Shown here one piece after another: positions 1 to 64,000 of a stretch of 64,000 nucleotides of DNA. Source of the DNA: Chiloscyllium plagiosum (taxonomy: Eukaryota). A program made the position numbers and the translations under genes. How positions within the stretch are numbered: position 1 is the stretch's first letter; every line of letters starts with the position of its first letter. The notes under the pieces were generated by a model. That model saw nothing but the letters and a program-made list of their open reading frames with translations. It ran no database searches and was not told the origin of the DNA. Location of the stretch: assembly GCF_004010195.1 (NCBI RefSeq), contig NC_057750.1, positions 18,700,542-18,764,541 of the forward strand. The letters run 5' to 3'.

Positions 1-2144
1 CGCTGGCATCACGGGGAGGGTAGTAGCGGCCGTGGGTCCCGAGCGGTGGCGGCTGGCTATCAGCTGTGGGCTGAGACCAGCTTGGTTTGAGTGAGCCTGA
101 AATATCAGTCCCCAGGGATCTGCAGCGTCGAGACCAGGAAGCCCGAGCTTTCCTGGAGAGTGGGCCAAAGCGCAGAAAACCGAACCCTTGCCTTCAACAA
201 GGCAATCCACTACCATTTTCTCTGGGGTAATTCGAGTTGGTCAAAAAAACTGACTTGGCAAACGACATCCGCACTCCCTACTTATTTGCTTAAATAGCTC
301 TTCGTACAATAGTCCACTGCACCAATGGGTTACTGCCAATTTTCAAGTTGGACGTTGTGTCCTTCAGGGTTCACATGACTACAAATCGAAATTTGAAGCC
401 TTCTTCAAGTTCAGTCCTTGTAAAGACGTCCATTATCTAACGTCAGGTTACAGTTAAACTTAGTAATTCTCCGACCATCAGCAAATCAGTAATCCGGTAT
501 AACTAGTTTGCAATTACTTAAGAAAAAAGTGATTATTTCAATACCAAGGGCATCCAATATGGATAAAGGAGGTTCACTGGACCCAAAAAGTTAACTTTGC
601 TTTCTCTCTGCAGATGCTGTTCGACCTGTTGAATTTGGTCAGATCTTCAGCTTCCTCAGTTCTTTGCTTTATTTCAATGACCATTCAACCGAGCGAGTCA
701 GCTCCACCGTTCACTGAGGTAATAGCCATTTTGAAAATCCTCAACTCCACTTTCTTGCCTTTGCTTCATAACTCTTGATTCCCTTACTGATTAAAAATAT
801 GTCTTGCTCAGCCTTGGACATACTAAATGATTCAGCCTCTACCATGATCAGTAGCAAATATTTCCACAGATTGATTACCTCCAGTGAGGACTCCTCTGAT
901 GCAGTGATAATTTCCTTATAACTCAAGAGAAGTTGTAAGATTTGGATTCAAGTCCTACCTGTTGTTGAAGCATGTCATGGCATTTTGATTAAAGATATAC
1001 ATGGGAACCCTCCGTGACGGTGAAAATCTCTTCATCTCTGTCTTAAGAGGGTGACCCCATCCTCTGAAATCTTGCCTCTGGTCCTCAACATTCCTACAAG
1101 AGAGGAATTTTAAGTATTTCAGTCAATTTGCCCCTCATTCTGATAAATTCCAATGAGTACAAGCCCAACCTGCTAACTTCTTTTAAGGTTGTCCCTCCTA
1201 TATGGCCAGCCGAGTACGCCTTCTCTGGGGTGCTTCTATTGCCTTAGATAAGGAAAATGAAGCATCAACATCAATTGCCAGGTACTAGATTGTTTTCCTG
1301 ATTGAATGATACTAGTGCACAACAGAGAATCATTCAACTTGTTCTTATTTAGTGCCAAAAATACTTAGATTAATGAATTAGGATAATCAGCATCTTGATG
1401 CACGAACTCAGAGTGGGGAGGTAGAATTTAAAATTAAACAAAGAGTTTGAGTTATGATCATCTTTGCCAGAAAGGGATTTTTTTTTTATCCATGGACATG
1501 TGTTGCATTACAGGAAGGACGGCTAGCAAGTGTACACCAGCCACTCACGAATGACAATTATGAAAAACCAATTGCTGGACTTCTCCGTTTATGGTAAACA
1601 TTGATCTGGACATTCACGAGATACCATTGTTCTTCTTTTCTGTAATACATCTAAAAAGTTCTATGTCCAATTGAGATTGAAGGCAAAGCCTCAGTTTAAC
1701 AATTTAGTCTGTGCAGCATTTCTCCAGTGCTGTCTACCAAAAATGTGTGAAGAAACTGCTCATATGACAAATAATTGGACAGAGTGAGCCAAAGAAAGAA
1801 ACCAAAATAGATATAGGGTAACAAAATTTAAAAGAAATGGTCAGACTGGAGAAGAAACATTTACAGAAAGAAAAATGAAGTGGTAGAAATATTTCTGTAC
1901 AAATTATGACATCTGAACAGACAGATTGAGAGTATACACCTTAAGCAGTTCAGAATAAGGCAGGAAAAATGTGGTTTTTATCACAAAAAGGATATAGGAA
2001 GCAATGGCATTCAGAATTATCGATACTTCCCCGTTCAGCTGTACTGACACCAATAATTCAACTGAGAACTGTAAACTAGGTATCTCTAGTGAAAGATTCA
2101 TATAAGTACTGTTTAATGTTTTTATTTTTGTTGTAGTCTAACTC

Positions 2145-4110
2145 AAATAGAACTGTACAGCACAGAACAAGCCCTTCAGCCCACAATGTTGTGCTGAACA
2201 TGGTGCCAAATCAAAATAATCCCTTCTGCCTGCCCATGATCTATATCCTTCCATTCCTTATTTATTCATGGCCCTTAAAAGCTGCTTAAGTGCCCCATTG
2301 TTCCTGCATCCATCACTACATCTGGCAGTCATGATTCGGAGATGCTGGTGTTGGACTGGGGTGTACAAAGTTAAAAATCACACAACACCAGGTTATAGTC
2401 CAACAGGTTTAACCTGTTGGACTATAACCTGGTGTTGTGTGATTTTTAACTTTGTACATCTGGCAGCCCATTCTGAGCACCCACCACTCTCCATATAAAA
2501 AACTTGTCCCTCACATCTCCTTTGAATTCCTATAAATAAGCATGCTGTACACCTTCTTTGCCACCATATCTACTTGTGTGGCCACTTGCAGGGAGCTATA
2601 GACTGGGACCTCAAAATTCCTCTGTACATCAATGCTCTTTGGGATCCTGCCATTAACTGTATCCTGTCCCTTAAAATGTGGTTTCCGAAAGTGCAACATA
2701 CCACACTTGCCTGGATTAAAATTTATCTGCCATTTCTACCTTCACATCTGCAACTGATCTATATCTGCAGTATCCTTTGACAACCTTTGACCCTATCCAG
2801 AACTCCCAACATCTTGATGTCATCTGCAAACTTACTAACCCACCCATCTACATTTTCATCCAAGTCATTTATATAAATCACAAACAGCAGAGGTCCTAGC
2901 ATGGATCCCTGTGGAACACCAATACTCAAGGATGTCCAGGCAGAAAAACACAATTCCACCACAATCCTCTGTTTTCTATGGCTAACCTAATTCTGAATCC
3001 AAATAGCCAAGTTACCATGGATCCCACGCAACTTAAATCTTCTAAGTGAGCCTTCCATGAGAGATCTTGGGAAAGTCATGTAAAAAACCATGTAAACAAC
3101 ATCCACTGTTGTACCCCCAGCCCGTCTTCAAAAACGTCAATCAAGTTAGTAAGACAAGACCTGCCCCACAAAAAGTAGTGCTAACAGTCTCTCGTTAGAT
3201 TATACTTTTCCAAATGTACGTAGATCCTATACCTAAGAGTTCTCTCCAATAGTTTCGCAAATGCTGATGTGAGACTCAACAGTTTCTATTTCCCTGGATT
3301 ATCCCTATTTTCTTTCTTGCTAGTCGTCTGGAACCTCTCCAGTGGATAGAGAGGATATGAATATCTTGGGCAACCCAGAAATCTCCTGTCTTGCATCTCT
3401 CAATAACCTGGTCTACATCCCATCAGGTCCTGGGGACTCATCCATTTTAATGCTCTATAAGACACCTAACACCACTCCTTTCTTGACCTTAACATGCATT
3501 TGTATATTAGCATGCCCTAAACTAATCTCGCTATCCTCTTTGCCTTTCTCCTTGGTGAATGCTGTTGCAACGCACTCATTTAGAATCTCGCCCATATCCT
3601 CTACCTCCAAGCACAAATTTCTTCCTTTATCCTTGCGTGGTCCTACCCTTTCCCTAATTATTCTCTTGCTTTTAATGTGTAAAATGTCTTGAAATTCTTT
3701 TTAACCTGACTCTCCAAGGACATTTTATGGCTCCTCCTTGTTCTGCTAAATTTCTGCTTTTTTTTTGTACTTTCTTTGCATTGTTCATTGACCTGGTTCA
3801 GTTTTATCCAAACCAGGTCAATTACTTTTTGACTAAATTCACAATCTCGCTAATCATTCAAGTGTCCTACACTTTGCTATCCCTGTTCTTCTTTCTTACT
3901 GGAATATACTGGTCCTGAACTCTGATCAATAGGCATTTAAACAGCTCCCACATATCAAACATGAACTTGCTCAATAACAGCTGGTTCCAATTAACACTGT
4001 CTTGCTCCTGCCTAATACTGACATATTTTGCCCTCCCCACTTTACTAACTTCCTCTCAGATCCTGACTTATCCTTATTCATCTCTATTTTTAACTTAAGG
4101 AGTTGTGATC
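2145..4110 (-). mobile_element. CR1-type LINE fragment (RT and 3' end)
   Basis: ORF 2759-2962 GVPQGSMLGPLLFVIYINDLDENVDGWVSKFADD. Boundaries are approximate. Confidence 0.85.
2329..2458. mobile_element. Short fold-back element with a perfect 48-bp inverted repeat and 12-bp direct repeats
   Basis: Arms at 2362-2409 and 2411-2458; TACATCTGGCAG at 2317-2328 and 2455-2466. Confidence 0.85.
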
Positions 4111-7100
4111 AGTTTAAATGTCTGAACATTCAATTGAAATTGCTGTCCTCTTCATCTGAATGATAATTAGTCGAGTGGAAAGAACAAAATTATTACAGTT
4201 CTTGCCTCTCAGAATGAGACTTGTCAATTTTGGATGCGAAAATGAAATTTAGAATCAGGAATACCATCGAATCTGCTCCATCAGCCTATGAGATCATGGA
4301 AAAGAAGATGCATCGTTCGAAATGTTTACAAGTTACTGATTACCTGAACTGAAATATTAACCGTGTTTCTCTCCACAAGTATTGACTGGTATGTTGAGTA
4401 TTTATATCTTTCGTTGTGTTTAATTCATATTTCCAGCATTTACACTATTTGCTTTTGCAAATGCAGGTAATATTCACATGATTGCAGTGACAATCTAAGA
4501 GATGATCTAAATACCAGCAATACCCACATCCCACTAAATGTTTAAAAAATTGCTGACCATTTCCTAGCATGGCTAACTAGGATTGGAGGGCACTACGGAG
4601 CACTGAAATTCAGGACTATTGGCAAATGCACTAATTTCAGTTTGAGGAATTTGTTTAAATGATGAATTAGGTAATTTAAAAGCGAATGGTCTGAAAGTGA
4701 GAAGGAAACAGATTCAATACTAATTATCAAATGAGCATTGGTTAACCATTTCAAAAAGAATCTGAACACGAGGATATTGGGATTAAGCAGATGACTGTAG
4801 TAATTGAAATCGGGGAAATGAAAAGTAGCTGTCACTAATCTATATTAATATAAACAATACATCTAGAATTTCCCCAAATTTCAGAGAAAATGCAACATTT
4901 GCTACCACATGTGTTGAGTTAAATAGTATAGATGTAGCTTAGAGAAAAGCTGGATAAATGCATTAGAGAGAAATAATAGAAGTATGTGCTGATAGACTTA
5001 GACAAAGAAGATGGGAGCATGATGACATTGAAGTAATTGAATTTTCCATCGAAAAAAATGACAGATTCCATGGTCTGAAAGACTTTGTTTGCTTTCTATA
5101 TTTTCTTGTTTTGGGAAAGACAGTTCCGTCTTGCATCTGCCAAATGAACTGTAAAAGGTTATGTTCTCCACTTGGCTTTGATACTTATTCAAAAGGCACA
5201 AAAAAATACACCTGGTAGATAAGTGGTTTAACGGTTATCAGCAAATGCTCAAAACCACTGTTAGAGCAGATGGTTCAGTAAGAAAATGGGTCAGGAAAGT
5301 GGATTGTCTTTGCAATGGATAAATCATTCATGTCATTACTAAGGTTTAAGGATTACAAATTTCATATTTCTGTTGAACAGTTTCCCTTGCAGCAGAAAAG
5401 ATAGGATGGATTTGAAATATTGGTGAATTCCCTTAAGCATTTTGATAGAGTAAACGTGAAGAATTTGTGTTCAGATATTTGCTTCATAGAAAAAAAGAAC
5501 GAAAAAATGAGCAGGAGTAGGCTATTCAACCCATTGAGATTGCTACTTAATTAATTATGATCAAGGTGATCATCCAACAAAGTAAGTTCTCATTTTCTCC
5601 CTACACCCTTTGATCACTTTAGCACTAAAAACTATATCTAACTTCTTGAAAGCACTCAATATTTTGCCCTCAACTGCTTTCTGTTACAGAGAATGCCATT
5701 GGTTCACCACTCTTTAGGTGAAGGAATTTCTCCTCATCTCAGTCCTAAATGGCCTACCCCATATCCTTCAAACCTGACCAATGGTTCTGGACTCCTGGGT
5801 CGTTGAGGACATCCTTTTTGCTTTCATCCTATCTAGTCTTGTTAGAATTTCATAGATTTCTGTGAGGGTTCTATTTAAATAAATAGGACATCAAATTCCA
5901 GGGAAGCATGACCTATGTGAGTGTGAGATATATCGATCACTAATTAAGATTATTGCGGCTGTTGAATAACAATTATCTTCGGTCCAGGACATAATTTCAG
6001 TGTTCTGCAGGATAATGTCCAAAGTCAGCCCAGCTCTAGTTGGTTTATTCAAGACTTTTCTTACATTTCAATTCAGAAGTCGTGTTCTTTACTGATTTCA
6101 CAATGTTCACCTGTTCACCATCCTTTCAAATTGTTCAGACACTGATGTTATCCATACCCATATGTAACAAGGCCTGGACAACTAGAGTCCCTGTAGGTGA
6201 ACCAAAAATGTCCACACATTGCACCTTTTCCATTGGGTAAAAGGCTGCTGATGAAGATAATCAACCCCTGCAGCGCATGTATGGCATGCTGACCAATCAG
6301 AATGGACCTATCTGATTTGAATTTAAACAGTTATCATCCCAAAACAAGAAATAGTATCTTCTGTATTCCCCACGTCAAACATAGAACATAGAACAATACA
6401 GCGCAGAACAGGCCCTTCGGCCCTCAATGTCGCGCCGATCTGTAAACTATTCTCAGCCCTTCCCCCTACACTATCCCATAATCATCCATGTACTTATCCA
6501 AGGAATGTTTAAATTTCCCTAATATGGTTGAGTTAACTACATTGGCAGGTAGGGCATTCCACGCCCTTAACACTCTGAGTAAAGAAGACATAAGTCAACC
6601 AATCAGCACTCTTTTCTCATGCTGTCAGAATTGCTTTGCTTCCTTCCTAAAGCTGTTTCTTTTTCATATTGTCTTTGATCCTTGATTAATTGCAAGACGG
6701 AAACAATTTAATCATATTCTGTCCCAATCCTTCAGTCAATTGGCGCTGATTAAAAACACAGCGAGCATGGTGACAGCATCTGTCATGTCAACCGGAGTCA
6801 AGTTTTATATAATTGGTCGCTGTCAGTTTGTGGTTAGAATCGACACTGTGCGTCCATGTATTGTTGACAGTCGCTGGCGGGATGATAGACTTCATGTTCG
6901 ATTCCGTGCTTTCACCTGCATGTGGCGCAAAATTAAAATGAATGACTTAGAGCATGTTCAATACAGATGTATTTTTCGGATTCCAGTGGTATACAACTTA
7001 AATTAAATGCCAAGACCGGGATGTTGCTGAAATTCTGCGCTATGAAGGTTCGCCTAAGAGGAAATTGAACATAGGAGTCTAAAATAATTAAATGAACTCG

Positions 7101-7316
7101 CAAGATGAAAGACGATTATGTGGGTCCAATGCCAGGAATTCGGTCATCAGAAGACAACGATTTGTATTCATAGGACATCCGTAGAATCAGTGGAAGAGAA
7201 ATGAAGCTGTGAATGATGTTCTTCTGTAGATTTTGTGATTTCATGATCTGTATACTGAAACGCCATCTGCTGCTGCCGCAGTTTGACGAAAGTAGACAAT
7301 CATGAGCGCATTTGTA

Positions 7317-7355
7317 GGTTTTTGCAGCTACTGACCACCTTTATGAAGCGCTGTG
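7317..7355 (-). other. 23-RSS of V#1
   Basis: Heptamer CACAGCG, 23-bp spacer, nonamer GCAAAAACC on the minus strand. Confidence 0.93.
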
Positions 7356-7647
7356 TTACTACAAGCACAGAAGTATACAGCCGTGTGAGACGGAGAGGCA
7401 TCATTCAGTGTCAAAGTAAACAGCGTATTGCTGGTTCTCTCTGCCTTAAACGAGTCAGACGTAAAATTTGTAACAAACCCTTCTCCAGCAGAATTGAATA
7501 GAGCTTTCAATGCCCGGCCTGGCTGTTGTTTGTACCAGAACATGTTGGTATAGTCAGTATCCTTCAGCGTACACCTCAATGTTGTCGACTGTCCTGTTGC
7601 AATTGATACAATAGAAGGCGACTGCTCCACAAAAGAGGTGAGTGTTC
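7356..7647 (-). CDS. TRBV: TCR beta V segment #1, V exon (apparently functional, inverted relative to D-J)
   Basis: Open Ig V-domain frame GTLTSFVEQSPSIV...LRCTL...MFWYKQ...TAVYFCACS. Splice acceptor cag precedes 7647, and the exon is directly followed by a 23-RSS. Confidence 0.93.
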
Positions 7648-8174
7648 CTGTCGAATGGAACAGTAATTAGTTTACGTTTACGATTAAAACAGGGACTGAA
7701 TTTCACGTTTTGTAAAGAAAAAAAGTTTCTGTAGTTAAGCGAACCCAAAGCACTTTACAATGAAACATTTTAAAATCATGGTCTAAGCTCAAATTTAAGG
7801 AACGCCACGACCAATTTGCGCGCAACATGGGCCAAAACACAACAGTGCGATAATAACAAACTTTTGAAGGGGTTGCTACATGGTAAAGATTTGTAAGACC
7901 TCTCTTTTGATGTTAGACAATGGTTATGGACCTATTTAAATTATCTGAAAAACCGATTCGATTTAATATTGAACCCGGAATATGCACCCTTAGGACTGTT
8001 TCTAAAGTTGTGGAACGGTCCTTCAGGCGTAACAGTCCAGAATCAATAATGAATTTGAAAAAAAAGTCGAGATTCGAACAGAATGATTTTCTGCTGGGAA
8101 GCAGAACTGTTATCAACTGAACTAAAGTTGGCATTATCGTTCTTTCTTCTGCAAAATATATCGATGCAACCTAC

Positions 8175-8223
8175 CTGCAAACATCGTAGCCGTCCAAATA
8201 AGATAATGAACTTCATGCAACAT
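8175..8223 (-). CDS. TRBV: Leader exon of V#1 (MLHEVHYLIWTATMFA-G)
   Basis: ATG at 8223; 49 nt ending in phase 1 before a gtagg donor, which matches the phase of the V exon. An ETS/CRE motif lies about 125 bp upstream. Confidence 0.8.
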
Positions 8224-8989
8224 GGTTTATTTGCTGCACACTAGCCCGATCTGTGAACGGAAAGCAGTTTAATCCGATAACTGATGGCGTTTTTCTCTGT
8301 TGTGTCTAATTGAATACAAAGCATCCAGGTGTTATCATTATGCAAGCGTCACTTCCGGCGGAGCACACCCTCCACCTTATGATTGCAGTAGAATAACATC
8401 TGTGGGAAATGATAGAGCACATTGGGTTAGTGAGAAGTTGAATAACACCTTTCAAATTTTAGAGTTTATGATTGTGTAGATAAGGAGTGCTAATTCTTCC
8501 AGCGGGTAGTCAGTGAAACAAGACCATTATTTAAAAACAAACCCAGAAACTCAGACGTAAACGCCGTGGCTTTTTATGCAGCGAAGTGCTATCTGAAATA
8601 ATTGTTTGGTCATATAAATACAGGTATCCCAGTGCAACCTCGGACTGCGTGCCTCTTTCAACAGACTGCCAGACGGTGAATGGGCAAGATGGTATGAGAT
8701 GTTCCTTGATTGTTTCTAACTTATTGCATCCTGTAGGATTGGTTCTTATTCTTCCAAATAGGAAGCAATTTTTTTGCTGCATATCTGGTAAATGGAAAAA
8801 AAAATCTACCTAAACTTTAAAATGATACAGGAACTGCTGGTATATTATCAATATATCCACTTTTAAAAATAAATAAATTATGTTATGAAATAATTAAGTA
8901 GTTAAACAAAACACATGAACAATGACAAGATAGGTGATTTGACATGGCTGAAGTATATGGAGGCTCTTGAATTAATATGTTTTTAAAAT

Positions 8990-10372
8990 TCATTTGTGGG
9001 ATATGGGCGTCACTGGCTAGCATTTATTGCCTGTCCCTAGTTGCACGTGAGAAGGTTGTGGTAAGCTGCATCCTTGAGCCACTGCTGTCCACCTACTGTG
9101 GATTGACCCACACTGCCATTAGGGATGGAATTCCAGGATTTTGACCCAGAAATAGCGAAGTAACGGTGATATACTTCCAAGTCAAGATGGTGAGTGGCTT
9201 GGACGGGAACTTGAAGGAGGTGGTGTTCCCATGTATCTGCTACCCTTGTCCTTCTAGATGGAAGTGGTCGTGGTTTTTGAAGGTGCTGAGCGAGGAGTTT
9301 TGGTGAATTTCTGCAGGGCATCTTGTAAATATTACACGCTGCTGCAACCAAGCATCTGTGGTAGAGGAACTGATGCTTTTGCACGTAGTACCAAACAAGC
9401 GTGCTGCTCTGTCCTGGATAGTGTCAAGTTTCTTGAGTGATGACGGAGCTGCACTCAGTCAAGCAAATGGAGGATATTCCGTCACAGTCCTGACTTGTAG
9501 ATGGTGGACAGGCTTGGAGTCATCAGGAGCTGCGTTACTTGCCACAGCATTCCGAACTTCAGACCTGCTTTTGTAGCCACTGTGTTTATGTGGTGAGTCT
9601 CGTTGAGTTTCTTGTCAACAATAACCCCAAAGATGTTGATAGTGGGAAATTCAGTGATTGTAACACCATTGAACGCGAAGGGACGGTGGTCAGATTGTCT
9701 CTTATTGGTGATGGTTATAACCTTGTATTTGAATGGTGCAAATGTTGCTTGTGACCCGTCAGCTGAAATCTGGCTATTGTCCAGATCTTGTTGCATTTGA
9801 ACATACTTGAGTATCTGAGGAGTTGTGAATGGTGCTGAATATTGTGCGTTCATTCGCGGACATCCCTACTTCTGGTCTTATGATGGTGGGAAGTGCATTG
9901 ATGAAACAGCTCAATATGGTTGGACTGTGCCCTAACTAACTCCGTTAGAGATGAGCTGGAGCTGAGTTGACTGACCTCCAACAACCACCACCATCTGCCT
10001 ATGTGTCAGGTATTATTCCAACCATGAGAGAATTTGCCCCATGGTACCAATTGATTCCAGTTTTGCTAGAACTCCTTGATGCCACACTTGGTCAAATAAA
10101 GTCTTGATATCAAGAACTGTCCCTCTCACCTCACCTCTGGAATTCAGCTCTTTTGTCCCGGTTTAGACCAAAGCTGCAATGAAGTCAGGAGCTGAGTAAC
10201 ACAGGCATAACTCAAACTGGGAGCCACTGAGCAGGTTATTGCTGAGCATGTGCTGCTTGATAACACTTTGATGATAACTTCCATCACTTTACTGATAATC
10301 AAGAATAGACTGATGGAGTCGGAATTGGCTGGGTTGAACTTTTCCTGCTTCTTACATACAGGAAATTCAATT
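8990..10372 (-). mobile_element. Decayed CR1-clade LINE 3' portion
   Basis: RT and C-terminal-like peptides (QMQQDLDN...INIFGV; ISKVME) with stops. Confidence 0.7.
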
Positions 10373-10647
10373 TCCACATTGAATGTAATGTAACATAGAG
10401 CAAATATATCTATACTAAGTGTTTGTGAATTGAGAACATTGGACTTAGAATAACTAAACTGGAGGCAGAGCTGCACAAGATGCAACACATCAGGATGGGT
10501 AAAAGTTACTTGGATATTTTGTAATAGGAGACAGTCACACCAGCTGGGTATTCTGTTTTCCTAAGTCAAAAATCACATGACTCCAGGTTACAGTCCAACA
10601 GATTTATTTGAAAACACATGCTTTTATAGTCCCACTCCTTCTTCCGA

Positions 10648-10912
10648 TTAGATTACCGACAGTATGGAAACAGACCCTGCGGCCCAACAACCTTCTAAAG
10701 AGTAACCCACCCAGACCCATTCCCCTAACCTATGGGCCCGACTATGGGCAATTTAGCATGGCCAATTCACCTAACCTGCACATCTTTTGATTGTGGGAGG
10801 AAACCTATACAGATGCAGGGAGAATGTGCAAACTCAGCACAGACAGTCGCTCTAGGTGAGAATTGAACCAGGGTCCCTGGTGCTATGAGGCAGTAATGCA
10901 AACCACCGAGCA
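10648..10912 (-). mobile_element. HE1-like V-SINE nested in a fold-back element (arms about 10568-10645 and 10920-10985)
   Basis: Homologous to the 35563-35884 and 37020-37312 SINE copies. The flanking arms resemble the 2362-2458 hairpin family. Confidence 0.75.
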
Positions 10913-11470
10913 CCAATGTTAAACTGTTGGACTATGACCTTGGTGTCATGTGATTTTTTTTTGTTTTAACCTTGTCCAACCCGGTCGAATACTAGCATTT
11001 TCACATCATGATTTCCTGAGAAGTCACGAATGGAGGATGGTGACTACGTCTGCAGCAAATAAGGTGAGTCAGAGAAAAAGAGTGCAGGAATTTCAGCCTT
11101 TCTTATTGTCGAACAGGTTTACTTGGAGAAGAATGCAAACTTTAAGTTGGACGATAGATTGATACAGTTAACCGTGCATTGTTTGTGGGGAAGCAATGAA
11201 TGCAGTGGTAATTCAGGGCAGTATTGTGATAGGCAATTGATATTGTCTTCTGCAGAACCAGTGGGATTTCAGAAGGCTTGTTGTTTTCCAATAATTTGGC
11301 ATATTCATTCAAAGATGCTAAAGAAAACAAAGCTTGAGAGAGAGAAACCAATTGCCTAGTTCCATGTAAACACGACATGCAAAGGCAGCACAATTATAGA
11401 GTTTCTGCGTATTTGTAGTGAAAATCTAGGTACCAAATTAAGAAGCAAAACCTCAAAAATAACAACTTCT

Positions 11471-13467
11471 AGGGTGTAGGTTTGCTCGCTGAGCTGTTGG
11501 TTTGATATCCAGACGTTCCGTTACCTGGCTAGGTGGTGACCTCCAAGTGAAGAGAAGCTGTTGTCTCTTGCTTTCTATTTATATCTTTCTCCTGGATGGG
11601 GTTCTTGGGGTTTGTGGTGATGTCATTTCCTGTTCGTTTTCTGAGAGGTTGATAGATGGCATCTAGATCTATGTGTTTGTTTATGGCGTTGTGGTTGGAG
11701 TGCCAAGCCTGTAGGAATTCTCTGGCAAGCCTTAACCATGCTGACTATCCTTGATCACATTATTCCTATCCAGATGTGCATAGATCCTATCCAGATGTGC
11801 ATATCTTTCTCCTGGATGGGGTTCTTGGGGTTTGTGGTGATGTCATTTCCTGTTCGTTTTCTGAGAGGTTGATAGATGGCATCTAGATCTATGTGTTTGT
11901 TTATGGCGTTGTGGTTGGAGTGCCAAGCCTGTAGGAATTCTCTGGCAAGCCTTTGCACCTACTCTGAGCCAAAAGATGAAAGAAAACAAACTGAACACAC
12001 AAGAAAAGAAAGCCCTAGAAAACCTCAAAAAAGACAAAAACATCGTTATATTACGTGCAGACAAAGGTTGGCTCACTGTCATCCTGGACAGAAGGGGCTA
12101 CATCGAGAAAGCCAACGCACTACTTGCAGACACCAACACCTAACAACAGGTTGCGCTAGACTCGACCCCCCACAACTAGGAAACAAAATTACATATCTCC
12201 TAAGAAAATTACACAATTAAATAAGACAGAATTCCAGAAAATGAAACCCGACTGGACCAACACCCCACGATTCTACAGACTACCAAAAATCCATAAACTA
12301 GGAGCCCCCCTCAGACCCAAAGTCTCGCTACCCGGAACACCAACTTACAGACTGGCCTAAGAACCACACGCAAGACTGAAATACCTAGTAGAAGAGTCAC
12401 AGAACTACAACCACTCCACCCAGGAATTCCTAAAAATCATCAAAAACACCAAAATAGAGAAAGACAAAGCAATGATCTCATTCGACGTAACACTGTTCAC
12501 CTCCATCAACATCGACCTGGCAAAGGAAACACTTACCACACTTTTAGAAGAGACCATCACACACACACCAACCACCATCAATCACATTACCAACGAAAAC
12601 ATCATGAAGCTAGTGGATCTGTGCCTCACCACCCACGTTACCTTTAACAACATAGTCTACAAACAAACCAATGGCATTCCCATGGGATCTCCACTATCAG
12701 ATGACACCTTTGTCATCACAAAACAAAACAAGATAGAAGAGACATTTAAAAGCATCAACAACACCCTAACAGGCATAAAGCTCACCAAGGAGGAAGAAAC
12801 CGACAACAAACTCGCATTCCTGGATGTCACAGTCGAAAGAAAGGACAACGGAGAACTACAAACCTGCGTGTACAGAAAACATCCCAACACACACAAACAA
12901 AGCTGTATCAGAACACTATTCCAACGAGCCACCACACGCTGCAGCACAGACGAATTTCGGAAAACAGAGGAGAACCACCTATACAACATATTCAAGAAGA
13001 ACGGATCCTCAAAAAATACAGTCCGCAGATTCCTCAGGAACCACCAGCTAGCCACAAAAAGACACGACCCTCTCTCCCTCTTAGCCCTACGCACAGATGA
13101 AAAAAGCCACCATTTCGACTGGGACAACGAATCTATCCTGGTACAGGTGAAGCAAAGGCATGCCAGAGAATTCCTAGAGGCCTGGCACTCCAACCACGAC
13201 GCCATAAACAAACACATAGGTCTAGATGCCATCTATCAACCCCTTGGAAAACGAACAGGAGATGACATCACCACAAACCCCAAGAACCCCATCCAGGAGA
13301 AAGATATAAAGAGAAAGCAAGAGACAACAGCTTCACTTCACTTGGAGGTCGCCACTGATGATGTTACCTAGTCAGGTAACGGGACGTCTGGATATCAAAC
13401 CAACAGCTCAGCGAGCAAACCTACACCCTAAATCTCAACCTGTGCTACAAACTTTCACAAAACTTGC
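11471..13467 (+). mobile_element. Penelope-like element (RT remnant) with an inverted 5' copy of its 3' end and a 12-bp TSD
   Basis: ORF 12472-13371 carries PLE-type RT motifs (SFDV..LFTSI, YKQTNGIPMGSPLS, DDTFVI, LAFLDV, VYRK). 11471-11950 is the reverse complement of the 3' end. TSD ATAACAACTTCT at 11459-11470 and 13468-13479. Confidence 0.9.
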
Positions 13468-15504
13468 ATAACAACTTCTGGATTATTACCTAAACAAATG
13501 CTCTCTGGAATGGGCTAAATAAGATCAGGCAGAGCAACTTCTACAGTAGATATTGGTGTCAACTCATATGGCACTTGCTTCTGTACTGATAAAAGTGGGG
13601 ATGAACCATTGGGATCGTCCATCTAATCTGAGTTGGCATCAATCTACAAATGAATGCACAAGTAATGATTGGAGAGAACTTTGAGTTAAATAATTGGTTC
13701 GGTTAAGTCATTTTGGAAAATACAGCAAATCAATGAATGTAGTGAACACCAAGGGAGAAAGGTGTTCATATGGAAATAAGGATCAGACAGTGATGGAGGG
13801 TGCTGAATATAAATCTAAATCAACAGATGACACTACAGGTGTCAAACAGATGAAGGGATAGTACAAATAAAAATGAGTATCATCTAGTAATTATTGCCAA
13901 GACTTAGTTGTAGGATGACCCGATTAGGCGTTCATGTTCAAAGAAGCTAGTAAGGGGTGAAATGGTGGTTGTTATTTAATTATTGTAACAAATGCCAGAA
14001 ATAGCAAATAGCCAGAATATCCACAAATATACAGAAGGAATCACGGACGAATTTAATTCAAATGTAGACTGAAAAAATCAAATAGACGATGGGAGACTAT
14101 ATGAAGAATTGACATCCCGAGTTTAATGCAGTTTCTTTGAACAACACACCCTGCAGCGTACCAGAGAATAGACCGCGGTCAGCCTGGTATCGTGCACCAA
14201 GATGAATTAATTAGTGACCTCATAGTGAAAGCGCCTCAGATTGCAGTTACTGGAATATGATTGAATTTTAATTTAAATGCATGTGTGAGAAGATTCAGTC
14301 CAGGATTCGTACTTCAAACTTGAACACATGCAATTCTGAAAACATGAAAACAGTGACAGCTAATGTAAACTTTCAAATTTAGCTAAGCTAGATAGATATT
14401 TAGAGGAGGTATTTCAAGGACTATTTTAGAAGGCACTGAATAAATACATAACAATGAGAAATAAAACAAAACTAAGAGAAGCACACCATTTAGGATACGA
14501 CAGAAATATTAAAGGTCGCATCAAACTTTAAGAAAAAAAAGTGCAAAGATTGGTATACGGTCAGAGAATGAAACGGGCAGACTGATGAAAAGATAAACAA
14601 GGAATGAAAAAATTGTACAAGAAATGAGAAATGTATAAAAAAAAGTACTTCATATCAGTGGTCAATATAGAGAATACAAGAAACGTTTCATAAGTAGCTG
14701 TAAAATTAGAACATGGAAGGGAAGGAGGAGCTCAGGGAAGTGGTACTTAGCAAAATGTTTGGAGCTGGGAATAAGTCCTAATTAACTTTGCCCTTGTATC
14801 TTAAAATAAGTGGCTAGTCAGATACTTGAAGATCTGTTTTTAATTTTCCAAGCTTCCCCAGATTGCGAATCTTCTGTTATTGAAAGATATTAAGTGTGTT
14901 GAAAGATCAAAAGACATCAATTAGGAACTACATATTAATTGGTGTAACTTCTGTAACCAGGACTATGTTAGAAACAATTATTAGGGCACTTAGAAAAGTT
15001 CAAGGAAATCAGACAAAGCCAAAATTATTTTTGAAAATGAATTTTTTTTAGTTTTTTAACAACATATGGGATGAAGTAATATGCAGTATGGTTAAAGGAT
15101 ATGAGCAATTGTCTCTATACTTAAATCTCCAAAAGGTATTTGACATAGCGCCAACCGCCCCAAAAAATGGCTGTTGAGGAAAATAAGAGCTCATATATTT
15201 TGGGGTGTACAGAAGATTCGTTAGCTAATAGAATCAAATAATATTCATGAAGGGCTCATTTTCTCATTGTTATAGCAATGGAGTAAATTAGATTGTTCGG
15301 ATTTTTCTTTAATTCAAAGTGAAAACTAAGGAGCAGACTTACCCATATGAACCTTGTACCAGATTAACCTTGTGCATGTTGGAGGTTAGTGTGGACAAGA
15401 ATCTACAGGGGAACATCGTGCAAACAAGAAGCTAGCATTAGCAAAACATTCCAAAGAAGGTTTGGGGTCAGGAAGGATTTAGAGACATGGAATCGAAAGA
15501 CTTT

Positions 15505-16580
15505 AATAAACATAGAAGCATTGAAAATAGGCGCTGGAGTGGCCATTCCACACTTTGAGCCTGCACAGTAATTCAATATGATCATGGCTGTTCTTGCAAT
15601 TTCACTCCCACTTTCTCTCGATACCCCTTGACTCCTTTAGCCAACAGGGCCATGTCCAGAATTCTCTGGAATATATTTAATGAAGTGGCCCCAACAGTTT
15701 TCAGTCGTATAGAAGTCCACAGGTTCACAACCATGAAGGAATTCTTCCTCATCTCAGGCATGAATGGCTTACACCTTATCCTTAAGCAGTGACCCCTAGC
15801 TCACTAGTCTTCGAAACTGGGAAAATTCTCCACACATCTAGACTGTACACTCCCATTAGGATTTTATATTTTTCAAGGAGTCCTCCCTCATTTTTCTAAA
15901 TTCCAGTGAGTAAAAGTCCAGCTGATCCAATTTTTCTTCATATATTAGTCCTGTCATCCTGGAAATCAGTCTGGTGAACTTTCATTGGACTCCCTCAACA
16001 GCAAGAATTTCCTTCCTCAGACTAGTAGACCAATACTCCACATATTACTCAATTGGCCTCATCAAGGCCATGTACAACTGCAGCAAGGCATCACTACTTC
16101 CATACTCAAATCCTTATCGCCTGCTACCTGCATGCCAACTTTGAGAGACTGTTCTACCATGGCACCCAGGTCTCGTTGAATGTCACTTTCTTCCCCCTCA
16201 ACTGCTATCATTCAAATACTAATCTACCTTACTGTTTTTGCCACCAAAGTGGATAACCTCATATTTATTCCATTATATTGCATTTTCCAAGAATTTGCCC
16301 ACTCAGTCAGCCCATCCAAATCACCCCACAGCCTCTTCGCATCCTCCTCACGGCACACACTGCCACCAGCTAAGTCTTGTGAGAAAAGTTGGAGATATTG
16401 CATTGATTTCCTCTGTGCCAATCGTTAATGTATATTGTGAACAGCTAGGGCCTCAGTACTAAAGTCTATGGTATCTGAGTCATCACTGCCTGTCACTGAG
16501 AAATACCTGTTTATACCAATTCTCTGCTCATGACTGTAAACCAGTTCTTTATTCACATTAATTCATTACCTCCAATTGTT
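15505..16580 (-). mobile_element. Decayed CR1 LINE 3' portion
   Basis: AKRLWGDLDGLTEWANSWKMQYN peptide and a CR1-type 3' end. Confidence 0.7.
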
Positions 16581-16619
16581 GAGCCACAATGGTCTGTGCC
16601 ACAATGGTCAGACTGATTC

Positions 16620-17740
16620 TTATCTAAAGAACGGACGTGCAGAATCTAGTTTTTGAGCAAAGTAAAATGTACTTCTACAAGTACAAGTTCACCCCACAAA
16701 CTTACTTGTGTATGTGTGTATGTGGGGTGTGTGTGTTGGGGGCGTGGTTATGAGTGTATGTAAGAGAGTGTGTGTATGTGTATGAGTGTGAGCGTAAAGA
16801 GGTGTAAGTCTGTGAAAGGGTGCGTGTGTGAGTCTGAGAGTGTATATGTGAGCGTATGAGAGAAGGTCTGCGTGAGTGGATGGGTCTGTAGGAGTGTGTG
16901 TGTGTGTGTGTGTGTGTAGGAGTTGTGTGTGTATATGCGCGTGCAGGTGTGCGCATCTGTCAGTTTGTGTGTATGGTGCAGTGGGGTCACCTTTGGTGTG
17001 ATATGAACCCAAGGTCCCGGTTGAGGCCATCCCCATGGATACTGAACTTGGCTTTCAGCCTCTGCTGGGCCACTTTTCATTGTTGCCTGTCCCAAAATCT
17101 GCTTTGGATGACAGTCACCCGAAGGTCCAAGGTGGGATGTCCTGGACTGCTGAAGTGTTCTCCAACTTGGAGGGAACACTCCTGTCTTTTGATTGTTGTG
17201 CAATGTCCATTCATCCGTTGCTATAGCCTCTGCTTGGTTTCGCCAATGTACTCTGCCTCAGGGCATCCTTGCCTGCAGCATATGAGATAGACAAAGTTGG
17301 CTGAGTACCTGCCACATACAAGTTTGGACGTGTCTCCATACATGAAGGTGGTTTCCGGTCGACATTCTGACGCGTCTTGCAGCATCTACCATGACAAGGT
17401 TGTATGGTGTTATCCTGAAAGCCAGGCAGTTTGCTTTGAACAATGATCTGTTTGTAATTTAGTGGCTGTTTAAAGGCGAAAAGTGGAGGTGTGGGAAGGT
17501 CTTGGCGAGGTGCTCATCCTCACTGAATGTGTTGCAGGCTGCGAAGAACATGGCATAGTTTTTTGGCTCCTGGGAAGTACTGGACAAGGAAGGGTACCCT
17601 GTCAGTTGCAACTCATGTCTGTCTCCTGAGGAGGTCATTATGGTTTCTCGCTGTGGCACGTCCGAACTGGCGGTCGATGAGTTGAGCATCATAGCCCGCT
17701 CTTATGAGGCAAGGATGCCCTGAGGCGTGGTACATTATTT
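16620..17740 (-). mobile_element. Penelope-like element fragment with a GIY-YIG endonuclease and a (CA)n-rich 3' tract
   Basis: Minus strand near 17240-17305 reads SANFVYLICCRQGCPEAEYIGETK (VY...YIG motif). TG-rich tract at 16705-16975, and a short inverted copy of the YIG region at about 17707-17737. Confidence 0.75.
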
Positions 17741-19162
17741 AATTAATTATTTCTTAATTTTCTTTTGCGCTCTGACACAAGTTTTAAACAGATGCAAGGA
17801 GACTGCAGTGACCAAAATCTGGCATATGGATTATAATGTGGGGAAAAAAGTGAAATGACCCAGTTTGGTAAGAGAAATAAAAACGAATCATATTACCTAA
17901 ACAATAGAAGATTACATTGAACTGAAATACACACCCATCTTAGTACACCAATCACAACATTTGTATGTGTGGAATTACATCAATTGATTCGGTAAATAAA
18001 TCGAGAATATTATCATTTATTATGGTGGGAATTGAATGCAAAAGTACTGAGATTATGCATTAGTAGTACAGAGCGTTGGTGCACATATCCTCAGTGCCAT
18101 GCACAGTATTGGTCTCTTTATTTAAGAAAGGATGTCAGTTTGTTGGAAGATTATAGGAGTGTTAACTGGAATGTGCAGATTTCTTTCATGGGAAATGGTT
18201 GGACTTATAACCACTTGAGTTTTGAAAACTAAGAGTCAGCTTGAATGAATCTATTAAACTCTCATGTGGCCTTGACAAACTGAAGGGAGAAAAGGTGTTT
18301 CCTCTCATGGGAGAACCGAGAATGAATACCAATGGTTCAAAATAATATGTCCTCTATTTAAGGCAAAAATGCGGAGATCAGCGGGTATTTGGAACCCTTT
18401 TTCAAAAGCTAGTGGAAACAGTCTTTGAGGTAGATAGACATATCAGAAGCAAAGAATCACAGTCAGAAACAGGAAGGTGGGATAAACAAATCACAAAAAA
18501 AGAGCCTTCACTTTCTCTTGATTTGAATCTTTGCACGTTCATACATTGAAATGTGCTGCTTGGGAGTGTAATATGAGCACAATTAACAACATGTTTAACA
18601 ACAAAAAAAGGATTAATGCATGTGAAGGAATTATACAGACGAAATGGGGGAGGAACAGATTGAGGCAGAGAAATTGAAGGGAAAAGACAAAGACTAGGGA
18701 CGATACCTGATATGTAATCACTAATAAGTCCATTTCGGAGTTCTGGAAAACTGTCAGAGAATAGTGGAGAAAATTGTTAAAATAATTTTGATTGATTGGA
18801 AGATTGAAGAAATTTTAAAAGAAAGCCAAATGTAAGTAGGTGGGTGAAAGCAATAGAAGAATATTCTGATCGGACTGAATAAAGCCTGGTATCAAAATCA
18901 GAAAGCCTTTTGTGATATCACTTAAAAAATAACTGGCATAGACGGGAAGTACAGAATGGCCTCTCAACAATGAAACTTAATAGTAATTGGAACTTTTCCC
19001 AATAGTACTCAAGGGAAATCCTTTTTGGTCTTGAACATTTGTCTTGCATTTTCGTATGAGAAGACAGCAAACTCGGGTTTTTTTTTATTTTGAACAGAAT
19101 GTGAACATTGCTGGCCAGGCTGGTATTATTTTTATCTACCCTTGAACTGACTGGATTTCTAT

Positions 19163-19342
19163 TCGAAGAGTGTGGTGCTGGAAAAGCACAGCCAGTCAGG
19201 CAGCACCCGAAGAGCTGGAGAGTCGACATTTCGAGCATAAGTTTTTCATCAAAAATTAAGATCTTATGCTTGAAACATGAACCGTCCTGCTCCTCGGATG
19301 CTGTCCAACTGGCTATGCTTTTTCCAACGCCACACTCTTCGA
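19163..19342. mobile_element. Fold-back short element (imperfect inverted arms, degenerate hammerhead-like core)
   Basis: TCGAAGAGTGTGGTGCTGGAAAAGCACAGCCAG... is mirrored by ...CTGGCTATGCTTTTTCCAACGCCACACTCTTCGA. Confidence 0.75.
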
Positions 19343-20260
19343 TCCTGACCTCCAGTATCTGCCGCTCTCTTTTTCTCCTGAATGAGTTTCTAGGCCATTT
19401 CTGAGGCCAGTTATGGATAGCTACATGGTTGTTGGTCTGAAATCTTTGCCATAGCAGGTTGGCACAGCAGAGTTCCTTTCCAAGACGGTATTAGTGAACC
19501 AGATGAGTTTTCGTGACAGTCAACCAATGATCACATGGTCTTTATTAGGCTAGCTTCTAATTTTTATTTAATTCACATTTCACCATCTGCTACGGGGGTA
19601 TTTAAACTCATGTCCCAGAATCTGAGCCTGGAGCTTTTGCTTACTAGTCCACCGACATTACAATTAGGTTACTGACATCTCCTGAGCATAACCATGTTTA
19701 AATAAGTGAAATCCATTCATATAGTTACAAATCAAATAAAGCTATCTTTAACTTAGAAGGCGCCCATTCGTATATAAAGTTTGGGATATTAACCTTCCTT
19801 CATACTGCAACATCGACTGCCCTTTGCATTTTTTTTTATATCTCGAGAACTTGGCCGTGAAAGTCTTTTCAAAATCTATTGATTCAATGAGTGAGAAAGA
19901 GAATGTACGATAGATGGTGAAAATATATAAGAGAAGGAGAGGATTTAAGGACCTAAATGAAAGAAGGGAAGGAGAAAAAGGTCAAGGAAACAAGGGAGAG
20001 AACACGATAGAAAACACAGAAGGTGGTTGAGGCAAGAGAACGAGAAAGCAAAAGAGAAACATAATGCAAGAGTGGAGAAACCTGCATATCTATACATCTG
20101 CTTATAAACGCTTCGTATCTTACTCTACCTGCCTAGTCATCTGCCCCGTCTACTGATATTTCTGCTTCTTCCTTTTTTGCCTCTTTTTCTTCCTGACTCT
20201 CTCCGTCTACTGACCATTTATCCGCAATTAGATCTAGTTAGGCGACCGTGCGACGGGGTG

Positions 20261-20299
20261 AGTTTTTGCAGCGCCGTGCAGCGGGAGTGTTGCACTGTG
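20261..20299 (-). other. 23-RSS of V#2
   Basis: CACAGTG, 23-bp spacer, GCAAAAACT. Confidence 0.94.
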
Positions 20300-20599
20300 C
20301 ATCACTGGAGGCGCAGAAATATCGAGCCGCATCGCTGGGCTGCACCATCTCTATCCTTAGATCAAAGGAGCCGCCGGATGTCCTCTTGGCATTGAAACGA
20401 TCTGAGATCTCGTCGGACCTTATCGGTTCACCTTTCTCAACAGCGTGCAGGATATACTGGAGACCCTCGCCCGGGGACTGTCGGTACCAGTACATGTAAC
20501 TATCAGTCCCACGTTGGGTGCACGGGATAACCACAGATTCGGCTTTTCTCACGGAGATATGCTCCTGGACCTGCACAATCTTCTGAGACTCTCCGTGTC
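20300..20599 (-). CDS. TRBV: TCR beta V segment #2, V exon (apparently functional, inverted)
   Basis: GHGESQKIVQVQE...IPCTQ...YMYWYRQSPGEGLQ...DRF...SDAARYFCASSD, with a classic CASS ending and a tttgag acceptor. Confidence 0.94.
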
Positions 20600-21434
20600 C
20601 TCAAAGCAAAATGAGAATAAAGATTTTTAAATATTTGATTTTCATCGACTTATATTTCACTTCCCACACATTCTCCCATTCTAGGTCAATGAAATAATAT
20701 CCTGCAAAGTAATTGAGATAAACAGCCAAGCGGACGGGATAGAAGGAGGAAAATAAAGCATTGCTTGTTGAAGCAAATTTGACCCTGGTGCATCCGGCAG
20801 CACGTCTGCAGCACTGAGACACGTTAAATATTCAAGCTGCGAGTCACTACAAAGCTGAAACATTATTACATATTACCCTATTAAGATATTAAGGGCACAC
20901 AAATAAGGCAAATAAATGGGATAAAGCTACACATCATTCGTGATCAGATTGAATGACAGAGCAGGCGTTTGAGGGGGTTGAATGGTTCAGTCTTTTTCTT
21001 AAGTTTTTTTCAAAGAGACAGACAAGTTCTACCTTAAGACGTCGTTGTTTTGTCATTTTTTTGGTCAAACTCAACGCTATAGACTAATGATAGGGGGCAG
21101 TTGACTTAGCCAAGTCGGTATTATAAATGAGACTTAAATGAGAGATATCACTCTTGCTCATTCCAAATATATAAGTACGACCAGTACGCACCTATCTAAC
21201 GCTATTTCTGTTTGCCTTTGAATGCATACATCGTGTTTGATGATTAGCCCGGTCACCTTTCCAACATTGTCATCCCTCCTCCTCTTGCCCATCTTTTTCT
21301 GCCTACTTCCTCTCTGCTCCATTCTCTCGTTCTTTTCCCTTCCAAGTTTTTATTATTTGGTCAGCGAAATTTGCAGCATACTTTCTCTCCAACTCCTCAA
21401 TAAACCTGTGACATCGCTGTCCTGCACTACTTAC

Positions 21435-21483
21435 CCATCATTAGAAGCAGTTCTGACGTGAAGAACAACAGCCAAGTCCGCAT
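21435..21483 (-). CDS. TRBV: Leader exon of V#2 (MRTWLLFFTSELLLMM-G)
   Basis: Hydrophobic 16 codons plus 1 nt, gtaagt donor, phase 1. Confidence 0.85.
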
Positions 21484-22044
21484 GGTCCGTTATAGTGTGT
21501 CTGACAGCAGGACACTTAAGGTCAATTCGCAGCTCAGAGATGGCACACTGCTGTTTGTGGTCATAGAATTGACTGTTGTAAAGAAGAGCAAACAACATAA
21601 GAAGTAACATCACTGGCTACACAAAGCCATAACACTCCCTCTTTGATTGACATCCCAAACGTCATTCTGTCATAATAACCCCGCCCTCGCCCTCACTCAA
21701 GGGCCAACCTTTCATGCACTTAACTTCGCGATGACAGAGTTACTTACAGAGTTGTTTGAGAAGTTCCCTCCTGTTCGCCTTATAACAACCTTCAGAAGCT
21801 GAACGGTATTCCTCCTCCTGTATCCGTTTAACAAGCCGAAAGAGGCGAAGTGGCCTTTTGCAATTTGTCGCTAATGCAGCCGAGGATTTGAATGATATAC
21901 CCCTGTCCATTTAGTTGGATTAAACCACCTTTTCGTTATTCAATTACAGTCACAGTTGTTCCATGGAGAGTGCATACGCAGCATCAGTGCATAAAATGTA
22001 CCAAAGTTTCTTCTCTTTAACCCATCATGTCACTCATTAAAAAC

Positions 22045-25000
22045 TAGAACATCGAAATGTGCAGCACAGGAAACGGTCCTTCAGTGCCAAACATGATGCC
22101 AAATTTAACAAATCCCTACTGCCTGCCTTTGGTCCATATCCATCCATTCCTTGCATATGCATATGCTTAATGAAACGTCTATTAAATTCCCCTGTCATGT
22201 CTACCTCCATCATCACCTCTGGCAGCGCGTTGCATGTTCCTACCGCTCTCTGTGTTAAAAAAAAAGAATGCCCCTCACATCTCCTTTGAATTTTTCTCCC
22301 TCTCGCCTAAAATATGTAATGCTCCTTCGTATTAGATATTTCAACTCTGAGAAAAACATTTTGACCATCAATTCATTACTTTTGAAATAGTGGTGGAAAT
22401 GGATAGACCAGATCTAAAAGTTGAAGGCTAATTTTGACAGTATTAGACAAGAATTTTCAAAGACTGATTGAGGGCAAATGTTCGCAGGTAAAGGGACGAT
22501 TGGAAAATGGGATGCCTCCAAAATGAGAGAACAAGATTCCAAAGACAGTATATCCCTGTTAGAGTGAAAGGAAAGGCTGGTGTGTGTAGGGAATGCTAGA
22601 TGACTAGAAAGATTGAGGCTTGTTTAAGAAAAGGAAGGAAGCATATGTCAAGAAATAGACAGGAGAGATCGAGTGAATCCACAAACGAGTAGGAGTATAT
22701 TTAAGAGGGAAATCAGGAGGGCAAAAAGGGGACATGCGATAGCTTTGGCAAATAGGGTGAAGGAGTATCTAAAGGATTTTTCTTAATACATTGAGTACAA
22801 AAGGATAACTAAGGAGAGAATAGGGCTCCTCAAAGATCAGCAAGGCAGTCTTTGTGTGGAGCAGCAGGAGATGGGGGAGATACTAAACGAGCATTTTGCA
22901 TCAGTGTTTACTGTGGAAAAGGACATGGGAGACATAGAAAGTCGGGAAATAGATGGTGACATCTTGAAAAATGTCCATTACAAAGAAGGTGGTGCTGGAT
23001 GTCTTGAAACAGATAAAAGGACCTGATCAGGTGTACGCTAGAACTCTGAGGGAAGCTAAGGAAGTGATTGCTAGGCCCCTAGCTGAGATATTTGTGTAAT
23101 CGATAGTCACAGGTGAGGTGCCAGAAGACTGGAGGTTGGCTAACGTGGTGTCACTATTTAAGAAAGGTAATAAGGACAAGCCAGGAACTATAGATCCGTG
23201 AGCTTGACATCGATGGTAGGCAAGTTGTCGAAGGGAATCCTGAGGGACAAGATTTACATGTATTTGGAAAGGGAAGGACTGATTAGGGATAGTCAGCATG
23301 GCTTTGTGTGTGGGAAATCATGTTTAACTAACTTGGTTGAGTTTTTTGAAGAAATAACAAAGAGGAAATGATAAGGGCAGAGGGGCGGACGTGATCTATG
23401 TGGACCTCAGTAAGCCTTTGGATAAGATTCCCCATGGAAGACTGGTAAGCAAGGTTAGACCTCATGGAATACAAGGGTGCTCCGGTTTCCTCCCACAGTC
23501 CAAAGATGTGCAGGTCAGGTGAATTGGCCATGCTAAATTGCCCGTAGTGTTAGGTTAAAGGGGTAAATGTAGGGGTATGGGTGGGTTGCGCTTCGGCGGG
23601 TTGGTGTGGACTTGTTGGGCCGAAGGGCCTGTTTCCACACTGTAAAGTAATCTAATCTAACCTAGCCATTTGGATACAGAACTGGCTCAAAGGTAGAGGA
23701 CAGAGGGTGATGGTGGAGGGTTGCTTTTCAGACTAAGGGCCTGTGACCAGTGGTGTGTCACAAGGATCGGTGCTGGGTCTACTACATTTAGTCATTTACA
23801 CAAATGATTTGGATGTGAACAGAAAAGTTGGTTAGTAAGTTTGCAGATGACACCAAAATTAGAGATGTAGTGGACAGCAAAGAAGGTTATCTCAGAGTAC
23901 AACGGAATCTTGATCAAATGAGGGGTAAGTGAGGACTGCAGATGCTGGAGATTGCATGGTATTGATCACATGATCACATGAACCAATGGACTGAGAGTGG
24001 CAGATGGAGTTTCATTTCGATAAATACCATTTTGGGAAATAAAACAAATCAGAGCATGACTTATATACTTAATGGTAAGTTCTTAAGGATTGTTGCTGAA
24101 CAAAGAGTGCACGTTCATAGTTCCTTGAAAGTAGAATCGCAGGTAGATAGGATAGTGAAGAAGGTGTTTTGCATGGTTTCCTTTATTGGTCAGAGCATTA
24201 AGTATAGGAGTTGGGAGATCATGTTGTGGCTGTGCAGGGCATTGGTTAGGCTACTTTTGGAATATTGCGTGCAATTCTGGTTTCCTTCCTACTGGAAGGA
24301 TGTTGTGAAACCTGACAGGGTTCGGAAAAGATTTATGAGGATGTTGCCAGGGTTGGAAGATTTGAGCTACAGGGAGAGGCTGAATAGGCTGGAGCTGTCT
24401 TCCTTGGAGCGTCAGAGGCTGTGGGGTGACCTTATAGACGTTTATAAAATCATGAGGGGCATGGATAGGACAAATAGACAAGGTATTTTCCCTGCAATAA
24501 GGGAGTCCAGAACTGGAGGGCATAGATTTAGGGTGAGAGAGAAAAGATATAATAGGGACCTAAGGGACAAGTTTTTCATGCAGAGGATGTTGCGTGTACA
24601 GAATGAGCTGCCAGAGGAAGTATTGGAAGCTGGCACCATTAGAACACTTTAATGGCATTTGGGTGATCATATGAATAGGAAAGGTTTCGAGGGATATGGG
24701 ATAAGTGCTGGCAAATGGGACTAGGTTCAGTTAGAATAGCAGGTTGGCATGGATGACTTGGTCTGAAGGGCATGTTTCTATGCTATACATCTCTATAACT
24801 CTAATGACTATACTTATGGATTTTATAATTTTATAGGCTTCTATCAAGACGCCCCTCAGCCTCCGTCACTCCAGAGGAAATAACCCAAGTTTTTCTCGCA
24901 TCTCCTTATATCTCATGCATGCCCTCTAGTCCAAGCAACATCCTGGTAAACCTCTTCTGCATCCTCTCCAAAGCTTCGACATCCTTCCTGTAATGTGGCG

Positions 25001-25430
25001 ACCAGAATTGAATTCAATGTTGTGAAGCCTAATCAAAGTCTTATAAAGTTGAAACATGACATTTTGACTCTTGTACGCAATTCACCAAACAGTAAAAACA
25101 AGCATGCCATACGCATTCTTTATCGCCCTATCTAGTTGCGTGGCCACTTTCAGGGAGCTATGGACTTGAACCCCAAGATCCTTTTGTACATCAATGCTGT
25201 CCAGACACCGGCCATGAACTCTATACTTTTCCTTAGCAATTGATCTCCCAAAGTGCAGCAACTCACACTTATCTGGATTAAACTCTATTTGCCATTTCTC
25301 CACCCAAATCTACAACTGATCTAAAACCTACTGCATCCTTTGACAATTTCTACACTATCCACAACTCCACCGATCTTTATATCGTCTGCAAACTTACTAA
25401 CCTATCCACCTACATTTTCATGCAAGTCAT
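22045..25430. mobile_element. Nested CR1 LINEs: minus-strand 3' fragment interrupted by a plus-strand RT fragment (about 22390-24805), which itself contains a V-SINE (about 23476-23660)
   Basis: ORF 23978-24652 (LVRLLLEYCVQFW...LRGD-like) and minus ORF 25082-25303 (KWQIEFNPDKCELLHFGR). Confidence 0.8.
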
Positions 25431-25753
25431 TCACTTGTTCTTTCCTCAAATAACCTTAAAATCTTATTATGGTTTTATCTAGATGTACTTCATTCGCCTT
25501 TTACTTGAATGGAAAGTAAATGTTCGCATGGCGTCCTTGTCTTTGCTTCACAAAGACTCCCAGCCTCCCAGCTATAGCTAACAACTCAATTCAGATGGTA
25601 TATTTGTAAATCCTCTCTCTATATATTTTATATATGTATCATCTGCAAAATAAACCTCAAAAGGACAAAACACAACTTGATATCAGGTCTTATATTTGTT
25701 TCCTGGCGCTTTTGGAGTTTTATTGAACAGCTCTCTCTCTCTCAGTCACTGTG

Positions 25754-26234
25754 AATGCTCCAAACGCAGTCATACACGGGCCGAGTGATTCGCCCACAAG
25801 CTGAAGGACGACAGAATGGATTGGTATTCACTTGGTCGCTTCGTTGTGAAACCGACCGCCGACTGATCTGAAATCACGCTTTCTGTGACTACGGAATAAA
25901 ATAGCAACTGCAGTTCCTTCCTTGGATATTGTCTGTACCAGTTCAGATTGATGATACTGGTGTTTCCCTCCACGGCGCATTTCGGTTCTAATTTATCCCG
26001 AGGAAGTCTGGAGACAGCGGTGGGAGTCTGGAGATTGTTTGCAAGTTCATGTCTGGAAATGAGAGTGAAAGGGTGGAGGTCAGAAAAATGGGAACTTTTG
26101 AAACAATGGAGCAAGCATTCCTATATTGAAAAAAGTCAGAAAAATAAAGTTATGAGATGTCGATTAGGTAATGTTATTTTTGAAATATATTCCGTACAAT
26201 GACACATAATCAGAATTAGCAAAGGTGACATCAT
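25754..26234 (-). pseudogene. TRBV: TCR beta V pseudogene #3 (paralog of V#5); leader 26198-26234, V exon 25754-26052
   Basis: Close paralog of 32440-32913. It has a 1-nt deletion early in the V exon (ATC TC CAG versus ATC CGC CAG), a 1-nt insertion before the YYC motif, and TAC changed to GAC. The RSS at 25715-25753 has CACAGTG, a 23-bp spacer and a degenerate nonamer ATAAAACTC. Confidence 0.9.
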
Positions 26235-28825
26235 TTTTCGGACTGAGCTATTTTCTCAATCCGTAAGAGGCGAGTGCAGAATTGGATAGTGTGTGAGTGA
26301 CCAACTCACTCCACTCAAATTATGGAAAGGACATAAAGGAAGTGACGTCGACTGCGTCCGTCTTTTCTCTTGGCGAACCATTTGAATCGAGCTGGGTCTA
26401 AGTACAGTTTCAGTCCGACTTGCTCTCTTTTCTCTCTCTCTCTCATTCTCTGCCCCTACTGGTACCGCACAGATATAGCATTTAACGATCATGCACATCT
26501 GAATACCCGTCTCACTTTCTCCATCTCTCAAAGGTTGTTTCTTCTTTCGTCCATCAGTCTCCATGCTGCCTCCTATAGTTTTTTTTAGGATCTGTTCAGA
26601 GGTATTTTATTGTCCCTCCATTTCTAACACACTTTCATTATTCCACTGCCCCAATCTCTCTGTCGCAGTACAGCGCATTCTCTCTCAAGTTCTCATTAAA
26701 GGGAAATTACTGAAAGGTTACCGCGAGTTGACCTGAATGGACCATCAAGTCAGATTTTGGAACATGAAAATATTTATTAAGACGAACAATTGTTTGGAAG
26801 ATAAAGCCCTCACGATGAAACGTTTTAATTAAGCAAGGTAAAAGATGCATTTTTTCTGCCTGGAGTTCCCTTTTCAATAAGGGAAGGAGCGAGAGCAGGA
26901 GCATTGATTCTTGTGAAGAGGTTAACCAATTGTTTCAAGTTACTAAGTCGAAAATTTGAAGTTTAAAAGTTACTGAGGACAACTTGGATACGCCCTTTCT
27001 ACATTCAACATATGGGGAAGTAAAATTGTTGATTAATTTATTCTTGCATGGGCCATGGGTGTTGCCTGTTAAGACAGGCATTTATTGTCCATTGTTGATT
27101 ATGCTTGAGCTGGCATTTCAGAGAGCACGTCAGTCAATCACACTCTTGTAGGTGTGGAGTCACATGCAAATCAAAGTAAGGATATCAAATTTCCTTACCT
27201 AAATAGAGTTAGTAAACCTGGTGTTTTCTTTCACAACAATCCACACTAGTTACTTGGTTTCAATTACTCTAATTTTTAATTCTAGATTTAATTGTATTCA
27301 AGTGGCGCCATCTGCCATTGATTCGAACCTATGGCAAAGAATATGAGCCTGGGTCTCTCGAACTAGTCTAGTGACATTACCACGATGGCCACCAACTCTC
27401 AATATTTCACAATTTGTTTGAATAAAAACATTAACTAAACACAGCTGCATTCTTAATTATTAAAACGTACATTAAAAATACGCAGTCAAATTTGATGAGT
27501 TCCTTCTGTTCCAATGTGGCAGTCTCGAGGGATTTAATGGTTTCACGCTGCCCGATAGAGGACTTGATGGGCACAATAGACTCAGTCTGTCCGTAATAGC
27601 AGGTTCTAATTTGCAAAACGATTTCTGCCTCTTTATACGTAACCGTGTCAAGGGGGAGGGGGTGGGGAAGGTGGTGAATTGCTTCACCCGTGTTGCTTTG
27701 CAAAAGGCTGGAAGAGGCTATAGACGTCTGCTGTTCGCGTGTGACAAAGCAAATTCCAAGCACTTGTTTGTTCAATGTCCCTCGTCCAGTTCTGGACAGA
27801 GAGTCTATGGCGTGCATGGATAAAACCCAGTCTTTTTAATGATCATATTTTCTGATATTTGCAACCTATAAGCTTGGTGCCACTTTTTTTCAGCAGGAGG
27901 ATAAAAAGATCAAAACGATGACAAACTTACGTAATTTTTCTAATGTCCATTGGAAGATGTCATTTGAATTGTAACCCACACATGTAGTCGCCCAAGGCTG
28001 AAATTGAATCATGGTCTCTCGTGCTGTGATATAGCAGTGTTAACTACATTGCCATCGTGCCGCCCTCATGCTCAGTAAACTCCCCATATAGCCTCCAAAT
28101 CTCTATACTCAGAGCTGTGGATGAGCTATTCTGTAACAAGTGCATAATGTTCACGTTCTTTGGAATCTCCATTTCAGAGAGCAATTAATCAACAGCATTG
28201 GATTGTATCCTGAATCACTTAGAGGTCAAATTGTATAAGGATGGACATTAGTGAACCAGATTGGTGTTTATTTTCGACAATCCGGTACTTTCATGGACAC
28301 TTTGCTGATAATACTTTTAGTATTGCAGATTTTATTCAATTTTCTGCCAATGTGGGTAGTTAAATGCATATAACGAGATCATTAGCCTAGACTTCTATAT
28401 AACTACGAGAACAGAAACAAACCAACTGTGCTGGATTCAGACGTAGCACTGGTTTCCTACGGCAAAGGCAAAAAATGATACAGCGCCAACGGCATATTTC
28501 ATTGGTTACATTCAGCCAAAATCGAACATTTCACCATTGAAATATTGAATGCGTCAGCATAACTGTGTAACTTGCAGGTTTAGACTAACAGACTCTGTTA
28601 TCAACGGACGTAAGTCAATAGCCAGACTCTTCATTTAGCTCCGCCTCGGAAATGACATACCTCAGGTAAGAACCAATGAACAATAAAGGAACTGTCGCTT
28701 CCTATCTCTTGATTGAAGTATTGTGAGGAGAATATATAAATTTCTCTCCGTGTCTTGAATGTGAGACATTCTACAGTGAAATGGTTTGGTGATTTCATAC
28801 AATAAACCCACGCGATCCTGCAAAG

Positions 28826-28868
28826 ATGTTTGTGTCACACCTTTGTATTTTAATCCTGGTGGTAACTG
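28826..28868 (+). CDS. TRBV: Leader exon of V#4 (MFVSHLCILILVVT-)
   Basis: ATG at 28826, 14 codons plus 1 nt, gtaggc donor; TATA-like AATATATAAA at 28731-28740. Confidence 0.85.
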
Positions 28869-29417
28869 GTAGGCAGAGCTGAACTCTGATGTACTTGTGC
28901 TCTGTCTTTCCTTTCTAGGTTTAAACCGCCTTTCTGGATCATTCTTACCGTCTAAACGTGTAAATTCTATTTGTCACCGTTTCTGTCGGTCACACTGCCT
29001 TCCACACCACTTCAATTCCTCTCCCTTTCGCTCTCTCCTTACTTCTTCTGTGGGTGTCTTTAGCTTTGGCTTTATGAATGAGTCCCACAATGAGTTGCTA
29101 CACACGAAACGTTAACTCTGTTTCTCGCCCCAGGATCTTGCCATGCCTGCTAATGTTCTTCAGCATTTTCTGCTTTTATTTCAGTTCTGCAGTATTTTGC
29201 TTTTGTTTGAGGATCTCTACTTCTGTGCTTTCCTCTTTTTGGTTTGCATGGATTCTCTATCGCTTTCTCGACATTGTGCTTCATTCTAGTGTCTTTGTTT
29301 TTCTCGGACCCTCTTTCTCTGTATCTGTCACTGATTCTTTCTCTATTGCATTGTACCGCTCTCACATATTTTGTGCCCTTTCAAAGGTGTCATGTCTTTA
29401 CATTCTCTACTTTATAG

Positions 29418-29713
29418 ATGCGGCGTCAGTGCAGATCCGACAGACTCCCGCTTTTGTATCCCAGCGTCCAGGCACTTCAATCAGTATGGAATGCGTTTGC
29501 ACAGAAGCTACAGCTGGCTCAACCTTCTACTGGTATCGATGGCATCCTGGTGGACAGCCTCAGAACCTTTTTTATTCTTATGCTGGAACAATCACCCCGA
29601 ACACTGAAGTTGACGGTTTCACTGCCAGGAAATCTGGCAGCACTCACTTCTACCTCGAATCTTCCAGCCTGGGGGTGAATCACACAGCCATGTATTACTG
29701 TGCCTGGAGTTTA
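29418..29713 (+). CDS. TRBV: TCR beta V segment #4, V exon (apparently functional, CAWS type)
   Basis: DAASVQIRQTP...MECVC...FYWYRWHPGG...NHTAMYYCAWSL after a tttatag acceptor. The longer 215-aa ORF in the track is intron read-through. Confidence 0.93.
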
Positions 29714-29752
29714 CACACTGACTAAGAGAGATGGGGGTGTTCAACAAAAACC
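29714..29752 (+). other. 23-RSS of V#4
   Basis: CACACTG, 23-bp spacer, ACAAAAACC. Confidence 0.93.
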
Positions 29753-30065
29753 CTCAGTGGATCCGTATGTGTCAATCTGCCAGCCTCTCATTTCTTCTAT
29801 GTCAATCGAACTATTAACTGATTTGCGTATCAATCTATTAGTTTCTATATATTTTCCAATTATTTTTGAGAAGTCTTTTTGAAGAAGAGGATTGAGGTGC
29901 TGAAACATCTTTTTATATGTAAATATCCAGAGGCTGAACTGTCATTCTCCTTCTCTTGTAATAACAGATTGGAAGGAGCTGAAAGTCTTCCTCGAACTTG
30001 TACATAACATATTCTGTCTCCAAATCCAAAACAAGCCCGTGACACTGGTCTCCCGCTTTACGCAC

Positions 30066-30114
30066 GAAACATTAGCAGGACTTCTGACGTGCAGAACAAG
30101 AGCAAAGTCCGTGT
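30066..30114 (-). pseudogene. Orphan leader exon paralogous to the V#2 leader (start codon ATG changed to ACA, no V exon)
   Basis: Minus strand reads ACA-CGG-ACT-TTG-CTC-TTG-TTC-TGC-ACG-TCA-GAA-GTC-CTG-CTA-ATG-TTT, versus the V#2 leader ATG-CGG-ACT-TGG-CTG-TTG-TTC-TTC-ACG-TCA-GAA-CTG-CTT-CTA-ATG-ATG. Confidence 0.75.
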
Positions 30115-31649
30115 GGTATGACAAACAGTGTCTGGCAGAAGGGCATTAAAGCAGCTCACAGACAGTATATAAGCAGGAGGCTGGAAGAACGCAACAAGCC
30201 AGGCAGCACCGGGAAGTGAAAATGTCAACATTTCGATTGTAACCCTTCTTCAGGACTGGGGGTAGTTGTAGGGAGCTGCACATAAAGGGAGTGAGAGGCA
30301 AGGTGATGAGATGGGGATAGGTGATCACAAGTAGAGGGTACCACCTGGTTGGGAGGAATGAATCCAGTTGGTGGCTCGAAGGAAGGGGCTTGGAAGGTGG
30401 CTCACCTCTGATGAGAGGAATGGAAGGGAGGGGAAGGGGCTTGGAAGGGAGTTGGATGATGGGAAGGGAGGTTATTTGACATTGGACAACTCAATGTTAA
30501 GTCTTCTGGGCTGTACTTTGCCTAGACGGAAGATGTGGTGTTGAGTAGATGCCGTTCACCAGCGTGGAATTGATGGGTGTAATGGGAAGCAGTTGTCCAA
30601 TGAATCATCCTGCTCTCACACTGTCTGAATGACAGACCAGACCTTTCAAGATTCAGGAACATGCTTTTGAAATGGTTTGTTCTTCCATTCCCTAACATGC
30701 CCCCTCACTCAAGGACCGTACTTTTGTGCCTTTGCGTACAAAATGACAGCTACTCGGAGTAAAATTGACTTCTGTTTCAGCTATGAACATTTAGCTGGGA
30801 TCTAATTCAAATGCTGAAAATGTTGCAAGAATTTGATACGTAGAGATGGAGAAGTGGCATTCTATGGTGAGACAGTACTTTTCCCTATTGTATAACAAAA
30901 TGCACGTGACAGTAAATAAATTAAATAACATGTCAGTCTGCAGAACAGGAGCATAAGTATCGGGTTAACAAGTGAACTGCAGCTGGCAATAAAGGGTGGT
31001 GGAATAGTAAAAGTCATTTGACATGGTGAATAATGAAGATTTGTAAAAGATTCTAATGTGATTAATAAGTATGTATTCACTAGGTATATCAAATGTGACT
31101 GAAACAAAATTGGATTAGAGTCTTCAAGTCCAAATTGGACAGGATTTGATAAAATGTTAGAATAGGATTGAGGAGCCGATTCAACTCCTAAACCTATTCA
31201 AGTAGCTAGAAAGGCTGAAGTGCCATTCTCCTTCCCTTGTATTACAGGTTGGAGGGAGTTGAACGGCATACTCGAACTTCTATATAATGGGCTCGTGTGG
31301 GTCTATTCCGCCTCCTGTTCCTGTGTTTGTAACTGTGTTTGTAACTAGTGGAAGCACGATGGGTCTCCTCCTGTTTCCCTCGAAGAATGGCTGAATGTCT
31401 TTCTGTCATTCCTATATAACCGACCTCAGACACGCTTAGCGGGTTCTCTCCTTTTCCCATGTAGCAATCTTCGCAGCCTGAAAAGGATTTCCTCCGGAAC
31501 CTGTGTAGCAGGCTCGACAGAAGAGAATTATTCTCGTCCTTTCCCTCGATAACACAACTCAATTACATCCTTCTATCCATTCAGTCTGATTAAATCAACT
31601 TTCATATGCCCTTGCATTTCGTTATGTAGGCCCTGTCACCGTTCATAGA

Positions 31650-31980
31650 AACCATACAATGCGGAAGGAGGCCGTTCGGCCCATCGAGTCTGCACTGCCC
31701 CGCCAAAGAGCATCACCTCCCCCCCCCCCAACCCCAGCCCCCTAACCGATCAACATAACGCCACGCTTACCATGGACAATAGGATATATCACTAGACAAT
31801 GCGGGCAATTTAGCATGGCTGATCCACTTAGTCTGCATATCTTTGGATTGTGGGAGAAAACCGAAGCCCCGGTGGAAACTCACGCAGACTGAGGAGAAGG
31901 CGCAAACCCCACACGGTCACCTAAGGTTAAAATCGGACCCGGATCCCTGGCGCTGTGACGCCGATGTGCTCACCACCGCC
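31650..31980 (-). mobile_element. HE1-like V-SINE
   Basis: Central GGGCAATTTAGCATGG...TTTGGATTGTGGGAG domain shared with the other SINE copies. Confidence 0.7.
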
Positions 31981-32400
31981 CATTGATGCCTTTGTCTGCC
32001 CCTGTTGTTCATGTAGCGTCAGTGCATAAAAAGTCGTTGTGGTTTTATTTGCAAAAAACCTTATAGCATATACAATATGTTAAAATTATCTGAAATTATT
32101 GTTACGATTTTATCTACATGCATCTCATTAAACCTTAACTTTAAAGGCATCGGAGAGGTTACCCGATGGTCTTTTCTTCACAAAGACTCCTAGTCTCCCA
32201 ATTAGTATTAAGAACTCACTTCAGCTAGCACGCTTGCAAATATCCGTTTCCACTGTATTCAGCACTCCGCACACAATCTGAATCTTTATTTGAACCCGGC
32301 TGGTGTATTCATCAAGATCATTTCACTCTGTAAAATAAACCTCAATAAGACAAAGCGCAGCCTGGTTTTGATTCTCACAACTGTTTCCTGCCGCCATTCG

Positions 32401-32439
32401 AGTTTTTGTTGAGCTGCTCCTTCTTTCTGAGTCACTGTG
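32401..32439 (-). other. 23-RSS of V#5
   Basis: CACAGTG, 23-bp spacer, ACAAAAACT. Confidence 0.94.
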
Positions 32440-32738
32440 AATACTCCAAGCGCAGTAATACACGGCCGAGTGATTCACCAACAAGCTGGAGGACTTCAGA
32501 ATGAATTGGTATTCATTTGGTCGCTTGGCTGTGAAACCGATAACCGGCTGATCTGAACCCACTCTTTCTGTGGTTAGGGAATAAAACATCAACTGCAGTT
32601 CCTTCTCTGGATATTGCCTGTACCAGTACATGGAGATGCTATCGGTGCTCCCCTCCACAGCGCAGTTCAGTTCTAATTTATCCTGAGGATTTCTGCAAAC
32701 AGCGGCGGGAGTCTGGCGGATAGTCTGCAATTTCACAT
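32440..32738 (-). CDS. TRBV: TCR beta V segment #5, V exon (apparently functional, inverted, CAWS type)
   Basis: VKLQTIRQTP...LNCAV...MYWYRQYP...NHSAVYYCAWSI in an open frame after a ttccag acceptor. Confidence 0.93.
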
Positions 32739-32876
32739 CTGGAAAAGAGAGAGTGAAAGGGTGAAGGTCAGAGGAGTCATTTGGGCTAATAGAGAGAAAT
32801 AAACGCGTATTAAAAGAACGGGAAACAGTTATGAAGTATTGATTAAGTCATATTATTATTGATATATATTCCTTAC

Positions 32877-32913
32877 AATGACACATGATCAGTAATAGTA
32901 AAGGATACATCAT
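32877..32913 (-). CDS. TRBV: Leader exon of V#5 (MMYPLLLLIMCH-)
   Basis: 37 nt, gtaagg donor, phase 1; conserved in pseudogene #3. Confidence 0.87.
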
Positions 32914-35373
32914 ATAGAGTATTGCCCTCTCAATCTATAAAGAGGCAAGAGCAGAATTGGGGAGTGCGTGATTAACAATATTCTTAAACGATTGGAAAGA
33001 AGGTTAAGGGCGAAAGGAAGTGACGTAACTGCACCCGCCCTTCCTCGAATTGAACCAATGTGATCGACTTGACTGTTAATATTTTCCTTTATCTCGCATT
33101 TTCATCTTGGGCTGTTCTCTTGTCCTTTCTCTCTTAACAGTACTCCCTCTGCATACGCCAAACCACGCTCCCTGGATTTCCAGCCCAGTGATTTTATCAC
33201 TCTGCCCCCACGTCCAAATTAGCATAATTTGCTAATAAGATGCAACTAAACACATCTATATTCTTAATTACCAAAAGGTACAGTACACTCCCACGTTTGT
33301 AATGGCATGGCGGATGAGGTCAGTAACTAAGACATTCTGGGATAGAAAGAAAGTTATAAAGAAAAATTATTAATGAAAGGATTTGCTTTCAAACTTTTTA
33401 CAGAGAAACATGTCCTTCAGCCCTAGTGACAGCTGATCGCAACACTTCCCTTTTAAGATTGTAAATCCGAGAACACAGCATGAAGTCACACGGGGAACTG
33501 AACTACTGCTCCAATTAATTGAGTACTTATGAAGAGAAAAAAGAAATTATATCACAATGAATACGCCTCTTCCTTCAATCAAATCAACCCGACTGGATGT
33601 TGTCGCTAAACTAGCGATTATAAACGTCATTATTTATCTTTAATCAGCCTTTTTGGACATGTAGTGACACACCTCCGAGCAAGTAGTTCTTGAAGCCAGA
33701 CATTCTTGCCCAGAGATAGATATATTACCACTGTCGCTTTCAGTTACTGTTTAATGTTGCACAAAATGATGCCTGTCATCGATATTGTGCTAGACAATTG
33801 AAATCACCACATCTAGATTTTCGATTATTACATTATCTTCACCGAATCCTTAATCATCCTCATGTCAGTTCCCAACAAACCAGATGTCCCTTAGTGGTTA
33901 CTGAAGGCCTTTTGGTACAAGTGGCATAAAATGCAGAAATACCCTAGCACGCAGAGATAAGCATATTTTTAGGCACAGGAGGATCAGGGAGAACTAATGA
34001 CGTTCCCTTGATCGAGAACATTGCACAGGACCCTCACGGTATTGAGACAATTGGTAAACCAGGCCACATCAGTAATCCCTCTCAATAAGCTGAAGTGCGA
34101 ATATCCACAAGTGTAAAACTAAATGGAACAAAATGTTTCTAACTATATGTCATTAATATTCTTAATTTCTGAAAATCAATTTCTCCGGTGTAGTAAATTC
34201 TTAAATGGCTTAGTGATGTGTGTAAACCAGATAGTCAAGATTCATCTCCTGTGCCACAAATATGGGTTCAAAGTTGGGATCTTATATTCTTTACAGATGT
34301 ATTGTAAAAAGGGATATAAATCGTCAATTAAATATCCAGAAATATGTGGCTTTTAGAAAGGACAGACAGGAAGAAAAAAATGATACGGTAGGTTTTTTTT
34401 TAGCATGCATTAGCAAGAAATTATCATTATTCAGAAGATGTCGAATCCAGACAGGTGAAGTAATAAGAAGAGGACGAAGACACTTGTTGGCCCTCTTGTG
34501 GTGCGGTGGCACTGCCTTTAGTCCTGAACCAAGAGATCTGGGTTCAAGTCCTTCCATTCAGTAGGCGTGAAATAATATCTCTGAACAGATTGCTTGGGAA
34601 AATAGGTTAAATAAAAATAATGGCGACAGTGGTAGGAATGCTATTGACCCTATAACAGTAGCCATACGGTAAACAATATGAGAGATAGAAGAGAGAGAAC
34701 TCAGTGAAATACATAATTATGTCCCGAAAGTACATTGTAGAAGAAGAGAGATTAGAGGACTTAAGATACATAGTAGTAATAAACGGCTGGCCTTGTTTAA
34801 ATGCAACCCAGGACATTATGGTAAGGTATGGAAGAAGCTGTGTGGCCACTAGCAAAGATACTTGTATAATCTAAAGCACAGGTGAGGTGCCAGAAGACTG
34901 AAGAATGGCTAATGTTGTGTCTTTATTACAGACAGGCTGGAAGAAAGTCCAGGGAATGATGGCCTGGTGAGTCTGACATCAGTGGAGGGTAAGTTGTTGC
35001 AGAGGGGATTCTGAGAGGCAGGATCTACATGCATTTGGAAAGGCAAGGGCTGATTAGGAATAGTCAATATGGCTTTGTGTGTGGGAAATCGAGTCTCACT
35101 AACTTGATTGAGGATTGTGAGAACAAAATGAGGGCAGAACTGTAGATGCTGTCTTCATGAGACAAGGCCTTTGACAATGTTCTGCATGGTAGTCTGGTCA
35201 GATAACATTGGATCCAAGGAGAGGTAGCCAATTGGATTCAAATTTCGCTGGACAGTAAATAGTTGGTGTTTAATGTTCACTTTTAGATTTAAGGAATAAA
35301 AACCAGATTTACCGTGGTGTCATCACTTGCTTTGAATTCACTATTAGATTTAGGATGACAGTATTTTAAACAG

Positions 35374-35889
35374 GCGAAAGTGAGGACTGCAGATGCTAGA
35401 GATCAGAGTCAAAATTAGAGTGGTGCTGGAAAAGCACAGCAAGTCAGGCAGCATCCGAGGAACAGGATCAGAGCCTTCCTGATGAAGGGCTCCTGCCCGA
35501 AAGGTCGATTTTCCTGCTCTCTGATGCTGCCTGACCCGCTGTGCGTTTCCAGCACCACTCTACGGGCGGCACGGTGGCACAGTGGTTAGCACTGCTGCCT
35601 CACAGCACCAGAGACCTGGGTTCAAATCCCGCCTCAGGCGACTGACTGTGTGGAGTTTGCACATTCTCCCTTTGTCTGCGTGGGTTTCCTCCAGGTGGTC
35701 CGGTTTCCTCCCACAGTCCAAAGATGTGCTGGTCAGGTGAATTGGCCATGCTAAATTGCCTGTAGTGTTAGGTGAAGGGGTAAGTGTAGGGGTATGGGTG
35801 GGTTGCGCTTCGGCGGGTCGGTGTGGACTTGTTGGGCCGAAGGGCCTGTTTCCACACTGTAGGTAATCTAATCTAAACTAATCTACTCT
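35374..35889 (+). mobile_element. Fold-back hammerhead-core element with an 18-bp TSD, containing a nested full-length V-SINE
   Basis: TGACAGTATTTTAAACAG at 35356-35373 and 35890-35907; inverted arms at about 35416-35466 and 35512-35562. Confidence 0.85.
35563..35884 (+). mobile_element. Full-length tRNA-derived V-SINE (HE1-like)
   Basis: Pol III A box (TGGCACAGTGG), B box (GGTTCAAATCC), V-domain, CR1-like 3' tail and (AATCT)n end. Confidence 0.88.
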
Positions 35890-37019
35890 TGACAGTATTT
35901 TAAACAGTCGGCCCATAGTTTCTTTTACTTTTTTCCTCCACTACTCATACAATCTACTCTTTCTCAAGTTAGATTCCAGTTGAAGTATTTTCTCTGATTT
36001 GGAACTTACTGTTTAATCCACTTCAGTCACACTTTTAGGCAGAACATTCTGTATTTTCATTAATTCGGATGGATTTGCCTGATTCTCTTTTAACATTTTG
36101 ATCGCCTGTGGACATATCTGGTAAAGGGAGCGTACGTTGTACACACTTAATTGCCCTTAAACTGAAGGCTTCACTAGGCCATTTCAGAGGATAGTTTAAT
36201 AGTCAACCACGTTGTTGTAGATCTGGAGTCATGTGCAGGTCGGACGAGACAGGTACACTTTCTTCCCAAAGGGGATTAGCAAATAAGATGGCTTGTTGAT
36301 TTTGTTGATGAGCTTGTATGTGTGAATGACTAGCCAGTCATATTTGTGACGTTATTGTGCCTTTAAGGGAGATGTGTTTTGTCGTGTTTCTCTCGCAGAG
36401 GTGTGTTTTCACCATGGCAGCGAGGTATCAGCTTCAGGCACGTGGACTAAATAGCTTTGCTTTTTTTAAATTACACTGTGGACAAAAAAAGCATGAATGG
36501 GCGCAGTCACGACTCAGACAAACCCAGAAAGGTTTATTTTTAGTTTTACTTTCAGTTAGTTGAAGATTTCTGCTGGCAATGAGCTAAATGCTTCAGTTCC
36601 AAGCTGCAAGAGTGATATCTTCGACGACAGAAGAGGCAAATAGTTTCTTTCTTCTGGGCTGAACACCTAGATATTTCTGTCAAGTATTCTGGTTCTGTGT
36701 AATCTGGCAACAGACACTTTTAGATTTTCTTTCAGAATAGGTGGACAACGCCAGTAAGGAAGGTTTTCCTAGCTAACACTAAATACTTTGAGAAGGTGGT
36801 GGTTCCTTGCCTGCTTGAATCTGCAGTTAATCTGATGCAGGTACACCAGCCATGCTGTTAGGAATGGAGTTCGAGCGAAAGTGAGGGAAATTTGATATAA
36901 TACCACTTCAGGACAATATTTGATTTGGAAAGCCACTTGAAGTTTGCGGTATTCTCCTGTTTTTTTCCTATTCATTTCCTACTCAGTGGAAAAGGTCGCG
37001 GGTTTGAAAGTTGATGTGG

Positions 37020-37312
37020 TTAGATTAGATTAGATTACATTACAGTGTGGAAACAGGCCCTTCGGCCCAACAAGTCCACACCGACCCGTCGAAGCGCAAC
37101 CCACCCCTACATTTACCCCTTACCTAACACTACGGGCAATTTAGCATGGCCAATTCACATAACCTGCACATTTTTGGACTGTGGGAGGAAACTGGAGCAC
37201 CCGGAGGAAACCCACGCAGACACGGGGAGAATGTGCAAACTCCACACAGCCAGTCGCCTGAGGCGGGAATTGAACCCGGGTCTCTGGCGCTGTGAGGCAG
37301 CAGTGCTGCACC
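37020..37312 (-). mobile_element. HE1-like V-SINE
   Basis: Reverse complement of the 35563-35884 element with a (TAGAT)n tail. Confidence 0.88.
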
Positions 37313-37591
37313 GCCCACGGTGCATCTTGTAAACTGCAAATTGCACTACTGCAACTATTCCTTGGAGAGCTGCTACTGTGAGAGGAAACGTTGCTCGCAT
37401 AAATACTCTACCGAAGCGATAGTATCACGTGCCAAATGGTCTAATTGCTCCCACTCTGCTCTAAAGAGAAGCATTCCAACTTTTCCCTTTCTTTGGTACA
37501 TCTATGATAAATCTCGCTTTAATCTTCTCTGCTGAAAATGTGTTGCTGGAAAAGCGCAGCAGGTCAGGCAGCATCCAAGGAGCAGGAGAAT

Positions 37592-37620
37592 CGACGTTTC
37601 GAGCATGAGCCCTTCTTCAG
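37592..37620 (-). ncRNA. Minimal type I hammerhead ribozyme-like core in a short repeat
   Basis: Minus strand CTGAAGA-a-gggc-tcat-gctc-GAAA-CGTCG, which fits CUGANGA, stem II, GAAA, short palindromic stem III and GUC. Confidence 0.6.
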
Positions 37621-38745
37621 GAATCCAAGGAGAGCAATGCAACGTTTCCAGTTTGTGCCCGAAGCAGAGGAAATTTATCCCTCTCCCCATTCAATAATCG
37701 AAGCCATTGACTAATGGAAAGTTTGCACTGATACACTTGTGCAGAACTGAATTTGGAGAGGGGTTGGTGGAAGAGTCAGAATGCCCGTATTGCGAGAACG
37801 AGATATTTTGAAAGGGTCTATACTGAAAACACGGTCGAGAGTATGGGCTGTATTATTTTATGCTATCGGATCGTCAATACCGAGGACATGATTCAACTGA
37901 CACTTTGTCCTATTCTCTGTTGGACGTATAATTTCTTACGGGCATTTTTCTAAAGCGTCTGGAGACGTCCCTTGCTTCCAAACCAATATTTTAAATGCAC
38001 AATGCAATTTCTGCTCATGGTCACAATGTTATTCAGCTTCTTCAGTGCACATTTGCTAGCTCCTTTCAAATGTATCCTTCACCTGAATGTTATTTTTGGG
38101 TTTGGAAAGGACATGCCCGTCCTGAAAATATCAGAGGCCCTCAGAACTGGATGCCAGTTCTTTCTTACTTACGTAATTTCCGGCTCCGACAATTTCGTTT
38201 GTCTGTGACCACTAATCAGTGCCGTCGTCATCCTCAGTGGTGAATTGAGGCATTTCAGTTGCCGAATCATGCATCTCCACTTGCTCACCTGTTCATTCTC
38301 CTAGTTTTGAGCCCGAGTAAGATATATGGAACTTTTAAAGTTTTGCACTAGAGGCCTTTGGGACATCGATTAGTTAAACTTAATTGTGCTGTTTTCGCAT
38401 TGTACCGATGGGCAATTATGAGAAACAATTCACACATTAACGTCCGCAGCATGTGCATCCGCAATCCGTACTTGCGATTTGCAACCGAATAACATTATTT
38501 TAGCTGATAAAATATATAATGATATATATTATATAATGTTTTCAGTATAACAACGTATTTCTGTTGTTTGTCACTTATTTACTATGGCTTTTAAATACCA
38601 GATTTATCATGTTGTTATAAACTGGAGTTAGATAACGAACCTGTTTTATCCAGAGGCGGTCCTCGGTTGCATTAGTTTTATGTCGAATTTCGATTACAAA
38701 TTTCTAAAATGGAGCTGATCATGAAATACGTCGCTTTTCCTTTAG

Positions 38746-39040
38746 ACTGTCCGCTGGCAGATGTAACACACCAGTGGGCACTTTCCCGCTCCGTTAAAAA
38801 ACGGTGAACAGGCCGTAGTAAATTGTTATCAGAATGAGACAATTCGTAGCAACAGACTGTGGTATCGCCAGAAACCTGGAGGCCGTTTCAAACTCATCCG
38901 GTGTCAGCACAGGAGCAACGACGCTGTGTATGAAGAGGACTTCAAGTCACGATTCGAAATCACACGAGAGGATGTCTACCCGGACAATCAACAATGTTGG
39001 CCCCGCAGATGAGGCAAATTATTTCTGTGCAGCCAGCGAA
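38746..39040 (+). pseudogene. TRBV: TCR beta V pseudogene #6 (frameshifts, no recognisable RSS)
   Basis: Across at least two frameshifts it reads ADVTHQW...GEQAVVNCYQNE...LWYRQKPGG...EEDFKSRFEITRE / TINNVGPADEANYFCAASE. No CAC heptamer follows. A possible frameshifted leader lies at 38269-38316. Confidence 0.85.
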
Positions 39041-40526
39041 GGAGTCATCTGAAACCCTTGCTAAAACTATCGCAGAGAAACAGCTGATATTCCTGCCGCC
39101 TGAAAGTTCCGATCTCTTCAGCATGCTCAGTAAACTGGAGTGCAAATAGTTACAGAAGAAAGAACAAGTAGAATAAAGGAAAAGATGGAAAGAAAGACGA
39201 AAAGAAAGTCCGTAGGTGTATTGAGAATTTCAAAGATTTATCACTGTCCAGAGGTGTTAGAACTCATCACTTTCTCAGTCCGAAATGGCCTATCTCTTAT
39301 TCTGTGACCTCCCCTGAGGAAGTGGTGACATCGCGGCATGGTTACTAAACCGTAATCTCGAGCCCATGCTCTGGGGTCATAAATTCGAATCTCACCATTG
39401 CAAGCGGTGACCTTTGATCTAAATTTAATGATGATCACGTATTTACCATTTTACAGTCATATCTGCCACCATTATCTGGTCTGGCCAACATATGACTTCA
39501 GACCTACAGTAATGTGGTTGACTCAGTGTGCTCTTTGGGCAATTAAGGATGGATAAGAAATACTGGCCGAGCCAGAGATACCCATCTCCCATGAACCTAG
39601 ATAGTGGCACAAAAAAAGCTTCTTGAGATCTTTAAGAATGTTGTGTGTTTCAATGATATTCGCATTTCAATCTTCCAAAATATACGCCTGCTCTGCTTAT
39701 AGTGCAAACACAGAATTCTAGAAACTAGTCTTTTTTTAAAACAAAAATCTGTAAGGGTACAAAACTGTACACAATAAGTGAGGTGCGGTCTTGTCAAGCT
39801 CTTGTTTAATCGCAGCAAAACCTTTTTTTCTTTTGGAATCAACTCTTCTTGCCATAAGGAGCAACATATTACCTGCGCTCTTAACTGCTTGCTGCACGTG
39901 CTTGTTAGTTTCAGTGACGTAAGAACCAAGAATATTCCATGCGCAATTTGGTGGTGGAAATAAAGCCGTTCTGTTCTGTGATAATACTTCCACATATACA
40001 CAAAAAAAATCTCAAGTCCCTTTCGATATGAACTTTTTCGATTTTCTGATAATTTAAGAAACACTTTGCATTTCCATTTTTCTAAATTCACATTTTTCAA
40101 CTGTACATTATAACCAAGCTACTAATGGCTAATTTTGCCCGAGTCTTCTAAGTCACGGCCAACTACTCTGGGAATAGTCCAGTTATAAAAACTTTCTGTG
40201 TTCTGCTGTTTAACTAAGACTAAATTTATGCTAGTATATTACCTCCAAGCTCATGTGTTCTAATTATACTTATTGATTTCTTGAGTGATATTGAATTAAA
40301 CGCCAGTACATCCATTTTAACTGTTCTGCTAATTTCATCCTGAAAAATAAACCTCTTCCCCAAACATGATTTCCCTTTCATGAATACAGGCTGATTTTGA
40401 TAAAGATCCCATTATTTTATAAGCTCCAGTTACCAAATCTAGTATAATGTATTCGACCATATTTCCTACCTGCAAAGCGAACAGGTTTTGTTTTTAGTTT
40501 TCTCTCTCTTTTTTAATTCAGTGCAT

Positions 40527-41295
40527 TAGAACATAACAACATATAAACTAGGAGCAGGTGTAGGCTATCTGGCCATTCGAGCCTGCTCTGCCATTCAGTA
40601 AGATCATGGCTAATCTTTTCGTGGACTTAGCTCCAATTACCCGACCTCTCATCGTGTTCCTTAATGTCTTTATTGTTCAAAAAAAGAATCTTAGATTTAA
40701 AACGTTGACAGAAGTAGCGTCAACTACGTCACTGGGGTGGGAATTCCATTTATTCACAACCATCTGAGTGAAGAATGTCCTTCTCAGTTCAGTCCTAAAT
40801 CTATTCCCCCTAATTTTGAGGCTATGCCCTCTTGTCCTAGTTTCACACACCGGTGGAGATATCTCTATTTCTATCTCACCCATTCCCTTCAAAATTTTAT
40901 GTTCCTGTGCGATCCTCCATAATTCGTCTAAATTCCAATGAATATAATCCCAGTCTACTCAGTCTCTCCTCATAAAACAACCTCCTCAACTCCGGAATTG
41001 ACTTAGTCAACCTCTTCTGTACCTCCTCTAGAGCCAGAGCATCCCTTCCCAAGTCAAGAAACCCAAACTGTACACAGTACTCCAGATGTGGCCTCACCAA
41101 CACCCTGTACAGCTGCAACATAACCGCCCTGCTTTTAAACTGAATCCCTTCAGCAATGAAGGACAAAATTCCATTTGTATTCCTGATTACTTGTTATACT
41201 TGCAAACCAACCCTCTGTGATTCATGCACAAGAACCCCATATCCCTGTGCATAGCAGCATGCTGCAACGTTTTACCATTCAGGTAATAATCCTTT
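40527..41295 (-). mobile_element. CR1 LINE 3' fragment
   Basis: ORF VMLQLYRVLVRPHLEYCVQF...LGLYSLEFRR. Confidence 0.8.
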
Positions 41296-43522
41296 TAAAC
41301 TAGTATTAGGATCGTTTGTTACGATGTAATTCACTGAAGTTGCTTGCAAATGATCATTGAAGCTAAAGGTATCGGCAAAAAAAAAAGTTACTGTTCGGGG
41401 CATCACTTGAACTTTTCAAGCAAGTTTTATTGAAGTTTTAAAAGATGGATTATCGAAGAGTCTGAAATCAACGCTGACCAATCGATTTATGATATAAATA
41501 ATGATTATATATGTTAACTGAAGAATAGCTCGAGAACGTTAATTGCATCTTCATGCCTCTATGTTCCAACATTTCCATATCGAAAGATTAATGAAGCATC
41601 TCGTGGCACTACACCATGAAATGTGACAAACAAAATATAAGTTCATCGTCTTAGTAGTTTTCTTCGTGAGGCTGAAGAGTGCAGACGGGTTTTTAGATGA
41701 AAAAAAAACAAGTCCTGAACTCTTAACTGTTTGCCGACCTAATTTTGGCTATTCCAGATGAATTACTATTACATTGCTACAACAGCAGATGGCAATGCCA
41801 GATCATATACATTTGATTCTCACTGCAGTACATATTTGAATTATACAGAACATTGTTGTGCTAGAACATAAGAGCTAAGAGCCCCTATTACGATTGGCTA
41901 AACTCCTGGCACTCCTTTGCTAACCACACTGTACATCACTCTGTGGGCGTCAGTAGCGCAAACAAAAACGAATAATTGGCAAGATCTGACCGACTTTTCA
42001 AGATTTAGCACAAATTTTGGGCCTGACATCAAATTTCAAACTCAATGACTGAATAAAAAAAAATTAAGCCTTTTTGTTCTTAGAGCCACTTCCGCCATTC
42101 ATTAAGAACAATTTTTGCCGCCTTTGTTCGTCTTGTCTATGTTTATTATCCTTGTCTTACCCTGTGACACAACGTCTACCAGTCTCTCCCCTGAATAAAA
42201 CAAACGACTGGGCATTTTATTTGGAAGGAGAATTCCCAAAAAATCACAAATCCTTTTGTGGAGAAAGTTAAGCTAATACTGAATAGTCGATCAGTTATTA
42301 GAACATCTTGTTATTGTTATTGTTCTTATGTGTTGGATGTAGGCATCACTGGCAAGTTCAGACTATATTGCAAATCCCTAAAATCTCCGGAATTGGATGT
42401 CTCGTCAGGCCATTTCTACTCATTGTTCTCCATTCTCACCATGAGAGAGCAAAATTCTATGAAATCTCTTCTCGCGGGCCAAACCTCTCGTTCCAGAGGT
42501 TACTCACACCATAATAATGCCTCGAAGAGAAGTAAGATTTTTCTTTTGCAAGTATAGTTTAACAGTAAACGTGTGCAATTTCACAAAAAATGAAGTATTT
42601 TTGGGTCTTGAATTCGTATTTTATCACCTTAAACTCGATAAATAAAAAAACAGATTTATTTCCTCAACATTTTTCCTGAACCTAAATGGCACTTTGAGAT
42701 TATTCATGTGCACGGTCTCCCAAAAGCCTTTGAGCATCAATACCCACCTATATTACACAGTTTTGGAAGATATTCTGTTTCTCTGTCAAATTAAGCATAT
42801 CAAACCCAAATTTCGCAATCTTCGTAAAACAGAATACACTTGAACTGTTCAGATCACATGGAGCAGTACAGAATCTACAGCAGGGTCAAGGCAATTCCGC
42901 ACAACTCTGCCAGCCTTTATTAGTTGCACCTTCAAATCACGTTGTCAAATCATAGTGCTATCTCTGTTTTAAGCCATTTCCCATTCAATCATTCTTCGAT
43001 CGTGTGTAGTTATCCAGTCATTTATTTATCCATTATCAACGGGATTCTTCACATGGACAGTATTTTTATTTGGAAATTTTCTTTCTGTCTTTCGATAAGG
43101 CAATTGCATTTGGAAACTTTACTGGGCTTTACTGAACGTATTGAATGCACGTTTACTAATTCCCCACAAATACCACGAAGGTGTAGTCACAGTTTTCCAA
43201 CCACTTCGGAATGTCGGTTAGAAGGAAGGAAATTCGGCGCATAAATAAACGCCCAAAGCAATAATGACCTAAAATTAACTCTTAAAGTACTGAAAGTGCT
43301 TAGAAGGTATTGCCAATTCGATATAATTTATGCTTCAGGTCGTATGCTGCTTAAAAATCCGAAGATCTTCAAATATTTTGTTTTTAGATCGGATCTGAAA
43401 TAGTTAATGTTCTTCCTACTCAGAAAGCCACTTATAGTAAGGCAACAGAAGTCGGAGCATTTGAGCCAATTCCATATCATATTAATTCACTTCCGCACGC
43501 AGCTTTTATTCAGCAAGGCTTG

Positions 43523-43544
43523 TCACATCCGTGACGTCATTTCC
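43523..43544. promoter_or_regulatory. V-beta promoter CRE/decamer plus ETS motif
   Basis: TGACGTCATTTCC upstream of the V#7 leader. Related GGAA(G/A)TGAC motifs occur at 8346-8356, 26338-26349, 28648-28657 and 33016-33026. Confidence 0.7.
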
Positions 43545-43643
43545 AGTTGGCACGTTGCAACTTTCACAGATGCCTTCAACAATAGACTCCGTATATTTTA
43601 TATCTCTTCGCTTGTCAGACAACATACTGGGCTCCCTAGAAAG

Positions 43644-43689
43644 ATGGAAATAAATCTCCTGTTCTGTGCCTTTGCATTGCTGATGTTTC
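43644..43689 (+). CDS. TRBV: Leader exon of V#7 (MEINLLFCAFALLMF-)
   Basis: 15 codons plus 1 nt, gtaagc donor; perfect CRE TGACGTCA about 105 bp upstream. Confidence 0.88.
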
Positions 43690-44058
43690 GTAAGCTAACT
43701 TCAAACCCATTGTTCTTGCGTTGAAACAAAGTTCGCTTACGTGTAACTTTTTCGAGCGAAGTATGAGTTATGTTATACTAATATTTTGCTATATAACAAA
43801 TATGTATTCATTAAGTATGTCTCTCCTGTTAAGTAACATAGAATTCTTAGGGAGACATTTTGGCTGTGGCATCTTTTAGATTAGTTTATACAAAAAGCTG
43901 GAACAAATTAGCTGGGAGAATTGACTTCCTTTTTGTGCCATATGATTTGTTAAGATTATTTTCGGTAGAAAACACACTGTGATGTATGGAAGCCATCGTT
44001 CTTCATCCATTCGACTACAGTCGTTACATTAACGGAATTATCTTGTTTTCCATTTCAG

Positions 44059-44360
44059 GCCATTGTCGGTGCGTTTCAGTGTCTCAGATTCCCAGAGAAC
44101 TGACTGTGCGCCGAGAGGACACCGCAGCGTTGACCTGTCAACAGGAGGACAGTGATTACATTACAATGCTCTGGTACCGGCAATCTGGTGGACAGGGTCT
44201 GCAACTTGTGGCGGTTGACGTATCTGGGAATAAACCCACTTTCGAGAGAGGATTCGAGAAGGGGTTCGACGTGGTGAGACGCAATCTGAAAACGTCCATT
44301 CTAAAAATTCTCTCTGTAAACCCGGGTGATACGGCGATGTATTTCTGCGCTGCAAGTGAA
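44059..44360 (+). CDS. TRBV: TCR beta V segment #7, V exon (apparently functional)
   Basis: HCRCVSVSQIP...LTCQQ...MLWYRQSGGQGLQLVA...GDTAMYFCAASE after a tttcag acceptor. Confidence 0.94.
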
Positions 44361-44399
44361 CACAGTGTTTGAAATCTCTTATGGGGCTTGACAATAACC
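44361..44399 (+). other. 23-RSS of V#7
   Basis: CACAGTG, 23-bp spacer, ACAATAACC. Confidence 0.93.
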
Positions 44400-46589
44400 A
44401 TCTTGTAGCATTTCAAGAGCTATATTTTCCTGTTTGTACCTTTCCGATGTCAGTTCCCCGCTATCCCTCATGTGTTGGCATGTCCAACTATATTGTCCAC
44501 TTACAAATCAATGAATGGTTTGGTAATCTGACAGAAAGAGAGTCAGACAATTCACAAAATCTGTCAACCAAATGCAAGGCATGAGTCAGGAATTTAATGA
44601 ATACTTCCCAGTTGTCTGGATGAATGGACCTGAAAACTTTCAAGAAGCTTGACATACAAATTAGCTCACTTGATTGGCACGACATCCACAAAAAAATCGT
44701 TCCTTTCAGCATTGACATTGAACAGCAGCAATGTGTACCAGTTAAAATGTGCTCTATAAATATTCATCAAATAAACAACACCTTCCAAATCTATGACTGG
44801 CACCGACTAAAAGATGGACAGGAGGGACATGGGGGCACCATCACCTGCAAGTCCCTCTCCAAACAATTCGCCATGATGATTTGAAACTACATCACTATTC
44901 GTTCAGTATCCCTGAGTCCAAGTGTTAAAACTGCCAACGATTCCTCTAAAGGCATTTTGGGTTTACGTATAACAAACAGATTGCAATAGTTCAATCACAT
45001 TTCAAAGTCATCAAGGGATGGGAAATAACTTCAGGTTTAAGTAACGATACCCACATCCCACGAATTAATGATAACCAGGGTGTGAGGGGAAGACAGATTG
45101 CATATGCATATAGGCTAAAATAAGGTGTAAGTGAAGAAAAATGGTAAAAGAAGCGTGAAAACTTTAGTTTCTTTCTCAAAATAGGTTTGCAATTCGTATC
45201 AAGATGGCTATAGCAATGTGATATCCCAGAGAAGTGGTCGCAAGGTAAAACAGAGAAATAATCAGGGAAGTGCATATGCCAGGGTAATTTGACAGTTTGG
45301 AAGTATAAAAAACACAGATGAGATGGTCAGATGATTATCCAATAAATGATGAAATGATGAATGAATCAGGCCTGATGAAGGACTTATGCCCGAAGCATCG
45401 ACTCTCCTGCTCCTCGGATATTTGCCTGACCGGGTGTGCCTTTTCCTGCACCACACTCTTCGACTCACATTTTCAAATAGGCCTCTATTTTTTCTTACCT
45501 GAAATATTCAAAGCTGTGGTTGGGGGCTGGGACATGAGCAGGTGGGGAATGATTCTGACGGTATGGGGAATCCAGAAGAAATTATATCCCTGACTGCGGT
45601 GGGATTTGTACTACACAACAAATACAAGAGATCGTCACTTGTAAGAAACTAAGCCTAATTGACAGAGAGACTTTGAGTTGATGGGAGCCAGTGAATGAAG
45701 GCTAGTGCATGAGGTACATTTATGTAGGGACTGGGGGAGTGATTAAAATATGGTGGTGATTGTGAGCCTGAGGGGTTTGGGGTGGATCGAGGGAATGAAC
45801 AGATCGGATGCCAGGGGTGGCATTGCTAGTCTTAATGGGAGATTGTAGTGTTGCATACAGATGGTGAATAACGTATGTCTTGGGCCGATGGATCCACAGG
45901 TAGGTTTGAAGGCTGAGGGACGAGGAGGGAACAGAAGACAACATGGGGTGTTGCAGAGAACGGTTTAAAAAAGATAAGTGGCTGCCCATACATGGGACTT
46001 CCTCAGGCTGGCCTGCCGAATTCAAGAGGTATTGGAATGGTTTTCACCTCCTGGATCTGCAGATCCTCACCTAGTTGTGGTTGGCTGGTTCGCCAATGCT
46101 TGGAAAACCTGGATGACCAGGGTTAAACTTGAAAAATCAAATGATGTTATTGCCACTGCATCATTGCCATATTTGCTTCCGTGGAGTGAGATAGCTAATT
46201 CCCACGTTTTAGCCACAGTTACAACTGGGCATCAGCACACACAAGGCTACTAAGCACGCTCTAATACAAAGTGCTAGTTCCTCAAATTAATCTTTCAACT
46301 ATAACTTTGATATAATCTGTGTTCATGTCTTCCCAAATGATGCATTTCAATTGTTGACTTTTATTTTGCTCATGTGCTTCCAGATATATCGTTGATCTGC
46401 GCCCCATTACTAGAATAGAAATGCAAAAGATTTCCGATTTCCTCCTTTGTTCTAAGTTCTTTGCACAGGAAATGAATAATTTTCAATGTCTCACATTTTA
46501 AAAAAGCACACATTTGATGTAGTGTGGTTGAGGTTCGCTCGTGGCAGACAGAGATGTATCGTCTGTTGTCACATAATATAGACTAAAAA

Positions 46590-47640
46590 AGACCATAAAG
46601 TGTAGAAGCAGAAATAGCTCATTCAGCCCACAATTCAGTGAGACCATGTCTGATCTGAAAATCTTCAACTGTCTTTTTTCTTATGATCGTAAATTACTTC
46701 ACTAATTAAAAATCTGCCTGTTGCAGTATTTAATATATTTAATGACCCAGCCTTCACAACTCAGTGGTTGTTGAGATTCAATAGATTTACTTCCCTGTGA
46801 GTAAAAAGTAATCTCTGTTTTAAATGTGCAACCAATTATTCTGAGATATCCTCTGGTCTTAACCTTTACCACAGGGAGAAACAACGCTTCCACATCCAAC
46901 TTGTCAAGTCCCCTGAAAATATTATGTGTTTCAAAGAGATTGCTTCTTGCTCCTCTCAATTCTAACATGTTTCGACACAGTCCATGAATCTCTCCTGGTA
47001 AGACAATCCCTTCATAGTGGGTATCAGCGTAGTGAACCTCCTTCATTTCCTGGAAACCTTTCCTTAAATACTGGCCAAAAACAGTTCACAGTTTTCCAGC
47101 TGGGGTGCGATGCGTGCCTTGTATAGTTTTAGAAAATCCTTTATTCTCACATATCACGTTCCCATTGAAGTAAAGGCCAGCATTCTTTTACTTTCCATAT
47201 CACCCGCTGAACTTGGGTGCAAACGTTTAGAATTCATGGATGAGGACTCCCAAATCTTTCTGTTCTGCAGCTAAATTTAGTCTTTCTCCATTTAAGTAAT
47301 ATTTAACTCCTCCGTTTTATAATGTCAGGATGCAGGATTCATATTTTCCCATATGGTATTTCATCTGCCAAGTATTCTGGTCACTTGCTTAACTATTTGT
47401 ATTCTCCTGCAGATTTTGTCATTCGTACCACTATTCATTACATCTAATTTTGTGCCATCTGCAAATTTGACGAATGTACATTCAATTTTCTCGCCTGAGT
47501 CATTAATGTATATCGGAAATGATATATATTAGTCATATATTTTGGGCCCACCATTGATTCCTGTGGCATTCCACCAGTTACAGGTTTCCATTCTGAAAAT
47601 GCTCTCCTTCTCCTAACTGTCTGTCTGCTATTATTGGAAA
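46590..47640 (-). mobile_element. Decayed CR1 LINE 3' fragment
   Basis: Degenerate CR1 ORF2 C-terminal peptide and 3' end. Confidence 0.6.
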
Positions 47641-48543
47641 GTCATTAATCATTTCCATTATGGGTACAATACAGACGACACCAACTGTCACTTCCTGCTA
47701 AAAAAGATACTATTCTGCAGCATCTGATGCAATTCTACCTTGTGTTAAGAGCAAGAGAAATATGTCTTCTCCTGTCGATGTGTATACGAAAATAAGAGGA
47801 ATTATTTCTCACTTTCGCCTTCCTTAATTTACAATTATATTAAACTTGAAGCACTTTCTATCGTCTTTGACTATCTTCGCAAGTCAACGAATCTTCAAAG
47901 GAGTCCTTTTTCTGAAGCCTAGCACTGTTGCATTGTGGGGAACGTGGTAATCAATTTCTGCCAAAGTCTCGACAAATAATAATGTAACAACGATCATCAC
48001 GGCTTTCCGTTAAGTCGTTTCAGGATTAAACTGTCTCCCCAGGTTACTGAGCGAATTCGCTGCTTTTCTTCAAAATTGTGGCACTTGAAATGTTAACATC
48101 TTCTGAGAGTCCAATAAAAAAGGATTTCCGAATCTCCCTCCGTACTGAGCCTCCGGCAAATCCAATGTCCACTCGATACCGGTCTTCTGACTTTGCAATA
48201 TTGTGTCTCCGAGAGCGCAGGACACTGTCTTATTCCTTCAAACATGCACTGTACCTCCCTGCTGCCCCTCCGACAACGTAACACTCTGTCAATACTTCTC
48301 CTTTCAGTCCAGCAGAACTTCTTTTGCTCTGCACTGAGTGTCGCTCTCGGTTGTGCTTTAGTTGTAATCATGTGATTTAAATGCAATAATCTCAGTGGCG
48401 AGGGCGCGGCCTAGGGAGTCTCAGTATATAAATACACGCAGGACTGCTTAAGCTCCTTCCAACTGAGCAAATTGCGAAAACAATATCACCCGGTGATATT
48501 CTATAAAACAGCTAGAACATCAGGAGGCAGAGACTGGGATAGA

Positions 48544-48589
48544 ATGCATTTGGGCTCGAATTCATGCATCATTATTTTATTGTTGCCGT
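48544..48589 (+). CDS. TRBV: Leader exon of V#8 (MHLGSNSCIIILLLP-)
   Basis: 15 codons plus 1 nt, gtaagt donor; TATAAAA at about 48502. Confidence 0.85.
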
Positions 48590-48852
48590 GTAAGTTCCTT
48601 GGCCCTCCCACTGAATTTACTGAGGTCATGTTCAGAGATATTGGAAATGTTAGGAATTACAGTATTAATTGTCGTTAGTGGTGAACTGGTCAGGGAAAGG
48701 TTTTTGGAACATTTAACAATTGAGTGGTGATTGTGAAAGGGCAATTGTTGGATCTCGGCGATGAACCTCCGAGGCACATTAATAATGGTTTGCTTTCGAA
48801 AGCGTTGCCAGTAACTTTAAAAGCAAGTTTTCCTTTTTCTTCTGTTACATAG

Positions 48853-49159
48853 ATGTGATCTCTCAGGAGCATCGGATCTTCCAATCGCCAACTCAATTAT
48901 CTGTTGAATGGGGAAAAGGCGTGAGCTTGGACTGCCGACAAAGTCAGTCGTTAGAGTACATGTATTGGTACCAACAGAAGAAAGGTGGAGGACTGCAAAT
49001 GCTTTTGCGCTCATATGGCTATGACAACAATATAGTGAAAGAGAAAGGTGTCTCTGATCGGTACCAAGCAACAAGGAATGGTATGCAAAACATTAACTTG
49101 AACATAACTGGGGCGATTACAGAGGATGAAGGGATATATTACTGTGCTGCCAGTAGTGC
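48853..49159 (+). CDS. TRBV: TCR beta V segment #8, V exon (apparently functional, D-proximal)
   Basis: VISQEHRIFQSP...LDCRQ...YMYWYQQKKGGGLQ...DRY...EDEGIYYCAASS. Confidence 0.94.
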
Positions 49160-49198
49160 CACAGAGGCGCAAGTAAGTGATCCTTCAGTTCAAAAACC
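49160..49198 (+). other. 23-RSS of V#8
   Basis: CACAGAG, 23-bp spacer, TCAAAAACC. Confidence 0.9.
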
Positions 49199-50269
49199 TA
49201 CCATACCTCCCACTCTCAGATCCACAGTAATAATGGAATCGCACGTTGACAATCGTCAACACACAAGGACATAAAAACTAAGAGCAGGGGTGGGTAATTC
49301 AGGCTCTCAAACTTGCTTCAATAGGATTCAGTATCATCATGGTTGATCTTATCTCGGTCTGAACTCCACTTTCCTGCCCGCTGTTCATTCCCCTTTAAAC
49401 CACCACGAATTAAAATATGTTTAGCTGTTCCTTAAATATACTCAGTGTCACGGCGTCCACCATGCTCTCCGATAGCGAATTCCACAGATTCAAGACCCTC
49501 TGAGATAAGTAATTTCTCATCTCAGTTTTGAATCTCCCATCCCTTAGCTTAAAACTATCTCTTGGATGTTTTGTCAACTAACATTTACACTGAGGTTCAG
49601 AAGGAGAAATTAAGTAAGAAATTAAAATAGTTTTGGAGATCGTGTTAGAGGAGGACAGAGGCCAAGAACTTTAGGGAGGCAGTAACAAACCTGAGGCCCA
49701 GAAAGAGAAAGGATGTCGAAGAACTGCAGGCATTATTGAGACAATGCTGCCACCTATCGCTCTGCTTTCGCTATTGCACGTAACTCGTTGATTGGCTAAA
49801 ACCTGGTTAATTTGGAAAGTAAGAAGAAAGAAAACCGTCTCCATTGCAGCCCCTTCATTAAGGTTTTCTGAAGTAAAGCTTGATATGATCCTAGATGAAA
49901 CCATCACATTTCCGTTATGAATTGATTCTGGGCTAGGAATGCTTTTGCTTACTATTTACAAAGTTTGATATCTCAGACATATAAGATCCAATTTGCGAAC
50001 AGACGTCAAAGCAGATCCCATTGATTTCTTAGCAATCCACCCAGATGTTAGTGTCACTGCGGGTCCCCAAATCTCATGAAACGTTTTCCTCCTTCACAAG
50101 GAAATGTAGTCTTTTCCTTTTCTAGATTGCTCTCCAGTTTAAAACCCCTGCCGAATTTCAGATTGCGATCCTCAGCCAAACGGTATATGAATCCAGAGTT
50201 CCCTCAGATCTATTCTCACACCTAATGTGATGAACCCACTACATTTCCGTTACAATGTAGGTGGGACCT

Positions 50270-53200
50270 CTACAAGCAGATGGTTTTCATCTAAACCAGA
50301 GAGGTACCAATATCCTGGGTGGGAAATTCGCTAAAGCTATTAAGGTGGGTTTAAACTAATACAGCAGAGGGATGGGAACCAAAATTGTAGGCCAGGTACA
50401 GAAGAGGATGAGAGTAGGGAGTTCCCAAATCAAGTATCTGACACTGGCAAGCGAGAACCTGGTTTGAAGTGTGTGTACTTCAATGCGAGGACCATCCGAA
50501 ATAAAGTGGGTGAACTGGCAGCGTGGGTTGGTACCTGGGACTTCGATGTTGTGGCCATTACGGAGACATGGATAGAGCAGGGGCAGGAATGGTTGTTGCA
50601 GGTTCCAGGATTCAGATGTTTCAGTAAGAACAGAAAAGATGGTAAATGAGGGGGAGGTGTGGCATTGTTGATCAGGGACAATATTATAGTTGTCGAAAGA
50701 ATGTTTGGGGACTCATTAACTGAGGTAGTATGGGCTGATTTTGAAACAGGAAAAAAGTCACCATGCTGGGAGTTTTCTATAAACCTCCGAATAATCCCAG
50801 AGATGTAGAGGAAAGGATAGCAAAGATGATTCCTGATAGGAGTGAGAGGGGCAGGGTAGTTGTCATGGGGGGCTTCAACTTTCCAAATATTGACTGGGAT
50901 CACTACAGTATGAGTACTGTAAATGGGTCAGTTTTTGTCCAGTATGTGCAGGAGGGCTTCCTGACACAGTACATAGACAGTCCTACAAGGGGCGAAGCCA
51001 CTTTAGATTTAGTACTGGGTAACACGCCTGGCCAGGTGTTAGATTTGGAAGTAAGTGAGCACTTTGGAGACTGCAATCACAATTCTGTCAGGTTTAATTT
51101 AGTGATGGAAATGGATAGGTGTACTCCACTGAGCAAGAGTTACAGCTGGGGGAAGAGAAATTACCATGCAATTAGGAAAGATTTAGCAAGCGTAGAATGG
51201 GGAAGGGAACTGCAGGGGATGAGCACATTAAAAATGTGGAGCCTATTCAAGGAAAAGCTCCTGTGTGTCCCAGATAAGTAAGTACCTGACGGGCAGGGAG
51301 GAAGATATAGAACACGTGAGCCATGGTTTACGAAGGAAGTGGAATCCCTGGTCAAGAAGAAGAAGAAGGCTTATGTCAGGACAAAATGTGAAAACTCAGT
51401 TAGGGCGCTTGATGGTTACAAGGAAGTCAGGAAAGACTGAAAAAGAGAGCTCAGAAGAGCCAGGAAGGGACATGAGACGTTGTTGGTGGATAGGATCAGG
51501 GTTAATCCTAAGACTTTCTATAGGTATGTCAGGAATAAAAGAATGACGAGAGTTAAATTAGGGCCAATCAAGGACAATAGTGGGAAGCTGTGTTTGGAGT
51601 CAGAGGAGATAGGGGAAGCACTAAATAAATATTTTTCGACAGTGCTCACTTTAGAAAATGAAATTGTTGGTGAAGAAGATACAGAGATACTTGCATCTAG
51701 ACTAGAAGAGATTGAGGTTCACAAGGAAGAGGTATTAGAATAGTGCAGAGTGTGAAAATAGACAAGCCCCCTGGGTCGGATGGGATCTATCCTAGGATCC
51801 TCTGGGAAGTGAGGAAAGAGATTGCCGAGCCTTTGGCATTGATCTTCAAATCATCATTGTCTACAGGAATAGTGCCTGAGGACTGAGGATCGCAAATGTG
51901 GTTCTCTTGTTCAAAAAGGGTACTAGAGACAACCCTGGTAATTACAGACCAGTGAGTCTCACTTCAATTGTTGGTAAAGTGTTGGAAAAGTGTTGGAAAA
52001 GGTTATAAGAGCTAGGATTTATAACTATCTAGAAAAGAATAATCTGATCAGGGGCAGTCAGCACGGTTTTATGAAGGATAGGTCTTGCCTAACGAATCTT
52101 ATTGAGTTTTTTGACAAAGTGACCAAACAGGTAGATGAGAGTAAACTGTTGATGTGATGTATATGGATTTCAGCAAGGCGTTCAATAAGATTCCCCACAG
52201 TAGGCTATTATACAAAATGCAGAGGAATGGGACTGTGGAAGACATGGCAGTTTGGATCAGTAATTGGCTTGTTGAAAGAAAGCAGAGGGTTGTAGTTGAT
52301 GGGACATGTACATCTTGGTGTCCAGTTACTAGCAGCATACCGCAAGGTTCGGTGGTGGGTCCATTGCTGTTCGTCATTTTTATAAATGACCTGCATGAGG
52401 GCTTAGAAGGGTGGGTTAGTAAATTTGTGGACGACACTAAGGTCAGTGGAGTTGTGGATAGTGACGAAGGATGTAGTAGGTTGCAGAGAGACATAGATAG
52501 GATGCAGAGCTGGGCTGAGAGGTGGCAAATGGAGTTTAATGTGGACAAGTGTGAGATGATACACTTTGGCTGGAGTAATCAGAATGCAAAGTACTGGGCT
52601 AATAGTAGGATTCTTGGGAGTGCAGATGAATAGAGAGATCTTGGTTTCCATGTACACAAATCCCTGAAAGTTGCCACGCAGATTGACAGGGTTGTAAAGA
52701 AGTCATACAATGTTTTGGCCTTTATTAATAGGAGAATTGAGTTCTGGAACCAGGAGGTTATGCTGCAGTTGTACAAAGCTCTGGTACAGCCACACTTGGA
52801 GTATTGTGTACAGTTCTGGTCACCACATTATAAGAAGGATGTGAAAGCTTTGGAAAGGGTGCAGAGGAGATTTATTAGGATGTTGCCTGGTATGGAAGGA
52901 ATGCCTTATGAGGAAAGGCTGAAGGCCTTGAGGCTGTTCTCGTTAGAGAGAAGAAGGTTGAGAGGTGACTTAATAGAGACATAAAAGATCATCAGAGGGT
53001 TAGATTGAGTGGACAGGGAGAGCCTTTCTCCTAGTACAGGGATGGCAAACACGAGGGGACACAACTTTAAAGTGAGGGGAGATAGGTATAAGACAGATGT
53101 CAGAGGTAGTTTCTCTACTCAGAGAGTAGTAAGGGTATGGAGTGCTTTGCCTGCAATGGTAGTAGATTCACCAAGTTTAAGTTCATTTAAGTCGCCATTG

Positions 53201-53320
53201 GACAGGCATATGGACGTACATGGAATAGTGTAAGTGGGATGGGCTTCAGATTAGTATGATAGGGCGGCGCACCATCGAGGGCCGAAGGGCCTGTACTGCG
53301 CTGTAATGTTCTATGTTCTT
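50270..53320 (+). mobile_element. Near full-length CR1 LINE ORF2 (APE endonuclease plus RT), disrupted, with a (TGTTCTA)n-type tail
   Basis: CVYFNARTIRNK, DVVAITETW, GGFNFPNIDW, TRGEATLDLVL, YMDFSKAF, PQGSVVGPLLF, SKFVDDTK; multiple stops and frameshifts. Confidence 0.92.
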
Positions 53321-54889
53321 ACCATTTGTTCTTCCTTTCCAGCGTATTTGTTCAACTTCTTAGGACACTGCTAATGGTCAGGCGATACACCAGCTTCTTA
53401 ACACAGGTTCAATTGCTGCTACTCAATCAGGCTGTATCTCGTTGAGACTCAAGTACTGATATCCAGCATCCATTCAGTGGCACAATTCCAAATCTCCAGC
53501 TGCTCCAAGCGAAACCTATTTCCAGCTTAAGGGAACCAGCAAACAGTAGTCGATTAGCAACGTGGCTTCAACTTCTTTTGCCCCTGATTTTCAGTCAGAC
53601 CTGTTTTGTTTATAGCTGCGCCAAGCAAAAGGTTGCATTCCTTTGACCTACTCCCAGCTGCACTGGACAATAAAGGCTTCCAGATCATCACTTAACTCAA
53701 AATTCTTACAGATAATAGCAAAATGTTTTGCTATTTGCTTCTACCCTGACATTTCCATGACGAAATAATTCTTGGCTGACTTTCTGAATTGAGTGACAAT
53801 CTGTGCTGTTGTTGCTGGGCAAAAATCAGTTATAACTGGCATCGTAATATCTGTGCGTTAAATATTACAGTGCTAGCTCACACAGCAGAAATTCATGCAA
53901 GATTGATTCTGTCACACATATGATATGCAAACGTTGCTCAGGAAGCAGATAACCTTAACTCAACACTGGAAGAGATTTTTGTCTATTGCATAGATGTAAG
54001 TGCTTCAATTGGTAACCCCCTGACATCTGAGCCAGATCCTTCCAGATGAGGGTCGACTCCTGAAAGTTGGGTACGAGTTGAATGTTGGCAATTTCAACAC
54101 TAGTGCAGAGGGGGCGCTGCCTTTTTGGAACGTCTGCTTGTGGAACACCACACTGCTGGTGGATTGGGAATGCGGATGTACTGAATAGTGGGAGGAACCA
54201 ATGAAGTGTTAGTACTTACTGAGCAAGCAATTTCAGAAAGTCAGGACTAAGGACGGCCAGGCAGCAAAGACAGACTACGACACTATCACAGGTTCAATGC
54301 TGACAGAGCGCTACATTACCAGACGTTCAGTGATGAGTAAGAGCACCGGGCTGTGGTAGACTGTCTGAAGAACTGTAGTGACTAACCTATGAATTATGAA
54401 TTAGTAAATTTAAAGTGCCCATTGTAGATAGGTAAATACATCTAGAGTGCTCTATATCAGAGGGACAGCGCTGAACTGTCAATATCAGCGCTGTGGGAAC
54501 TCAATTGAAAGAGACTGATTCACGAGGGAGTGGTTCACTCGCAAGAGAATCCTGCACAATTGTAATGCCTGAGAGCGCCCTTACTGATGGCTGGTTCGTG
54601 CCGAGGAGGTGAAGCATTGTCAGAGGACTGCATAATTTTATTACCAAAAGATCAGTGCTACATGCATCATCAGAGCGGCTTAATTCAAGAAAATATATCA
54701 AATTGAAAGCCCATCTGACGTCTTCAATGAAGAAAGTATGTCCAATCATTGAAATGAAGAGCAGGATGATTTCTGCTTGCTATTGCAGGGCCATCATTTT
54801 CCCCTCAGCTAACAAAATTAAAAATAGATTTCCTCACTATCGTTCAATATTTTGCTTGTGAGAACATCTGTGCACAATCGGGTGGCTTA

Positions 54890-55155
54890 AAGGCATGGCA
54901 TTCTAACCAAAACTCCATCAATAAACACATCGACTTACATCCCATTTATCTTGCCTTGAGAGAAAGAACCGGAAATGACATCACCCACCTTAATAAACCA
55001 AGACCTATAAATGGAGAGGCGAGACATACCACCAGCGATTCACCGGCGACTGTCCCTGATGATGTTCACTAGTTATGGTGAGGAAACGTCTGAAAACAAC
55101 CCTTCCAGCTCAGCGAGCTGACTTATATACTTATCATCAACCTGAGCTACAAATC
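54890..55155 (+). mobile_element. PLE 3'-end (pLTR-like) fragment with an intact hammerhead core
   Basis: Homologous to 13180-13450; CTGATGA at 55056-55062 and GAAACGTC at 55083-55090. Confidence 0.75.
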
Positions 55156-57914
55156 GCTGACACTGATGAAAACTCCCAAAGTGTTGAGGACGTTTTAATG
55201 GAATTATCCATTACTTAATTTAAAAAGATTAAAACAACAATTTCTGAGGTTAACATGATAAAACAACTCGAGATCATCCACAAATCTGGAGCCATTGTAA
55301 ATATTTTGTCAAAGGCAAGTGTAAGTCCTTTGTCGCTGCTCAATTCTTCAAAAAAAAGTTCATAAAGCTTATTTCATGAAATGATAAACACAGGTACGAA
55401 CACACACATTATAAGCAGGACGAGGCCACTCATTGAGTCTGCTCAGGTATTCAGTACGATCATGACTGATATGACAAACAGAACTACTGGAATTTTAAAT
55501 TGTCTATTGTCGGTATATGTACAAAAATCATTTGGTTCACTAATACCCTGAAGGGAAGAAAAGTTGCCATCCTTACCTGGTCTGGCCCCTACGTGGTTCT
55601 AAACCCGGAGCAATGTCCTCTGAATTGGCCTAGTCAACCAACAAGTCCAGGCACTGCCGACGATGCCCTCCTCTCATGCAAGAATAATAAAACAAAATGC
55701 CGGTAATCTAACCCCCGCCCTTCATTACTGTACATAGGCAATAATCAGTTCTAAGGACTAAGGACTAAGACATTTTGGGAGTGCGCCTTATGTATTATAA
55801 AATGTTTAGAGCTCCCGGAACATGTCGATGCTTGATGTCAATTTTATCCTCCGCCTACGCACTTCCTGTAACTTTGTCAGCATTTCGTTCTTCTCCTTTC
55901 ATATGTTTGTCCAATCAGAACCCTTGCCGTGGGCTAAGCCTTTTCTCATCACTTCCGGGTTGGATTTATCCATCATTATTTTATATCAATGTTTATTTTG
56001 CACTCTAACCATTTTCTTTACGCCGACCCGAACAAACCATTTGACCACAAACAAAACTCTCTGGCACCTCCAGTTTCTCTCATCCAGGGAACAGTGCATC
56101 AATCTGATTGGTTCCTGAAAAGTACAACCATTCAGTTTCTGTCTTTGAAAATCACTTTTACACCTCCTTCAATGACATCACGTTTCTTTCTGTGAAATGG
56201 ATACCAGACCTATGCACTATGCACATATGGTCGAGTCAAGTTCCTTTATTGGCTTAAAAGAACTTCCCAATGAAATAGTGGCTTAATATTTTGTTCGCAA
56301 GGGGAGAAACTACAATATCAATGGTATTGTATTCAATAATTCGTTAACATTCCAAAAGATTAATTAGAGTATTAATTCCATAGCCACTCACATTCGGTAT
56401 CGAAAATGAAATCAGGATAAAAATCTGGTAAAAGCAAGTTAGCATAATTTAATTACATAAATACACTAATACCATAGCGAATTGAGGAACAATGGACGGA
56501 AAGCTAAAGGAAGTGTCATGTCTATTTAGATTATATTGCAATTACAAGTAAATAGACATTATCAGCACTGACTCTCATGGTAATTTCAACATTTAAGTAT
56601 CCCATTAAGAAATGGAACCACATTCATAATAGGAAATATGTAATAGAAATATGACTGCACCTGCAGTTTTGAGATCTCAATTCAATTGAGTTTATGATTT
56701 TCATTGAATGATCTGAGCGTGATTGTAGGCACCGGTTCTGGAAGTTGTTAGATGGCACAAGGGGTTTCCACAACTTAGTGCAAAGGTTATTCTTAATAAC
56801 GTTTCAATCGTTATGAAGTATTGCGCACTTACTTCCATATAGCCGTCACCTCTCTACCGCCAGTATTTGACATCCATGTCCAATTCCTCAATTGTTATTC
56901 ATTGTTAAACACTTCATCAACGTAGTGAACCTGAAGTTTTGTGCTGCATTCGGTCAAAGATGAAACACCTTAACACACATGACAAACGGTGGAGTTTTCC
57001 ATGCTACTGTTAGTGGCAGGTGCACGGTGAGCTGGATTGGCTTGAAGTAAGATCAACTGAAATGATAACAACATCGCACGCTTTACGGGAGGCAGTGGCC
57101 TGGTAGTATTATCACCGCTCGAATTGAACTAGCGTTCTGGTGGCTAAGGTTTGAGTCCCGCTACGTCAGATGGTGGAATCTGCTTCCAATTTCTTTTTAA
57201 AAGTCTGGAATTAAGAATCTACTTCTAACCGTCAAATCATTGCCAATTGATGGTTGAAACCCCATGTGGCTCACTCATGTTCTTCAGCGAAGGAAGAAAA
57301 ATTAGCTTTTCAAGTGATAAGTTTATCAGCTTACAATGCACCTGATTTACTGTAGATATCAAAGGTCTTTTGGTTGAGAAAATGTGTTAGGTTCCCAGCG
57401 TCCTGTACATTTCAGAAAAGATGCAACAAGTAATAGTTCCTCTCTCTCTCTTACATGGTTAAAAGGGCCTCCCACTCGTGTGTCACAGATGGAAAGAGGT
57501 TGAATAACCTCCTCCAGTGTCTGTGCAACTGAAGATAAAGTAATTGAACGGTCACTTAATTTCAGCTTGAACATGCTGAATAGCCTGTTCTTGTTCCAAT
57601 GCAAATAGCTCCATTGGTTGGATGGATTCCTTAAATCCCTATTATACAAGTTAAAGTGCAGTTGATTGGTTTCCTCTTCCATTTTTTAACGAGCTCTGAT
57701 GTTGTATGTCTTCCTCAAGTTGCTGTGCTCTATGGTTGACAAGTCCACCCCATTTTCTTATGTATCAAGTTTCAGAAGAGGTTATGGAGTCCAACTACGA
57801 TCTAATCAATCCCAAATGACATTGCAAACTAAAGCTGTGCAGAAGGACTTAAGAGGCGGGGTCTTATGCCATTCATACTCGACATTTTTTTTTGTATGAG
57901 ATTATTTCACCGTG

Positions 57915-57926
57915 GGGACAGCAGGG
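57915..57926 (+). CDS. TRBD: TCR beta D segment GGGACAGCAGGG
   Basis: 5' 12-RSS: TTTTTTTGT, 12 bp, CACCGTG (57887-57914). 3' 23-RSS: CACTGTG, 23 bp, ACAAAAACC (57927-57965). It begins GGGACAG like the vertebrate D-beta1 and is open in all three frames (GTAG, GQQ, DSR). Confidence 0.95.
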
Positions 57927-58989
57927 CACTGTGATTAAATCCAATGCAACCTCTGTACAAAAACCTCCTTCGAAACGAGCTCAACAGAAGACAACAAGGT
58001 GAATGCACCACCATCACATTTCAATTAAAGCGGTTCAGGGAAATACCATGAAAGGATAATTGTAACTGCAAGGCACTTCTAACGAAACAAAATGCATAAT
58101 CTTTGTGTCATTTTTCTGAACATTGATCACTCTTCATCCCAACTTCGTTTGACAAGCCTGACAAAGAATCATTCAGCCATTCCTCGCATTGCCATTCCAT
58201 GCAACTTCCTTGGCGGAATTCAAATGCTTCTCCTCCGTTTTTAAAGTATTTTTGTGCTCCGCCACCCTTTGAGTGTGCTCATGACTTGACCAGCAACTCT
58301 TAATTGCGACTACAGTCCACTTTTAGGTGACTGTTCCATGGTGTTGGAATCTGAGAACATGTGGAGTCAATAACATACTTCGAGATGGGCACAAAATTAA
58401 CGGTAAGAGAATGAACCTTATTCACCTCAGAAATTATCTAGCAATAAAAGTTCACAGTCCTCTGAGCTCTGAGCTACTTAAAACGTCAGAGACTGTTCTG
58501 ATATGTGCCAATAACCTCAAGAAATGCGCCCAATGCAGTACAGTGACAGCATTTATTTATCACTTCCGAGCAATATTCAATTCCAGAGAAGGCATTGATT
58601 CCCTCTTCTGACTCACAAAGGAAAATGCCTGGTTCATTCTGGGTCAAGTTGGAGGTGGTTCTTGTAATCTGTCCAATACAAGAATACAACAACGCAATGT
58701 TAACGAAGGTGTAACGTGCCATGCAATTAAATTATAATTCTACCCACGCATTCAGAATCTGTTCAGAATAAACTGGTCGACAGGGACCAACATTTAATCA
58801 TGCGGGTACAGATGGAACCAATAGATTAGAACAACGTCTTAGAGGCAATTACAGCATGCAAGGATGCATTCAGAGGATGCATAACCTGGAAGCATACAAA
58901 GTCAAATGAGATTCAAATGTTTGATATCAGTATACTTCATTTAGAATGGCATCACACTTTTTAGTCTGTGACGGGGTAGTGTCACTGTG

Positions 58990-59037
58990 CTTCAGAAGTA
59001 AATTATTTCGGGCCAGGCACTAAATTAACAGTTCTGG
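58990..59037 (+). CDS. TRBJ: TCR beta J segment 1 (SEVNYFGPGTKLTVL)
   Basis: FGxG motif, gtaagt donor, heptamer CACTGTG at 58983-58989. The nonamer at 12-bp spacing is degenerate. Confidence 0.92.
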
Positions 59038-59232
59038 GTAAGTCATCTATCTTATTTTTTCCCAGTGTGTCCATTAATACTTTATTGATGACTAATGAGC
59101 CGAGCCTTTCATATTCTTTCCAGTTCAATACTTGTTTCTTAAATTTTTGCCTGTGAAATGCCGATCTCTTTCATTTCGTAAGAAACAATTCCCGAGACCG
59201 TTCATGATTGAGAATTGAACATTGTTCAATTG

Positions 59233-59266
59233 AACATTGGTCCTGGTACCAAGTTAACAGTCTTAA
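59233..59266 (+). pseudogene. TRBJ: Pseudo-J segment (NIGPGTKLTVL)
   Basis: GPGTKLTVL is retained, but F is changed to I, the donor is mutated to ttaagt and no heptamer is found. Confidence 0.8.
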
Positions 59267-60227
59267 TTAAGTCTACAGTTATTTCGGTTCTAGTATTGAT
59301 CAGAATCCATGTCAATCTGCAATTGAACATAATGTGGGGGGAAGGGGGGGGGGAGATGTGATACGTTCAAGATTAAAACAAAACATTGATGAGACTTACA
59401 ACCTGATTCACTCTGTCATTATTTTCTCCTTATTCCTTTGTACCTGGATGACTTGCTTGCAGTTAAGAATCAATTATGTTGCTGTGGGCCTGGAGGGCAG
59501 ACTAGTTGTCCTTTCCTAAAAGGACATTAGTTTACCAGATGATGTTTTACAACAGTGGATTCAGATCATCTCTCGATTTCCAATTGCCGATTTTACCGAA
59601 TTCAAATTCTGCCATCACCACCTTGGCTCCAAGGACAGTACGTGCGTTTCTGCAAAACCAGTCCAGAGAAAACGCTACATATAATCTCCTTCCTAGAAGA
59701 TAGCATGCATATTATAACATATTGTGGGTGACATGACTAGAAATGTTGCATTCTATAAGTATATAAAACATACGCGGTGATGTAGTCAATGTGTTAAGAT
59801 GATTAAAGAATTCGAAAACCTACATACAAATATTTTAATACCTTTGGTCAGTGAGATGGAGAAGCAAGGAGGGGTTTGCAGCATCTTTAATTAGCAACAG
59901 TGTATTTTGTGGAAGCATGTGGAAATGTAGAAATATGTTGTTCCAACAAATCTCCCGAGATTTGCTATCCACTTGATAGCTCAACTGTGAAATCGGTAAA
60001 TGCTTGTTCGGCAAAGGTATTACGCGTTAAATAATCATGGCGGGGTAATGAAGTTAAAATACCAAAAAAAAACCCACGATGTAATTGAATGGTGGAACAG
60101 AATCTAAAGAGGGAATCATCACTCGTATGTTCGTAAGGTCAATTCAGGAACTATAGTAGGAACTTCAACAGAACTGACTTAGCAACACAGACTCAATTGG
60201 GTTTTGCTACAGCTTGGTACCGCTGTG

Positions 60228-60277
60228 TTCTAACAGCGAAGCTTACTTTGGAGATGGGACGAAGTTGGTCGTTTTCG
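60228..60277 (+). CDS. TRBJ: TCR beta J segment (SNSEAYFGDGTKLVVF)
   Basis: RSS GGTTTTGCT, 12 bp, CGCTGTG (60200-60227); FGDGT motif; gtaagt donor. Confidence 0.94.
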
Positions 60278-62634
60278 GTAAGTGATTACATTCTCAGCGC
60301 TACAGAAAGTTGTTTAAATTCATGTCTTAATGCAGAGTTTGGTCGAGGGGGTTGAAATGCAGGAACTTGGTAAATAATTATGGCTTTTATAGTGGAAGGC
60401 TTGATAAGTCACTGGACTGGTGGAAAAGAGCTTGAGAGAAAACATAACTGAAGGTCTTTGGAAGAAAACTGAACATCCTCAAAATAAACAGAAATTGAAA
60501 TAACATTATTGCAAACAGAATTGTTGAAGTTGGCGTGTGAGAGTAGAACAAGAGCGCAAAGCAATACTGTACAATGAAAAAGTATCAGATTCAATTGGTC
60601 TTTATGTAGTTCCAGGAATATATTATTAAAGTCATAGAGTCAAACAACATGGAAACATACCCTTCCGTCCAAGTGGCCCATGCCTTTCAGGTTTCCTAAA
60701 CTGAACTAGTTCTATTTGCCTACATTTAGCCCATATCTCTCTAAACATTTCCTAACCATGTACCTGTCTGTACGTCTTTTACATGTTGTAATTGTATTCA
60801 CCTGTAACACTGTAGCGACATTGGATGAATTTATAAACATAATAAAGATTGACAATGACCGCATCTGAATTGGGAGGTGTTGGCCGAGCGGACTGTTAAT
60901 CCAGAAACCCAGGTAATGTTCTGGGGACTTGACTTCGAATCCCATTATGGCAGACGTAGAATACCGAAATTAATCAACTGTAGTATTAGAAATTTCATGA
61001 CGTCCATGAATCGATTGTCAGGCAAAATTCAGTTAGATCATTAGTGTCCTTTACTGAAGGAAACTGCCATCCATATCTAGTTTGGCTTACATGTGACACC
61101 AAGCACTTGGAATAGGGTTGACTTTTAACGCCCTCGGGGCAATTAGTGATGGACAATGAATACTGACCTAGCTGGTGACACCCTACGTCCGAGAAGCATT
61201 TAAAAAAACTCAACAGTGTGAGCTCACTTTGTGGAAAATAGTAGGGTGAGACATGACCTGACTGAACTTTTTTCAGATGATGAAAGGAGTTTCATTGAAT
61301 CATAGAATCCCTACAGTGTGGAATTAAGCCATTTGGCCCAACAAATCCACACCGACCCTCCGAACATTTACTCACTCGGACCTATTCAAAACAGCTTAAA
61401 TAGAAAATGTACTTTGATTGCAACTGTGACCATGTTCAGAGGCTATAAATATAAAATAATTGGTAATAAAACCAATCGGGAATTCAGGAGAAAGTTCACC
61501 AAAGACCTGGAATAAATGTTAAGAATTGTTATTATATCAAATGATTGAAAGTGATTACAGTTGATGCATTTAAGATGCAACACACTTGCGGGAGAAAGAC
61601 ATAAAGAGATATTGTGATGAAATAGGAGAGGGAGAGTTGCGGGAGACATTGACATGAACCTGGACGATGGAGTGGTCTGTTACAGATATTTTTATTATTC
61701 AATGCATTTCCTATTGATCTAAAAGTTTTTAATGGATTAGTAGATAACAGAAAATGACGTTTTCAGATTATAATCGTATTGAGAGACGTAAAATATCAAC
61801 TAAAATTCTAGGATAGATTTGCAGTGACCTGTCAACATTTACTAGCTTGACAACAGAGCTAAAATTGAGGAGGGTTTGTATATCGTACTTAGTGACTGAT
61901 ATAAGAGGTGACTGACTGGTTTGATTGATGTGTGTAAAATAATATAAAAGTTAATCCATCCGCTATTTATTCTGTTGGCATAGTTCATAGTAAAGCATGG
62001 AATGATATTTGCATAGTGGAGAGTAACTTTAACATTAAAGTCCGACTGTCCAATACTGATGTTAGGAAATTCATGACTTTTGAAGGGTGTTAAAATTTAG
62101 GCGCCTTTCCTCAAGGAAACTACTGAAGCTGGGGAGTCAATTGTAACTTCTTAAACTGAGATTGGTAGATTTTGTTTTTGCCAGCAAGAATATTAAAAGA
62201 TCTCGAAGAAAGCAGTATGACATAACTAGTTGAAGGTCACGACAACCCCAAGGGCTGCGGAGTCTATCTTCTCGTTCCTATATTGCTTTGTTTGTTGGGC
62301 TAAAGTTTCCATATTTCCATCTGTACCCTTGTTCTGAAGGGATTGTGGTAGAGAGAGGTGAAATGTTTAAATGGAGGCATCTAGCTTTCTATATTGTTGA
62401 CATTTGCTACCTTGGACGTGAGATTAATTTGATTGTTTTCAATAAGTTTGTGAGTGCGCAAATGTCTAAATATCCATTAGTCCTTTTATCCTCTATCTAT
62501 CTGTACTGGCCTGGCCTGCAAGTGTCACCTTTTGCTTCCTTTTTATGCATGCCTTGAAATCTGTGTAATCATTTGCATTTCTGTGCATCTGTCTACTTAT
62601 GTTGCATTTTGATACCAAGGTTTAATGTAGTGTG

Positions 62635-62689
62635 GTTGGGAATGCTCAGCCTGTGCATTTCGGAGAAGGAACATTCTTAACAGTTTTGG
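62635..62689 (+). CDS. TRBJ: TCR beta J segment (VGNAQPVHFGEGTFLTVL)
   Basis: FGEGT motif and gtgagt donor. Heptamer-like TAGTGTG at 62628-62634 with a T-rich nonamer upstream; the exact register is uncertain. Confidence 0.87.
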
Positions 62690-63043
62690 GTGAGTTGGAT
62701 TATTTTTGTGATGGAATCATCTCGCAAGACAAAGCTTTTCACTGTGCCTTGGTACACGTGACAATAAATTCAATTCAATTCAATTCAATTTGTGTTCCTA
62801 ATTTCCAGTTCTCCTTCCTTTCCTCAAACTAAGGTTCATCTTGAGTGCAGAATTTAGTTAAAAGTTATGAAGATTTCTGAGAAAACTATTCTAGTATGAG
62901 CAGGGCTAACATGTCGAGAGGTGGATAGATGGTATTGAGAATGTTTGCAGTCGAATTCAAGAAGACTAAAGTCAACTAGTAATGGGAGATGCAGTTCAAA
63001 CTAGTAGGACACTAGAATTTTTGTCTTGTCACATAATGATGTA

Positions 63044-63101
63044 GGAGCAGGAAGTACACAATTATCGCATTTTGGCGATGGCAATAAGTTAACAGTCTTC
63101 A
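63044..63101 (+). CDS. TRBJ: TCR beta J-like segment (GAGSTQLSHFGDGNKLTVF), probably an ORF or non-rearranging
   Basis: FGDG motif, gtaagt donor and a good nonamer AATTTTTGT (63016-63024) at 12-bp spacing. The heptamer is TGATGTA, which lacks the critical GTG. Confidence 0.78.
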
Positions 63102-64000
63102 GTAAGTTAATGCTTTTTTTGGACCCAAACAGCTTTGAAGCAAGAGAAACAATTTGCTCTCCTCAGTTTGAAGAAAGGAAGGAGAACTGGAAATTAGGAA
63201 CATTAGTAGATAACAGAAAATGACGTTTTCAGATTATAATCGTATTGAGAGACGTAAAATATCAACTAAAATTCTAGGATAGATTTGCAGTGACCTGTCA
63301 ACATTTACTAGCTTGACAACAGAGCTAAAATTGAGGAGGGTTTGTATATCGTACTTAGTGACTGATATAAGAGGTGACTGACTGGTTTGATTGATGTGTG
63401 TAAAATAATATAAAAGTTAATCCATCCGCTATTTATTCTGTTGGCATAGTTCATAGTAAAGCATGGAATGATATTTGCATAGTGGAGAGTAACTTTAACA
63501 TTAAAGTCCGACTGTCCAATACGGATGTCAGGAAATTCATGACTTTTGAAGGGTGTAAAAATTTGGGTGCCTTCCCTCAAGGAAACTACTGAAGCTAGGG
63601 AGTCAATTGTAACTTCTTAAGCTGAGATTGGTAGATTTTGTTTTTGCCAGCAAGAATATTAAAAGATATCGAAGAAAGCGGTATGACATAACTAGTTGAA
63701 GGTCACGACAACCCCAAGGGCTGCGGAGTATATCTTCTAGTTCCTATATTGCTTTGTTTGTTGGGCTAAAGTTTCCATATTTCCATCTGTACCCTTGTTC
63801 TGAAGGGATTGTGGTAGAGAGAGGTGAAATGTTTTAATAGAGGCATCTAGCTTTCTATTTTGTTGACATTTGCTACCTTGGACGTGAGATTAATTTGATT
63901 GTTTTCAATAAGTTTGTGAGTGCGCAAATGTCTAAATATCCATTAGTCCTTTTATCCTCATTCTATCTGTACTGGCCTGGCCTGCAAGTGTCACCTTTTG

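What the first reader, a model, noticed from the sequence alone, without database searches (positions are those of the whole stretch)
35356..35907. Family of short fold-back, TSD-flanked retroelements carrying minimal hammerhead ribozyme cores (retrozyme-like, probably Penelope-mobilised)
Seen: a recurrent repeat of about 100-200 bp contains CTGA(T/A)GA, a 4-bp stem-loop, GAAA and (C)GTCGA. Copies: 35479-35507 (+, CTGATGAagggctcctgcccGAAAggtc), 37592-37620 (-, intact core), 45372-45400 (+, GAAG variant), 30225-30253 (-) and 19220-19250 (-, decayed). Two copies have inverted arms (19163-19342 and 35416-35562), and one has an 18-bp TSD. Known: PLE pLTRs carry minimal type I hammerheads that cleave as dimers, and PLE insertions often have an inverted 5' copy. 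Inference: this is a non-coding, self-cleaving, non-autonomous family that uses the PLE RT/GIY-YIG machinery also present in this window. It may be poorly characterised in sharks.
Basis: partly seen in the sequence, partly recalled or inferred. Interest (0 to 1): 0.75.

Follow-up and report, generated by a model that had tools for sequence, protein, structure and literature searches.

The report
Truncated shark Penelope retrotransposon end
This hairpin-shaped insertion with a damaged hammerhead-ribozyme motif is real, but it is most likely the cut-short end of a very abundant, known type of jumping gene (a Penelope-like element) into which a separate short repeat probably jumped later, rather than a new self-copying element.

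Summary
The motifs, inverted arms and 18-bp duplication are present as described. The retrozyme reading is not supported. The 552-bp interval is a duplication (35356-35373 / 35890-35907) around a 42-nt one-sided tail, an inverted arm, a hammerhead-bearing arm and an unmentioned 322-bp SINE-like repeat. The same layout (12-bp duplication, inverted piece, 37-38-nt one-sided tail) surrounds a coding Penelope-like element (PLE) at 11.5-13.5 kb and a palindrome at 2.3 kb. It is the published PLE insertion signature. The family is very abundant (63,268 contigs in one run), continues upstream in other copies, has variable junctions and decaying cores, and is rarely tandem. Only 1 of 5 listed cores is complete. 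In one polyA RNA run, reads come from both strands and run on past the element, with no start or end pile. The window's RT-bearing PLE has an unrelated terminal repeat, so it is not the shown partner. I did not see this family's full-length parent. One open detail: copies tend to stop at the hammerhead's front edge, and 15 of 22 shown fold-back contigs join that edge to the cleavage site. Earlier scan notes reached the same reading elsewhere in this genome and in others.

The parts
35356..35373 (+). Left copy of the 18-bp target-site duplication (AT-rich)
   Evidence: Exact repeat; chance control
35374..35415 (-). 42-nt one-sided tail: family sequence present on the inverted arm only
   Evidence: Unpaired in arm alignment; matches shared loose ends of other copies (X21 agreement 0.74) and the 19.3-kb tail (27/35)
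35416..35467 (-). Inverted, 5'-truncated arm without a hammerhead core; starts about 5 nt past the predicted cleavage site
   Evidence: 46/51 identical to the direct arm; alignment
35468..35478 (+). Junction and the few bases retained upstream of the core
   Evidence: Sequence, compared with loose ends
35479..35508 (+). Minimal type I hammerhead motif: CTGATGA, 4-bp stem II, GAAA, GTC; helix III palindrome lost, so predicted inactive
   Evidence: majority of copies keep the palindrome
35509..35562 (+). Direct arm downstream of the hammerhead, ending without the tail
35563..35884 (+). Separate SINE-like repeat with (AATCT)n end, probably inserted later; 5-bp repeat ACTCT at 35557 and 35885
   Evidence: 269/287 identical to the copy at 37020-37317; further copies near 10.6, 23.5, 31.8 and 61.3 kb; SINE label rests on layout and recall, ARAGORN found no tRNA
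35890..35907 (+). Right copy of the 18-bp target-site duplication
37535..37624 (-). Solo copy with the only complete hammerhead core in the family here; starts 4 nt upstream of the core; no duplication found
45372..45465 (+). Solo copy with a broken core (GAAG, ATC)
19150..19366 (.). Older fold-back copy, arms 76% identical, cores broken, no long duplication found
30160..30545 (-). Sister-family copy: short open frame ending at 30474 (possible endonuclease end), pyrimidine-rich stretch, decayed hammerhead (30225-30253) and tail
   Evidence: Whole span is multi-copy and single contigs join its parts; protein identity of the frame not significant
11459..13479 (+). Comparison element: broken Penelope/Poseidon-type PLE with RT and endonuclease remnants, inverted 5' pieces, 38-nt one-sided tail and 12-bp duplication; unrelated terminal repeat
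2317..2466 (.). Comparison element: near-perfect palindrome with a 37-nt one-sided extension and a 12-bp duplication; different sequence family
16990..17733 (-). Comparison element: broken linker plus GIY-YIG fragment of a Neptune-like PLE, with a 27-bp inverted piece at its 5' end

Best explanation
The interval is a hairpin-shaped insertion between two 18-bp duplications that is most likely the 5'-truncated terminal repeat (pLTR) of an abundant, probably Neptune-type Penelope-like retrotransposon, with a SINE-like repeat probably inserted afterwards. Proposed steps: (1, inferred from published PLE work) the element's GIY-YIG endonuclease nicks AT-rich DNA and its reverse transcriptase starts inside the RNA at one of two sites about 40 nt apart, which leaves a tail on one arm only; (2, inferred) copying stops early, often at the front edge of the hammerhead; (3, inferred) a second, inverted piece is made at the landing site, possibly by the cDNA end folding back on helix I; (4, shown) the result is duplication, tail, inverted arm, direct arm, duplication; (5, shown) the core has since mutated. 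The hammerhead is a passenger that belongs to the parent element, and single copies would not be expected to cleave.
For: The same layout, with a 12-bp duplication and a 37-38-nt one-sided tail, surrounds a coding PLE (11459-13479) and a third family (2317-2466) in this window. It matches the inverted 5'-truncated copy plus 30-40-bp tail in PMC8557442 (passages), the 8-10-bp duplications and 31-bp tail in PMC3846280 (passages), and internal initiation in PMC11167929. Most minimal hammerheads occur as single motifs of truncated PLEs (PMC4209133). Other copies share sequence upstream of the core that no window copy retains (loose-end agreement 0.52-0.7 in RNA reads). Fold-back joints fall at 8 different inner positions among 9 shown rows (37565 to 37592). 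Core CpG positions decay like non-core ones in X1: G12 11%, G16.2 15%, C15.2 12%, against 7-16% outside the core. The sister copy at 30.2 kb keeps about 290 bp of upstream repeat that ends in an open frame, and contigs join it to the hammerhead.
Against: The frame at 30.5 kb did not score as a PLE endonuclease end: not found by the whole-domain profile, rank 713 of 5297 scored peptides with a C-terminal profile, and rank 14 of 4894, E 12, with a motif-picked profile. The Neptune label is therefore inference. The 5' ends are not random: all 4 window copies of this family that reach the core start within about 10 nt of it, and in DNA contigs the upstream loose ends agree at only 0.33-0.35. Head-to-tail joints exist (12 contigs in the shown rows). 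Only 1 of 5 copies has a long duplication.
Confidence: 0.8

Rival explanations
1. The 90-130-nt hammerhead-to-tail unit is a SINE-like non-autonomous element with its own short RNA, copied in trans by a PLE protein.
For: 5' ends cluster at the front edge of the core in 4 of 4 window copies that reach it. Copy number is very high (63,268 and 66,540 contigs). pLTR sequences alone can mobilise in trans (PMC3846280).
Against: Shared upstream sequence in other copies and variable junctions. No start or end pile in 2,755 RNA reads, 99% of which run on into unlike sequence. The same layout surrounds coding PLEs. A preferred stop, or the start of the parent's own RNA, would give the same clustering.
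Confidence: 0.12
2. It is a non-LTR retrozyme: tandem hammerhead units that self-cleave, circularise and reinsert.
For: Head-to-tail joints of about 90-95 nt in a few contigs (37624 to 37530 in 5+1 contigs, 37620 to 37531 in 3). Retrozymes derived from pLTRs were reported in the one cartilaginous fish sampled (10.64898/2026.07.22.740005).
Against: 0 of 5 window copies are tandem. Tandem joints are 12 shown contigs among about 130,000 laid, although short-word assemblies undercount repeats. Copies keep the core upstream of the cut site, which a cleaved monomer would not. Opposed arms cannot form the dimer. 4 of 5 cores are broken.
Confidence: 0.05
3. The 18-bp duplication was made by the SINE, or by a joint SINE-PLE template switch, so the whole 516 bp is one insertion.
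For: The SINE's 3' end lies 5 nt from the right duplication; the 5-bp repeat around the SINE is within chance (mean longest shared word 5.3).
Against: 0 of 5 other SINE copies have a flanking repeat longer than 5 bp, while 2 other PLE fold-backs have 12-bp ones.
Confidence: 0.1

Closest known systems
Insertion unit of endonuclease-bearing PLEs: pLTR, adjacent inverted 5'-truncated copy, one-sided 30-40-bp tail, duplication (Arkhipova et al. 2013 PMC3846280; Craig et al. 2021 PMC8557442; passages read)
   Same: Inverted truncated arm, tail on one arm only, flanking duplication, hammerhead in the terminal repeat
   Different: No coding sequence left; duplication 18 bp against 8-10 bp in the rotifer examples; tail 42 nt; a SINE-like repeat is nested inside
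Minimal type I hammerheads of metazoan PLEs (Cervera and de la Pena 2014, PMC4209133; parts 1-2 of 4 read)
   Same: Conserved core, unpaired base before stem II, palindromic positions 15.2-16.2 in place of helix III, mostly solo motifs, some pairs on opposite strands
   Different: Stem II is 4 bp; helix I is weak (2 bp, a mismatch, 1 bp in the majority); sharks were not named in the parts read
Non-LTR retrozymes (Cervera and de la Pena 2020 PMC7229834, passages; Li et al. 2026 bioRxiv 10.64898/2026.07.22.740005, parts 1-3 of 5)
   Same: Non-coding, type I hammerhead, related to pLTRs, long duplications when present
   Different: Defined by tandem units with a complete hammerhead in each and by circular RNAs; here copies are solo or head-to-head, mostly broken, and no unit RNA was seen
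Poseidon_Ac of the green anole (Frangieh et al. 2024, PMC11167929; parts 1-2 of 4 read)
   Same: AT-rich target, tail between two initiation sites, uncleaved RNA as the main template, no RNA reads ending at the cut site
   Different: Different clade and sequence; mechanism shown in vitro there, only inferred here

Membership tests
EN+ PLE truncated insertion | Inverted 5'-truncated copy adjacent to the direct copy | tested here: met
EN+ PLE truncated insertion | 30-40-bp tail at one end only | tested here: met
   42 nt here; 37 and 38 nt in two other window elements. The nested SINE could have shortened the right arm.
EN+ PLE truncated insertion | Target-site duplication | tested here: met
   18 bp exact; empty site not examined
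EN+ PLE truncated insertion | Hammerhead motif in the terminal repeat | tested here: met
EN+ PLE truncated insertion | Terminal repeat continuous with an RT/GIY-YIG frame in longer copies | tested here: inconclusive
   Upstream extension shown; sister family reaches an open frame, which did not score significantly
Neptune clade | CX2-5CxxC linker and RT phylogeny of the parent | not testable with these tools
   Parent not seen; the linker is present only in relatives of the unlinked 17-kb fragment
Minimal type I hammerhead | Complete core with palindromic 15.2-16.2 | tested here: met
   Met by the 37.6-kb copy and the family majority; not met by the flagged 35.4-kb copy
Minimal type I hammerhead | Stem II covariation | tested here: met
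   GGGC/GCCC majority in this family against GGGT/ACCC in the sister family: one compensatory pair
Minimal type I hammerhead | Self-cleavage as a dimer | not testable with these tools
   Needs an in vitro assay; a co-fold of two copies did not give the helix III pairing
Non-LTR retrozyme | Two or more tandem units, each with a complete hammerhead | tested here: not met
   0 of 5 window copies; rare tandem joints elsewhere
Non-LTR retrozyme | Unit-length linear or circular RNA | tested here: inconclusive
   No start or end pile in X21, but a polyA single-cell library, about 2 in 100 of it read, cannot show circles
Partner of the window's RT-bearing PLE | Shared terminal repeat | tested here: not met
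   Scores 14-18 against shuffle maxima of 22-29

The most novel reading that the evidence does not exclude
The short copies are run-off cDNAs from the front end of the PLE's RNA: the RNA starts just upstream of the hammerhead, the reverse transcriptase starts at the nearby tail site, and the cDNA end snaps back on the complement of helix I. That would join the core's front edge to the cleavage site and build the hairpin. It would make the hammerhead's fold, not its cleavage, the determinant of PLE inverted ends, and would make this a tens-of-thousands-copy SINE-like by-product that occasionally seeds tandem retrozyme units.
Probability: 0.25. Interest if true: 0.55.

Novelty: new member of a known kind. 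Interest (0 to 1): 0.2.

Why it matters
As it stands this is an ordinary, probably dead transposon remnant between antigen-receptor V segments. Its use is as data. How PLEs make their inverted ends is unresolved (PMC3846280 infers self-priming; PMC11167929 leaves later steps unvalidated), and a family with tens of thousands of copies gives enough junctions to test whether helix I or the RNA start sets the stopping point. My searches found no paper describing this shark family or fold-back at helix I. The library lacks most subscription journals, and Dfam/Repbase could not be checked.

Tried and rejected
Rfam scan: no hammerhead match; the MIR862 and mir-3015 hits at 2.36-2.46 kb reflect a palindrome and are below gathering scores. 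No whole genome was held. Pattern scans of viral and metagenome contigs gave 0 matches each. The first homologue search with the 17.2-kb piece gave 0 of 64 candidates. Pfam found nothing in the PLE frames: 0 families for the 5 PLE-region frames among 18 sent. One search used a mis-sized pattern and is void; one search replaces it. The upstream motif of the family is absent from the window. The 30.5-kb frame was not confirmed as an endonuclease end by three local profiles or by blastp (best E 0.46), and a language-model look-alike search of it was not obtained, so its identity stays open. A two-copy co-fold did not form helix III. No RNA holder was listed in the run index. Run X22 laid 0 reads and is no test. 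Depth slopes across the element were not used as truncation rates, because clipping at mismatches and edge effects distort them. Lunse et al. on PLE hammerhead dimers was not held; I saw it only as cited in PMC6765202. The name HE1/V-SINE for the nested repeat is recalled; the paper checked had 0 mentions of HE1. Rejected: assembly artefact (contigs of two species lay on the 37.6-kb flanks, and 78 in 100 words of 34900-38000 are held by run X1, which may be the source sample); microRNA precursor; the window's RT-bearing PLE as partner.

Full report
Setting. The window is a cluster of antigen-receptor V segments: 7 of 18 frames sent to Pfam hit V-set, 6 above the curated cut-off. Relatives of its transposon proteins are shark proteins, so the host is likely a shark. 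No whole genome was held, so genome-wide evidence comes from laying public runs on two stretches.

Observation. The strict pattern occurs twice against 0.00 expected. The copies are homologous, and the 30.2-kb copy is a more distant relative (E 2.5e-6). Only the 37.6-kb copy has a complete core. The flagged copy has lost the ACGT palindrome, and the other three have further core or stem changes. Rfam gave no hammerhead match.

Anatomy of 35356-35907. In order: duplication (35356-35373), 42 nt of family sequence with no partner on the other arm (35374-35415), an inverted arm (35416-35467), a short junction, the hammerhead (35479-35508), the direct arm (to 35562), a SINE-like repeat (35563-35884, 269/287 identical to the copy at 37.0 kb) and the second duplication. 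The five other SINE copies have no flanking repeat over 5 bp, so the 18-bp repeat most likely belongs to the fold-back, with the SINE added later. That order is inference; I did not examine an empty site.

The layout is a PLE signature. Two unrelated sequence families in the same window share it. A broken Penelope/Poseidon-type element at 11459-13479 has RT and endonuclease remnants, inverted 5' pieces, a 38-nt one-sided tail and a 12-bp duplication. A palindrome at 2317-2466 has a 37-nt one-sided extension and a 12-bp duplication. A Neptune-like fragment at 17.0-17.7 kb also has an inverted piece at its 5' end. Craig et al. describe an inverted 5'-truncated copy and a 30-40-bp tail, often at one end only (passages). 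Arkhipova et al. show the same with 8-10-bp duplications and infer self-priming (passages). Frangieh et al. trace the tail to two internal initiation sites, find uncleaved RNA to be the main template and see no reads ending at the cut site. Cervera and de la Pena report that most minimal hammerheads are solo motifs of truncated PLEs, some paired on opposite strands, and that a tested monomer did not cleave.

Family-wide evidence. On 37460-37730, 63,268 contigs of run X1 and 66,540 of run X11 (another species) lay on the 90-bp element, while the flanks are single-copy. These are contigs, not copies, and X1 may be the window's source. Majority letters restore a perfect 4-bp stem II (GGGC/GCCC); the sister family has GGGT/ACCC, one compensatory pair, so the motif is a real structure at family level. 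Core CpG positions are changed in 6-15% of depth, like non-core positions (7-16%), as expected for unselected copies. Loose ends show shared sequence upstream of the core that is absent from the window, and the tail downstream. Head-to-tail joints appear in 12 contigs in the shown rows, with 14 rows not shown. In the RNA run X21, 2,755 reads lay on both strands, 99% run on into unlike sequence, and no start or end pile appears, including at the predicted cut site. That library is polyA single-cell, about 2 in 100 of it was read, and it cannot show circles.

Link to a coding parent. This is the weakest step. The sister copy at 30160-30545 keeps about 290 bp upstream of its hammerhead. That whole span is multi-copy (3,891 contigs laid in X1), single contigs join the hammerhead region to segments at 30350-30463, and one joint is a partial tandem. 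It ends upstream in a short frame stopping at 30474. Read by eye, the majority letters move that frame towards the pattern seen at the ends of P0139 and P0175. The unaltered peptide did not score significantly against three local profiles, so 'endonuclease end' and 'Neptune' remain inference. The RT-bearing PLE in the window is not the partner: its terminal repeat, which has its own hammerhead with a long stem II (13356; intact core at 55056), aligns no better than shuffles.

The unexplained detail. All 4 window copies of this family that reach the core begin within about 10 nt of it. Of 22 contigs in the 9 shown opposite-strand rows, 15 join 37623-37624 (3-4 nt upstream of the core) to 37590-37592 (the predicted cleavage site), in both species. 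Those two points are the two strands of helix I, so a cDNA ending there could fold back and prime itself, which would explain both ends without cleavage. A switch to a cleaved RNA is the alternative. Caveats: the reference ends at 37624, so joints further upstream cannot be listed; the numbers are small; the 35.4-kb junction fits only roughly and the 19.2-kb junction does not fit. One search found no paper on this.

Earlier scan notes. Notes on other pieces of this genome and on other genomes reach the same reading and mention the same front-edge stop. One reports a decayed GIY-YIG frame upstream of a hammerhead family that may be this one; I could not check it. These are unchecked notes, not support.

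Verdict. A real but ordinary truncated PLE end with a nested SINE: a new member of a known kind, interest 0.2. It works like a PLE insertion unit and meets four of the five features listed for it, with the fifth inconclusive. It fails the tandem criterion for a retrozyme. Supplements of the bioRxiv retrozyme paper, which list families per species, could not be seen and may bear on whether this family is already catalogued.

Noticed in passing
window 7328-7666, 20238-20600, 29078-29725, 32323-32847, 38767-39012, 43983-44372, 48786-49274: Antigen-receptor V segments on both strands (Pfam V-set; 38767 is below the cut-off); a J-like frame lies near 63008-63223. T-cell-receptor identity is inferred from motifs only.
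   Followed up: partly
window 61736-62534 and 63202-64000: An 800-bp duplication at 98% identity next to the J-like segment.
   Followed up: no
window 54885-55160: Truncated Poseidon-type terminal repeat with an intact hammerhead core and a long stem II at 55056-55090.
   Followed up: partly
window 11459-13479: Broken coding PLE with two nested inverted 5' pieces; 11581-11733 and 11801-11953 are 100% identical.
   Followed up: partly
window 2317-2466 and about 10918-11037: A near-perfect 89-bp palindrome with a 12-bp duplication that gives false microRNA hits in Rfam; an older relative lies near 10.9 kb.
   Followed up: partly
window 560-660 and 29095-29175: Two mutually similar pieces (51/71) that look like a further hammerhead-tail family with decayed cores.
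   Followed up: partly
window 19163-19342: The two arms of one fold-back are only 76% identical (against 90% at 35.4 kb): great age, or two different templates.
   Followed up: no
window 45355-45377: The bases just before the core look like tiny inverted pieces of the family's own front edge, a possible micro fold-back; read by eye only.
   Followed up: no
proteins P0015, P0023, P0028: Annotated shark host-gene isoforms that contain PLE-derived stretches (62-79% identity), likely repeat sequence included in gene models.
   Followed up: no
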